NCBI GenBank assembly: GCA_038087875.1 | Contig: CM075993.1 | Location: 4,218,001-4,282,000, forward strand | DNA from: Malacoraja senta | Taxonomy: Eukaryota | Reading direction: 5' to 3' | DNA: 64,000 nt | Shown: in pieces, positions 1 through 64,000 of the stretch | Layout of the letters: each line of letters begins with the position of its first letter | How positions within the stretch are numbered: the first letter of the stretch is position 1 | The notes under the pieces: generated by a model | Told to the model about the DNA's origin: nothing | The model's input: the letters and a program-made list of their open reading frames with translations, nothing else | Databases searched by the model: none | Program-made: the position numbers and the translations under genes

Positions 1-280
1 AGGCTCTTCGGCCCACCGGGTCCGTGCCGACCAGCAATCCCCGCACATTAACACTATCCGACACACACTAGGGACAATTTTACATTTACCAAGCCAATTA
101 ACCTAGAAACCTGTACGTCTTTGGAGTGTGGGAGGAAACGAAGATCTCGGAGAAAACCCAGGAGGTCACGGGGAGAAAGTACAAACTCCGTACAGACAGC
201 AGCCGTAGTCTGGATTGAACCCGGGTCTCCGGCGGTGCAAGTGCTGTAAGGCGACAACTCTACCGCTGCGCCATCGCGCC
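1..280 (-). mobile_element. HE1/V-SINE-like tRNA-derived SINE
   Basis: Reverse complement of the family seen at 9185-9475. Confidence 0.8.
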
Positions 281-2587
281 TCTTTAAATAATGATTTTGT
301 TCATTCTGCGGTTGTGGGAATCTCTGGCGAAATTGTATTTCTCATCTGCTCAGAGTTCTTTCAGCAAAACCAGAATGGTTTACTAGATCTGTACTCACAG
401 ACTGCATATAGGGAGACACAAGAGACGGCAGATGCTTTGTTGAGTTCCTCCAACAAAATGCTGGAGGAAACTCAGCGAGTCAAGCAGCATCTGTGGAGGG
501 AATGGACAGATGACTCTTCGAGTTGGGACACTGATTATAGTAGGAGAGAAAAAGTTGGAAAGGACATTCAGGTTTCACTTGTACTTTGATAGGAAAAAAT
601 GATAGTTTCATGGTCACTAACTGATGGCAGCTGTTAATCTACAAATCATTCACACTTTGTCGGGACTATTCTTAATACCGTTGACAATTCATTCACTTTA
701 ACAACTACCTACATGTGGCTGCAGCATATGTTGTCTTTTTCTCTCCCGCTCACCCAAAGAACAGCATAAATCGTCTTTTCATTTGTCACCATCAAATCTC
801 GTGAGCGGCAGGAATAATCAATTATTAACCAAGCAAATGTGTTGGCCACTGAACAACTGAACGCTAAGCTCAATGCACACGGGTTGATAGGATGCCCTCC
901 AGCACACCTGTGCCAGTAAGTCCCTGCAAAGAAGCGGAATGTATCAACCAAATAGATTCCAGAATTTGGGATCTTGGTTCCGTTTGCCGGTACGGACCCA
1001 AAACTCAGGTCCCTGATAACAGCATTTTTGGGTGACTGGCCTGCGTTTTGAAGACTTCTGTGATGGGTCCTCCAAAATGAGCTTCTCCCCAAAAGTATTG
1101 GAGCCCGCATTCCCACAACGTTCTAACAGAAGATCATTAACCCTAAAATTAACTGTGTTTCTCTCTCCACAGATACTTCCTGACCTGCTGAGCATCCCAC
1201 GAATTTTATTTGTTCATGTAACATTTCATAAACTCTGTTTTCTTTGAGTTACCTCAGATTGGTTATAACTAATTTAGCAGCATCAACTCACTCAAAACAA
1301 GACTCTTATACCAATTTAAATAACATTAAATCAAATTAAATAGAAACAGTCGTTAGTGGAAGACATAAGAGGAATATTTTCTACTTCACCTATGTACACC
1401 TTTGTTAAAACTTTGCTTCCTCCCTCATTTTGTTTTCAGACGGTGCAAAGAAACTGCAAATTACAGCAGCACTTCATGTTTAAGATCTGAGATGTGACGA
1501 ATAAAACCGTATTGTATTGTATTGAGGTAAATTTCTTCACTATATAATTACGAATAGCAAATGTAGTGCAAGGCAGTTTGCCTTCAAATTAGATACATGC
1601 CCATGGTAATCATGCAAAGGGTGGCTCTGACATTTCAACAAGCTGCAAAAACTATAAATACTGGTTCAAATGCGCTTTATAAATTCATTCAGTGTGGGCG
1701 TTATTGGCAAGTGATTCTCTTAGTCTCTGTCGATGTCAAACAACCACAACCATCTCAATTTGTGTGAAGTAAGACACCATCCATCAATTCACTTAGTTTC
1801 CTCCCCACCTAATGCACCTCTTGATGTATATATTAACGGAGACATGCTTGGAGCTACGAGAGCCTCTGCCTCACAACGCCAGAGACCTGGGTTTGATCCC
1901 GACCACGTGTGCTGTCTGCGTGGAGCTGGCACGTTCTCCCTTTGACTGTGGATTTCCTCCGGATTCCTCCCACATCTCAAAGACATGCAAGTTTGTACAT
2001 TAATTAGATTCTGCAAAATTGCCCCTAGTGACATCGGACTTGTGTGAATGGGTGAAAGATGGTTGGCATGGACTCGGTGGACTGAAGAGCTGTTACCATG
2101 CAGCATCCCAAAAAATATTATTTTGGTGTCAATGGCACTCTCGAGGTCACCTTTTCCCCTCTCCTTGTCTTTGGACCAAATTTGAACCAAGGTCAAGAGC
2201 TGATTGGCTTTGATAAGGTCTACATCAAGCAGGTTACACGTGAGAAACTGAAATGATTGATGATGGTCAATAATAACTGGTTCCTGAGCTCAAAGTTAAT
2301 TCAACAAAGACAGATACAAAATGGTGGAGCAACTCAGCGGGATAGGCAGCATCTCTGGGGAGAAGGAATGGGTAATGTTTTGGGTCTCAACCGGAAACAT
2401 CTATTCCTTCTCTCCAGAGATGCTGCCTGTCCCGCTGATTTGCTCCAGCATTTTGTGTCTATCTTCGGTGTAAACCAGCATTTGCAGTTCCTTCATACAA
2501 GTTAATTCACTTGTTTTTCTGGCTCCCAGAGCACTGATGCTCATCAGCAAATGACATGAGCCAAGTGATGAGTTTAGCTTAGTTTAG

Positions 2588-2861
2588 AGGTATAGAGTGG
2601 AAACAGGCCCTTCGGCCCACCAAGTCTACATCGACCAGTGATCCCTGTATACTAGCACTATCCTACACACTAGGGACATTTTATAATTTTTCCAACCCAA
2701 TTAACCTACAAACCTGTATGTCTTTGGACTGTGGGAGGAAACGCAGAAAATCCACGCGGTCACTGGGAAGAACGTACAAATTACGTACAGACAGCATCCG
2801 TAGTCAGGATTGAACTCGGGTCTCTGAAGCTGTAAGGCAGCAACTCTACCATTGCGCCACC
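2588..2861 (-). mobile_element. HE1/V-SINE-like SINE
   Basis: Same family, CR1-like tail GGGCCGAAGGGCCTGTTTCC. Confidence 0.78.
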
Positions 2862-3214
2862 ATATATTAGGGCAAAACGTCATGAAAAAGCTAGGCTGTA
2901 CCGTGTGAATACAGAATTCTCTAGGATCAGAGGGAAGAGAGCTAAACAGATGAGAACTTAAGCAAATTTGTTATTACTGTAATACAAAACGAATGCACAT
3001 AAAAACGGAAAGAAGCAAACAAAATTAACAGCTAAAGGAATTGAACTGATATTCCCAGAGAAAAATAGCCAACTACCCATTAAGAGAGGGTAAAGTTATG
3101 AATCTGGCAAAAACTAGCAAAATTCACGTGCCATTGCAATCTATCCATCAGCCTACAGAACCACTATGCATAATGTCCTCATAATCCTGAGGATACTGAG
3201 TGAGAGTTGAGAGG

Positions 3215-3429
3215 TTACTGCATGCAGCACGCTCTGAAGAGCAGCATCCCGTCTACTGAGTTGATGCACAAGTCCACGTTCTCGTTGGCGGCAATGAAGA
3301 GCACGGACCCTCGGCAGACGTTGATCTGAGACGGGTCAGCGATGGCCACGGCTTCTCCCCTGGATTACAAGCAGGATACTCGCAGAATCAGTGGAGGATA
3401 TCGTGTATTCTTCCCACGGAACTTGGAAC
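3215..3429 (-). CDS. MPI: MPI exon 8 (last coding exon; two extra G in G-runs as given)
   Basis: ccag|GTT CCA AGT TCC GTG... Removing one G at 3413-3415 and one at 3357-3360 gives [70 protein letters not shown], which matches the MPI C-terminus. Confidence 0.9.
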
Positions 3430-6400
3430 CTGGGTTAAAGAGATTTTCTTTTAGTTTACAACTTTTTCCGGTGACATTGAACTTCATTAAATTCTGCAGT
3501 CTATTCAGAATGAGCTTCCAGTGGAAGTGGTGGAGGCAGGTTCGATGTTATCCTTTAAAAATAGATTGGATGCGTATATGGACGGGAAAGGAACGGAGGG
3601 TTATGGTCTGAGTGCAGGTAGATGGGACTAGGGGGAAGTATTTATTTTTATTTAAAAAAAAAAATTAAAAAAAATTTAAATAAAAAAATTAAAATGTTCG
3701 GCACGGACTTGAAGGGCCGAGATGGCCTGTTTCCGTGCTGTTATGGTTATATGGTTATATGGTTATATACCATTTAAAAGGCAGTTAAATAACCTGAAGA
3801 TAAATCATACCGAGTATTAAAACAGTAAAGAGGTGATAGCAAAGGAGATGATGCAGAGATTCATCAGCATGACTGGGTGATGTTTCAGTTATGAGGAGAA
3901 TTTTTTTTTCATGCAGAGGTGGTTAAGAGGGGACAGGATTGAGGTATATAAAATTAGGAGGGGTTTTGATAGGAAAGAATGCAGGAAACGTTCCCCATCA
4001 GAGAATGGAGAACATAGATTTAGAACATAGAATAGTACAGCACAGGAATGGCCCACGATGTTTGTGTCGAACTTGATCCCAAGAAAGTTTACCTGCCTGC
4101 ACATGATGCATTTCCCTCTATTCTTTGCACTTCAATAGACAACAGACAATAGGTACAGGAGGCGGCCATTTGGCCCTTCAAGCCAGTACCGCCATTCAAT
4201 ATGATCATGGCTGATCATGCACAATCAGTACCCCGTTCCTGCCTTCTCCCCATATCCCCTGACTCCACTATCTTTAAGAGCTCCATCCAACTCTCTCTTG
4301 AAAGCATCCAGAGGATTGACCGCCACTGCCTTCTGAGGCAGAGGATTCCACAGATTGACAACTCTCTGGGTGAAAAGGTTTTTCCTCATCTCTGTTCTAA
4401 ATGGCCTTCCCCTTATTCTCAAGTGCCTATTTAAAAGCCTCTATCGCATTAGCCACCGCCACCACCCCTGCAAATGCGTTCAGGCTCCCACCACACGGTG
4501 TAAAAAAAATTTGCCCCGCACATCTCGGTTAAACATTCATGTAAATGGGTGGTTGATGGTCAGTGTGGACTCAGTCTGAAGGGCCTGTCTCAGCACTGTA
4601 CGACTCTTAAGTGAGATGGTGAAGAAGTAAATAAAATGGAAGCAAGCTTCCATGGAACATAGCCACACGAGTGGGTCTGAACCAAATTTCTTAGTGGCAA
4701 TTTTTCTGTCATTAAGCAATCTTCTTATCTCCGCCAAGAGCATAAAGATTCAACCCTGCGGTTTGGCTGGAAGGCAAGTTTCAGCAGCATGCTAAGATTC
4801 TGGAATCCTGGTGTCAAGATTTCTTAACATACACTTGTTTTGGTGTCAACAGAATGGAAACTGGATCACTACACTGTTACATTGGTATGTACACGCGGCA
4901 ACAATAACATGCAGAGGATCAAATACGAGCGGTCATTTTTCAAGAACATGTCATACCTCTATTTTTATTACTGAAAAATCAGGCACTGGAGGATTGTACA
5001 TGAAAACACATGGATCACAGGGATCCCGAACAAACGGGAAGATCTTTTCACTTGCTGGGGCAGGCGTGTAATTCAGCATCTCACAAAGGGTGTGAACGTC
5101 AATGAATTTTGGAGTGAGACCAGCTCGCACGGTGTTATCGGAACATGCCATGCATTCTATGCAATCTGGAACAGATGAGCTCAAGTTAATTAGCTGTCAC
5201 CGACGATTCACACAATATCACTAAGTTTCTCAATAGCGGCCAAAAATAGACTGCAAATTCTTTTTTTTTTTTAATGGAAAGCATCTCAACATCACTATGC
5301 ATATCAGAAATGCGTCTGCATTAAAAATAATGATTATAGAGTCATGCAGCAGAGATGCAGGCTCTTCGGCCCAACTAGTCCATGTAGACCAAGATACCTC
5401 ATCTAACCCAGTCCTATTTGCTTGTGTTTGACTCATATCCCTCGAAGGCTCTCCTATCCATGTACCTGTGTCTTTTAAATGCTGTTATAGTACCCGCCTC
5501 AGCTACCTCCTCTGGCAGCTCGTTCCATATACCCACTGCCATCTACTGAAAAAGTTACCCTTCAGGTTCCTATTAAATCTTGTACATCCCACCTTAAAAG
5601 TACGTCCTTTGGTTCTTGATTCCCCGACCCTGGTTAAGAAACTCTGCGCATTCACCCTATATACTCCCTTCATGATGTGACACACCTCTATAAGACCACT
5701 CTCGGCCTCCTGCGCTCCAAGGAATAAAGTCCTAGACTGCCCAACCTTTCCCAACAGCTCAGGCCCTCGAGTCCTGGCAACATCCTCAAAAAAAAGAATA
5801 TTGTTCACTTAATATCTCACACTGAAAGGCTACAACACTGAGATTACAGCAGATGAAAAGCTCATAAAAAGTCGCCAAATCCAAACGTTATTTGTTTTAT
5901 TCTCCATCAATATTTTCCAACCCACCGAGTGTTCCAACATTTCCCCTTTTTTCACCAGCAGAGCTGCATTCTGTAATCTATGGCTAAACAATCATGGGCT
6001 CAAAGTTTATTAACACATAACGTGAGCAGGAAGGTGCGAAGTGGTGAGGAATGCCACAAACAGTAGTGAAAAATCTAGAATATTTGCTGAGAAGCCCAAA
6101 GTAATATTCAACACTTAGTCTGAACCTTTGCTAGAATTAACCAGCCCAATCTAAATCAAATTCAAAATTAGTGTCATTTTAATCCAAGAACTCTTTTCAA
6201 AATTGTCATGTCACCTCATGATTTGGTCAAATATTATTTTAGAAAGGTGCAAATTCTTATCAAAGTAAATTTGGTAACACAAAAGCCCAAGACTTTGGGT
6301 GAGCATTTACCATTGACAACTGCTTGGTTTGATAATGAGGTTATTGAGAAAAAGATATTGTAATTAAATCTCTTTATTGTTACTCATTCCAATCCTAGTA

Positions 6401-9400
6401 CCCAGAAACGCGCCCTTCAGCCCAACAAGTCTATTTTAACCCCATCTACCAAAACTTGGTCTGCAGCCTCCATGTCTGGGAACTCTTAAAGGCTAGTCCC
6501 ACTTGTCCGTCATTTGCGCGTCACGCAGATGGCGCGCGAAGATTTTGTACATCGACCGCGCATCACTGCCTATGTCACCACGCACGCATAAGGCGCACGC
6601 GTCGTGACACGTAAATGATGTCGCGTAAATTACACGCAAATGACGGCCAAGTGGGACTGGCCCTTTAATCTCTCTCCAGGCTGAAGGGTTAATTAACATA
6701 GAAACATAGAAAATAGGTGTAGGAGGAGGCCATTTGGCCCTTCGAGCCAGCACCGTCATTCATTGTGGTGAATCTCTGGAATTCTCTGCCACAGAAGGTA
6801 GTTGAGGCCAGTTCATTGGCTATATTTAAGAGGAGTTAGATGTGGCCCTTGTGGCTAAAGGTATCAGGGGGTATGGAGAGAAGGCAGGTACAGGATACTG
6901 AGTTGGATGTTCAGCCATGATCATATTCAATGGCGGTGCAGGCTCGAAGGGCCGAATGGCCTACTCCTGCACCTATTTTCTATGTTTCTATTGTGATCAT
7001 GGTTCTGACCCAAAACGTCATCTATCCACGTTCTCCAGAGATGCTGGACACAAAAAAGCTGGAGTAACACAAATGGTCAGACAGCATCTCTACTGTCTGA
7101 CCCGCTGAGTTACTCCAGCTTTTTGTCGGTTTAAACCAGCATCTGCAGTTCCTTCCGACACATTTCTCCACAGATGCTGCCTAACCTGCTAACTTTCCCC
7201 AGCACGTTGTGTCTTTTAAAAAAAATCACATTGCATCTCTGTCCTCTCTTTTTCGAAAATCTTTGGTTCTCACCTCCATAAAGATACGCATGGGGTTCAT
7301 TAGCTCCCAGGAAGATGGCTTCCCCAGGCTTCAGCTTCACCACATTCAGAAAGTAGATGACAAAGCAGCCAACATCACCCGGAAACTGGGAGTGTAATCG
7401 CAGCAACAGCTCGCTGTTACTTTCTGCTGCGTCCTTGCCTGCAGCACCTACAACACAAGTCTAGTTCAGTTGATTGTCATGTGTACTAAGGTACAGTGAA
7501 GAGCTTTTATTGCATGCTAACCAGTCAGCGGAAAGACAATGCACGATTACAATCGAGCCATTCACAGCGTACAGATACATGATAGGGGAATGACACAAGG
7601 CTTTTATTAGATCCAAACTATGGCTTGCAACACATCAAAACTTGGCACAAAGCATCAAAACTGCAAATACCAGTGACTCAAAACTAGTGCAAATGAAGGG
7701 CAGTATTTCAGCTGGGTCCATTCGGCCCTCCTGGGACATGGTGATCCACCTTCCTTTCCAGTAGTCACCAACTTATTGCCCACCATTCCTTCCCCCCTAC
7801 CCAACACTATTTTCCAGCAACCATGCTATTTAATCAAATTTACATCGAGGAAAAGCCAGGATTGTTCACCTTTGAACAAAGACTGAAGTTAGAATGGGTA
7901 ACGTTTCGGGTCGAGACCCTTCTTCAGACTAGTCAGGGGAAAGGGAACCGAGAGATATAGACGGGGATGTAGGGAGATATAGAACAAATGAATGAAAGAT
8001 ATGCAAAAAATTAACAATGATAAAGGAAACAGGCCATTGTTAGCTGTTTGCTAGGTAACCTGGTGTGACTTGGGTGGGGGAGGGATGGAGAGAGAGAGGG
8101 AGTGCGGGAGTTACTTGAAGTTAGAGAAATCAATACCGTAAGCTGCCCAGGCGTTTATACAAACAGCCTTCTGCAGTGCAAGAAATTGTGATTATTTTGA
8201 GGAGGGGTGAAAATTCACCTTTAGTTGCTGAATCTAAACAGCGGTGGATATGTTAGTCACTTGTTGCATTCATCCCTACATATTGTGACCCATGTAAATT
8301 AAAGGAGGGGAGATGAGAACAACGAATAGCTCCTTGCTCTTGCATACTTTTAGTGCAAATAATCACACACCCATCTCCCCAAGTGCCAGCTCAAACAACA
8401 TTCTAGCACTAAAACAACACATCGATGCTTTATGCCGTGCCAAAGATGACGCAAAGCAAATCAGACCCCGTTCATCATGGGAAATATGAAAGATTTCATG
8501 CTGTTAGTCGAAGCGCCGAAAGTTCTCGATATCCTGATTAACATTTCTCTCTCACTGACAAAACCTCATCATTCATATTATTGCAGCTTGTGGGATCGTG
8601 CCACTTGTAAAATGGCTGCTTGCTTAACACTGCCGACAAGTGCTTCGTGCTTGTGAGTCATTTCCAACAGCTGTGATGCAATAGATAAGTGCAAATATTT
8701 ACATCAGAGTCCCATATGTTGGCAAACCCACTTGTTAGAAACCAAGAGATATTTCATTGCACATTAGTTAAGTGCAAACTAATTTACATTTGGCCTCAAC
8801 GCCATACTGCTGTGTGTTAATAGCACAAACCTTCTTCCAACACTCTCTTCACCAACATGTTCAGCTGATCAACAAAGGTCTTCTTTTCACAGTTCATCAT
8901 TCTAGTAAAGCATTTCTTCAAGGCATCCGATATCTGGCGTGGGTGACCCAGGCTATTTTCAAGTATTTCCGCAGCTTCGTTGCCAATCACTGCATGGAAC
9001 TCCGGGACATCTGCAACAAAGCACAAATGTTTCAGAGATAAAAGAGAAACCATCAAATGTCAGATCTCTGTTGAAGAACGCAGGAGTAAAAAAACAAAAC
9101 ACATATTGAACCAATTTTTTGTTTGAAGTAAAAGTGGATACGCCAGCGATTTTGGATATATTTGTATTAATACATTAATATTAAGGGCGGCACAGTGGCA
9201 CAGCGGTAAAGTTGCTGCCATACAGCGCCAGAGACCCGGGTGCGTTCCCGACTATGGGTGCTGTCTGTACGGAGTTTGGACGTTCTCCCCGTGACCTGCC
9301 TGGATTTTCTCTGAGATCTTCGGTTTCCTCCCACACACCAAAGACGCACAGGTTTGTAGGATAATTTGCTTGGTATAAGTGTAAATTGTCCCTAGTGCGT

Positions 9401-12400
9401 GTAAGATAGTGTTAATGCGCTGGTCGGTGCGGACTTAGTGGGCCGAAGGGCCTGTTTCCGCGCTCTATCTCTAAAAATAAATGTTCCTTTACAATTATTC
9501 ATTTCAAACATGGTGATCGTAAAAAGAATGTGCATTTCAAAGCCTCTTTCTTAGTCCATCTCAAAACAGTTTATAACTATTTAATTACATATTAGGGATA
9601 CACTTCTTTATATTCAGTCTGGCACATTGCCACAACTTGTAGAGCTGCCACCTGACATCTCCAGCTATCCGGATTCAGTCCTGACTGGTGTTCATAAGGT
9701 CATATGTGATAGGAGTCAGAATTAGGCCATTTGGACCATCAAGTCTACTTCGCCATTCAATCATGGCTGATCTATCTCTCTCAACTAACTCCAATCTCAT
9801 GCATTCTCCCCAGATCCTCTGACACCCATGCTAATCAAGAATCTATCTATCGCTGCCTTAAATATATATTCTCTACATTCAAATGGCTCCATTCTAATTC
9901 TAATATAGCTAACGTGTTCTCTATGTGGAGCTTTGCACATTCCCCGTGGTGCTTGGACACCTTCGGTTTTCTCCCGTTTCCTTCCCCGTACCAAAGACAT
10001 GCAGGTTTGTACATTAATTAGCCATTGTAAAAGTCCCTCTAGTTTGTAGGTGAGCGATAGAATCTGGCAGATTCTAGCGACCAAAAGAATTAAGGATTGA
10101 TACTTGTCGCTGAGTTTTAGGATCAGAAGGGTTGAACTTGCAAAATTGCTCTAGAAATATTAAGATAAAAGCCTGCAGTGTTTTTTTCGCCCGATAAGAA
10201 TTACCAACAGGATTTCCTGGAGATTGACCAGGATGTTACAGGGAGGAGAAGGAATACCTCTTACTTTTCAAAAATCCAATGATTTCCTCCACAGGTCTGA
10301 ATCCGCAAAGTGCTTCAAATGGAGTCAGTGCAATGGCCATCTCTGGCTTGTGATTTTTATCAGGATATCGATCTGGATACTGAGCATGAAGCTTCGCAGC
10401 TAGTTCCTGCAGGACACAAGTTCCAAACCTATGAACAATGCAGTACTATTCCGTAAAATTTCGACTCTGACTTCAATTGCTGACTTCTATGTTTATTTGG
10501 CTCATGCCTTGGTGCTAGGGATCTTGGAACAGGAGGAAATATATCCAAGCCAAGAGCAGTAAGAACCAAGCCAATATCATTCTATTCTGTACAACAGCAT
10601 GAGACAAACTTTTCCCCACCCTGGCCCGATAGTGGTAGCATTTCCGCCCCCTCATTCATAGCCGATCATAAATACTTGGGGGAACAACAAAATGATTTAA
10701 ATACTTTGCCTAAATTCTGACCTTAGGAAAGCTCCAAATGCTGGAGTAACAGAGGGACAGGCAGCATCTCTGGATAGAAGAAATGGGTGACATTTCGAGT
10801 CGAGACGTCTGAAGAAGGGTCTCGACCCGAAACGTCACCCATTCCTTCTATCCAGTGATGCTGTCTGTCCCGCTGAGTTACTCCAACATTTAGTGTCTAT
10901 GCAAAGAAACATTTTTGAAGTGTAATTTACTTTAGTTTAGAGATGCATGGGAACAGTCCCTTCAGCCCACCAAATCCACACTGACAATCGATCACCCGTT
11001 CATACAAGTTCTATGTTATCCCATTTTCTCATCCTAAAAATTCGGGGCAATTAAAAAAAACACCATTTCAAACAGATGCCAATTATAACCTATAAACGTG
11101 CACATCAACTCAAAAAAGATACTTTATAAATTTCTGATTTCTATTTTTATTTGGTTTGTTCCCTGCGGGTGGATGCGGAAGAAAATTGAAACACACACAA
11201 GAGAAGCCCACACAATCACAGGGAGAAGCTTCTCTACATCTCAGAACACATGACAATAATAAACTCATAGCAATACAAAGAGTTTGTGTGGCATATGGGG
11301 AAAAAAAGGAGAGGAGTCAGATGACTGGGGAATGCTCAGCTGGAGGCCGGCAAGGTCAGGAAGTAGCCATAAGATGGAGACAACTTCTTGTTTAGGCACG
11401 TGATGAGTGCAACTTGGAGGCAGCAGCGATAGAGTTGCTGCCTTACAGACCTTACAGCGGCAAACACCCGGGTTCGATCCCAACTACGGGTGTTGCCTGT
11501 ACGGTGTTTGTACATCCTCCCTGTGACCGCTTGGGTTTTCTCTGAGATCTTCGGTTTCCTCCCACACGCTAAAGACGTTCGGGTTTGTGGGTTAATTGGC
11601 TTGGTATAAATGTAAAAATTGTCCCAAGGATTGTGTTAATGTGCGGGGATCGCTGGTCGGTGCGGACTCGGTGGGCCGAAGGGCCTGTTTCCGCCCTGTA
11701 CCTCTAAAATAAACTAAATGGATTTATACACAAAGCAAAGTTTGCTGTGTTTTAAAACGATTTTGTTTGGAGTTTGAGGGTGCAGAGAGCGAACAAAATC
11801 AAAGCGTATATTGCATGCTACACACACGGCTATCTACCCAATGATGCTGCATGTAAAGTACTAGAAATCCTTTTGCTTGCCTTGTTCGGATGAGCTTGAA
11901 TAGATAACGAGATGTTGACTGAGAGCACCTTGAACAAAAAGGGCAGCTGTCCTTGGAAGATATCCTTCACTTTTGACCCCAGGCTGTTAGGGTACTTCGA
12001 AATCCACTCCCCGAGAGTCTTTTGGGAAATTCTGTTGTCGCAAATGAGTGCATCTCCTTTGGGGTGTGCTCCCATCCATAGCTAATGGAGAAAAAAAATA
12101 ATAATCATAAAACAGCATCACCTCTCAAGATAGCTGATAATTTCCATATTTCGCCATATTGCAAAACGTGTTTCCTAATTATATTGCACATGGGTTTCTC
12201 ATATTTGTGTTACTTGTTAACATGACAACACCTTCAATAAATGCACTCTGTGAATGAGGTACTTGTAAATTTAATTTATATTAAATTGCCGTATGATTTT
12301 ATCAGTAATCTTCCTTCCCAGCATGAAGCAAAGCTGTCCAAAGGATAATTTATACAAACATTACATTGCTGTTCTCTCAATACACACCAATGAGCACAGA

Positions 12401-15400
12401 GTGACATTATTAAATTTTTAAGACTTTGCCACACTGTAGTTCTCAATGAATTGTGTTCAGTTCCTGGCACCGTGTTAAAAGGAAATATGTTGTCAAGCTG
12501 GAAAAGGCACAGAGAAGGTTTACGAGGATGTTGCCAGGACTGGAGGGTCTGAGCTATAGAGAGAGGTTGAGTAGACTGGAACTCTATTCCTTGGAGCGCA
12601 GGAGGATGAGGGGGTGATCTTATAGAGGTGTATAAAATCACGAGTGGTATAGATCAGGTAGATCCACAGAGTCTCTTGCCCAGAGTAGGTGAATCGAGAT
12701 CCAGAGGACATAGGTGTAAGATGAAGGGGTAAAGATTTCATAGGAATCTGAGGGGTAGCTTTTTCCACACAAAAGGTGGTGGGTGTATGGAACAAGCTGT
12801 CAAAGGACATTGATGAGGATGGGACAATCCCAATGTTTAAGAAACAGTTAGCCAGGTACATGGATAGGACAGGTTTGGAGGGATATGGACCAAACGCGGG
12901 CAGGTAGGACTAGTGTAGCTGGGACATGGTTGGCAAGTTGGGCCGAAGGGCCAGTTTCACTCTCTGACTCCAATTGATTAACACAGACAAACTTTCAGAT
13001 TGCGACATGGAGGCAAGTGGGTTACATTTTAATGAATGCTATGAAAAGGGATTATCACGATTGGGGTCGGATTGTCTCTGTCCTGTGATCATCAAGTTAT
13101 GGTTTTGTTGTGCGCCTACACAGTAATCTTCCGGTGGTGGAGTGAAGTGAAGAATGCCAGGCTGAAGAAGGGTTCCGACCCGAAACGTTCTCCTGAGATG
13201 TTGCCTCACCCACTGAGCTACTCCAACACTCTGTGTGTCTTTGGTTCAAGTGGATGTAATGGTTACGTTTAGTGTAAACTTCCTCCACTCATAAAAGACT
13301 AATGGCCCTGTCCCACGGTACGAGTTCATTCCAAGAGCTCTCCCGAGTTTGCCCTGATTCGAACTCTGAGATTTACGGCAATGGCCACTCGTCGGTACTC
13401 GGGGCTCTCGTGGACATTTTTCAACATGATGAAAATCTTCACGAGTCTTCCCGAGCTTGCCTGCCGTTAGCAAGTCTTCCCGAGTACCTGCCGTTAGCGT
13501 TACCAGCCGCTAAGGGACGTCCTCGAGCTACGACGTACCCGCTACGTTCATTCTCCGTGCTTACCATGAGTTTGATTTTTTTTAAACTCGGGAGAGCTCT
13601 TGGAATGAACTCGTACAAAAAATAAAATAACAACTGCAGATTCAACAAGCACAGACAATGGAAAAAAGTATCCAGAGTGCGCTTTCGTTTAGCGCTCATT
13701 TTCTAGGAATGTGTCTGGAACTCCAATCGAGGTATTACCATGTAGGCACACAACAAAACATATACTTGAAGATACAAGCTACCGTAGATAAAACAGTTTA
13801 TGCAAAGCTGCAGAATAAAGAATGCAGTACAGGATCAGCAGCCAAAGGAGGGAAACAAACAAGTCAGGGAAAGTTTCCAAAGATTTGACACTACGATCTT
13901 AAAACGCTCGCCCATCTAGCCTGTCCACACATGCATCTCCATTGAAAATGATGGCCTAGGATTTTGTTTGAAGCAAAATGAAGAAAATACCTCAGCATAG
14001 GGCTTCTCTTCATCAATGACTACCGAGGAATCATTACATGAAATCAGTTTTGCCACCTCGCTGTCCAGTCCAACCTTCCCCCAGGCGTAGTGCTGCACGG
14101 CACATTTCAACGGAAACACTAGGGAGAAACAAAAGATTGTAAAGCTCTAATGGTCTCTGACTCGCAGTACAATACCCAAGTTTCCAAGAAGACACATGGA
14201 ACAAGGACAGCATGGTGGTGTGGTGGTAACGCTACTGCCTCACAGCGCCGGAGACCCGGGTTCGATCCTGACTACGGGTGCTTGACTATACGGAGTTGGT
14301 ACGTTCTCCCCGTGACCTGCGTGGGTTTTCTCTGAGATCTTCGGTTTCCTCCCACACTCCAAAGACGTACAGGTTGGAATCTTGAGTGAAACACAAAGTG
14401 CCGGAGTAACTCAACAAGTCATGCATCATGTCTGGAGGGAATAGACAGGCAACATTTCGGGTCGGGGCACTTCTTCAGACTGCATGTCGCATGTCCATTC
14501 CCTCCAGAGATGCTGCCTGACCCGCAGAGATACCCCACCACTTTGTGTTTCACTTAAGTCTCCGAGTTTAGTGTAGGTCACAGTAAACAAACCTCAAAAC
14601 ACAAGACAATTTAACTTTCCCAACAATTATGCATTTTAAAAATGGACACAGCACGATAAAATAGACATTAGAAAATTCTTACAGGGCAATTAGTTTGCAC
14701 GGAACTTTGGGGACCCACCATCCAGAACAGGTTGTAGTTTGCAATTTCATTGTACTGGTTACTTGTTATAGTTTAAAGCTGAGATTGACAATTTTTTTTG
14801 ATTAACCAAAAATATCGAGGAACATGAGGATTATGGCCTATTGATAATCTTGTTAAATAATGGAAGAGACTTACGTGCTGAATTGTGGATTATTGTTCCA
14901 ACATACCAAGAGTCTAGAGAGAGAGCAAGGTGTATATATTGTCATATGGTGCTGGCTCGAAGGGCCTACTCCTGCACCTATTGTCTATATACCGGAAACA
15001 GAACAATGAAATTCTTACTTGCTGCAGCTTCACAGTCCCATGAAGAACATGGAATTTGTTTCGAGAAAATGTATGGTGTTCGATTGGAACATGACGGGGA
15101 AGTTACTTGATTTGATGTTACAAGTAGCTACAGGTGTAGTGTGCCGATGGGACAAAACTTGCTGACTGATTGTAGTTGTTTGCATCGAGTCTTCTATTTA
15201 ACGCTGTACATTAAGGAAAGGGTCTTTAATTGTTTGCGAAGTAAATAAATATACAATAATGCAAAAAAAACTGATGCGGCAATATGAGGAAAGATTGAAA
15301 AGACTAGGCTTGTGTACACTGGAGTTTAGAAGGATGAGGGGGATCTTATAGAAACATATAAAATTATAAAAGGACTGGACAAGCTAGATGCAGGAAAAAT

Positions 15401-18400
15401 GTTCCCAATGTTGGGCGAGTCCAGAACCAGGGGCCACAGTCTTAGAATAAAGGGGAGGTCATTTAAGACTGAGGTGAGAAAAACGTTTTCACCCAGAGAG
15501 TTGTGAATTTATGGAATTCCCTGCCACAGAGGGCAGTGGAGGCCAAATCACTGGATGGATTTAAGAGAGAGTTAGATAAAGCTCTAGGGGCTAGTGGAGT
15601 CAAAGGATATGGGGAGAAGGCAGGCACGGGTTACTGATAGGGGATGATCACAATGAATGGCGGTGCTGGCTCGAAGGGCCGAATGGCCTCCTCCTGCACC
15701 TATTTTGTATGTAATACTAATACAAAGCAGGAGGAGGTGCGCAAGATGGAATATACCAATTGTCAAGTGTTTTATTGTCATATGACCCAGCTAGAACAAT
15801 GAAATTCTTACTGCTGACAAACTATTATAATGGTAAACAGGGCCAGAAATATTAAGAACGGGGACCCAGATGTGTGGGCACGGGGTAACAGTCGTGAACG
15901 CATGTTGTGTTGTTTCTCATTATGTGCTGATGGCGTCAAACAGCATGAAAACAGGCCCTTCGGCCCAAGAAAGAACGGCAATCAGATTTGTGGGCCGAAG
16001 TAACCATCTTCAACGTGTTTTATTAACTTGTTTCTCATAGTCATAATCATGTTTTGCAACATATGAGGAATTTGATTCGCTATCTAGTCATACCATTAAA
16101 AAGCAACAAAACACACAAAATACATTATGTAGTAAGAAAGAACTGCAGATGCTGGTAAAATCAAAGGTAGTCACAAAACGCTGGAGTAACTCAGCGGGTC
16201 AGGCAGCATCTCTGGAGAGAAAGAACGGGTGACGTTTCGGGTCGAGACCCAAGGGTCTCGACCCGAAACGTCACCCGTTCTTTCTCTCCAGAGATACTGC
16301 CTGACCCGCTGAGTTACACAAAATACATTTCTATGTCTGCCATATATTTTATGTGACTATATATGACATATATTCTGCATTTATAGTCTTCAGGTGTGGA
16401 AACTAGCCCTTCGGCCCAACATGTCCATACCGACCAATGTGCCTCATACAAAAGTTTTTAAAATGGAATTGCGCAGTATATATATAATTTTTTGGGATCA
16501 TCGGTCCTTCCTTTATGTGTGAACAGGGTGAGAGAAAAAATCACAGGAATTGACTTTGAATCAAAGATGGATTTCACAATTATTCTTTACCTGGACTGTT
16601 GGGGGAGCATTGGAATAGACAATAGACAATAGACAATGGGTGCAGGAGTAGGCCATTCGGCCCTTCGAGCCAGCACCGCCATTCAATGTGATCATAGATG
16701 ATCATCCCAATCAGTACCCCGTTCCTGCCTTCTCCCCATATCCCCTGACTCCGCTATTTTTAAGAGCCCTATCTAGCTCTCTCTTGAAAGCATCCAGAGA
16801 ACCTGCCTCCACCGCCCTCTGAGGCAGAGAATTCCACAGACTCACCACTCTCTGTGAGAAAAAGTGTTTCCTCGACTCCGTTCTAAATGGCTTACTCCTT
16901 ATTCTTAAACTGTGGCCCCTGGTTCTGGACTCCCCCAACATCGGGAACATGTTTCCTGCCTCTAGCGTGTCCAAACCCTTAACAATCTTATATGTTTCAA
17001 TGAGATCACCTCTCATCCTTCTAAACTCCAGTGTACAAGCCCAGCTGCTCCATAGAGATTGACAACTGCAGATATTCTCAGCACAAGAGGAATGAAAGCA
17101 AACGTGTACACACCCTGCAGTGATTGCGAAAGCAAATTTAAACGTATGCATCACTGGAAATGAATGCAAACCATCCTGCTAACCCAGTAGGTAAACACAC
17201 CACACAATGCCTGTCACCTGTCCAAAATCTCCCATCGGCCCATGATAAAAAAAACATGACAGAATTATAATTGTTAGTGAAAAACTGATTAAATGTCACC
17301 TTGACCAGCCTGAATTACAGGTAGGGGAAAACGGCCAAAAACTTAATTTTAAAAGCCTACGGAATACTTTTAACAGATCTGAGGATTCTAATACAATAAT
17401 CTCACTGTTCGGATTCATTCAGATTACTGCAAGACTCTGATAATCTGATTAATCCCCTTCAGCCCAACTTGTCCACGCTGACCAAGATGCCCTATCTGCG
17501 CCCCGACTCACTACCTCCATCCTCCCCAATTCACGGCCACGCCATTAACCTCACTGACCTCTGTCGCGCTCCACTCCATCCCCGACACCTCCCGTCACTC
17601 CCGCTTCATTCCCCCGCGCAGCGCCATCCATTGTTTGGGAATTCCGGTGGCTTAATGTCTGGCTCACTCATGGTTCGGTCGGTGTGAGCCAGCGTTCCGG
17701 GTGTGGGTTGCTTGTGTGCCAGGTGGTGGTGAGGGAGCCTGGCGTGCAAATAGCCTGCAGTTAACAAATAGCTAACTGTGCTCTGCTTGGTATCAAGGGA
17801 GGGCGGTAAAGGCTGCATGCCCTTACTATTGGGGGACCCATGGTGCATGTTGAAATGCTATTGTCTGGAAGGAGTGCGATGATGGTCACTTGGGATAAAG
17901 CAGGCATCTGCAGCGGTCTCCGTTGTTCTCCAAAGGGTCACTGACGGGCTGGGATCGTGCACAAGCAACTCAGAAGGGGGCACAGGGAGAGCAAAGTGTG
18001 CTGCTGTGGAAGGGGGGCTTGCACATACCAAATAAGTAGATGGTTACTCTTGATTGCCAAGAAACTTAATTTCATAAGGTATAGGAGTAGAATTAGGCCA
18101 TTCGGCCCATTAAGTCAACTCTGCCATTCAATCATGGCTGATCTATCTCGCCCTCCAAACACCATTCTCTTGCCATCTCCCCATAACCTCTGACACCTGT
18201 ACTAATCAAGAATCCATCTATCTCTGCCTTAAACTGTAACGGCCTTTATACTGCAACTGAAGTGAGCCTTTTACTGTTCTATCAGTCGGATCCTTGAACC
18301 TGTTCCCTTGCAACACAAGTGTTGGGGCGGGACAGCCGAGGGCTGCAAAGTGGATAGTTAGTCGGGATACAAGGAACGGTACCCCACAGGAACAGGCCCT

Positions 18401-21400
18401 CGATGCCAAGACAAACTCTTATCTGCCTGCATCTAATCCCTATCCTCCATTCCTCATGCATTAACGTTCCCACCCAAAAACCTGACTCAAATTCCCAAAA
18501 TGGATCAAGTTACACTGTAGAGTATTCACTTAAAATTAAGTGGTTATTTTTGATTGCAACCAATTATTCAAATCCTACAAGTTATCTCTTCTTCATTATT
18601 CCATTACTATTAACGGGGTACTAGTTGTCTATTAACGGGGTACTAATAGGGGACGATCAGCCATGATCATATTGAAAGGCGGTGCTGGCTCGAAGGGCTG
18701 AATGGCCTACTCCTGCACCTATTTTCTATTGTCTACTTCTCGCATGTATTTCCAACTATTTCACATTTTCATTTTTGTAATTATTGTCACATATTTTCTG
18801 TTTGCATGAAGCATGCTGAGACAGTTCAGATTACATTGAAGTCTTCAACTGTAACGTTTTATAAGCAATAAACGTTAATGCCTGAAGAGCTACCATTATT
18901 GTGATGCAGGACATTTGGCTGCCAATTCGCAAAATGCCTCCATTTATACCTTGAGCCTCTTCGGCAAGGCCAGCGGCATAATCAAGGACGTGTCGCACCT
19001 TGGCCACTCCCTCTTCTCCCCTCTCCCATTAGGCAAAAGATATAGAAGTGTGAAAACGCACACCTCCAGATTCAGGGACAGTTTCTTCCCAGCTGTTATC
19101 AGGCAACTGAATCATCCTACCACAACCCGAGAGCAGTGCTGAACAACTCGCAACCTCATCGGTATCCTTGATCAAACCTTGCTGGCTTAAGCTTGCATTA
19201 AACGTTATCCCTTTTCATGCATCTATACACTGTAATGGCTTGTTTGTAATCATGTATTGTCTTTCTGCTGACTGGATAGCACGCAACAAAAGCTTTTCAC
19301 TGTACCTCGGTACAAGAAATATTACTAAACAGACCAGATTAACAGGTTTTAAAGATGTTGCTTCAGGCAAACATTTCTAGCATATGTGGAAACATTTATG
19401 CAGCGGGCAGAGCTGCTGCCTCTCTGCGCCAGAGACCTAGCCCTTGGGTGCTGGCTGTGTGGAGTTTGCACCTTCGCCCTGTAACCACGTGGGTTTCCTC
19501 CGGATGTTCTCGTTTCCTCCCACATCCCCAAAACATGCTGGTTTAAGTTAATTGGCCTCAGCAAATTGCGCCTAATGTATAGGGAGTGGATGCGAAAGTT
19601 GAATTACATCGTACTAGTGTGAACAAGTTCGCCAAAAGACATGTTTTCTGAACTAAGCTAAAGAATAGAAACAAGGAACTGCAGATGCTGGTTTACAAAA
19701 ATAAGACGCAAAATGCTGGAGTAGCTCGGCTGTCTAGGCAGCATCTCTGGAGAACATGGATAGACAACGTTTTGTGTCAGGACTCTTCTTCAGACTGATT
19801 GTGTACTCTCGGAGGTGGTGAAGGGAGGAGCAGGAAGTGATACAAGGTCAAGGTGCGAGTTAAATAATTGAAGAGTTGCATATTGCAAACTAAACTAAAA
19901 TTGTGCCATGGGACCTTTTACATTCATTTAAAAAATAGTTGAAACCTGTTTAATATCTCATCCAGAAGGCAACGCCAATTCCTTCTCCACCACAAATGTC
20001 TACCTGGATTTAAATGCATCAAACTTTAGAGAGCACTATTGGTTTATCTAAAATAGTAACAAAATCCTGGAGTAACTCAACAGGACAGGAAGCATCTCTG
20101 GAGAAAAGGAATTGTCACTAGGAGAAAGTGACGTTTCTGGACGAGACCCTTCTTCAGATTGAGAGTTAAGGGAGACGAGAGATATGGAAGGGTACGGTGT
20201 GAAAATGACAGATCAAAGCAGAAGTTAATCCAGGAGTGGGTCGCAGCTCCCCAACTGATGGGACCTGTTCTCGCTCTCTTTGAAGGAGGCGCCGCCAGCC
20301 CCAGCGAATGCGGAGCCGACCTGTAATATGAGAGGGAGCATTTTCCCAGTCAGACTTTGTCGACAGTTGGGGTGGGGAGGAAAAAAGTGGGAGAGAGAGA
20401 GAGACCGCACAGTCGGCACAGTTTAATAACGACCCATTAAAATCCACCTTCGGCCACTCGGCAACCTGGGCCGATCTGATCTGACAGCCCTCTCGCTAGC
20501 TCGCCGCGTGCCCGATCCTAACGCAGACCTCCACAAAACCTTTGGGCTTCGGGTAACACGTGCACATAGAGCCTCTGCTAACAAGGGCTGGCGAATTGTG
20601 CTGGTCAACGTGCACTGGCCGAGATGGCTGGGGGAAACGCACCGCAACCACCGCAAACTTGGATCAGCACAGACCCTCCACTCAATCTATCCAATACTAA
20701 AGGGCAGGCATTTCACCGTTAAATGTCTTATACCGGATTGGCGGCTCCTTCACAGGGCCAACCCTGCACTCAGTTTTCCTCGGAGATTAATCTTTGCCTT
20801 AACGGTACATTCACACCGCCTGTAGGTAAAGCATCAGCCCACACCACACTGATACAGTCGCTGCTTGCCTCAGATTAAATATATTTTTACACATAAATTA
20901 TGAATAAAGATAAGTAAATGTTTCAAGCACAAGTAATATTTTCTTATTCCAGTAGCAAACACATTAGGGATAAAATGAAAATAATAAATTCTTTAACTGT
21001 TTGAATATCTCATAATTGCCGATTAATGAACTCAACTAGAACTGGGACACACAGTAGTGTGTGAACAGCAGAACAAGAAAGGAAGCTATTGAGTTGACAG
21101 AATTCTAGATTAATTCCTTAGTAGAATAATTAACAATTTATATACAGTTTATGCAGTGCTGTGTTGGCTTTTTTTAAAATCCCAAATGACCTATCTGAAT
21201 CAGAATGCTTTATTGTCATTGCATGTGTCACATGCAACGAGATTACTGTGTCTCTCCATTTAAAAGAACTTCAAACACTCACATACTCAAACTTTTTATA
21301 CTCCCCCCCCTCCCCAAACCCCATGGATTCACATTTACATAAATTAACACTGTCTCCCACCCCCCCTCCTTCCCCATAACCCGCTCCCGAGACAGAGTTC

Positions 21401-23602
21401 AGTTCCAAGATTGCTGATGGGTAAAAGCTGTTCTTGAGTCTGGCAGTACGTGACTTTAGCGACCTGTACCGGTTTCCTGAGGGCAGCAGTGTGAAAATGG
21501 AGATGACAAAGTGGGGTGGGGGGGGGGGGGAGGGGGATGGGGAGTATGAATAAAAGCTGGGGGGAGGAATGGAGAGTATGAATGAAAGCTGAGGGAGGGG
21601 TAGGTCAATGTCAGGAAGAGGACAAGGTGAGTGGGGGGAGGAAGAGGACAAGGTGGGTGGGGGAGGGAGAGGACAAGGTGGGTGGGGGAGGAAGAGGACA
21701 AGGTGGGTGGTGGAGAGGACAAGGTGGGTGGGAGAGGACAAGGGGGTGGGGAGCAAGACAGGGTGGGGGGAGAGCAAGACAGGGTGGGGGGGAGAGGACA
21801 AGGTGGGTGGGGGGAGAGGACAAGGTGGGTGGGGGGGAGAGGACAAGGTGGGTGGGGGGAGAGGACAAGGTGGTGGGGGGAGGAGAGGACAGGGTGGGGG
21901 GGGGGAGAGGACAGGGTGGGGGGGGAGGGGAGGACAGGGTGGGGGGGGAGGGAGGACAGGGTGGGGGGGGAGAGGACAAGGTGGGTGGGGGGAGAGGTCA
22001 AAGTGGGTGGGGGGGAGGAGAGGACAGGGTGGGGGGGGAGAGGACAAGGTGGGGGGGGGAGAGGACAAGGTGGGTGGGGGGTGGAGAGGTCAAAGTGGGT
22101 GGGGGAGGAGAGGACTGGGTGGGGGGAGGAGAGGACAGGGTGGGGGGGGGAGAGGACAAGGTGGGTGGGGGGAGAGGACAAGTTGGGTGGGGGGGTGGAC
22201 AATGTGGATGGGGGGTGGAGAGGTCAAAGTGGGTGGGGGGGAGAGGGGAGGACAGGGTGGGGGGGAGAAGATGGGGGGGAGAGGACAATGTGGGTGGGGG
22301 GGGAGAGGACAATGTGGGTGGGGGGTGAGAGGTCAAAGTGGGGGGGGGGAGAGGAGAGGACAGGGTGGGGGTGGAGAGGTCAAAGTGGGTGGGGAGAGGA
22401 GAGGGTGGGGTGGGGTGGGAGAGGACAATGTGGATGGGGGTGGAGAGGTCAAGTGGGTGGGGTGGAGAGGTCAAAGTGGGTGGGGGGGAAGAGGAGAGGA
22501 CAGGGTGGGGGGGGAAGATGGGGGGGGGAGAGGACAATGTGGGTGGGGGTGGAGAGGTCAAAGTGGGTGGGGGTGGAGAGGTCAAAGTGGGTGGGGGGGG
22601 AGAGGAGAGGACAGGGTGGGGGTGGAGGACAATGTGGGTGGGGGTGGAGAGGTCAAAGTGGGTGGGGGGGAGAGGAGAGGACAAGGTGGGGGGAGGACAA
22701 TGTGGGTGGGGGGTGGAGAGGTCAAAGTGGGTGGGGGGGAGAGGAGAGGACAGGGTGGGGGGGAGGAGAGGACAGGGTGGGGGGGAGAAGATGGGGGGGG
22801 GAGGACAATGTGGGTGGGGGGTGGAGAGGTCAAGTGGGTGGGGGTGGAGAGGTCAAAGTGGGTGGGGAGAGGAGAGGACAGGGTGGGGGGGAGAGGAGAG
22901 GACAGGGTGGGGGGGAGAGGAGAGGACAGGGTGGGGGGTGGAGAGGTCAATGTGGGTGGGGGGGTGGAGAGGAGAGGACAGGGTGGGGGGGTGGAGAGGA
23001 CAATGTGGGTGGGGGGGAGGACAGGGTGGGGGGGGGGAGGACAGGGTGGGGGGGGGGAGAGGACAATGTGGGTGGGGGTGGAGAGGTCAAAGTGGGTGGG
23101 ATGGAGAGGAGAGGACAGGGGGGGGGGTGGAGAGGACAATGTGGGTTGGGGTGGAGAGGTCAAAGTGGGTGGGGATGGAGAGGAGAGGACAGGGTGGGGG
23201 GGGTGGAGAGGACAATGTGGGTGGGGGTGGAGAGGTCAAAGTGGGTGGGGATGGAGAGGAGAGGACAGGGTGGGGGGGGTGGAGAGGACAATGTGGGTGG
23301 GGGTGGAGAGGAGAGGACAATGTGGGTGGGGGTTGGAGAGGTCAAAGTGGGTGGGGATGGAGAGGAGAGGACAGGGTGGGGGGGGGGGGTGGAGAGGACA
23401 ATGTGGGTTGGGGGGGGGCAGAACTCGTCCCCTCAAGGCATCGGATGAGAGGCGCGGGCACACATTGCCGCCGAAGGAACACGCCGCAGCTCCCTGCCCG
23501 ATGAGACACTTCATCCCCATACACAGTGGGTGAGAGCCGCCGTAACTAGTGACCTGACCGCTCTCTCTTCACGCAACCCTCACCTTTCACCGCCGCCGCC
23601 AT
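3215..23602 (-). CDS. MPI: Mannose-6-phosphate isomerase (type I PMI), 8 coding exons, about 421 aa after correcting two +1 indels in exon 8
   Basis: Spliced translation [21 protein letters not shown]...LWMGAHPKG...LSIQAHPNK...[11 protein letters not shown]...[30 protein letters not shown]...LLFRACCMQ* matches vertebrate MPI, including the Zn-ligand motifs. Exon phases are compatible at every junction. Confidence 0.96.
4135..4420 (-). mobile_element. CR1 LINE 3' fragment
   Basis: [28 protein letters not shown]. Confidence 0.8.
4957..5165 (-). CDS. MPI: MPI exon 7
   Basis: ccag|AT TGC ATA GAA...ATA GAG|gtatga; 209 nt; [23 protein letters not shown]...[12 protein letters not shown]. Confidence 0.95.
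5340..5785 (-). mobile_element. CR1 LINE 3' fragment
   Basis: Degenerate [11 protein letters not shown]...NFF region with CR1 tail. Confidence 0.75.
6489..6664. mobile_element. PIF/Harbinger-type MITE
   Basis: TIRs of about 30 bp (AAGGCTAGTCCCACTTGTCCGTCATTTGCG / CGCAAATGACGGCCAAGTGGGACTGGCCCT); TTA TSD. Confidence 0.82.
7274..7447 (-). CDS. MPI: MPI exon 6
   Basis: gtag|GT GCT GCA...TAT GGA G|gtgaga; 174 nt; [17 protein letters not shown]...[10 protein letters not shown]. Confidence 0.94.
8831..9010 (-). CDS. MPI: MPI exon 5
   Basis: gcag|AT GTC CCG GAG...GAA GAA G|gtttgt; 180 nt; [13 protein letters not shown]...[12 protein letters not shown]. Confidence 0.94.
9185..9475 (+). mobile_element. 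HE1/V-SINE-like SINE
   Basis: GGCGGCACAGTGGCACAGCGG head, GGTTTCCTCCCACAC core, GGGCCGAAGGGCCTGTTTCC tail. Confidence 0.82.
10265..10406 (-). CDS. MPI: MPI exon 4
   Basis: gcag|GAA CTA GCT...TTG AAA A|gtaaga; 142 nt; [47 protein letters not shown]. Confidence 0.95.
10809..10836 (+). ncRNA. Hammerhead-like core in a short Penelope-derived repeat
   Basis: CTGAAGA-A-GGGT-CTCG-ACCC-GAAA-CGTC. Confidence 0.55.
11415..11712 (+). mobile_element. HE1/V-SINE-like SINE
   Basis: Same family, B box GGTTCGATCC. Confidence 0.8.
11881..12081 (-). CDS. MPI: MPI exon 3 (ends at a GC donor)
   Basis: ttag|CTA TGG ATG GGA...CCG AAC AAG|gcaagc; 201 nt; LWMGAHPKG...LSIQAHPNK. Confidence 0.93.
12462..12965 (+). 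mobile_element. CR1 LINE 3' fragment
   Basis: Degenerate CR1 RT C-terminal coding region and GGGCCGAAGGGCC tail. Confidence 0.8.
13303..13616. mobile_element. PIF/Harbinger-type MITE with a truncated right terminus
   Basis: TAA then TGGCCCTGTCCCAC; GTACGAGTTCATTCCAAGAGCTCTCCCGAGTTT is inverted at about 13584-13616. Confidence 0.75.
13991..14118 (-). CDS. MPI: MPI exon 2
   Basis: ctag|TG TTT CCG...TAT GCT GAG|gtattt; 128 nt; [17 protein letters not shown]...KPYAE. Confidence 0.95.
15280..15712 (+). mobile_element. CR1 LINE 3' fragment
   Basis: Same CR1 C-terminal region and 3'UTR, inverted relative to 16616-17051. Confidence 0.85.
16186..16317. repeat. Near-perfect 65-bp-arm palindrome of a Penelope-derived short repeat
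   Basis: 16186-16250 is the reverse complement of 16253-16317 with one mismatch; 2-nt spacer. Confidence 0.9.
16616..17051 (-). mobile_element. CR1 LINE 3' fragment
   Basis: [19 protein letters not shown]...RTRGHSL...[14 protein letters not shown]; short tandem-repeat tail. Confidence 0.88.
21510..23420 (+). repeat. G-rich minisatellite in MPI intron 1
   Basis: 20-25-bp units GAGAGGACAAGGTGGGTGGGG / GAGAGGTCAAAGTGGGTGGGG / GAGAGGACAGGGTGGGG / GAGGACAATGTGGGTGGGG. Confidence 0.95.
23584..23602 (-). CDS. MPI: MPI coding exon 1 (MAAAVK+G)
   Basis: ATGGCGGCGGCGGTGAAAG|gtgagg. The phase-1 G completes GTG (Val) with exon 2. Lies in a CpG-rich patch next to a ZNF143-type motif. Confidence 0.85.
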
Positions 23603-23682
23603 CACCGCCCTCTCTGGAAGACGACGCTTGCTTGCGTGTGAGGTCACCATCATGCGTAATCACGTACAGTGCGTACCCGTGA

Positions 23683-23703
23683 TGCCTGCTGGGAGTTGTA
23701 GTC
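23683..23703 (-). promoter_or_regulatory. ZNF143/THAP11-type promoter motif of MPI
   Basis: GACTACAACTCCCAGCAGGCA on the minus strand matches the ACTACAnnTCCCA housekeeping motif, about 80-100 bp upstream of the MPI ATG. Confidence 0.8.
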
Positions 23704-24319
23704 GCATTCAGGAAATTTCAGTGTTATGAGAGAGTCAAAAGTCAAGATAGACACAAATTGCTGGAATAACTCAACGGGCCAGGCAGCATCTCTGGATAGA
23801 AGGAATGGGTGACCCGATACATCATCCATCCCTTCTATCCAGAGATACTGCCTGCCCCGCTGAGTTATTCCAGCATTTTGTGTCTATCTTTGGTGTTATC
23901 CAGCATCTGCAGCTCCTTCCTACACATCAATTGTCAAGAATGTTTTATTGTCATATGTCCCAGATAGAACAATAAAATTCTTACTTGCAGCAGCACAACA
24001 GAATATGTAAGAGAGAGTCAAGATTCCCACACTGATCTTTCTATCCTGGGCCTCCTCCACTGTCAGAGTGAGGTCAAACACAAATTGGAGGAACAGCACC
24101 TCATATTTCCCTTGGGAAGCTTACAACCCAGCGATATGAATATTGATTGTGTAGGTCTTGGGCAGAGCAGTTGCCAAATCAAATTGCAATGAATCCTGGT
24201 AGGATGCTTTCCATGTGAATAAAGAAACTGCAGATACTTGTTTAAACTGAAGATAGACACAAAATGCTGGAGGAACTCAGCGGGTCAGCAGCATCTCTGT
24301 AGAAATGGAACAGGGTTTC

Positions 24320-25090
24320 AGGTCTATATCGACGGGACCATGGAGAGAGTCAATAGCTTCAAATTCCTGAGTGTGCATATTTCTGAAAATCTTTCCTGGA
24401 CCCAGCACTTTGATGCAATTATCGAGAAAGCCCATCAACTAATTAAACCGAGGCTAGAACTTTTTAAATATCGACACTTCTAAAAAAAAAAAAAACTGGA
24501 GAGTCAAATGCAACGAAATTTCATTCTAGGTGCACTGTGTATAGGTGTATATCTGAATGACAATAAAGTTTTCATTCATTCATCAACTCCTCTACTTCCT
24601 GAGACGATTGCAGAGATTTGGTACGTCAAATAAGACTCTCTTGAACTTCTACAGATGTATAGTATAGCCCAGTCAATCACGGGTTCTGACCTTCCTATTG
24701 TAGATCAGTGCATGCTCCTTTAACATAGTGACCTCACCACTACTAACCACTCCCCATTATCTTCAGTATAATTGTAGCCTCCCCACCCCCAGCTCTCTCT
24801 CTAGCTCCGGTGACAGACCACGAACAGCTCGGGCACTATGTGTGTGTATGATTACTATGTCTGCAATAAACTAGTAGTGAAGACTTCACATGTCTGACAA
24901 GTCTTTACACCTATCTTCGAAGGGATTCACAGGAGTCGCTGCCTCAACAGAAACTCACACCACCCTGGCCACACACTGCCATCCTGGCCACACACATTTC
25001 ACCCCTGCCATCGGGAAGAAAGTACAGAAGCCTGAAAACTGTAGCGTCCATGTTTAGGAACATTTTTTTCCCTACAGCTCTCAGGCTAGG
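24320..25090 (+). mobile_element. Degraded Rex1/Babar-like LINE fragment with nested insertions
   Basis: MERVNSFKFLSVHISENLSWTQH...KAHQ, resuming as LYFLRRLQRFG after an insert at 24441-24580 flanked by TSD CATCAACT. Confidence 0.7.
24699..24909 (+). mobile_element. Solo LTR (211 bp)
   Basis: TGTA...TACA termini, 5-bp TSD CCTAT (24694-98 / 24910-14), internal AATAAA at 24865. Confidence 0.78.
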
Positions 25091-25659
25091 AAGGATAGGA
25101 AGGTGGATAGGAATACTTTATTGTCACATGTGACTAGGCAGAGTGGGATTCTTTGCTTGCATACACAATGTATACAAATATATGTATATAGTAAATACTA
25201 CAACCTCCAATAAGCTCTGAACTACATAGACTTGGGGGAATTGGTTTTGTCCTTCTGCACTATTATTGTTTGTTTGTTTTGTTATGTGTACGTGTCATAA
25301 GGTCATAATGTCACAAGTGATAGGAGTAGAATTAGGCCATTCGGCCCATCAGGACTAGTGTATATATAGAAAAAATATATATACATATATATACACACAC
25401 ACTCATATATACACAGGCCCCTTAGCCCAGTGTGTCTGCTGATTGAGATGCCCCATCTGGTCTCTGGTTGTCTGATCCTTTCATATTCATTTAAATGTCC
25501 AAGTGTCTGGGGAAAGAGAGCATCTTAGTTTATTTAGTTTGTGTGTGAGTGTGTGTATAATATGTATGCATATGTCACTGACCTATTTTTTCTCCTTTAT
25601 TATAGTCTGCAATAAATAGTGTTATAGTGTTTAGTGTTGTGTCTTGCATGGCTTGTGTT

Positions 25660-26270
25660 GCGAGATGGCGATCGACGTCATCGCGCCGAGGCCCCGCCAC
25701 GCCCTTCCCCCGCCCTTTATTGTGACGTCACAGTGGGCGGAGGGCGGGGCTTGTTGTTGGGGGGTGGGTGGGGGGGGTGGTTAGTTCGCGCGCGTGCGCG
25801 CTGCCCGGACCCGTCGGGCGTCAGGAAGTCAGCGCGAGCCGGTGGGGGCGGGGGGGCCGGCGGGAGTGAGTGAGAGGGAGAGGGAGAGGGAGAGGGAGAG
25901 AGTTGTCCGCTAAACTTCGACGCCCCAAAAACAACAAAAACAAAAAAACATGACAGAGTTCGACGCCAACCCGTTCGCGGACCCGGTGGAAATAAATCCC
26001 TTCCAGGTAAAGAAAGCCGTCGCGCTTTCGTGTTTGTTTGTTTGTTTGTTCGTCGATGGGAAAACGAAGTGAACGAGCGGAAGGTTTGTTCGGCTGGGCC
26101 TCAGTCGTTGAGGCGGATCCTCGAGCGAAACCTAACCTGCTGGCTGGTGGTGATTGACGGGGCGCTCGGCCAATGGAGAGGCAGCCCGTGGTCGACCCTG
26201 CCCCCAAAAGGGGGCGGGACGTGGCCAGGCGGTTGATCAAGTTAGATTGGCGCGGCACAGCCTTTGCCTG
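25660..26270 (+). promoter_or_regulatory. SCAMP2 CpG-island promoter
   Basis: CpG-dense. Full CRE TGACGTCA at 25723-25730, several GC boxes, NRF1-like GCGCGTGCGC near 25790, ETS CAGGAAGT at 25822, YY1-like AGATGGCG near 25663. Confidence 0.8.
25950..26006 (+). CDS. SCAMP2: SCAMP2 exon 1
   Basis: ATG ACA GAG TTC GAC GCC AAC CCG TTC...TTC CAG|gtaaag; in a CpG island. Confidence 0.95.
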
Positions 26271-29200
26271 TCGGACAAAACTTTAGTGGAAAAGTTATTG
26301 GCGAAAGGGTGCTGGCGTCCTTCATTGACAGATTCAGGCTTTTGTTTCCCCCCCTCCCCCAAAACTTTAAATTAGAGTGTGAACCTGGCAAGGGTTTAAA
26401 GTGGGTAGGAAGGAACTACAGACGTGTAGGAAAGAACTGCAGATGTTGGTTTAAATTTTCAGTGGAGCAGACCCATTCCTTCTCTCTACAGATGCTGCCT
26501 GTCCCGCTGAGTTATTCAAGGAACTGGCTTAAGCCGAAGATTGTCACAAAATGCTGGAGTAGCTCAGCTCACTTGCAGTCTGAAGAAGGGTGTCGATCCT
26601 GAACGTCACCCATTCGAGATGCTGCCTGACCCGCTGACTTCCTCCAGCATTTTGTATCTATCAAGGGTTTAAGGTGAAGCAGGAAACAGGTGCAGCGCAC
26701 TCCTTAAGAAAGGCCAATCCCAGAGTTTGAGTAACGTCCACACCCATTCCATCATGTCGTCATTTTTTAAAATAAACTAGAGTTGCTCTTTAAAATGAAG
26801 TACCATTTGGGAATATTTTTGCACGGATTTGCAACATAGGAGCAAAGCATTCAGAAATCAAGACAAAAGGCACAGGTATTATATCTGGAGACAATCCAAT
26901 CCAATCCAACTTTATTTGTTAAGCACTTTAAAACAACCAATGTTGGCCAAAGTGCTGTACAGAAGAATAAACAAGACATCATAAACAGACAACATAACAG
27001 AACATAACATAACAGCTCACACGAGGCGCAAAAATTACATATGAAATGTTGTAGGGAAGACTATCCATACAAATAATAAAAAGAGGTAGAAAAAAAAATG
27101 ACACAACACACTATAAGAAATTCAACACAAAATGACACAACACACTATAAGAATCACAAAGTGTTGGAGTAACTCAGCAGGTCAGGCAGTATCTGGAGAA
27201 AATGGACGAATGATTTTATTTGTTGGGATCTTTCTTCAGACTGAGAGTTTTTGTTACAGGCACTATATCTGGAGATGCAGTTAGAATCACTTGTCATCAT
27301 TATTCAGCAGAACCCTAGCTTTTGTGATGAAACTGCCTTGAACTGAAACGTTGACTGTTTTGATCTCCAAAACTGCTGTATAACTTGCTGAGTCTTTGTT
27401 CTTCAGATTTTCAGCATCTTAAGTTTATTTATCTGCTTTTTGGTTGCGTGCTTTTGGTGCTACACAGGCTGTCTTCCAGCCATCATGTCATTACGTTACT
27501 TGTCCTTCTTCTTACCCTGCTTACCTTTTGCCACCATAAGCCACTCTGACCATTGAGTAGTTAATCCCATCTCCTCACTGTATGCTGGGCAAATAAATTT
27601 CTCTTAACTTTAGATTTGTTTATCTATGTTTACCTAATCAAATGTTTTCATTGTTTCAACTTATTGCACACCTATTTTCTCCTTTTCCAGAGAAGACTGG
27701 GACTATTTAATATTTCCTGATTATTCACCTTGTATTTTTTTTCCATCTTCAATGCATTTTATGATCATAACTGTTTGTTGGGACTATGTGTGGTCTATTT
27801 TATCTCATCACTTCCTTGACGTAGAAATGTTGCTGCATCCTTATTTACAAATTGACTTAAATTGTCCAGTTCTACATTTTTATTCTATTTTTTTGTAAAC
27901 TATCCCAAATTTATTATGGTATTTATCTATACCATTATATGTGGACCTTTATTTCTGCCTCCAAATACCATAAAGATCTTAAAAATAGTTTCAGAGTTGT
28001 ATCTGGTGGTTTTGAAGAAAGTAAGACATCAAAGTTTTGTGAATTTAGTTACAAAGGTATCATCAGCAGGTCAGATAGCATCTATGGAGAAAAGGAATAG
28101 GTGATGGTTTGGTCGAGACCCTTCTTCAGACTGAGAGTCAGGGGAAGGGGAAACGAGAGATATAATCGGTGATATCGAGAGATATAGGCGTTGGATTAAA
28201 TTTGACATTAAACCACAAAGATCAATTGAGAACGAAGGAATAAAGAAAAGGCTCAAGGAGGAAATTCCTGAGCCTAGTCAAGGAATCTGAAACTACAGCA
28301 CCATCGTTAAATGACAATTCAAGAATTGGAGTAACATGAGGCTATAAAGTAGAGCAAGAAAACTGGGATCGTTGTTTTATAATTAATGCATTACTCAACA
28401 TTGAACCACCTAGGTTAACAAACCTGGGTGGTGGTGGTGGTGATCTGAAGAAGTCTCGACCCGTAACATCGCCTATTTCCTTCGCTCCATAGATGCTGCC
28501 TCACCCACTGAGTTTCTCCAGCATTTTTGTCTACCTTGGGTGGTGGTGAGTGTGACCTGGTACCGAATAGGATGCAGGCAGGAAATTCTGGGTAAATCCA
28601 AATTTACTGAGGATTGAAGGAAGATAAAAATCATGAAATTCATAAATGGGGTCCTGGTTTGAACTCAAAAACTCTTATGTTTAGTGGTGATTAAAGCAAG
28701 AGTCAAGAGTGTTTAATTGACATATGTACTGACAATGGAACAATAAAATTATTACTTGGCCCATTAACACTATAACACACAAATAAATATGTGATCATCA
28801 GTAATACAATGCCAGGCCCCATAATAGTGCAAAATCAAACTCCATAGTGCAATCAGACCAAAGTCGGATTATAGTTAGTTAGTATTGTGCCATGTTCAAG
28901 AGCCTGATTGGTGCTGGGAAGAAGCTGTTCTTGAACATGAATGTAATGGTTCTCGGGCTTCTGTACAATCACCTTCATGGTAGAGAGATGGGAGCATGGC
29001 CAGGATGGTGTGAGTCTTTTGATGATACTAGCTGCCTTTTTGAGGCAGTACCACCTTCAGTGGTGGGGAAGTCAGAACCTGTAATGGATTGGACAATGTT
29101 TACCACTTTCCGCAGCCCCTTGAGTGTTTGCATTACCCAACCAGGCCATGATGCAACCAGTCAGTAAGCACAGTGGGATTATAGAATTAACTGTTAATTC

Positions 29201-32200
29201 TTCTTATCAAGTCCACATCACAAGATTAGAAATTGTTCAGCTAGAGCTGAACACACTACTCGGCATCTGCATACAGTTGCGTCTTGCGCTTCTTGTGCGT
29301 GGTGGTGGAAAGATTGGTGGAAACAGGGCAACGATGTGAACGCTCTTTCCTTGACCCCAACTGTTAAGTTATAGCAGAAGAAGTAGGGCAGCAAAGGAGG
29401 AACGTGGTCAGGTGAACAATTAGTAAAAGCTCATTGCATCTGGAGTAGATCTATGTTCTTCGATTGGATTCCCCAGTGATATCATTGTCTGGGATTCTTT
29501 TTCCATTATTTCACTTCTCTGAATTTAGCAGCTAGGCTGCAAAAATGCTTTTCTTTTGGATTTAGTTGCATATTTTCCAAAGTTTAGGTGCTTCCAGAGA
29601 GGGTATACTTTTGCATTTAAAAACATGCGCATGTATTTGGCACATTGGATTAAAATTCTAGCAATGTACATACAGTGTATTCAATTACACACTTTTAAAT
29701 ATTTATTTAACGGCTGTAAAGTTTTCTCGCTTAAGATGGACTAAGGAGAAGACTTAAATTTCAGTTTCAACAAGCAGAAGAGTAAGAAAAGATTCTCCAC
29801 AGCTGAGGTCGTGTGACTCCCTATCCCTTAAAATGGCCTGAAAGGCTTCAAAGTTGCTATGTCAACACTGAAAAAGGGTAAAATTGGACAGTCTACCCAA
29901 CTGACTTTTTTGTTGCACTCTTTTCTCCTCTCACCATACAGCCTTGCAAATTCTTTCCTTTCAGATAATTTTCATTTCATTTAAATAAATCAATTCAACC
30001 TTCAAAGTCAATTGGTAAATCTATTTTGTACCCTTTACATATTTCCTGCAGTGTTGTGCCCAGAATTGGACACAGTGCTCCAGTTCTGCCACAGCAATGA
30101 CTATAAAGGTTTCTTCCTTGCTCTCGTACTCCATGCCTCTGCTTATAATCAATTTCACAATCTGCTGCACCCCTTTCATCAAAATATACACAGATGCATG
30201 CTGATTTCTATTCTGGTATCTGCTGTTATAAGTCATATTTAGATTATATTGTCCCTTAGTTTTTCTATCAAGATGCAGTGATTCATATTTCTCATTACAT
30301 AGTGATTAATTTCACCATGCTACCGGCATCTTCATTGTTCATGACATCTCAGCCGCAGTACTGAAGAGTGGTCCAGCTGTTGCGATGCCGTTCCAGTACA
30401 ATTTTAAAAAACTGGTATTTATCATTGATGTGAAAAATTGCTCAATTGTTCTGTTAACAAAAAACTGGGTAACTTGAATACCTCGCCTCAACCTTGGATC
30501 AAAGCATTGAATTTTAGAGATGAGAGAGCAAGTCTTCCTTTCACACAAAGGCAATACTTGATTGTGGCATCAAGGTTTCTTGATAAAACAGATATGAAAG
30601 GGAAAATGTAAGCTTTATCTGACTGAATACAGTAGGACTAAACCATCGTGGGCTGATAACGTATGCCACAAATTCCAGACAGACTCCTAATAACCTATCC
30701 TTAATGAACACCACTGAATTATCAGTAATTATCATGGAAGATCTCAAAGGAAACTAAACTGGACTAACCACTGTCTTTGCCGATTAATGCATGTGTAGTA
30801 TAACTACAAGAGCAAGTCAGGTTGAGCATCCTGTGTTAAGGGGTGATAGACTCCTTACTGACATCCACTACAAACCTACCGACTCCCATGGCTATCTGGA
30901 CTACACTTCTTCCCACCCTGCTTCCTGTAAGGACTCCATCCCCCACTCCCAATTCCTCCGTCTACGCCGCATCTGCTCCCAGGATGAGGCGTTCCACACC
31001 AGGGCATCTGAAATGTCCTCATTCTTCAGGGAACGGGGGTTCCCCTCCACCATAGATGAGGCTCGCACCAGGGTCTCTGCCATACCCCGCAACACTGCTC
31101 TCTCTCCCCATCCCCCCACTCACAACAAGGGCAGAGTCCCCCTAGTCCTCACCTTTCACCCCACCAGCCGTCACATACAACAAGTGATCCTCCGTCAGTT
31201 TCGCCACCTCCAACGTGACCCCACCACTCGCCACATCTTCCCATCTCCCCCCATGTCTGCCTTCCGCAAAGACCGCTCCCTCCGTAATTCCCTTGTCAAT
31301 TCTTCCCTTCCCTCCCCTCCCATACCACCCCCTCCCCTGGTACTTTCCCTTGCAACCGCAAGAGATGCAACACTTGTTCCTTCACCTCCCCCCTCTACTC
31401 CATTCAAGGACCCAAGCAGTCGTTCCAGGTGCGACAGAGGTTCACCTGCATCTCCTCCAACCTCATCTATTGCATCCGCTGCTCTAGATGCCAGCTGATC
31501 TACATCGGTGAGACCAAGCGGAGGCTTGGCGATCGTTTCGCCGAACACCTCCGGTCGGTCCGCAATAACCAACCTGACCTCCCGGTGGCTCAGCACTTCA
31601 ACTCCCCCTCCCATTCCGTATCTGAACTCTCTGTCCTGGGTCTCCTCCATGGCCACAGCGAGCAACACCGTAAATTGGAGGAAATGCACCTCATATTCCG
31701 CTTGGGCAGTCTACATCCTGGGGGCTTGAACATTGAATTCTCCCAATTCTGCTAGCCCTTGCTGTCCCCTCCCCTTCATCAGCCATCCGGTTGTCTCCTC
31801 CCCCAGCCCTCGGGCTCCTCCTCTGCCTTTTTCCTTTTTTTCCTTTCTTCTCCCCACCCCCTATCAGTCTGAAGAAGGGTTTTGGCCCAAAACGTTACCT
31901 ATTTCCTTCGCTCCATAGATGCTGCTGCACCCGCTGAGTTTCTCCAGCATTTTTGTGTACCTGTGTTAAGGAGCTTGCTTCCTGGTACCACAAAGCCTTT
32001 ATACCACCTGTGTGGCATGATGTAATGCTGTTTGCTTGCCTTGAAGATAGAACTCCAACACCATCCAGGGGAAAGTTGAATTGGCAATCCATTCAATCCC
32101 CCAAATGTGTATTCCTTTAGTGTTGCACAATGTCAGCTGTGGGTGCCATCTATAAAATGTATTCCTAAGCTTTTAAGACAATGCCTTGTAATATCTTGAA

Positions 32201-35200
32201 TAAAAGACAGCAGGCAGATGAGGGATATTTGCCCTTGCAGGTTCCCCTCCAAATTGCACACCTGCATTGGAAATATATTGCCTTTCCTCTGTTGTATATG
32301 AATCCTGTTGTTGAACAGAACAGTGAGGACCACCTCTGCAAGAAGGACTGCAGCAGTTCATGAAGGTGGCTTATCAGTACCAATTAGCAATTAGGGATAG
32401 TCAATAAATGGTACATTTTCCCATGATGCCCACATCCCAAAAAACAAATAAACTATTTCAAATGCATTTAAAGGGCGTTTCCTTACTAATTGAAAAAGTC
32501 ACAGTTAACGCTCTTGATTCTGTATCATTATTTATAAGGTTGCAGACCTATCAAAGTACAACTACACAAAATAATCTAGTTAACTCCCAAGAAAGAACAA
32601 TATGAAATTTATTTTTGATGTGATGCTATAAAAATATTCACTTTAGTTTGCGCTTTATTTTACCTTATTTCCTCCGTAATTTTCAACGTACTGGTGAAAT
32701 ATAACAATTCTGTGCAGGTTTAACTATCACAGTAAAAATAAATCACGGCTTTATGCAAACTATTAAGATTGTTTACTGTCTACCAATGCAATCTTTGCAC
32801 GTGGACATACATGTGAATTTGTGCCTGGCAAATTCAATATCTTGTATTCTGGTTGGGTAGTTTATAGCCCAAAGGTATGAACATTGAAATGTTCAATTTC
32901 TGGTAACCCATGTTCTTCTCTCACTCTCCATCCATCCGCCTCTGGTCCCCTCACATTCGTCTCCCTCCCCCTTTTAGCTCATCCACCTCCTACGCACGCA
33001 TTACACCCACCCGATCTCCTCCCCATCTGTCGGTTCCTTATGCCGTTCACCTCTCTCTAATAGTTCCCATCATCACCTTTCTTATCTGATTTCAGAACCG
33101 GTTGCCTTTATGCTCCTGTTAATCACCCTCCGGCATTTGTCTCCGCCCCACCTGGCTTCGTCTGCCCTTTAGATTGACTCAAAATGCTGGAGTAACTCAA
33201 CGGCTCATGCAGCATCTCTGGATAGAAGGATAGAAGACCCTTCTTCACAATGAGAGTCAGGGAGAGAGAGACATAGTGATAAGGAAGGCTCCATCTCCAT
33301 CTGCATTTCCACGGCCCTTTCCTTTGTCAGCTTCTGTCACCCTCCCCAACCTGACTCCACCTGCCAATCTAACCCCCGTCTCAACCTTACCTGCCCTGTT
33401 TTACTCCTCTTCACTCTGTCGCCATGCCAATTTTTCGGGTCAACTCTACATATCTTCCCACCACAGATGTTGCTCGATCTACTGAGTTTCTTCTTCAGTT
33501 TGGTTTTGCTCTAATTCCAGAATCTGCAGTCCCGTGTGTGTCCATGAATTTTATCATATTGTTGTATTTATACCATGATGTTTCTGTCTATTAGTCGCAT
33601 GAATCTAGGCAAAGATATTTAGTGACTTATTTCACTCTGACTGCCATAGCCAAGTCCAATTCCATTCTTGTTTGATGTTTTTAAAGAAACCTCAGCACTG
33701 AACAATGATTAACAAAACTCATGTGTAAGAAAGAACTGCAAATGCTGGTTTAAATCAAAGGTAGACGCAAAATGCTGGAGCAACTCAGTGAGACAAGCAG
33801 CATCTCTGGAGAGAAGGAATAGGTGACGTTTTGGGTCGAGACCCTTCTTCAGACAAAACTCATTTTGCTCTCTTCACCTCCCCCTATCTGCCCTCAGTCC
33901 CATTGAGATATACCCAATTGCAGCCACCTTTTAGTAATTCAGAGCAGACTAAGTATAGAACCTATCATGGTTTATCTGTATGCCGAGGAGGGAACTGCAG
34001 ATGCTGGTATACACCGAAGATAGACACCAAATGCTGGAGTAACTCAGCGGGACAGGCAGCATCTCTGGATAGAAGGTGTCTATCCAGAAATGCTGCCTGT
34101 CCTGCTGTTACTCCAGCATTTTGTGTCTATCCACACACCAGTTGATGCATTAAGCTACTAAACCATAACTTCAAATAAATCGACAAACCAATTAAATCCC
34201 TCTTATCATAACCTCTCTCCTGTGGCACATTCTGTTTAATATTTTATACGTAATATTTTGTTAAAGAGTATATATTTTAGTTCAAAGGAGGTATTAAACA
34301 TGAACCTGTGCAAAACCATTTATTAATTGGTGTCTTTCAAATGTAACAGTTACTGTAGAAGAATTAAGTATTGCATTTTCATCAGAAGGATTATAGGACA
34401 TAATTTGAAAAGGGTGGAGATGGAGAGATGTTTTAATATTATTGTATATACAGCAGGGAAGGTTGAGAAAGTGGTTTAAAAAAATCGACAATATCCTCGA
34501 TTTAGGAATAAATGTTACACAAATGGCTAGTGTCTGGAATCCACTACTAGGATTGTAGTGGTGGCAGGTTCAATTATAATGATTAGAGGGGAGCTGGCGA
34601 GATATTTAAAAGGAAAGCCTGAGAAGGTGATGAGGGAGTGGCAATTGCTAGATTTGAGCTACATAGAATCAGTGACCCAAATGGCAATCTTCTGTGTTGT
34701 AACCTTTTCTATGATTTAAGCATCTCGTCAAGTCTCCTTTAGTGCAGACTGTCAGTGTAATATTATTTACGGCAATGTTCTGTTGGTGGAATAATTGTGT
34801 TGAATGCACAACAGTACTACAACAGTTCCCCCTTTTTTGTCCCCTTTTCACAGCATTAGTTTGTGTTTCTAAATCTTTTGTATCAGTTGTTTTTGATACA
34901 AATCAGCCTTAAACTAGATGTGCCGTTCTGGAAAAAATAAAGAATTTTAATAAGTAATCTACATGAATGGAAGCTACAGTGATGCCGCAGTGAGTGCTGC
35001 TGCCTTATAATTCCAACAACCTGGATTTGATTCTGACCTGTTGTTGCAGAGTTTGCATGTATTCCCGGTTACTGCATTTGTTTCCTCGGATGCTTCAGTT
35101 TTCGGATGCTGTTACTGAATTGTCAGGGATAACAAAAGAATATCATTTTAAAGTTTCTTATGTTACTGTTTATTATTTCAGGTTGTTCATAGTTGATACA

Positions 35201-38200
35201 AGCCAATTTTCAAAAAAAATTCTATTTATCGATCTAATTTGTTAATAAATTAATGAACCTTGAGTAAGATGTTTGTTGCATGGGAACCACGGGTTATCTA
35301 TATTTTAGGAATATAAACCTTGTATTATTCCTTTAATTTATATTCTAAGAAATTTAATTTAAACAAATTAATACCATAAAATTTTAGAAAAATAATATTG
35401 TAATGGATCTCCCTGGAGGAATATACCAAAATTAGGCAAATTATATTTATTATCCATGTTTCTCTGGCATTTAATTTTTAATTTATTACATTTTTTACCA
35501 GGAGGTTAATTTTTTAACCTCCTGGTGAAGGAAATGAAGAAATGTAAGTTAACAATAGCTGAGAACATCATTAAAGGGCCTGTCCCTCTTACGCGGCCTT
35601 TTCGGCGACTGCCATCATAGGTCGCCGAAAATTTTCAACATGTTAAAAATTCAGTGGCGACCAGAAAGACGCTACAACCCTTTGGGTGACTAGGAGACCT
35701 CTCACGGCCATAGAGGCGACCCCCTGGCGACCTCTCACGACCATACAGGCGACCCCCTGGTGACATGCCCCCTGGTGACACCCCACGACATGTCGCCTGT
35801 ATGGTCGTGAGAGGTCTCCTAGTCACCCAAGAAGTCGTAGCGTCTTTCTGGTCGCCGCTGAATTTTCAACATGTTGAACATTTTCGGCGACCTATGACGG
35901 GTGCCGGCAGTCGCCGAAAAGGTCGTGTAAGTGGGACAGGCTCTTAACCTTGAAGGCCTTTGTTATCTTATTTTTGAAAAAGAGTTCAATCTGGTAATGA
36001 GGAGGAAGTTCTTTTTACTAGTAGCCACTGAGCAAAACTTAACTGATTTTTTTTTGCATTGTTAGGCACAAAGACACATAGTTTGACCAATCTTGTCTAG
36101 GTTTTATGGTTTAAATTAATTTAAGCATTGGAGTTGAAAGCTGGCTTGTGCATCTTTTCATCAAATGTAATTAGGTTGATGCTTAAAATGATCAACAATT
36201 GGAATTGAGTTGTAATCTTGGATGCCACTGGATTTTTTGAAGCACTTCGACCTGGCACTGGAATTTTCCAGTAGCGTTTGCACTAAACATTTGATTTTAC
36301 ACTGGTTTCTTTTTCCAGTAGCAACTGGTACTGGATTTTGTGACTTGCAAGCAGCTTGTCAATTAGGTTATAATAACGGTTGGTGTTTTGAAATACGCAG
36401 CTGATTGATGTGGGATGATGCAGCTAACATTGGATCAGTTTTATCAGTAGGGAAGGGTTCCTGCTCAAACATTCCAATGCTATGTCTGCATGTTAGAATC
36501 AAACTTTGGCTGCTGGTGGCACTTATTGCACCACCCTACATTCATGCCAAAGTTGGAGTGTGGCCTTTCAGGAAATGGATAACATTTCATAGAAAATAGG
36601 TGCAGGAGTAGGCCATTTGGCCCTTTGAGCCAGCACCACCATTCAATATGATCATAGCTGATCATCTAAAATAATTACACCGTTTCTGCTTTTTCCTCAT
36701 ATCTCTTGATTCCTTTAGCCCTAAGAACTACATCTAACTCTTTCTTGAAAACATCCTGTGAATTTGCCACCACTGCCTTCTGTGGCAGAGAATTCCACAG
36801 ATTCACAACTCTCTGGGGGAAACAAATTGTCCTCATCCCAGTCCTAAATTGCATACCCCTTATTTGTAAACTGTGACCCCTGGTTGTAGACATCCCCAAC
36901 ATCGGGAATATTTTTCCTGCATCTAGCCTGTCCAATCCTTTAAGAATTTTATGTGTCTATAAGATCCCCTTTCATTCTTCTAAATTCCAGTGAACACAGG
37001 CCCAGTCGACCCATTCTTTCAATTTCAATACCTAAATTCTGTTTTTATGGTGTTTTTAATGCAGCGAATATGCTTATGAGCAGCATTGTCATTTATGCCA
37101 AGTTACATTAGTGTGAGTGACCAAAACTTGGCTAAAGACACAAAGCATAAGCAAAAAGGAGTAGACCATTTAATTCCTTACACCTGCTTTGCCATTCAAG
37201 GATATCATAGGATGATATTTTAACTCATTGCAACTTTTCCAAGCTTGATCACTTATTTTGAGAATGAGACTCTTAGTTCTGGAGGTCCATCCAGGGAAAC
37301 ATCATCCCTGCATCTACCATGTCAAAACTGGAAGAATTTGTCCCCTCGACATGACTGGGAATAAGAGAAAAATAAGTTCGCTCTAATTTGCGGAGAAGGT
37401 GGGGGAGGGATGTCTTCTCCCAATGACGGCTTATGCATGTCCCACTGTGCAACTGCCTCACAACTTCTACTATCATTTTGTATGATCAAACAGGGGTTAA
37501 GAGACTCGGTCCCCTAATCCAAATTGAAATAGACTTGGAATTAATGGAGCTGCTTGAAGATGATGTAGGGAGTTACAGAACTCGCCATCCTTACATCTGA
37601 TGATATGGCTACCAATGTGGAGTGATTGACCCTCTGGATGCACACGATTGTGAAAACTGGTACCTCTTGAATGGAGTAGGACTGGAGGAGATTGCGATGG
37701 GAACCATGAAGTGTTTTGAAAACTGGGATGCAAATTTTGGAATGAAACCATTGACTACTTAAGATAGACACAAATAGCTGGAGTAACTCAGCGGGAGAGG
37801 CAGCATCTCTGGAGAGAAGGAATGGGTGATATTTTGGGTCGAGACCCTTCAGACTTGTTAGGGATAAGGGAAACGAGAGATATAGATGATGATGTAGAGA
37901 GACCGCTTAATATCAGCTAAATAACTCCGATTACTCCTTGAGCCAACAATGCTAATGTGAAATGAAATGTTTAAGAAGTTAAATTGAGAATTTTTCAGTC
38001 TTTTTATGCTGGAATTCTTCACAGTCAAGGCTGAATTGATAATGGTGGTGTGTAATTAAATTGCATGAGGCAGAGGATAGACATTCAATCATATGTAACT
38101 CAAATTCAATTAGGCTGATCTTGTTTATTCCGGAGAGATTTTGCGAATAGATGTGCATGTATTCCTCGTGAATACTCTCTACAGTGTTATACTAAGAATA

Positions 38201-41200
38201 AAATGTAATTTATTAACTCTTCTCTTCAGGGTGATGGCCACCTGTGACTTATTATTTTAATGCAGCAACCATGCATCTCTGTTGCCATTCAGATTTAGTG
38301 ATGCCAGAGGATATGTGTCCACGCACACTATATATAAACTATTCTTGCAGTTATGGTGGTACAGGTAATGCTACCCCAGATCTGAAGGAGAGCTTCTGGC
38401 TCCTAAATTGTCAATCTTTGCCTTCACTATGAGAATTGGTTCAAGTAAGCATGGTTGTTTCCTCCTTCTATTAACAAACTACCAATATTGAAGCTGGCAC
38501 GTAAAAAAATAAAATAGCTTGTCTAAGAGGCCAGAAGGGATCTAGCAAATGAGGATATGTTTAATCACTGAGAGAATCTTTCATAAATTGCTGGGATAAA
38601 GATATGGACTAAAATATGCAGCTTGGCATTCTACTTTGTATAATTATTTCCCATTATTATTGTTCTGTGGAATAGGCCCTACAATTTTGTTTTATAAGTG
38701 ATAGAGAGGAGGAAGAGATTGCCAAATAAATGATTGAAACAATATAATGAGCACTTGAACAAAACTCATCTAATCCATCTATCCACATCAGTTTTGTTTT
38801 ATAGTTTATAGTTATCTGTGAATGAATCTAGATTTTATTCTGTTTTGGGGAAGTAAGAAAATTGAACCTTGTTTTAATTGGCGGTGTTTATCCGAAAGTA
38901 TTTAAACTCACAGCCTCTTTTTGCCTTCTCAGGATCCTTCGGTAACTCAGCTGGCTAATGCCAACCAGCAAGGTATTGATGATTTTAATCCATTCACTGA
39001 GAACAGCAGGCTGGTAAGTTTCAACATTGTTGATATCTTGTCCTCCTTTTAGTTCCACGGAGCAAACTTTAACAGTGGTCCTTCTTCCTAGCTCAGTTGT
39101 AGAAGACTTCTATTGGCAGTTTTCTTCAGATTTGCAGGAGCAAAGTGATTGTTCAGACATGTTCTGTGCACAAATGTTTTTGGCTACAACACTTGAATTC
39201 TCAGCTTTAGCTGATGAGGGGTATCCAGCAGTGTTTCCCCATCAGGTAGATGTATTTTTTTAGTAACAATTAATTGCTGGGAAGGAGGCAGGTGGGAGTG
39301 GCATTGAACAGGGTTGTAATTTGTTGGTTAAGCTTGCCGCACACCACAAGCTACTGGAAGTCCCTCAGTTAAGCTTGGTATGCAAATTGTCAATCATTGA
39401 TTAGGCCATCTTATAAAACTCATGAGAAGGGACCCAAACATGTTGGATCCCACCCACGTTCTCCCTGTGCATGTGTGGAATTTCAATGGGCTTGTTGGCC
39501 CTGGAAGTAAGACCACCACATTTTTGACAGGAAACCATGCAGCCTCTGTGTCAAAGGTTCTGATGTTAATACCTATTTTATTTATTTTGTCTACATTTAC
39601 ATTATTAAAAGTCTGTAACTTTGAAAGTGGGTTTATCCGTAGTTTCACTTTCACTGGCGTTCCACACCAGGGCATCCGAAATGTCCTCATTCTTCAGGGA
39701 ACGGGGCTTCCCCTCCTCCACCATAGATGAGGCTCGCACCAGGGTCTCTGCCATACCCCGCAACACTGCTCTCTCTCCCTATCCCCCCACTCACAACATG
39801 GGCAGAGTCCCCTTAGTCCTCACCTTTCACCCCACCAGCCGTCACATACAACAAGTGATCCTCCGTCAGTTTCGCCACCTCCATCCAACGTGATCCCACC
39901 ACTCGCCACATCTTCCCATCTCCCCCCATGTCTGCCTTCCGCAAAGACCGCTCCCTCCGTAACTCCCTTGTCAATTCTTCCCTTCCCTCCCGTACCACCC
40001 CCTTCCCGGGTACTTTCCCTTGCAACCGCAAGAGATGGAACACTTGTCCCTTCACCTCCCCCCTCGACTCCATTCAAGGACCTAAGCAGTCGTTCCAGGT
40101 GCGACAGAGGTCCACCTGCATCTCCTCCAACCTCATCTATTGCATCCGCTGCTCTAGATGTCAGCTGATCTACGGTGAGACCAAGCGGAGGCTTGGCGAT
40201 CGTTTCGCCGAACACCTCCGCTCGGTCCGCATTAACCAATCTGACCTCCCGGTGGCTCAGCACTTCAACTCCCCCTCCCATTCCGTATCTAACCTCTCTG
40301 TCCTGGGTCTCCTCCATGGCCACAGCGAGCAACACCGGAAATTGGAGGAAATGCACCTCATATTCCGCTTGGGCAGTCTACATCCTGGGGGCATGAACAT
40401 TGAATTCTCCCAACTCTGCTAGCCCTTGCTGTCCCCTCCCCTTCATCAGCCCTCTGGTTGTCTCTTCCCAGCCCTCGGGCTCCTCCTCCATCTTTTTTCC
40501 TTTCTTCTCCCCACCCCCTATCAGTCTGAAGAAGGGTTTCGGCCCGAAACGTTGCCTATTTCCTTCGCTCCATAGATGCTGCGGCACCCACTGAGTTTCT
40601 CCAGCATTTTTGTGTACCTCCGTTTCACTTTAAATGTTGGGTGTGTTGTTTTGTCCAGTGTGGTAGTTAAATTGATTTCAAATAGTACAGGTCACGCAAA
40701 CATGACTAAACTGGATTTTTAAAATAATTTGGGGAAATAATGGGTTCCAGCATTGACATAAATAACTACCAGATGTTCCTTAGATAGTGATAATTGGGGT
40801 GATTCCCACGCTTTGTTAGATCTGTGTAATTTGTGTACTTTTATCAGTTGGCATAATGCATTCAGTTTTTCTCCTACCTGATGTCTCGCTCCCAACCTAT
40901 TGGGAAATGTTAGCCACTCACCGGGAGTACAGTCCGCATCACCAACCTTGGCTATATACACTTCACTGAGTGTGGGGCTGAAAACATGGCTAAGTTGCAT
41001 GTAGTTCCAACATAGTTTATTCAGCATGAGAATATTCTCTTCTTGTTCCTCATCCAGGTCATGAAGCTCATTGTTGTACCCTATTAACCTTCTGGTTTAA
41101 AATTAGTTAACTTGATCAGGAGATTGGCCCCAATGTGCAAGGCACATGACTTGCACGTCTGAAGAAGGGTTTCGACCCGAAACATTGCCTATTTCCTTCG

Positions 41201-44200
41201 CTCCATAGATGCTGCCTCATCCGCTGAGATTCTCCAGCATTTTTGTCTACCTTCGATTTTCCAGCATCTGCATTTCCTTCTTAAACATGACTTGTTATTT
41301 TATGTTGACCTAATCCAGGGGGTGGGAGATTGCAACCTTCACGTGGTCGGCCCTGTTTCGACTAATGCAATCAACCCGGCGTGCACAATCAAACAAGATC
41401 AAATAGAACAAGTTGTCCTACAACTTTAGGCTGTGCGCGCCATACGCAAGAAGAAGAACCTAATCCAGGATTATATTTGTGATTGTTATTTACTGTATAA
41501 AGTGAGAAGGTTTTGTTAAATACAGTATTTCTCAAAGCTATTTTTTTGCTGAAGAGATAGATTTAACCCAATAAGCACTGAACAGAATAAATTGTTTAGT
41601 GCTTATGGTATCTATTGCATTCTTTGTTATATTATTGTTTTTAATTGAATTGTTTTGTGTAGGACATCCAAATAGGCAAAATAAAACGTCATTATTTATA
41701 ATAGACCAGTTAGAACAATTCTACATATAGATTTACAACAATTGTGCTTTAATAATACTGCAGCGATTTATGGACCATGAATAAGAGAATGTATTTGTCA
41801 CTTTGGTTGCGCAATGAATTCTGAATTCTAACGTTCAGTGCTATATAAAGTTGGATAAGGCACAGGGGTTAATTCTTACATTTTACTGGTTCAGATGGGC
41901 ATAACATGTCATGGACAATATCCGAATGAAAGCAATACATTCACATGCTGTCTTGGCCTAAATTGCTGCTCCTTCCCCCTCCCCTCCTCAACAAAGCGAC
42001 AGTTGTTTGTTCAGCTTGCAGCTCGCCATTGCTGATATAAGATGGCTACTGTGTCTGCTCATAAACACTGGGTGCACTTTAAAAACAACTTGTGGCAACA
42101 TGAGGCATGGTATACATGAGTTTTAGTTTTACTGTATATTTTCTACAATCACAAATGACCTTTATTGCAGATTTGATTCCTGATGTGTGGAAAGGGTCTG
42201 ATGATATTCAATTCAAAGTTAGCACCTTGGTATGTTCCTAATTTTATTTTTACTCTTTAGACTCCTGCTGCAACAGATACCAAAGTTCCAAATGCACCGA
42301 AGGTTGCTCCTTCTCAGCCAGCAATCTTGCAGCCTACAGTGGAACCCAGTCCTCAGGTATGCTAAATAATGGAATGTTATGGAATTCTGTTGTGCAGTTA
42401 ACAGGCACAATAAATGTAAAATGTTAATAGAAGCTGACTTTATTCAGTTAGTGGTATTTACTAACTTAATTCACGTAATTCAAACTGTGAATTGACAGAT
42501 TGAACCAACCCATAAGAACAATCTACACCACAGATGAATGCACATTCTTTCACATAGATGGGGATGAATGATCCTGCCTAATCCATAGCATGGGGTCCCC
42601 ATTCATTACCCTCCTGTGTGACATCAATTAACTCTGACTGAATATTTTCCACAGTAGATTTAAAAAACCCATGACAGTATTTGAGAGGGAGTGGATCTGA
42701 ATCCGAGCCAACTGTTTTTCATTGCTGGGTAAGCTGTAGCTCTGTGTGGGGTACTCTCATCTCTTAAGTCTGATTCAAGTTTTGGTTCAAGTTCTATTCT
42801 GCAGAATAACCACACACATCTGGACTGCTCGCACAGTATTAAGGGAGTGTTACACTTCCAGAGCATTTTTTAGATGAGACACTGAAAGGAGGGATTGTCT
42901 GCTGTCTCAAGTGGAGCAAAACATCCTGTGACACTATGTCAGGGAAGAGTGAGGGAGATTTACTTGATGTTCAGACCAATATTTATTCCTTATTTAACAC
43001 AGAAGAACAAATGTGTCATGCCATTGTTATTGACAGTATTTTGTGCACTAATTTGCAACCATTCATATTATTTTATAATAGTAGCAACCCATCAAAAATT
43101 GCTTGATTGACGACAGACTCTTTCATGACTTAAAAGGAATGTGGAAAAAAAGAGTAGTTTGAATAAATAATAACACTTGGGCTGCACGGTGGTGCAGCGG
43201 TAGAGTTGCTGCCTTGCAGCGCTCGCGGCACCGGAGACCCGGTTCGATCCCCACTATGGGCGCTGTCTATACGGAGTTTGTACGTTCTCTCCATGACCTG
43301 CGTGGGTTTTCGAGATCTTTATTTCCTCCCACACTCCAAATACATACAGGTTTGCTTGGTATAAGTTAAATTGTCCCTAGTGTGTGTAGGATAGTGTTAA
43401 TGTGTGGGGACTGCTGGTCGGTGCAGACTCGGTGGGCCGAAGGGCCTGTTTCCGCGCTGTATCTCTGAACTAAACTAAAGTAAACTTGGGAATTATTTGC
43501 CTGTAAATGAAGGAAATTAAATATTGGGTGTTTACAACGTGCAACAAAGATTCTAAAAATGCAGCATAATACAAAGAACAGGGTGAAGCATCATTGAGAA
43601 TCGAACTGCAGATGCTGGAAATCTGAAATAAAACCAAAAGTGCTGGAAACATTCAGCAAGTCCGGCAGCATTTGTGGATGAAAAACAGTTAACATTTCAG
43701 GTTGTTGTGTTATTGTCCCCTGGTTCAAGCTAGCTTGGTCTTACAACTCTTAAAGCATCCCTTTTAATTTGTTGACATCTTATAATTTTGTGTATTAATA
43801 AACAACTCCCTTATTACCATTTATTCTTGTGTCCCATTTCTTGATCGTATTCCTGCAGTAGAGATGTATCATTTCTGAATTTGACTTCATAGACAATTAA
43901 CCAACACCAGGAATGAGAAAATGGGGAACTATAGTTAACCTTGCTTCATCAGTCGGAAATTGCTACAACCTATTATTAGGAAAGTGGTGGCATGTCATTT
44001 AGAAAAAATTAAAAGGAGTGGTGAGAGTCAACATGGTTTCATGAAAGGGAAATGATGGTTGACAAATTTGTTGGGAGCCTTTGTGGTTGCAGCTAGTAGA
44101 TACGGATATGATATTTTGGAGTTTCGGCATACTTAATCAGATAATGGAATGGTTACTGCACAGAAGGAAGTCATTCGGCTAATAATATCCATCACAGGTC

Positions 44201-47200
44201 ATGGTACCACACAAAGGCTGCAAGCAAAGTTGAAGTATGGGCGATTGGAGGTAATATACTGGTGAGAGTTTGTGAAATGTTATCAGACATGCCAGTTTTG
44301 GTGTGGGGAGGGGGGGGGGTCTTAAGTTAATAATTAGTTCCTTGGATAGGCACAAAATGCTGGAATAACTCTGCAGGACAGGCAGCATCTCTGGAGAGAA
44401 GGAATGGGTGATGTTTCGGGTTGGGGCCCTTCAGACTTGGTCTTTTTAATGTTGAGGGAGATGTTGACGCAGCACCACTCACCAGATGTTCTATCTCTCT
44501 CCTGTATGCTGGCTCGTGCCCACCTGTGATGTGGCCAACAACAGTTGGGTGCTGCTGGGAAAGGTGCGGGGAGGCCCTGACTGTTCACAATCTGTAACCC
44601 TAAGGATTAAGTTGAGTGTAAAAAATCACAGGTTTGGTGCGGATGCAGACTGGTGTGCTGGTGGCTGGTGTGGGTTGTAACGAGGATGTGGACATGTAGC
44701 GGTAGGCTGAGTGAGTAAGCAAGTATAAAGTGGAATTAAACGGGAAAAAAATTAGGTCTAGCTAATTTTGGTTGTGAGGGTACAAGAGTTGAATTTATAT
44801 TTAATGTAGAGAGATTATAGCCCAAGTGAGACCATGCCTTGAATATTGTGGAAATTCATCTCCCTAAAGGCAAACTTGTGATAGAGAGAGTGATCTGAAG
44901 TTCACTTGATTCATTCCTGGTTCTAACCTATGTTCTAAATTCTTTCGGAATTCTTTGTTCTCAAAGAGATTTTGATTTGATTTTAGAAAAATGAGAGATG
45001 ACTTCATAGGGAGATGCCGAGTTGGTGTTTTGCTGACTAGGGTAGTTTGAGTCTACGGTAAGGTCATAATTAGGCCATTTGGCCCATCAAGATACAATCA
45101 CGAAAGTAGGTGTCAGCCAATTGGAACAGAAATGAGAAAATGTCTTCACCCGAAGGGTAGTGAATCTTTGGAATTCTCTACATGAGAAGATGGTGAAGGC
45201 TCCCTGAACACTTACTGAATCGCAGATTATTATTTAAATGGAGAGTAAAAGATTTTAAGGCAATGATGAGGTAGTTGAGGCAGGTACTATAACAACATTT
45301 AAAAGACATTTGGACAGGTACATGGATAGGAAAGGTTTAATGGAATATAGGCCCATCTTTGGCAGGCAAAACTAGTGGAGATGGGGTATCTTGGTTGGCA
45401 TGGGTAAATTAGCCTGTTCCTTTCTGTATGACTAAGAATTGAGGGATTGTGTTCATTCAGGATAGTGGTGCCCAGGTGAAAGATTGGCCTTGAGATCATT
45501 GAATGTAGAGCAGAAACCAGTTGCAGAATGGCTTATTGCCTCTACTTATGCTGCAAGCTAGTAAAGAATATAGAATATATTCAAACAAAGAATCTATTTA
45601 GTGATATCTATAAGATAGAGCCTTGTTGAAGCAGTATATTTGCTAAATTACTATATCTAAAGTTAAGTCTTACATTTTGAAACTTTATCAGAATTATTTT
45701 AGATAGATTTATAGTTATGAAGATTTCCTGTTTTTTAGTTTAGTGCCAATGTTATGTCTTTATAGTAAAACAGGAGTCATTCTCAAAAGTTCCATCTAGC
45801 TTCAAATGTATTCAATGATATTGTCAGGGGCTGCTCACTTTTTTAATCTCCAGTTAAAAGTTTACTTCAACTTTCTTTTAGGAAGTTATACAATTTTTGA
45901 TACAACAGACTTTTTGAACTTTATGAACCCTCTTTTTTAGCTGTAGTCTTTTTGAAAATTTGTATAAGATATTGGCAAATTTTCCCAATTTAGATGATTG
46001 GAATGGTAGATTTTCCATAGTTCCAATCATTCACTCTAAACAGTTAGTATTTTGCTATTTGGGTTGTAGTCTGTTCCCCTAAGAGTGATCATGATTTGTG
46101 TCAATGATTGTACATACTAGATGAGGAATGAGAACTTTTGAGATGGGCCCTTTCAGCAGTTGCAGATTATGGAAATAGACTCTCTAGCTTGTATTGCAGA
46201 TACTACTGTTGCATCAGGCCAGGAAGTTTCTGACTACCTTATCCAATCCATTATCTACTCCAATTAACAATGACAAGTATTCAGAGACCTGCAGGTTATT
46301 AGGGGGAATTCCTTTCGAGTGTAAAGACAAGGTGAGAAGGACGATAGAATAAGGTAGGCTTGCTAACTGAGTATTTAAAAAGGCAGATATGTTAAATATA
46401 ACTTTGGTTATTGATGCACTTTTTCAGTTTTTGTATTTTATCAATTATCTTGCATACTGTTTTGGTTTGAATAAGTACCTATCTTGGTATCAATGTGCTT
46501 CAAGCACATAACTTGGGACGACAGATGGCGCAATGGGCTAAGTGTTCGGCTGGCAACCGGAAGGTAGCCGGTTCGAATCCCGCTTGGAGTGCATACTGTC
46601 GTTGTGTCCTTGGGCAAGACACTTCACCCACCTTTGCCTGCGTGTGAATGTGTGTGAGTGATTGGTGGTGGTCGGAGGGGCCGTAGGCGCAGATTAGCAG
46701 CCACGCTTCCGTCAGTCTGCCCCAGGGCAGCTGTGGCTACAGAAGTAGCTCACCACCACCGAGTGTGACTGAGGAGTGAATGAATAATGCGATGTAAAGC
46801 GCCTTGAGTATTAGAAAGGCGCTATATAAATCCCATCCATTATTATTATTATTATTATAACTCAAACTGGGAATGTAACCCGATTTCTTTATTGCTTCAG
46901 TAATCTGTGCTCTTCATGCCCAACTGAATAAGTGACTATTCAAATGGATGGTGGGGAGGCACTAGAAGTTCCCTTTCATCATGTTTGGCATAACATTCAT
47001 CCTATTGTTTCTCGTTCCCCCATCCTTCCTCCATCTCATCACATGCTGATTGTTTATCAACTTGAATTTAATAGCTTTCAATAATCGAAGAAAGGTTTGT
47101 GAACTGTTATTTCTGCCAGAGCCTCTCCTTTCTATCAGCTGTGTGTTGACAGTGACAGATATTGCATTGATGGCATGGTGCCTCATTTACCATATGGTTT

Positions 47201-50200
47201 TATCTAATACAGGTCTTGCATTGTGACGTGTTAAATAAAGGCCCACTGGCATAATGTATTGCCATCCCTAATACACCAGACATAATTGCCGGCAAGTTAT
47301 TGGCATAGTTCTGTGTACATCAAAAAACAAGTTTAAATTGGTATTACTTTATGTCATGCAGGACACTTGCTGGGGGGGGGGGGACGCTGTAAATTAATTT
47401 GGAATCATAGTGATAACAGTGTGGACACAAGCCTTTCAGCCCAACTGGCCCACACCGTCCAACTTGTCCCAGCTATACCAGTCCCATCTATCCGCATTTT
47501 GGTCTAATTCACTCCAAAGCTGTCCTATCCATGCAGCAAACCTGTCCTATCCATGTAGTTTCCAAAGTTTAAAAAGATAATGTTTACTCTTTCCACGTAA
47601 TGCAGTCCTTCTTCACTACCCACAGCATTCACCTGTTTGATGGGCCATTTTTCTTTAGTAGAGATCCAAGCTTGTTTTATAGAGAATTATCAGAACCAGT
47701 CTTAAGTTGAAATTGTACAGCTCAGAGGTGGATCCAGTTTTCTTACAACACATTTCCTCATGCCTCTGCCACATGGAAATTGTTTTGGGAATTTGAATGG
47801 TTAGTAAGGGGGGGGGAGGGGGGTGGTATTTCTCTGCGGAGATGTTGGTCATTGCCATTTCTAATATTTTGTTCTTGAATAACGCAGGCCAATGTCTCAG
47901 CTGCACAATTGGTACTGCTTCGACAGCAGGAAGAGCTGGAGAGAAAAGCTGCTGAACTAGACCGCAAGGAACAAGAACTCAAAAATGAAAGTTATAATGG
48001 TAGGAATTGGTTCATCTAGCATTCCTATGCCCATGATTAAACTTCATAGTTCTCTATAGATTCATCTATGGTCTTTTTCAATTATATTCTAGTCATCTGC
48101 TCCTACTCTCATCTTTTGCTGCCTTGGGGAAATGTTCTCCACTGATAGCGCACAAACCTTCACCCATCTTTCTCTGAGTGTAGTTCTTTTACTAAAGCTT
48201 CACCTACACCATTCCTTTCAAAGGCATGCATAGAACCTAACACTTTAGCCATCTATTCTAATTTTGTCATTGCTCGGGTGAAAAGCAGGTCAAGTCTGTT
48301 TCTGTTCATATTTTCTGCCATGCTTTAGAGCTTGAATGAGCAACAACCCATTATGAAATATGTATTGTAGAAACAGGCATTTCAGCAAAATGTATTAAAA
48401 AAAATTAAAAGGACAACATCTTCCACTTGAATTGTGGTCATTTTCAGAAGTGATTAAGTTCCATCTATGTACAGCAAGATTGTTAAGCCTTCATTTTTAT
48501 GCTTGGGATGGTTTTGAGGAGGCATTGCATCATGTAGTTAGATTTACACACCTTACTGGAAACATTGTGTACCTGGAAGTTAGAATTGAATAATGTATGA
48601 AATTGTTCTGGCCCCAGGCTGAATTAACAATTGCAGTTCATCAAACCTTAACAGTTTTAAGTTCAACGAACTTTAGAGGCCTGTGTCATTTTTAGAAAAC
48701 CCTTCCTCTTTAACACTTCTGGAAGTTTTTCTTCTAATGTTTCTTTGTTCTTCTGCACAGCAAAAAGAAATAATTGGCCCCCTCTGCCATCATTCTGCCC
48801 CGTCAAGCCATGCTTCTACCAGGACTTTGCAGCTGAGATTCCATCAGGCTTCCAGAGGACAGTAAAAATGTTGTACTATTTGTGGATGTGTAAGTGTATA
48901 GATTTTACTATCTCAAGTAACAAAAATCATAGTGTTTGTGGTTCCCACGATGATTCGTTGCTGACTGGGCCTGACACTGATGAAGCTCCCAGCTTGCTTC
49001 CTTGATCTATCTACAGTGTGCTGGGTGATCCAGCCTCAAGGGCTTGGCAGCAACACAAGCTGGAGAAATTAGAGAACTGTTTGTGTTCTCAATAAATCTG
49101 AGAAAGATTGAGTTTCTTAATATGTAGGCTGAGGGATGACCTTCGAGAGGTGTATAAAATCATGCGGGAAATAGGGTGAATTCAGTCTTTTACCCAGAGT
49201 AGAGGAATTAAGGTGAAAGGGGAATGATTTAATAGGAGAAGGGGCAACTTTTTCCATACAGAGGGTGGTGGGTTTATGGAGCAAGCTGCCAGAGGAGAAA
49301 GATGGGTAGGCACAATAACAGCATTTAAAATACATTTGGATAGATCAAAGTCAAGTTTATTCGTCACATACATATACGAGATGTGCAGTGAAATGAAAAG
49401 TGGCAATGTTTGTGGATTGTGCAAAAAAACTACAAAACAGAATGGAACAGAAACACATATTAACATATTGCATATTTGTGGGAGGAAAAAAAGGAAAAAA
49501 ACAGCAATTAAAAAAAGACACAACAGTAAAAAGGTACAGTAAAGTTAGTCCCTGGTGAGGTAGGAGTTTACAGTCCTAATGGCCTCTGGGAAGAAACTCC
49601 TTCTCATCCTCTCCGTTTTCACAGCATGGCAACGGAGGCGTTTGCCTGACCGTAGCAGCTGGAACAGTCCGTTGCTGGGGTGGAAGGGGGTCTCCCGTGA
49701 TCTTGTTAGTTCTGGAGTTGCACCTTCTGATGTATAGTTCCTGCAGAGGGGCGAATGTAGTTCCCATAGTGCGTTCGGCCGAACGCACTACTCTCTTCAG
49801 AGCCTTCTTGTCCTGGGCAGAGCAGTTCCCAAACCAAGGATACATGGATAGGGAAGGTTTAGAGGGATATGGGCCAATCGCAGGCGAGGAGGTGGGACTA
49901 GCGTTGATGGTGCTTGGTAGGCTTATGCAAGTTGGGCTAAAGGGCCTCTTTCAGTGCTGTATGACTCAATCATCATATAAGTAACAATATTCAAGTCACA
50001 CCTTTTGTTTTTTATTGTTTATGATGGTATCTACTGTACTGTGTTTACAGACATGTTGTGCTGCTGCAAGTAAGAATTTTAGGACATGACAATAAAACGC
50101 TCTTGACTCAAAGTCCTGTTAAGATAATAGCTGTTTTAAAAAAATGTGAAAGGTGACAGTAATTGAGGTGGTGTTTGGAATTAATGTGAGCTATACAGTG

Positions 50201-53200
50201 GCTTGCAAAAGTATTCATACCCCTTGAACTTTCCCACATTTTGTCACGTTACAACCACAAACGTAAATGTATTTTATTGGGATTTTATGTGATAGACCAA
50301 CACAAAGTGGCGCATAATTGTGGTGGAAGGAAAATGATACATGGTTTTCAAATTTTTTTACAGATAAAAAACTGAAAAGTGTGGCGTGCAAAAGTATTAA
50401 GCCCCCTTTACTCTGATACCGCTAAATAAAATCCAGTGCAACCAATTGCCTTCAGAAGTCACCTAATTAGTAAATAAAGTCCACTTGTGTGTAATCTAAT
50501 CTCAGTATAAATACAGCTGTTCTGTGAAGGCCTCAGAGGTTTGTTAGAGAACATTAGTGAACAAACAGCATCATGAAGCCCAAGGAACACACCAGACAGA
50601 TCAGGGATAAAGTTGTGGAGAAGTTTAAAGCAGGGTAAGGTTATAAACAAATATCCCAAGCTTTGAACATCTCACGGAGCACTGTTCAATCCATCATCCG
50701 AAAATGGAAAGAGTATGGCACAACTGCAAACCTACCAAGACATGGCCGTCCACCTAAACTGACAGGCCGGGCAAGGAGAGCATTGATCAGAGAAGCAGCC
50801 AAGAGGCCCATGGTAACTCTGGAGGAGCTGCAGAGATCCACAGCTCAGGTGGGAGAATCTGTCCACAGGACAACTATTAGTCGTGCACTCCACAAATCGG
50901 GCCTTTATGGAAGAGTGGCAAGAAGAAAGCCATTGTTGAAAAAAAGCTATAAGAAGTCCTGTTTGCAGTTTGCCACAAGCCATGTGGGGGACACAGCAAA
51001 CATGTGGAGGAAGGTGCTCTGGTCAGATGAGACCAAAATTGAAGTTTTTGGCCTAAATGCAAAACGCTATGTGTGGCGGAAACCTAACACTGCACATCAC
51101 CCTGAACACACCATCCTCACTGTGAAACATGGTGGCGGCAGCATCATGCTGTGGGGATGCTTTTCTTCAGCAGGGACAAGGAAGCTGGTCAGAGTTGATC
51201 GGAAGATGGATGGAGCCAAATACAGGGCAATCTTGGAAGAAAACCTGTTAGAGTCTGCAAAAGACTTGAGACTGGGGCGGAGGTTCACCTTCCAGCAGGA
51301 CAACGACCCTAAACATACAGCCAGATCTACAAAGGAATGGTTTAGATCAAAGCATATTCAGGTGTTAGAATGGCCCAGTCAAAGTCCAGACCTAAATCCA
51401 ATTGAGAATCTCTGGCAAGACTTGAAAATTGCTGTTCACAGACGTTCTCCATCCAATCTGACTGAGCTTGAGGTATTTTGCAAAGAAGAATGGGCAAAAA
51501 TTTCAGTCTCTAGATGTGCAAAGCTGGTAGAGACATACCCCAAAAGACTTGCAGCTGTAATTGCAGCGAAAGGTGGTTCTACAAAGTATTGACTCAGGGG
51601 GGCTGAATACTTTTGCACGCGACACTTTTCAGTTTTTTATTTGTAAAAAAATTTGAAAACCATGTATCATTTTCCTTCCACTTCACAATCACATAATATC
51701 CCAATAAAATACATTTACGTTTGTGGTTGTAACGTGACAAAATGTGGAAAAGTTCAAGGGGTATGAAAACTTTTGCAAGCCAGTGTATATCTGCTTTCAA
51801 AGCAATCGTCTGGAAATAAATGAGCTGAATTATATATTTCACAGTTGGTTGTTTTTAGAATGTCAGCAGCCAAGTTTCTTGAAGTGATGGCCTGAACAAA
51901 TGTGATTGTGTGGACATTAAAGCTTCACCTGGTGAAAGGTCATCAACCTAGAATATCAACCGTGTATTCTCTCCACAGACAATGCCCGGCCTATTGAGAT
52001 TTTCCAGCATTTATTGTTTTTAGTTTAGTTTATTGTCACGTATACAGAGGTAAAGTGGAAAGTTTTTATGTTGCGTGTTATTCAGTCAGCGAAAAGACTA
52101 TACATGATTAGAATCAAGCCGTCTACAGTTACAGTATAAAGCGAATAACGTTTGGTGCAAGATAAAGTCCTGAAAAGTCCGATTAAAGATTTATTACAGA
52201 TTTTCAGCATCTGCAATGTTTTGCTTTCTGATTGAAACTTGGCCTTTCGTTCTTCCAACAGTTCATGCAGTCACACTATTTTTGAACCTCCTTGCTTGCC
52301 TGGCTCAATTTATTCTTGATGCTAAGCATGGAGTCGACTTTGGCTTGGCCATCTTGTGGTTCTTGCTCTTCACTCCTTGTGCCTTCCTGTGTTGGTACAG
52401 GCCAGTTTACAAGGCTTTCAGGTAAGATGTAGTCTAGTTAGGTGTTAAATTGATTCCAACCCCACTAATGCGCAAGCTGCACCTGAAGAAGGGTGCAAAT
52501 TGATCAGCCATGTTGATCTGTTCTTCAGTATCTCCTTGAAGTTCAGAACTCACTGGCATGAAAAGGAATCAAATACCTACTTCCACTTAAAGTAATCCTA
52601 GGAATTTTCTTGGAATGAATCTTTAATGGTCATAACATTTTACATGGAAATTGTAATTAATTAATAATTTATCTTAATTTATTACATTACAATAACACAG
52701 CGCAGGCTGCTTGATCTAATCAGTTTGTCTGTTAGTTATGTCCCATTTGGAATACCAGCTGTCTGTTAGCTAATACCTATCAGTGTTAGTATTTCTTTCA
52801 ACTTTTACCTTTTAAGCATTCTCCTTAAAGCTAAACTCCGTAACCATTCCATGTCATAAGTTGCACATTCTCACTTTTCTAAAGTTCTCAAACTATTTTG
52901 TAAATAACTTTTTGGATTTGTAACTCAATTATTTTGTATTTAGTGGTTCTCACTTAACTGAAAAAAATTATTGTGTCGATCCTATCAACACAATAATTTC
53001 TCTCCAATCCCTCAATGGTTTCAAAGGCTTCCAAGTCATCTCTCTACCTTGCTAATCAAGAAGTCTCCTAACTTGATCATCGTTTCCTATTGGTTCTGAT
53101 ATTTCCCCTTTGCACCCTCATAAATGCTATTATATTTTTATTAATTTATCCAAAGTTTGTCTAATTTTCAGTGGTGAAATAATTTAAACTTATTTCCAAC

Positions 53201-56200
53201 TATAATTTCCAACAATATATTTTTTTAAATATTCCAAAGTGAGGATTGATTTTCTTTTGAGGTAGCTTATGCACAGTTATGACTAAATTTTTTAAACATC
53301 AAATCAAGACTTAGACTAAATGTTCTAAGGATACCATGACAATTCAAAATCAAATCTTGAGATCCAAAAACACAGCTAAAATTAGTGGCCTGAACTTGCA
53401 GCCAGTAGTGATCTACCCATGCTCACTGACAGGTTGCCTTTTGTGGATCCACTGTTGTGATCTACCTTTCAAAGCCATTGCATTTCGAAGTAATGAGGCC
53501 TGCTCGACAGCAAGTGTTTTGGCAAATATATTTTTTACCTGCGGCATCTGAACAGGTTTTCCAATGAAGTAGGAAACTTGGGCAGCATCTGCAGAGGGAG
53601 AAAGGAAAGGCAGTCACGATATAAGTCGATGAGCTTTAATTAGAAATGGGAAAAAATTAAAAATGCAACTACTGCTAATAAAACATCAAAGAATCAAACT
53701 TTGAAGACGCATCCCGACTCAAAGCGTCTCCCATTCATGTTCTCTGGAGCCACTGCCTGGCCTGCACAGTTACTCTAGCACTTTTGTAAACCAAGTCTGG
53801 TCAGCTGTAAACCGATTTTTAAACATTGAGAGTGTTTGTATAAAAGTAGTTTCTGAAGCCAAGGATATTCTAAATAGACAATAAGAATTAAAAATCTAAA
53901 ACAATTGGAAAAAACAACATTTCTAAACAACTAACCAAGCATAATTTATTATAAATCACCAAGGTTTTGTCCCTTGAAGCTCTATCTCAGTTTGAAAAAG
54001 AGTTGTTCATTTTCAGAGGTGCGGGAAGATTGGAAGCGTGCAAAGGGGAGAGGTGGAGAGCAATGGGGGAAGGATTGCTTTAATTTGTACCCTGCCACTG
54101 GTTTCCCTGAGCAGTCCCAACATTGGGAACACAGCTGGGAATTCGCAAAGAGCAGCCAACAAATTCTAATAACTTGGCATTCTGTATAAATCCTATATTT
54201 GGTGTTCTTCCACAGAATATTGGCAACTTGCAAAATCTGGCAAATATTCATGGAATTAAAATGCTTTGGGTAACTAAACTGTTAAAGGTACAACAATTAA
54301 TAAAAAATTGAATAGCAAAGTGTCAGAAGTACAGATATTGGAATGAGCTGAGAGGTGGTACAGATTAAACATGTCGGGTAGATGTTTCGTAAAGCCTAAT
54401 TTTTTCCCAATTGTTTTTCAGGTCTGATAGTTCATTCAACTTCTTTTTCTTCTTCTTCGTGTTCTTCTGTCAAATAGCTCTCTATGTCATTCAGGCAGTC
54501 GGCATTCCCAACTGGGGTGTCAGGTAAGCGTTTACCTTTATTGTTGTCACGTATACCGAGGGACAGTGAAAATATTTTATTTGAGTGCTATCTAATCAAA
54601 TCGGATAATACTATGCATGAATCCAATCAAGCTAAACACAAGCACAAAAGGTCGACCAAAGAGAAAGATACCAGAATGCGGAATATAGTTCCCAGCAATG
54701 TAGCGTAACAGTTCCTAGAGAATACATCCAAGTCCGTAATGAGGTCGATTGGAGAATAGGGGCTGTACCCTAGCTTATGAAAGGAACATAATTTTTATGA
54801 TGTATCAGGATGTCCATGCCGACCAGAATCAACCTACATAGTCAGCGGCCAGGCTGTAAACGTACTCTACAATGTTGGAACAAAACGTTGCATATTGTCA
54901 TATTCCGTACATTAGTTCCAAAACGTTTTCTCCTCCTTTATACATTTTTTATAAAGTAGCATGATTTTGCAATTTATTTAGAACCTAAGTCTAGTGAATG
55001 GGTTACTTCTTGCTATAACAAAGGTCCTTTAGTTCTGCAAGAAAACAATGGCATGCTGCCAATTAAACTACCTTAACTTATCTGTATTTCTTTTTGCAGT
55101 GGATGGATTGCAGCTCTCAGTTGGACATCAAGGAACATTGCTGTGTCAGTGGTTATGATGGTGGTGGCAGCATTTTTCACAGCATGTGCAGCCCTTGCTT
55201 TGTTTCTTATGCAAAGGGTAAGAATACATCCTTCAGATTATGCTTTCCCAAAACTTTGTTGCTTCAGACTTGACTATTTCTAGTATTCAATTTCTATTTC
55301 TGGCCTGGAAATCCACCTTCTAAAAGATGCATCTACTCCTGTTTGTATGCTGTTTTGTACAAACTCCATGCTCCACTCTTTGTTAAGCTGTATTAGTTTA
55401 GTTTTGAGATACAATGCAGAAACAAGTTCTTCGGCCCACCGAGTCCACGATCCCTGCACGTTAACACTATCTCACACACACTAGGGGCAACTTACACTTG
55501 TGCCAAACCTACAAACCTGTGTGCCTTTGGAGTGTGGGAGGAAACCGAAGATCTCCGACAAAACCCACGGGGAGAACGTACAAACTCCGTACACACAGCA
55601 TCCGCAGTCAGGTTCGAACCTAGGTCTCCGGAGCTGTAAGGCAGCAACTCTACCGATGCTCCACCGTGCCGCCCCTATTAGTTTCCTGTCTCACACAATC
55701 CCACTCCACCTTCCCCCCACGTTGCCTCTTTTATAATCCTGGGATCATAAAACCCTTAATGTTTTTCATCTCTATTCTCCTAACCTTTGTAAAAGGGCAC
55801 TGCCTTCTCCTTCCACTGCAGGTCCAAACAGGTTTATTGAATGGAGCTACTCTGCATAATAAGAAAAGACTACTGTATTAATTCCTTTTTCTCCAATGGG
55901 ATAGCAAGTAACATTATTGGTTTACATTGGAATACGGTCGAGTTCTTGGAAGTCAGCACCAGCAAATAGACATCTCTGTAGTTTGGAAGGGGGGGACAGC
56001 AGATTCATTAGTATGTTATCATAACTGCAAGTTAAATTGAGATTGCAGAAATCGTATTTGTTTTTCTTGTAAAGTTGGTTAAGGGTAATTTGCCAGAGGT
56101 TCTTGGTATTCAGAAAGGAATTAGAGGTGGGTAGAGAGAAACCAACTGGTGGGGTGACCACGGTGAAGGAACATTAGCTTAAAATAAAAGATATTAAGCA

Positions 56201-57124
56201 AAAATAAATTTAAGCCACAAGTGATCGAAGTATGGAACTCATCCAATCTTTCATAAGACGTAGGTGTTTTACCACGTGGCTTCAGGTGCTTTAATCTGCC
56301 ATTGCTAAATTCTTATTGTAATGGGGCTGCTGTGGGTAGATTTAGATAAAGCAAAAATCTTGCCAAACCCATGCCACCTTTGTATAGGAATTCCCTTTCA
56401 CTCTTGCCTGCAGTCATCCATCCTTGACTGCCACATTTTGGCTGTTCCCTCTAGATATATTCTTTGCCCTTCTGCTGAACCTTTTATTTAAACCCCATTG
56501 TTCCTCCAAGAACTAGATTGGGGTAGACACACAATGCTGGAGTAACTCAGCGGGACAGGCAGCAGCTCTGGAGTGAAGGAATGGGCGACGTTTTGGGTCA
56601 AGGCCCTTCTTCGGACCGAGAGTCGGGAGAGGGAGACTAGAGATATGGAAGGGTAAGGTGTGAAAATGACAGATCAAAGCGGACAATGGTCAAGGAAATG
56701 TAGAATGGTTCGTTGTTAGCTATGGAGAAAGTGGCAACAAGGCATGGAATCGGTAAAATTAATCAGGAGGACAGTGAAACTAGTTGGAGAACTAGGGTGT
56801 AGGAGGGACGGAGGGGGAAATGCAAGGGTTACTTGAAGTTAGAGAAATCATACTGCTGGGTTGTCAGATTGTGATGCTCAATTGTATTTAAAATTGACAA
56901 GAAAATGGAAGTTGCTATCGCCATATATGCAGTGTGAACCTGGGAGACTGAATTAATCTTTTCCCCCTTTCTTCCAGGTACATTCAATATTCCGCAGGAC
57001 GGGTGCTAGTTTTCAGAGAGCGCAGGAAGAATTCTCGCAAGGAGTCTTCACCAACCCCTCCGTGCGCAGTGCTGCAGCCACAGCCGCATCAGCTGCTGCA
57101 CAAAACACCTTCCAAGGAAACTAA
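25950..57124 (+). CDS. SCAMP2: Secretory carrier-associated membrane protein 2, 9 coding exons, 333 aa
   Basis: Three N-terminal NPF motifs ([26 protein letters not shown]...FNPF), coiled coil [23 protein letters not shown]-peptide [11 protein letters not shown], four TM segments, C-terminal FQGN*. All introns are GT-AG. Head-to-head with MPI as in human. Confidence 0.95.
29198..29358 (-). mobile_element. Ribozyme-headed non-autonomous retroposon, second family
   Basis: TSD AACTGTTAA (29189-29197 / 29359-29367), AAGAAGAA tail, 3' hairpin TGTTCAGCT-CT-AGCTGAACA. Confidence 0.8.
29307..29358 (-). ncRNA. Minimal HDV-like (CPEB3-like) ribozyme at the 5' end of a second short retroposon
   Basis: Minus strand: GGGGTCA-A-GGAAAGA-GCG-TTCACAT-CGT-TGCCCT-G-TTTCCA-CCAA-TCTTTCC. 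P2 is a perfect 7 bp, P3 is GCG/CGT, P1 is imperfect. Confidence 0.7.
30840..31962 (+). mobile_element. Penelope-like element, 5'-truncated (RT C-terminus, GIY-YIG endonuclease, 3' pLTR)
   Basis: [17 protein letters not shown]...[11 protein letters not shown] and [36 protein letters not shown]; the two parts are in different frames. Confidence 0.9.
35575..35944. mobile_element. PIF/Harbinger-type palindromic MITE
   Basis: AGGGCCTGTCCC...GGGACAGGCTCT, TAA TSD, arms pair over most of the length. Confidence 0.88.
36585..37020 (-). mobile_element. CR1 LINE 3' fragment
   Basis: [13 protein letters not shown]...RGHSL...[11 protein letters not shown]. Confidence 0.82.
38933..39013 (+). CDS. SCAMP2: SCAMP2 exon 2
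   Basis: ttctcag|GAT CCT TCG...AGG CTG|gtaagt; [27 protein letters not shown]. Confidence 0.93.
39656..40618 (+). mobile_element. Penelope-like element, second near-identical truncated copy
   Basis: Same GIY-YIG region and 3' pLTR as 30840-31962, with small indels. Confidence 0.9.
40526..40553 (+). ncRNA. Hammerhead-like ribozyme core in a Penelope pLTR
   Basis: CTGAAGA-A-GGGT-TTCG-GCCC-GAAA-CGTT: CUGANGA and GAAA boxes, stem II with a UUCG loop, palindromic AACGTT at helix III. Confidence 0.6.
41319..41372 (+). ncRNA. Minimal HDV-like (CPEB3-like) self-cleaving ribozyme at the 5' end of a short retroposon
   Basis: P1 GGGGTGG/CGGCCCT (one mismatch), P2 GATTGCA/TGCAATC, P3 ACC/GGT, L3 TTCACGT, G-T-TTCG-A mini-P4 region, J4/2 CTAA. 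Confidence 0.78.
41319..41457 (+). mobile_element. Ribozyme-headed non-autonomous retroposon (Vingi/Ingi/RTE-type SINE-like)
   Basis: TSD ACCTAATCCAG (41308-41318 / 41458-41468), (AAG)n tail, 3' hairpin AAGTTGT-CCT-ACAACTT. Confidence 0.8.
42261..42356 (+). CDS. SCAMP2: SCAMP2 exon 3
   Basis: ctttag|ACT CCT...CCT CAG|gtatgc; [32 protein letters not shown]. Confidence 0.9.
43179..43475 (+). mobile_element. HE1/V-SINE-like SINE
   Basis: Same family, full length, (CTAAA)n-like tail. Confidence 0.82.
46514..46856 (+). mobile_element. tRNA-derived CORE-type SINE with an L2-like tail, full length
   Basis: A box TGGCGCAATGG near 46526, B box GGTTCGAATCC at 46570-46580, core GTGTCCTTGGGCAAGACACTT, tail AAAGCGCCTTGAG...AAAGGCGCTATATAAAT then (TAT)n, TSD ATAACT. 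Confidence 0.88.
47888..47999 (+). CDS. SCAMP2: SCAMP2 exon 4
   Basis: gcag|GCC AAT...AAT G|gtagga; [37 protein letters not shown]. Confidence 0.92.
48761..48889 (+). CDS. SCAMP2: SCAMP2 exon 5
   Basis: acag|CA AAA AGA AAT AAT TGG...TGG ATG T|gtaagt; [22 protein letters not shown]...MLYYLWM. Confidence 0.95.
49344..49837 (-). mobile_element. Rex1/Babar-like LINE 3' fragment inserted in a CR1 fragment
   Basis: [22 protein letters not shown]...LQELY; CR1-type 3' sequence on both sides (49120-49343, 49838-49965). Confidence 0.7.
50196..51785 (+). mobile_element. Tc1 (DD34E) IR/DR transposon, Passport-like, in SCAMP2 intron 5
   Basis: TA flanks at 50194-95 and 51786-87. TIRs of about 200 bp start CAGTGGCTTGCAAAAGTATTCA, with an internal direct repeat near 50388. 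A transposase gene lies inside. Confidence 0.95.
50573..51592 (+). pseudogene. Tc1 transposase, 339 codons, one premature stop at codon 22
   Basis: [37 protein letters not shown]...GRPPK...WSDE...QQDND-(34)-E in SPDLNPIE...GGSTKY*; TAA at 50636-50638. Confidence 0.9.
52262..52421 (+). CDS. SCAMP2: SCAMP2 exon 6
   Basis: acag|TT CAT GCA...TTC AG|gtaaga; [14 protein letters not shown]...[11 protein letters not shown]. Confidence 0.95.
54422..54523 (+). CDS. SCAMP2: SCAMP2 exon 7
   Basis: ttcag|G TCT GAT AGT...GTC AG|gtaagc; [33 protein letters not shown]. Confidence 0.95.
55100..55217 (+). CDS. SCAMP2: SCAMP2 exon 8
   Basis: gcag|T GGA TGG ATT...CAA AGG|gtaaga; [27 protein letters not shown]...MQR. 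Confidence 0.95.
55403..55675 (-). mobile_element. HE1/V-SINE-like SINE
   Basis: Same family, reverse orientation. Confidence 0.78.
56978..57124 (+). CDS. SCAMP2: SCAMP2 exon 9 (last coding exon)
   Basis: ccag|GTA CAT TCA...[33 protein letters not shown]...FQGN*. Confidence 0.95.
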
Positions 57125-58692
57125 AATACTGAGAATTATTTCTCAAAGCTTTCCTATTTGTACGTTCTTTATAAAGATGCACTTTCATTGGTCAATATGT
57201 GTATTTTGTGTGTCTACCTAATAAGGGGGTAAAGATATTTGGCGTTAATCAGAGGGTTTCAAATAGATGCATTGACAATATCTCTACATTTCCTACTTTA
57301 AGGAAACAGCTGCTTAACTATCGGGGGAGAAAAATACATTTATATTTATGTATGTATTTTTTTCATATTTTGTGTATGAAGAATCATTGACAAATGTATT
57401 GATTATTGGAGAGGTACATTTACAGAAAAGGGTAAATATTAACTAACTTTGACTTTTTTAATTGTCTTCATCCAATACACTGCATTTTATTAGTGTTTGA
57501 AGGTATTGATCAACACCATGTGATGTATGATGATGATCTGTGTTCTGTAGCATTACTTTAGCCTGGTGGGGAAATGTTGGGTGTGAGCAGTTTTGGGAAT
57601 GGTGGTCAGATGCAGCGCGGCTTGTTGTCATGGAAAAACTGGTGATAAAAGTCACATCAGAGGCCTCATTATGACAATACAGCGTGCATGCTTAAATAAT
57701 CTACGAAAATAGGGGTTTCTATAAAAATAGATGTTTATTTAGTTCAAAATGTTTGGCTATTTAAAGAAAAGAAATGGTATTTAAAGACACAAGCCTGGAA
57801 ATACCCTGCATGCCAAGCAGGTACTGAGAAGAGAACATGCTAGTATTTCACAGAATTGTTTTTTAATTGCACAAACAATGAGTAAACGTTAGTGTGCAAA
57901 ACATATTTATGATGCTTTTTACTGTTCAGGTGAACTTTGTTCCATTTCTGAGCAAATATCCATACATAAAGCATCAACTGGTCTATTCTCAGATGCTGGA
58001 AAAAGCCTGACTTTGAATCAGCCCTCCTAATTTGAAGAATATCATGATTTTGTTGTTGTTATTTTCATAATACATTTTCTTTAATCTGAGCTGTGTGCAT
58101 ATTTAAAGGTGTGCTTTTAGGCAATAGTAGTATTGGATGGGCATTTTTTTTTCTTCCTTCAAAATAGCAGCTGCTCAGAAAACATGCTTGAAAGAACCAC
58201 TTCAAATTAGCCCCCTTTTGAAAATGAAGTATTTCTGCGGGGTGTGAGGTGGAGCAAATATTTTTTTTTAAAGGATTTAATTGGTCAGATTTAATGTTTT
58301 CTCTGAATGTTATAGTTCACTAAATTAGTCTTAATTCACTTGGATCTTTAAAAAATCACCTCATTTTAAATGCCTGCATTTACTCATTCCGATACTGATT
58401 TTGTAAATGGTGTTGCCTCTACTATCAAAGCTCCTCTCTATTTTAGGGTTTGGGCGAGTTTAGCAGATGGTTGTGCTGACAAAATTAATAACCAGCTGTT
58501 AAATAAATTGGGGTGCCTGTGGGGGGGGGGGGGGAATACGTTGAGTTAGTTTCTAATATCTAGACTGTGTATGGTTTTTATCTTTCAAATTTCAAATCTA
58601 TTTTTTGCATTTTAACGAAACTCCCTTCAAAATAACATCGTCCTTGGGTAACAAGAGAAACCGATGATACCTGATGGTACCTTTTTTTTAAT

Positions 58693-58705
58693 CTCTCTCT
58701 CTCTC

Positions 58706-58765
<60 letters not shown>

Positions 58766-58872
58766 TCACACTCTCACTCTCACTCTCACACTCTCTCTCT
58801 CTCTCACACTCTCACTCTCACTCTCACTCTCTCTCTCTCTCTCACTCTCTCACTCTCTCACACTCTCACTCT
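58693..58872 (+). repeat. (CT)n/(CTCACT)n microsatellite in the putative SCAMP2 3'UTR
   Basis: Direct observation. Confidence 0.95.
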
Positions 58873-59521
58873 GTCTCCAGATAACTAGCTTACGTGCAAG
58901 CCCACAGGTGTGCATATTGGTTCAGACTGTGATTTAACCTCTGGGGAGTGAATGGCTCCGAACATGTTGCATCAGTCCCTTTCCAAATGTCGATATGACT
59001 GATACTCCCAGATCAAGGAAAATTTCTCCGACTTGATCCTTCAGATCCTCGAGTTTGGGTGAACAATTTTATTGTGCTCTTTGGTTGGTGCAATTGCCAC
59101 TAAAATGTTAGAATACATAGAAAATGTAGCTGCAGAATTTCTTTTTGAATTATTCACAAAGATTTCTCTTTTCCTCCCCTGCAGGTTAGTTTGGCATATA
59201 ACAGGTGCTGTACTACCAACTGAATATGAGCACATGAGCTTAGCACAAAACTAAACAGAAATGAGTGCAGTGTCCATTTAGGGACTGTCACCCTTTAGCT
59301 TCAGAGCTCTTGGTTCACACGACTTGCCTCCTTTATTTGAGTATTGTATTAAAATCATATCAAAGTGAGCTGATGTAATTTTTTTTTTGATTTTCACAAA
59401 TGTAAGTGGGATGTTCATTTGCTTGAACAAACTTTCTATTGGAATGTATGGTGTTAGCTTGTTACTGTTAATATATTAAAAAAAATATCCATGCAAATGT
59501 CCTCTAAAACATTTGTGCTCC

Positions 59522-59527
59522 AATAAA
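59522..59527 (+). terminator. Candidate SCAMP2 polyadenylation signal (3'UTR about 2.4 kb)
   Basis: AATAAA followed by a U/GU-rich tract, at the end of an AT-rich, largely transposon-free region. A second AATAAA is at 59591. Confidence 0.5.
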
Positions 59528-60624
59528 AATCTTTATCTCTTTAGTTGTTGCTCCTTGGCTCTTCAGACATGAAAATGTTTCGTGAACTGCAATAAATTTT
59601 TCCATCAAACCTAATGTCATTTCTCCCCTTCAAATATTTAAACCCAAAGGTAAAAAGGTGAGCTGAAATATATATGAATCCAGTTATCATGGGAATGAAC
59701 TTGGGGGGGGGGGGGGGGGGGAATGATAATGATTATTTGATATATAGCTGTTTTAATTCATACAATATCTCAATGCACTGTTCAGTAATTCCATATTCCT
59801 GGAATTAATTGACTGTCTCTCAGTCAAAGCTCAATTCTGTTTTATCCAGTTCAGGCAACATCTGTGGAGAGAATTCTCTCGCTGAGGTCCTCCGTCACTT
59901 TGTGTAGATGCTCAAGATTCCAGCATCTGTAGTTTCTTGTCACCTTGAGCATTTAGGGTAGGCTCGTTGCATCTCTAACTTTGAAGCTCTTGGTTCACTT
60001 TGGATTATGACCCACTGAATTGTGATATTCACACAATGGTGAAATATTGGAATTACAGTTTGTCATTTCTTTGCTGACCTTGTCTGCCAGTACTGGAACA
60101 CGCTGCCAGGGATGGTGGTGGAGGCAAATAGTGGTGTTTAAGAATCTCTTGGATAGGCATGTAGGAAGTGCAGACATGTCGGCGAGATCAGTTTAACTTG
60201 ACGTTCATATTCAGCACAAACCTTGTGGGCCGAAGGGCCCGTCCTGGGCTGCCTACTAATCTTGGGACAGTGCAGCCTTCAACTCAGTGAAATGTCCCTG
60301 AATAACAAAATGGAATGGGGAAATAGAAGGCTGAACAGAGTGATGAATGGATGAATTAGCTGCAATATGCATTCCCTCAATTAACACTGATGGTAAAGCA
60401 CCCAGAGCTGGAGTAACTCAGTGGGCCATGCAGCATTTGTGGAGGGAATGGACTCTTTATGACATTGTCCTATTACACTGCTTCTCTCTTCACTGATTAC
60501 TAAAACGTATAAATTTGAAAAGATCTGAATTGTGAAGGTGTGAAAATTAGTGCCAGAGTGTTTTCCATTGCCTATGTTGGTCAAGAGACTTTAATTAATA
60601 CAATCCTAAATTGATTGATGTATT

Positions 60625-60914
60625 TAAAGATACAGCGTGGAAGCAGGTCCTTTGGCTCGCCAAGTCCACGCCAACCATCGATCACCCATTCACACTAGTA
60701 CTATGTTATCCCACGTTTGCATCCACTCCCTGCACACCAGAGGCAATTTTATATAGGCCAATTAACTGACAAACCTCCACGTCTTTGGGACTGAGGACAA
60801 AACTCACAGAGTCACAGGGAGAACGTGCAAACTCCACACAGACAACAGCAGAGGTCAGGATTGAACCTGGGTCTCGGGCACTGTGAGGCAGCAGCACTAC
60901 CAGTTGTGCCACCC
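60625..60914 (-). mobile_element. HE1/V-SINE-like SINE (older copy)
   Basis: Same family, diverged. Confidence 0.7.
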
Positions 60915-60959
60915 TAAGTGACAAAAGGTGGTAAAGTCTAAAATGAATAATGCGGCTGC

Positions 60960-61176
60960 AAAATTCTCCCAATTTTGCTAGCCCTTGCTGTCTCCTCCCC
61001 TTCCTCAGCCCTCTGGTTGTCTCCTCTCAGCCCTCGGGCTCCTCCGCCTTTTTTCCTTTTCTTCTCCCCACCCCCTATCAGTCTGAAGAAGGGTTTCGGC
61101 CCGAAACGTTGCCTATTTCCTTCGCTCCATAGATGCTGCTGCACCCGCTGAGTTTCTCCAGCATTTTTGTGTACCT
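60960..61176 (+). mobile_element. Penelope 3' pLTR fragment
   Basis: Matches about 40404-40618. A further copy on the minus strand runs from 63910 to the window end. Confidence 0.85.
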
Positions 61177-62507
61177 GCAATTTGCTTCTCCCCTTTAATG
61201 GCAGAAGAAGCTCCAGGGCCAACAATGTGCCATCTTCTGAATCTGTAACAATCTCTGACGAAGGGTCTTGACCCGAAACGCCACCCATTCCTTCTCTCCA
61301 GAGAGGCCGCCTGTCCCGCTGAGTTACTCCAGCTTTTTGTGTCTATCTTCGGTTCGGTTTAAACCAGCGCCTGCAGTTCTTTCCTGCACAATGTGTCATC
61401 ATATCCAGCCTTGGATGGATATTTTTCAATGCAACTATGTGCAATAACTGAAATAGATTCCTTAAACTTATCTACACAAGACGTAGATAGTGAGTTATCC
61501 ACACACAGTTTAGTGGCATTTAGTAAATCTTTAGTAAAACTCTGCCCTTTCTCCCCATTGTAGCTATCTGCACCTGATAGTTTGAAAGCAGAGATACAAT
61601 CGGCTGCTGAGTGTTTCCCTTTCTGTCAGCTAATCGGTGAGCAAAATTGAAAGTGAACTACTCCAACAGTCTAAATTACTGCACAATCATTGCACTTGAT
61701 ACAACTGCAGTCAAAGGGGTGTAACATGGCTACTCTTAAATCTTATGTTGAACCGCATCTTTTTCTGATTTATACTTTGTTATGGATCGGGTCAAATTGT
61801 AATAGGTGAATCAGTATATTTATGAAATGCTTTGCTATCCAGTCAGTGAAAAGACGACATGTCTACAATCAAGCTGTCCACTGTGTACAGCTACAGGATA
61901 AAGGGAATAATGTTTAGTGCAAGAGAAAGTCTAGTAAAGTCTGATTAAAGATAGTCCGGGGTCTCCAATGAGGTAGATGGTAGGTCAGGGACGCTCTGGT
62001 TGGTGGTTGGATTATTCAGTTGCCTGATAACAGCTGGGAAGATACTGTCATTGAATCCGGAGATATGTGTTTTCACACTTCTGTACCTTTTGCCAGAGGG
62101 GAGAAGAGGGAGTGACCAGGGCGAGACTCGTCCGTAGCCTTGCCGAGGCAGCATGAAGTGTGGATGGAGTCAATGGATGGGAGGTTAGTTTGCTGGTGGT
62201 CTGGGTATCATCTGGAGGACATCCGTAACATCCGGTATATGTTATTAATGAAAGAAACGTGTAAATGAGCAAACGCGATCCATTTTGGAATTCTGAAGTT
62301 GGGTACATGTCTCTACCTGTTAAAAACCGCCAAAATGTTGAATTTATTCGCTGTAAAAAAATGTGGAAGTCGGGGTAAGTGTGAGGGACATGTACCCAAC
62401 TTCAGAATTCCAAAAGTGAAACGAAATGAAGGTAAAGAGAAGCGACAGCTGAAGGGACAACAACAGCTAAAGTGCTTGGCGAACATTGGCCGTGCAGATA
62501 TCGGAAT

Positions 62508-63405
62508 AGGGAGGTTTCACGGCAGTCGGGTCACGACCCATGACCCGTACTGTTGCTACGCTACGCCAAATGGAGTACACGCGATGAACTGCAGGTAAGC
62601 ACTTACCATTGTTTCCAGCGTAGCGGGCCCTTTAAAACCCGCTGAAATTGTCAAATTTGCGCTGTAAATAATTATGGAAATCGGGTTAAGCGTGAGAGAC
62701 ATTTAGCCTACTTCAGAATTCAAAAAGTGAGGAGAAACGATGGTAGATAGAAGCGAGAGCTGAAGGGACAACAACAGCCAGAGTGCTTGGCGAACATTGG
62801 CCGTTTGCTCACTGCATTTCATCAACTAAGGCATTATTTGTGTTTTTTCTTGATTCCTTTTTCATCTAAAAAGTCTCAGAAGGGATAAATCTGGCTGTAC
62901 AATTTTAAAATCGCCCATGGTTCTCAAGTGGGTTTTCACATACAAAAAGAAAACTCCTCTGAAGCAAAATTTACAACCAGATTTATCACTTCTGAGACTT
63001 TTTAGATACCAAAGGAATCAAGAAAAAATCCAAATAATGCCTTACCGTTGATGAAATGCAGTGAGCAAACGCGATCATTCCCAATATTTTCAATTCCGAT
63101 ATCTGCACGGCCAATGTTCGCCAAGCACTTTAGCAGCTGTTGTCCCTTCAGCTCTCGCTTCTCTTTACCTTCATTTCGCTTCAATTTTGGAATTCTGAAG
63201 TTGGGTACATGTCTCTCACACTTACCCCGACTTCCACAATTTTTTACAGCGAAAAAATGCAACATTTTGGCGGTTTTTAACAGGTAGGAAAGTAGCGTTT
63301 CTTGCATTAATAACATATACCGGAAGTGACAGATGTCCTCCAGATTGATTGAGCGGCTGCGTGCTTCAAGCCCTATGACCCGGTGACCTTACGTGCAACC
63401 CCCCA
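62508..63405. mobile_element. Non-autonomous DNA transposon (about 0.9 kb, AT or AAT TSD, ISL2EU-like) nested in an inverted copy of itself
   Basis: Imperfect TIRs AGGGAGGTTTCACG / CGTGCAACCCCCCA. Flanks 62211-62507 and 63406-63905 are the reverse complement of its own interior. Confidence 0.72.
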
Positions 63406-64000
63406 ATTGGAAATATTGGGAATTATCGCGTTTGCTCACTGCATTTCCTCAACAGTAAGGCATTATTTGTGTTTTTTCTTGATTCCTTTGGTATCTAAAA
63501 AGTCTCAGAAGTGATAAATCTGGTTGTAAATTTTGCTTCAGAGGAGTTTTATTTTTGTATGTAAAAACCCACTTGAGAACCACGGGCGATTTTAAAATTT
63601 TACAGCCAGATTTATCCCTTCTGAAACTTTTTAGATGCCAAAGGAATCAAGAAAAAACACAAATAATGCCTTAGTTGATGAAATGCAGTGAGTAAACGGC
63701 CAATGTTCGACAAGCACTTTGGCTGCTGTTGTCCCTTCATCTCCTCGCTTCTATCTACTGTCATTTCTCTTCACTTTTTGAATTCTGAAGTAGGTTAAAT
63801 GTCTCTCACGCTTATCCCGATTTCCATAATTATTTACAGCGCAAAAATTGACAATTTCGGCGGGTTTTAACGGGCCCGCTACGCTGGAAACAATGGTAAG
63901 TGCTTGTTGGTACACAAAAATGCTGGAGAAACTCAGCGGGTGCAGCAGCATCTATGGAGCGAAGGAAATAGGCAACGTTTCGGGCCGAAACCCTTCTTCA

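What the first reader, a model, noticed from the sequence alone, without database searches (positions are those of the whole stretch)
29189..29367. Second, unrelated ribozyme-headed retroposon gives natural covariation for the HDV-like fold
Seen: a 161-bp minus-strand insert with a 9-bp TSD (AACTGTTAA), an AAGAAGAA tail and a 3' hairpin. Its body differs from the 41319 element, but the head has the same architecture with different paired sequences: P2 GGAAAGA/TCTTTCC versus GATTGCA/TGCAATC, and P3 GCG/CGT versus ACC/GGT. L3 (TTCACRT), CCCTGTTTC and CYAA are conserved. G1 directly abuts the TSD. Inference: compensatory changes across two families are strong evidence of selection on the fold, so at least two families of ribozyme-headed short retroposons exist in this genome. 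This copy has an L3 change consistent with CpG decay and an imperfect P1, and may be inactive.
Basis: partly seen in the sequence, partly recalled or inferred. Interest (0 to 1): 0.85.

Follow-up and report, generated by a model that had tools for sequence, protein, structure and literature searches.

The report
Vingi minielements with minimal CPEB3-type ribozyme
This 161-base insert is a decayed copy of a family of over a thousand short jumping elements cut down from a Vingi-like retrotransposon; their front end is predicted to fold into a stripped-down self-cutting RNA, and related front ends closely match the mammalian CPEB3 ribozyme, which likely points to where that ribozyme came from.

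Summary
Observation confirmed and extended. The insert (family A, at least 1,142 heads in the genome) is an internally deleted Vingi-like LINE: ribozyme-like head, the last ~16 codons of a Vingi ORF, 3' UTR, (AAG)n tail, 9-bp TSD ending at G1. The head has HDV-type P1 (6 bp), P2, P3/L3 and the catalytic-position C, but no P4. The 41319 element (family B, roughly 3,800 heads) is not unrelated: both heads are homologous to the P4-bearing ribozyme that opens a 3.1-kb Vingi-like LINE in this genome and three older short families. Across six families 11 of 17 pairs change on both sides. In the five families with both ends seen, the segment behind the ribozyme pairs with the segment before the tail. 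These heads match Rfam's mammalian CPEB3 ribozyme (up to 64 bits; one family 58 of 63 positions outside the P4 loop), as do two Vingi-like 5' ends from other data sets, whereas a 2021 paper says CPEB3 has no non-mammalian outgroup. Cleavage is untested; this copy carries G25A and is probably dead. Ribozyme-headed deleted LINEs are a known kind; the P4-less vertebrate form, end pairing and CPEB3 link were not found in my searches.

The parts
29359..29367 (-). 5' copy of the 9-bp target-site duplication
29307..29358 (-). P4-less HDV/CPEB3-type ribozyme head (52 nt); predicted cleavage 5' of 29358 (G1)
29353..29358 (-). P1 5' strand (6 nt, G1.U wobble with 29325)
29344..29350 (-). P2 5' strand
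29331..29343 (-). P3/L3 hairpin; private changes at 29335 (G25-equivalent to A) and 29331 (C to T)
29325..29330 (-). P1 3' strand; private G to T at 29330 breaks one pair
29318..29324 (-). G-U of P1.1 plus 5-nt loop in place of P4
29314..29317 (-). J4/2 (CCAA); 29317 aligns with the catalytic C of CPEB3
29307..29313 (-). P2 3' strand
29291..29302 (-). 5' arm of the predicted end-to-end stem
29226..29273 (-). remnant of the C-terminal codons of a Vingi-like ORF and its stop; two extra stops in this copy; contains the 29234-29253 hairpin
29213..29225 (-). 3' arm of the predicted end-to-end stem (3' UTR)
29198..29212 (-). terminal motif (family ACTCGAT, LINE ACACGAA) and (AAG)n tail
29189..29197 (-). 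3' copy of the target-site duplication
41319..41458 (+). family B element (140 nt): P4-less head with 7-bp P1, end-to-end stem, (AAG)n tail, 10-11 bp TSD at 41309-41318 and 41459-41468

Best explanation
The insert is a decayed copy of a non-autonomous retroposon made by internal deletion of a Vingi-like LINE, whose RNA likely trims its own 5' end at G1 with a predicted P4-less HDV/CPEB3-type ribozyme and is likely copied back into the genome by a Vingi-like reverse transcriptase/endonuclease supplied in trans. Shown: multicopy family, TSDs, 5' boundary at G1, LINE-derived head, ORF end and tail, compensated helices, a LINE with the same head type and tail in the genome. Inferred: read-through transcription from host promoters, self-cleavage, folding of an 8-12 bp stem that joins the region behind the ribozyme to the region before the tail (a likely recognition element that would explain why both LINE ends are kept), target-primed reverse transcription from the (AAG)n tail. 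The parent of family A is a different, older Vingi lineage than the young LINE found here. This particular copy is predicted to be inactive.
For: Boundary: an exact TSD of 7 or more was found in 59 of 86 A copies and ends at G1 in 46; 43 of 57 B copies, 35 at G1; 26 of 30 tail-anchored A loci reach the head, none is a long LINE. LINE origin: A body reads YADAEKCVQLWLNNF-stop, scoring 11.2 bits on a profile of 91 homolog C-termini, 0 of 1000 shuffles (L158; 4 of 1000 for L005); homologs end CVQLWLNHI. Partner type: 3.14-kb LINE, one ORF (APE + RT, no RNase H family hit), full P4 ribozyme starting at the TSD, GACACGA-(AAG)n end; 49% identical to a multicopy Anolis protein. Fold: 12 rows from 6 families, 17 pairs, 89.6% of cells paired against 72.1% shuffled, 11 pairs with changes on both sides, score 0.572, 0 of 500 shuffles, slid controls 40-56%. 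G1.U, U20, G25 and the J4/2 C are in all six family majorities. 6- or 7-bp P1 is normal (PMC4908430, passage) and P4-less forms cleave (PMC10879173, passages). End-to-end stem in 5 of 5 families with both ends, each matched by 0.01-0.7% of 20,000 flank windows.
Against: No cleavage or RNA-end data. Family A combines a 6-bp P1, no P4 and a CPEB3-type single G-C P1.1, and its nested minimum-energy fold mispairs the P2 5' strand with the L4 region (-10.6 against -9.5 kcal/mol for P1+P3), so it may be slow. A and B score below Rfam's cut-off (29.1 bits for L005, 17.6 and 12.3 for the two window copies). The true parent LINE of A was not found: the 151 scored C-terminal matches (of 3,693 candidates) and the 10 more diverged-looking ones I fetched belong to one young family (0.9% diverged against about 5% for A and B). 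B shows no significant ORF remnant (208 of 1000 shuffles). The stem rule was fitted after seeing the sequences, A, B and D arms partly cross-pair, and by free energy alone the terminal window is often not the best partner. Rows were hand-picked and are related.
Confidence: 0.76

Rival explanations
1. The head keeps its fold as a protein-binding or 5'-protecting structure, or the DNA acts as an internal promoter starting at G1 (as Pr77 does in L1Tc); the P4-less A and B heads no longer cleave or cleave too slowly to matter.
For: P4 loss, 6-bp P1 and a competing fold in A; the L1Tc head is both promoter and ribozyme (PMC8256844, passage); some well-folded SIDER heads were inactive in vitro (PMC4035085, passage). 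A promoter would also give a sharp G1 boundary.
Against: Sequence of P2 and P3 turns over with pairing kept, which a DNA promoter would not need; catalytic-position C, G25 and G1.U are kept in all six families; A restores G1.U with both P1 strands one base shorter.
Confidence: 0.17
2. The elements are mobilised by a non-Vingi LINE (for example RTE) and only carry a Vingi-like head; B in particular may have another origin.
For: B has no detectable ORF remnant and a different terminal motif; no named Vingi reference was available for a tree.
Against: A, C and D carry Vingi-like ORF ends, C also the APE start; TSD length, tail and end stem match the LINE.
Confidence: 0.05
3. Ordinary Pol III SINE or chance fold in a repeat.
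For: Short, non-coding, high copy.
Against: No tRNA call in four loci; Rfam CPEB3 matches over cut-off for homologous heads; covariation.
Confidence: 0.02

Closest known systems
Non-autonomous, internally deleted Vingi derivatives (Vingi-1_EE derivatives; bipartite LINEs of Kojima 2018, PMC5786205)
   Same: 5' and 3' ends of a single-ORF APE-RT LINE without RNase H, no coding capacity, dispersed insertion.
   Different: That paper's list of six clades with 5' ribozymes (R1, R2, R4, RTE, Ingi, LOA) does not include Vingi and leaves open why both ends are kept; here the head is a CPEB3-type ribozyme fold and the ends pair.
NARTc, RIME and SIDER (L1Tc/ingi clade) and R2 SIDEs
   Same: Short deleted retroposons headed by an HDV-like ribozyme that frees them from co-transcripts (PMC4035085, PMC6765202, passages); Ingi is the sister clade of Vingi.
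   Different: Trypanosomatid or insect hosts, heads with P4; here a vertebrate, thousands of P4-less heads of 52-54 nt.
Mammalian CPEB3 ribozyme (Rfam RF00622)
   Same: Family A shares a 19-nt identical P3/L3/P1 stretch; LINE, C, D and E heads score over the cut-off; family D majority equals the Rfam consensus at 58 of 63 positions outside L4, including the whole P4 stem (hand count).
   Different: CPEB3 is single-copy, intronic, mammal-only and has P4 and a 7-bp P1; A lacks P4 and scores under the cut-off.
Minimal HDV-like (drz-Mtgn) and theta ribozymes (PMC10879173)
   Same: No P4; short loop between P1.1 and J4/2.
   Different: Those are nearly 99% in Caudoviricetes, often beside tRNAs; none reported there from the human, mouse and protist genomes searched. 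Here P4 loss is likely independent, from a Vingi head.

Membership tests
HDV-like ribozymes | P1 of 6-7 bp starting at G1 with G.U wobble | tested here: met
   Family A majority 6 bp with G1.U, B 7 bp; this copy has one broken pair
HDV-like ribozymes | P2 (about 7 bp) and P3 (3 bp) with 7-nt L3, nested pseudoknot supported by covariation | tested here: met
   P2 6 of 7 pairs, P3 2 of 3, P1 3 of 7 with changes on both sides
HDV-like ribozymes | Catalytic C first in J4/2; U20 and G25 in L3 | tested here: met
   All six family majorities; this copy has G25A
HDV-like ribozymes | P1.1 (C22-G37, U21.U38 in CPEB3) | tested here: inconclusive
   The bases are present and invariant, so no covariation can show pairing
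HDV-like ribozymes | Site-specific self-cleavage 5' of G1 | not testable with these tools
   Only indirect: TSD ends at G1 in 46 of 59 A and 35 of 43 B copies with a TSD
Minimal (P4-less) HDV-like ribozymes | P4 replaced by a short loop | tested here: met
   7 nt between P1 and the J4/2 C in A and B; no A-type head with a longer insert apart from 2 tandem duplications
Theta ribozymes | Phage genome, often directly 3' of a tRNA | tested here: not met
   1.94-Gb eukaryotic genome, retroposon context; no tRNA in four loci
CPEB3 ribozyme (RF00622) | Score of at least 35 bits | tested here: not met
   This copy 17.6, L005 29.1; 6 A copies among 30 loci do pass (37.0-43.7), LINE heads reach 64
CPEB3 ribozyme (RF00622) | Single locus in intron 2 of mammalian CPEB3 | tested here: not met
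   Dispersed multicopy element
Non-autonomous Vingi (internally deleted LINE) | 5' end and 3' end of the LINE joined, ORF mostly deleted | tested here: met
   Head homologous to LINE head (E 2.5e-5), ORF end and 3' terminal motif
Non-autonomous Vingi (internally deleted LINE) | Partner LINE compact, single ORF, APE + RT, no RNase H | tested here: met
   definition from PMC13708176 (passage)
Non-autonomous Vingi (internally deleted LINE) | RT phylogeny places the partner in the Vingi clade; match to Repbase/Dfam entries | not testable with these tools
   No named Vingi reference returned; indirect only: 49% identity to a 22-member Anolis cluster
tRNA-derived SINE | tRNA-related head | tested here: not met
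   head is ribozyme-like

The most novel reading that the evidence does not exclude
The CPEB3-type ribozyme is the standard 5' head of Vingi retrotransposons; the mammalian CPEB3 ribozyme is a domesticated Vingi head, and this genome holds its missing outgroups together with thousands of naturally minimised, P4-less versions on hitch-hiking elements that need only a ribozyme, an end-to-end stem and an (AAG)n tail to be mobilised.
Probability: 0.55. Interest if true: 0.87.

Novelty: new variant of a known kind. Interest (0 to 1): 0.7.

Why it matters
[quoted passage not shown] P4-less HDV-like ribozymes were reported almost only from phages; here they occur at thousands of loci in a vertebrate. 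The end-to-end stem offers a testable answer to why Vingi-type LINEs spawn derivatives that keep both ends (left open in PMC5786205) and bears on Vingi-based gene-insertion templates, which carry both UTRs (PMC13708176).

Tried and rejected
Whole-window Rfam scan gave no ribozyme at E up to 1; only short-stretch scans did. One search used wrong P2 columns and is discarded in favour. Search for an A-type head with P4: only 2 tandem duplications. Search for P4-less families with a pyrimidine-purine first P3 pair: 5 matches at 3 places, all B variants, control 2. Search for the parent LINE of A: 151 scored matches, the 10 diverged-looking ones fetched are the same young family. Free-energy ranking of the end pairing against 1,370-4,670 windows was not discriminating for LINE, C, D and 3 of 5 A copies. 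Family E: no 3' end found; one search crashed before reaching it and one search showed none. Expression: no RNA holder listed; the four runs laid were contigs and cannot show RNA ends. Metagenome pattern scan: 1 of 6 loci (L214) is not a ribozyme by Rfam, 4 of 6 (two near-identical pairs) have no Vingi ORF downstream. L224, a Vingi-like 5' end, has only relics of the head and no Rfam hit. PDB search gave only distant LINE-1, R2 and intron RTs. Not held, so not read: Kojima 2011, Ruminski 2011, Webb 2009, Webb and Luptak 2011, Riccitelli 2014; these could already note part of the CPEB3-retrotransposon link. No supplements were read.
Full report
1. Observation. The minus-strand insert spans 29358-29198 (161 nt) between two identical 9-mers, begins with GGGG at the first base after the 5' copy and ends in AAGAAGAA. 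A genome search gave 1,944 first-look candidates, 40 scored, all 90-100% identical over nearly the full length; flanks do not align. Exact degenerate patterns give 1,142 heads and 976 tails with 0 in reversed controls. I call this family A. The 41319 element (family B) gave 1,424 candidates, 40 scored; a P4-less, 7-bp-P1 pattern gave 4,606 matches, control 0, and of the 100 listed 99 are B and 82 are distinct places by my count, so roughly 3,800 heads.

2. Boundaries. An exact TSD of 7 or more letters was found in 59 of 86 distinct A copies and ends at G1 in 46; for B 43 of 57, 35 at G1 (flank G's counted to the element). Of 30 loci picked by the tail alone, 26 reach a recognisable head, one lacks the first few bases, three are truncated or interrupted in the body, and none is a long LINE (two loci are duplicates, one has an internal insertion). 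Contigs of four runs with four organism codes hold the family, and in two of them many contigs diverge exactly before G1 (457 and 32); one of these organisms may be the source species.

3. The head. Family A majority: P1 GGGGTC/GGCCCT (6 bp, G1.U), J1/2 AA, P2 GGAAAGA/TCTTTCC, P3 GCG/CGC, L3 TTCACGT, then GT, a 5-nt loop and CCAA. B: P1 7 bp, P2 GATTGCA/TGCAATC, P3 ACC/GGT, same L3, GT, 5-nt loop, CGAA. Neither has P4. An A copy hits Rfam CPEB3_ribozyme at 29.1 bits, E 3.8e-6, with P4 deleted; the window copies score 17.6 and 12.3, all under the cut-off of 35. This copy differs from the majority at three core sites: the G25-equivalent to A (29335), P3 C to T (29331) and P1 G to T (29330). G25A left no observable cleavage in a C. 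briggsae HDV ribozyme (PMC13635239, passage), so the copy is probably dead. In 57 B copies the two frequent non-CpG variants lie in unpaired positions (J1/2, 13 copies; second base of J4/2, 14 copies, sample partly chosen by pattern).

4. Relatives in the genome. RF00622 searched on the genome listed 51 matches of 59 scored, 39 over the cut-off; 0 of 14 control genomes ring. The 30 loci fetched are 12 heads of a LINE, 6 A copies and three older short families with P4: C (3), D (5), E (4). Nine LINE loci are about 3.14 kb and 96-98% alike; one has a 1,014-codon open frame with APE and RT and no RNase H family hit, a C-terminal CCHC-like motif, TSDs abutting G1 of a complete P4 ribozyme and a GACACGA-(AAG)n end. 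Its homologs come from lancelet, urchin, moths, psyllids, fish and Anolis (49% to a 22-member Anolis cluster). This fits the description of Vingi in PMC13708176 (passage: compact, single ORF, APE, sister to Ingi, no RNase H); no named reference allowed a tree, so I say Vingi-like.

5. Family A is a deleted LINE. Its body reads YADAEKCVQLWLNNF-stop; on a profile of 91 homolog C-termini this scores 11.2 bits, 0 of 1000 shuffles (L158) and 4 of 1000 (L005); several homologs end CVQLWLNHI. The window copy has two stops there and does not score (179 of 1000). C holds both the APE start and an ORF end (0 of 1000), D an ORF end (18 of 1000), B nothing significant (208 of 1000). A's ORF end differs from the resident LINE's, and A heads (5.6% non-CpG divergence, 27 copies) and B bodies (5.0%, 27) are older than 8 full LINE copies (0.9%), so the parent was another lineage, not found among 151 scored of 3,693 candidates.

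6. Covariation. On 12 genomic heads from the six families, P1, P2 and P3 give 89.6% paired cells against 72.1% shuffled, 11 of 17 pairs and 38 cells with changes on both sides, score 0.572 against 0.213, 0 of 500 shuffles, and slid controls at 40-56%. Rows were chosen by me and are related, so this is support, not a probability.

7. End-to-end stem. In LINE, C, D, A and B the segment starting 3-5 nt after P2 pairs over 9, 11, 8, 12 and 12 bp (one bulge or mismatch allowed) with the segment ending right before the terminal motif; 136, 65, 119, 4 and 2 of 20,000 flank windows do as well; 48 of 76 A and 31 of 55 B copies keep 12 or more. Bodies fold with z -2.4 to -4.0. The rule was set after looking, A, B and D arms partly cross-pair, and a free-energy scan was not discriminating.

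8. CPEB3 link. The majority of five D copies equals the Rfam CPEB3 consensus shown at 58 of 63 positions outside L4 by hand count, including all 14 P4 stem bases, where LINE, C and E have other P4 sequences; one real decayed copy (L072) matches 54 of 67. Outside this genome, a metagenome locus found by the core pattern (L216) has a 59-bit head followed by a Vingi-like ORF (48% identity), and of two close Vingi-like 5' ends found by protein in genome contigs one (L222) starts with a 42-bit head and one (L224) has relics only. Another locus pair scores 66.5 bits with no ORF downstream. [quoted passage not shown] PMC7761336 (passage) suggests in general terms that intronic ribozymes were co-opted from mobile elements, and PMC8256844 (passage) lists HDV-like ribozymes in lamprey, lancelet and urchin. 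Direction (Vingi to CPEB3) is inferred from distribution and from the Vingi relic in the human genome (PMC5753468, passage); mammalian flanks could not be examined.

9. Mechanism. Likely: read-through transcript, cleavage 5' of G1, end-to-end folding, Vingi-like protein in trans, target-primed reverse transcription from (AAG)n giving 9-13 bp TSDs. Shown are the anatomy and boundaries; cleavage, promoter and trans-mobilisation are inferred from L1Tc/NARTc, SIDER and R2 SIDE precedent (PMC4035085, PMC6765202, passages). 6-bp P1 is within the norm (PMC4908430, passage); P4-less forms are active in phages (PMC10879173, passages and one section; its preprint, passages). Against: a competing fold in A and inactive but well-folded SIDER heads in the literature.

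10. Novelty. The kind is known (PMC5786205, passages and section 23). Ten full-text searches returned no listing that reports a Vingi 5' ribozyme, P4-less HDV-like heads on vertebrate retroposons, Vingi end pairing or a Vingi origin of CPEB3; I read passages of 14 papers (also PMC10919898 and bioRxiv 2022.09.22.508989), no supplements, and five key papers were not held, so part of this may be in print or in Repbase. HDV numbering (G1, U20, G25, catalytic C) follows the papers read. Earlier scan notes describe ribozyme-headed retroposons in fungi and diatoms; none in this genome. Verdict: new variant of a known kind, interest 0.70.

Noticed in passing
G000:C8:934632 region (L099) and G000:C4:35486633 region (L246/L268): Two copies of the young Vingi-like LINE with open frames of 1,014 and 1,008 codons; most of about 150 scored copies are 5'-truncated or broken, 10 intact-looking heads by pattern.
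   Followed up: partly
L099 ORF against P0142: 83% identical over 358 residues to a protein annotated from the teleost Aldrovandia affinis, suggesting horizontal transfer of this LINE between distant fishes if the host is a cartilaginous fish.
   Followed up: partly
L177:1486-1770, L074, L075/L078/L084/L086: Three older, low-copy short families (C about 280 nt, D about 255 nt, E end unknown) with P4-bearing CPEB3-type heads.
   Followed up: partly
L217/L218 and L215/L219 (metagenome contigs): CPEB3-type ribozymes (66.5 and 51.1 bits) with no Vingi ORF downstream, each seen at the same locus in two records; possibly other domesticated or non-autonomous heads.
   Followed up: no
L269 (G000:C1:311471102-311471146): A family B copy with both sides of the first P3 pair changed (A-T to T-A); single copy, may be chance.
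   Followed up: no
L081, L083, L088-L090, L142: A copies with one extra C in the P1 3' strand but still four G's (6 of 86, enriched by the Rfam search; 1 of 100).
   Followed up: partly
window 50639-51592 (+): Tc1/mariner transposase open frame of 317 codons (DDE_3, HTH_Tnp_Tc3_2).
   Followed up: partly
window 30788-31755 and 39731-40422 (+): Two Penelope-like fragments with a GIY-YIG match.
   Followed up: partly
window 21300-23500: G-rich minisatellite of about 22-nt units.
   Followed up: no
window, many places (e.g. 2309-2507, 23746-23932, 33760-33854, 37763-37857): Abundant repeat with inverted halves that forms long hairpins and draws spurious microRNA matches.
   Followed up: no
window 62313-63876: Large inverted repeats, arms up to 339 nt at 95%.
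   Followed up: no

Follow-up and report, generated by a model that had tools for sequence, protein, structure and literature searches.

A high-copy skate retroposon headed by a predicted minimal HDV-like ribozyme and probably derived from a Vingi-type LINE by internal deletion

Non-autonomous retroposons in which a 5′ HDV-like ribozyme is fused to the 3′ end of a LINE are known from the R2 SIDEs and the R2/R1 hybrid SIDEs of Drosophila, which arise by internal deletion and are mobilised in trans, are rare and specific to rDNA, and carry the large R2 ribozyme (PMC3414825; here and throughout, literature statements refer to the available passages of the articles cited). In trypanosomatids, the NARTc, RIME and SIDER elements of the L1Tc/Ingi clade share a 77-nt signature that includes P4 and acts as a promoter (PMC4035085), and the L1Tc/Ingi parent has an RNase H domain (PMC13708176). 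The hedgehog derivatives of Vingi-1_EE are bipartite products of internal deletion in a vertebrate (PMC5786205, PMC4494074), Vingi being a compact LINE with one ORF that encodes APE and RT (PMC13708176). The minimal HDV-like and theta ribozymes of gut phages have no P4, carry the catalytic C as the first residue of J4/2 and occur in phage RNAs, often beside tRNAs (PMC10879173). According to these sources, both ribozyme-headed deleted LINEs, in flies and trypanosomes, and deleted Vingi derivatives are already known.

The element described here, hereafter family A, was encountered in a 64,000-nucleotide stretch of the skate Malacoraja senta (contig CM075993.1, positions 4,218,001 to 4,282,000 of the forward strand), the whole of which is called the window. 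It differs from the R2 SIDEs in being dispersed, in its more than 6,000 copies, in its 54-nt fold without P4 and in having an APE-type parent and a vertebrate host. Unlike their counterparts in the L1Tc/Ingi clade, the skate LINE lacks RNase H and family A lacks P4, and in contrast to the phage ribozymes family A heads a vertebrate retroposon. The literature searched contained no vertebrate Vingi element that combines high copy number with a ribozyme lacking P4; within the article text covered, nothing joined Vingi to a ribozyme or to CPEB3, and a list of ribozyme-bearing clades omits Vingi in the passages seen (PMC5786205). Priority for a ribozyme-headed Vingi element is uncertain, and Repbase, the full hit lists of Rfam or earlier papers may already contain such elements.

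The copy in the window had been described, from the letters alone, as an insert of 139 bp that is flanked by an 11-bp target-site duplication and ends in (AAG)n, and all of its coordinates hold. The insert occupies positions 41319-41457 of the plus strand between the 5′ copy (41308-41318) and the 3′ copy (41458-41468) of the duplication, family duplications being mostly of 11-12 bp. It begins with a predicted minimal HDV-like ribozyme of 54 nt without P4 (41319-41372), which matches the parent LINE's 5′ end in register and has its predicted cleavage point between 41318 and 41319. Alignment with the LINE then delimited the remainder of the LINE 5′ UTR 3′ of the ribozyme (41373-41399), a deletion junction formed by a short linker absent from both LINE ends (41400-41412), and the LINE 3′ end, which comprises the final ORF codons, with the stop codon at 41427-41429, and a short 3′ UTR (41413-41447). 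The (AAG)n tail (41448-41457) is common to the LINE. The linker resembles a repeat of the 8 nt before it, followed by the start of a fold-back arm, in which 41410-41416 pairs with 41420-41426, and a body hairpin can form in this copy between 41378-41387 and 41432-41441.

A descriptor parse recovered the nested double pseudoknot of HDV type that had been proposed for the first 54 nt. P1 pairs 41319-41325, in which G1 is base one of the element, with 41348-41354 and contains a G1·U wobble, one U·G pair and one G-G mismatch (41324/41349). J1/2 has 2 nt, and P2 joins 41328-41334 to 41366-41372 through Watson-Crick pairs at seven of seven positions. P3 (41335-41337 with 41345-41347) closes L3, the two together spanning 41335-41347; the loop, UUCACGU, equals the Rfam CPEB3 consensus loop, as had been claimed. 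P1 is followed by GU, P1.1 would be a single possible pair (C41340 with G41355), a 5-nt linker replaces P4, and J4/2 (CUAA, 41362-41365) opens with the candidate catalytic C41362, which is invariant in 60 of 60 loci and across three families and the role of which is assigned by analogy with HDV-like ribozymes (PMC10879173). The P1 mismatch and the CUAA junction listed in the sequence-only reading are features of this copy, most copies having a fully paired P1 (position 31 is C in 28 of 30) and CGAA. The descriptor, which was composed after the element had been seen and so provides a lenient control, matched once in the 64-kb window, both strands included, and four times in 100 Markov resamples of it. 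Rfam returned no HDV-type family at the locus at E values up to 10, and family A stays below the 35-bit cut-off of RF00622, with no match at the locus or, at E values up to 5, for the LINE 5′ end (L113). By the layout of its modelled pseudoknot, G1 wobble, L3 and catalytic C, the window copy, and family A with it, would be classed as an HDV-like ribozyme, and the family as one of the minimal, P4-less type.

Family A is abundant. The genome contains 6,371 exact matches to the 13-nt P3-L3-P3 core, a reversed control giving 38, and an 18-mer of the family gave 5,563. The mean distance from the majority letters was 4.9%, or 3.7% outside CpG, in 27 unbiased full copies, a set from which L044, L046 and L059 were excluded as LINE-type or interrupted. 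A duplication could be mapped in 63 of 90 loci (27 having none, and three of the 90 being duplicates of one insertion), and it measured 11-12 bp in 42 of the 63. The proposal that the family starts at G1 was borne out by 43 of these 63 copies, in which the duplication adjoins G1 exactly; one extra base was found in 10, one base was lost in 4 and the offset was 2-5 in 6, overlaps with the G run being trimmed toward zero in this count. In contigs from all four public runs inspected, representing four organisms, 5′ loose ends fall mainly at 41319, contigs being unable to show RNA ends. The copies of family A are scattered, each mapped insertion having its own target-site duplication and tail, as in a bipartite non-autonomous LINE derivative. 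Among 30 unbiased copies, G1·U36 occurs in 24, and all pairs together with G1, G37 and C44 are retained in only 17. A pattern scan of metagenomes yielded 11 distinct loci, all of them unrelated by eye beyond the pattern itself. As a separate observation, an 18-nt deletion directly after the ribozyme recurs (for example in L068 and L090), removing one arm of the body hairpin and leaving clean duplications.

The sequence-only reading had predicted a driver of the Vingi, Ingi or RTE type, and a genome search found a LINE of Vingi type that shares both ends of the element. In the short element, the 5′-terminal 81 nt of this 2.8-kb LINE are joined to its 3′-terminal 45 nt, the ORF being absent. Its designation as a SINE-like retroposon is thus right as to its non-autonomous nature and its 5′ end at G1, but not as to an independent SINE, the element being an internally deleted LINE. 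One LINE copy of 2.8 kb (G000:C8:19402165-19404965), located by searching the genome with the 1,019-aa APE+RT protein P0002, carries the same ribozyme and the same 3′ end within one surrounding duplication, shares short-element positions 2-81 and 95-138, and is colinear with P0002 but frameshifted. A 3′-end pattern that bars the upstream letters of the short element gave 219 matches genome-wide; about 80 of the 100 matches listed, counted by eye, run upstream into the end of the ORF, and the eight copies fetched encode the same C-terminus, three extending beyond 560 bp and five being truncated within that length. The closest relatives of this C-terminus are an eel protein (76% identity) and P0002 (61%). 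No RNase H domain was present in P0002 or in the ORF of the sister family B, and the family-A C-terminus aligns to the last residue of P0002. None of 45 candidates scored held an intact family-A ORF, so the driver may be extinct. Compact and with one ORF for APE and RT, the partner LINE fits the Vingi type, by architecture rather than by a tree with named references; identity with an Anolis RT protein was 49% for family B and 28% for the C-terminus of family A.

Several further observations concern this LINE. A search for it that negated positions 64-66 of the short element was set aside, its 157 matches including 30 fetched loci that were deletion, insertion, truncated and inverted variants of the short element; it had missed the LINE because the latter shares the first 81 nt. 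In a second, independent internal-deletion family of the same LINE, which accounts for 10 of the 100 matches listed (for example G000:C1:100932992-100933097), the junction with the same 3′ end lies about 15 nt later in the 5′ UTR. The LINE's closest named relative comes from a deep-sea eel (P0001 against L106), and this level of amino-acid identity (76%) suggests horizontal transfer between the teleost and skate lineages. A third LINE family (L115, G000:C1:165944000-165944450), with 48% identity to P0002, has a partial HDV-type 5′ fold with an L3 of UUCUCGU; in this copy the P1 5′ strand is missing and the descriptor parse fails.

We consider it likely, at a probability of roughly four in five, that the element is an internally deleted derivative of a Vingi-type LINE, with a predicted ribozyme that frees its 5′ end, and that it was mobilised in trans. 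Transcription would proceed by read-through from host promoters or start at one that overlaps the ribozyme; self-cleavage of the P4-less fold 5′ of G1 would free an RNA of about 140 nt with a fixed 5′ end; the APE-RT protein of the LINE would bind in trans to the 3′ UTR and the tail; and insertion would follow by target-primed reverse transcription, the ribozyme benefiting the element rather than the host. These steps are modelled on the R2 SIDEs and on L1Tc/NARTc (PMC3414825, PMC4035085, PMC6765202). Vingi, which is now being built into gene-writing tools (PMC13708176), would then be a further LINE clade whose 5′ end appears to be set by a ribozyme, about 140 nt would suffice for thousands of insertions, and the P4-less HDV-type fold, described from phages and metagenomes, would have its place in a vertebrate genome. 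Three independent 5′-inverted LINE copies have an inverted arm that stops at ribozyme positions 9-11, as would be expected from a template RNA that starts at the ribozyme. Copies with a 5′ inversion include L044, L110/L111, L112 and L078, and the inverted arms of the LINE copies resemble the products of twin priming.

Alternatively, an internal promoter at +1 might fix the 5′ boundary, and the HDV fold would then have another job, such as protection of an uncapped end, binding of the RT or a part in translation start, or be a slow relic. Such a dual use has precedents, since the first 77 nt of L1Tc are both promoter and ribozyme (PMC4035085, PMC3383444) and the HDV-like folds of R2 and L1Tc have been proposed to aid translation and protein binding (PMC6765202); the absence of P4 and a P1.1 of one pair also suit it. 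We nevertheless judge this explanation unlikely, because the catalytic C and the A-A that follows it are invariant across families while the letters of P1-P4 change, because C44T was never amplified although G, U, A and C lineages exist at position 45, and because HDV-like ribozymes without P4 are active, cleaving in vitro (PMC10879173).

In an alignment of family A with the sister families B and D, 97% of 176 cells pair and 11 of 18 pairs change on both sides, against 31-46% pairing in slid registers; with ten hand-chosen rows from related families, in which kinship alone can beat shuffles, we take this covariation as support for the predicted fold and not as a probability. P1.1 covaries as well, L3 UUC going with GU and UCC with GG. 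Family A itself is of too recent an origin for covariation, and two-sided changes are almost lacking within it; pair 5-32 is kept as U·G, U-A or C-G in 30 of 30 copies, and P2 shows 3 changes in 378 cells (27 copies) versus 122 in 2,074 for positions 55-132. Genome-wide, there are 212 copies with the catalytic change C44T per 2,525 intact ones (8.4%), the CpG of L3 decays at about 8.5% a site (985 matches), and the tolerated neighbouring change G45A reaches 412, double the figure for C44T. Since C44T stands at the neutral CpG rate and G45A is doubled, variants of position 45 appear to have been amplified and the catalytic variant not. The essential G25 is no rarer than the dispensable C24 among the 92 one-mismatch rows listed (46 versus 45), which indicates that copies decay neutrally after insertion and shows only that neither variant founded a lineage. 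A depletion of G25A relative to C24T in the public-run contigs was rejected on these same genome counts, and the absence of C44T from those contigs is uninformative because the reference carries U45.

The window copy lies in sense orientation in SCAMP2, as had been stated. Pfam SCAMP matched three of the four exon pieces tested, the best match of the last exon was a SCAMP2-like sequence of the little skate (96%), and exon mapping placed coding exons 2 and 3 at 38933-39013 and 42261-42356, with the second coding intron at 39014-42260 (plus strand) and G1 942 nt upstream of exon 3. The copy might act as the CPEB3 ribozyme does, cutting SCAMP2 pre-mRNA in intron 2 and tuning its splicing or level. 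G1, L3, P2, P3 and the catalytic C are intact in it, and in the mouse the CPEB3 ribozyme affects its own mRNA (PMC10919898). We regard this as quite improbable. The window copy differs from the family majority at four positions, among which G31 breaks a P1 pair and weakens P1 by 3.3 kcal/mol (P1 plus P3, -9.1 kcal/mol against -12.4 kcal/mol in the natural copy L002), and G31 and U45 together create a hairpin of 7 bp that covers P3′, P1′ and the catalytic C and is the minimum-energy fold of the copy. In a folding program that does not treat pseudoknots, L002, which has no P1 mismatch, folded P1 and P3, and with 60 nt of flank neither copy showed P1. G31 was found in 0 of 30 unbiased copies, so that it is a rare change with no sign of a tuned lineage; an earlier view of it as the mark of an amplified subfamily, drawn from 6 of 30 best matches, was abandoned on this count, the six sharing no other rare letter.

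Time and copy number also argue against an effect on the host gene. The CPEB3 cut, with a half-life of 2-3 min, competes with splicing over 9,931 nt, whereas exon 3 of SCAMP2 is only 942 nt away, or about 15 s at the mammalian rate quoted (PMC10919898), and with thousands of dispersed copies a sense intronic insertion is to be expected. The claim that the element would cut SCAMP2 pre-mRNA thus stands for its sense intronic placement and is weak for a CPEB3-like role; the rare P1 mismatch, the competing hairpin and the short distance to exon 3 make an effect doubtful, and a regulatory role of the element in SCAMP2 is possible but unlikely. The copy is probably an ordinary, slowed and decaying one. 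The family also makes it possible to ask whether intronic ribozymes, of which there would be thousands, are eliminated when they lie in sense orientation within genes. In public run X8, a contig of another organism seemingly joins the 3′ end of the element to the same flank (window 41427-41520, three differences), hinting, weakly and at contig level, that the SCAMP2 insertion is older than a species split. A conventional tRNA-derived SINE with a degenerate head, a LINE tail and a coincidental pseudoknot is extremely improbable, since SINE-like length and a TTCGA at 41357-41361, loosely B-box-like with two mismatches to the consensus, are outweighed by a head that aligns base for base with the LINE 5′ end, a shared end that refutes this origin unless the LINE itself acquired a tRNA head, by a fold that covaries across families, and by ARAGORN, which in line with the claimed absence of A and B boxes found no tRNA in five of five loci scanned.

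The CPEB3 ribozyme is a memory-linked ribozyme of mammals. Family A shares with it (RF00622) L3, the G1·U wobble, the GU after P1, a one-pair P1.1 and the C-N-A-A junction, and the window copy also an intronic sense position. It differs in the letters of P1, P2 and P3, in the lack of P4 and of an RF00622 match, and in being a decaying repeat, whereas the CPEB3 ribozyme is single-copy and conserved. When the skate genome was searched with RF00622, 39 of the 51 matches listed lay above the 35-bit cut-off, the best at 64 bits; the same search of 14 control genomes gave no match. The copies above the cut-off include members of four families related to family A, named B, D, E and F. Family B (RF00622 matches at L118:286-369, L120, L122, L128, L130 and L131) is an intact Vingi-type LINE with a 989-aa open frame, the 5′ end of which scores 56-64 bits. 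Tandem repeats of the P2-P3-L3 part were seen at the 5′ end in L120 and in G000:C8:937659-937804.

Family D (L123-L127, L129) is a short family of about 195 nt with a 6-bp P1 and an L3 of UCCACGU followed by GG, which gives a two-pair P1.1. It has roughly 500 pattern matches (533, shared with B), and five of the six copies fetched pass the RF00622 cut-off; its 3′ tail is B-like but has only the last 20 nt in common with B, and no parent LINE was found for it or for E and F. Family E (L132-L135), about 170 nt long and with duplications, is P4-less with a P3 of CPEB3 type and scores 37-44 bits, four of four copies passing. Older ribozyme copies (L137:130-208 on the minus strand, L139:14-83, and also L136 and L138) include a further family, L137 and L139, with about 25 nt in common downstream and a P4 close to the mammalian consensus; copies of this type are the best candidates for an outgroup to CPEB3.

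The passing of the RF00622 cut-off by related retroposons suggests that the CPEB3 ribozyme is a domesticated 5′ end of a Vingi-type LINE. We lean, by a little, towards the reading in which vertebrate Vingi-type LINEs and their derivatives form a reservoir of CPEB3-like ribozymes, mammalian CPEB3 being one domesticated 5′ end and family A the member of the series that has been reduced furthest, lacking P4, and has spread most successfully. Since the letters of P1, P2 and P4 can change freely, their agreement would favour descent over convergence, and the human genome retains a trace of Vingi, according to the literature. The source of the CPEB3 ribozyme is thereby made testable, and if the reservoir reading is true, thousands of self-cleaving RNAs would be spread through host transcripts.

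Other repeats were noted in the window. An abundant repeat lies just upstream of the element at 41157-41283, and two ORF-bearing copies of about 1 kb (30788-31962 and 39656-40619) share its end; we take these to resemble Penelope-like elements with a minimal hammerhead motif, a likeness for which Pfam and Rfam gave no confirming match, and four ORF fragments of the window had no match in Pfam. A 317-aa open frame at 50639-51592 (plus strand), inside a SCAMP2 intron, presumably represents an intact transposase of the Tc1/mariner type. Upstream of SCAMP2, a G-rich, low-complexity tandem repeat extends over about 2.3 kb (21271-23533).
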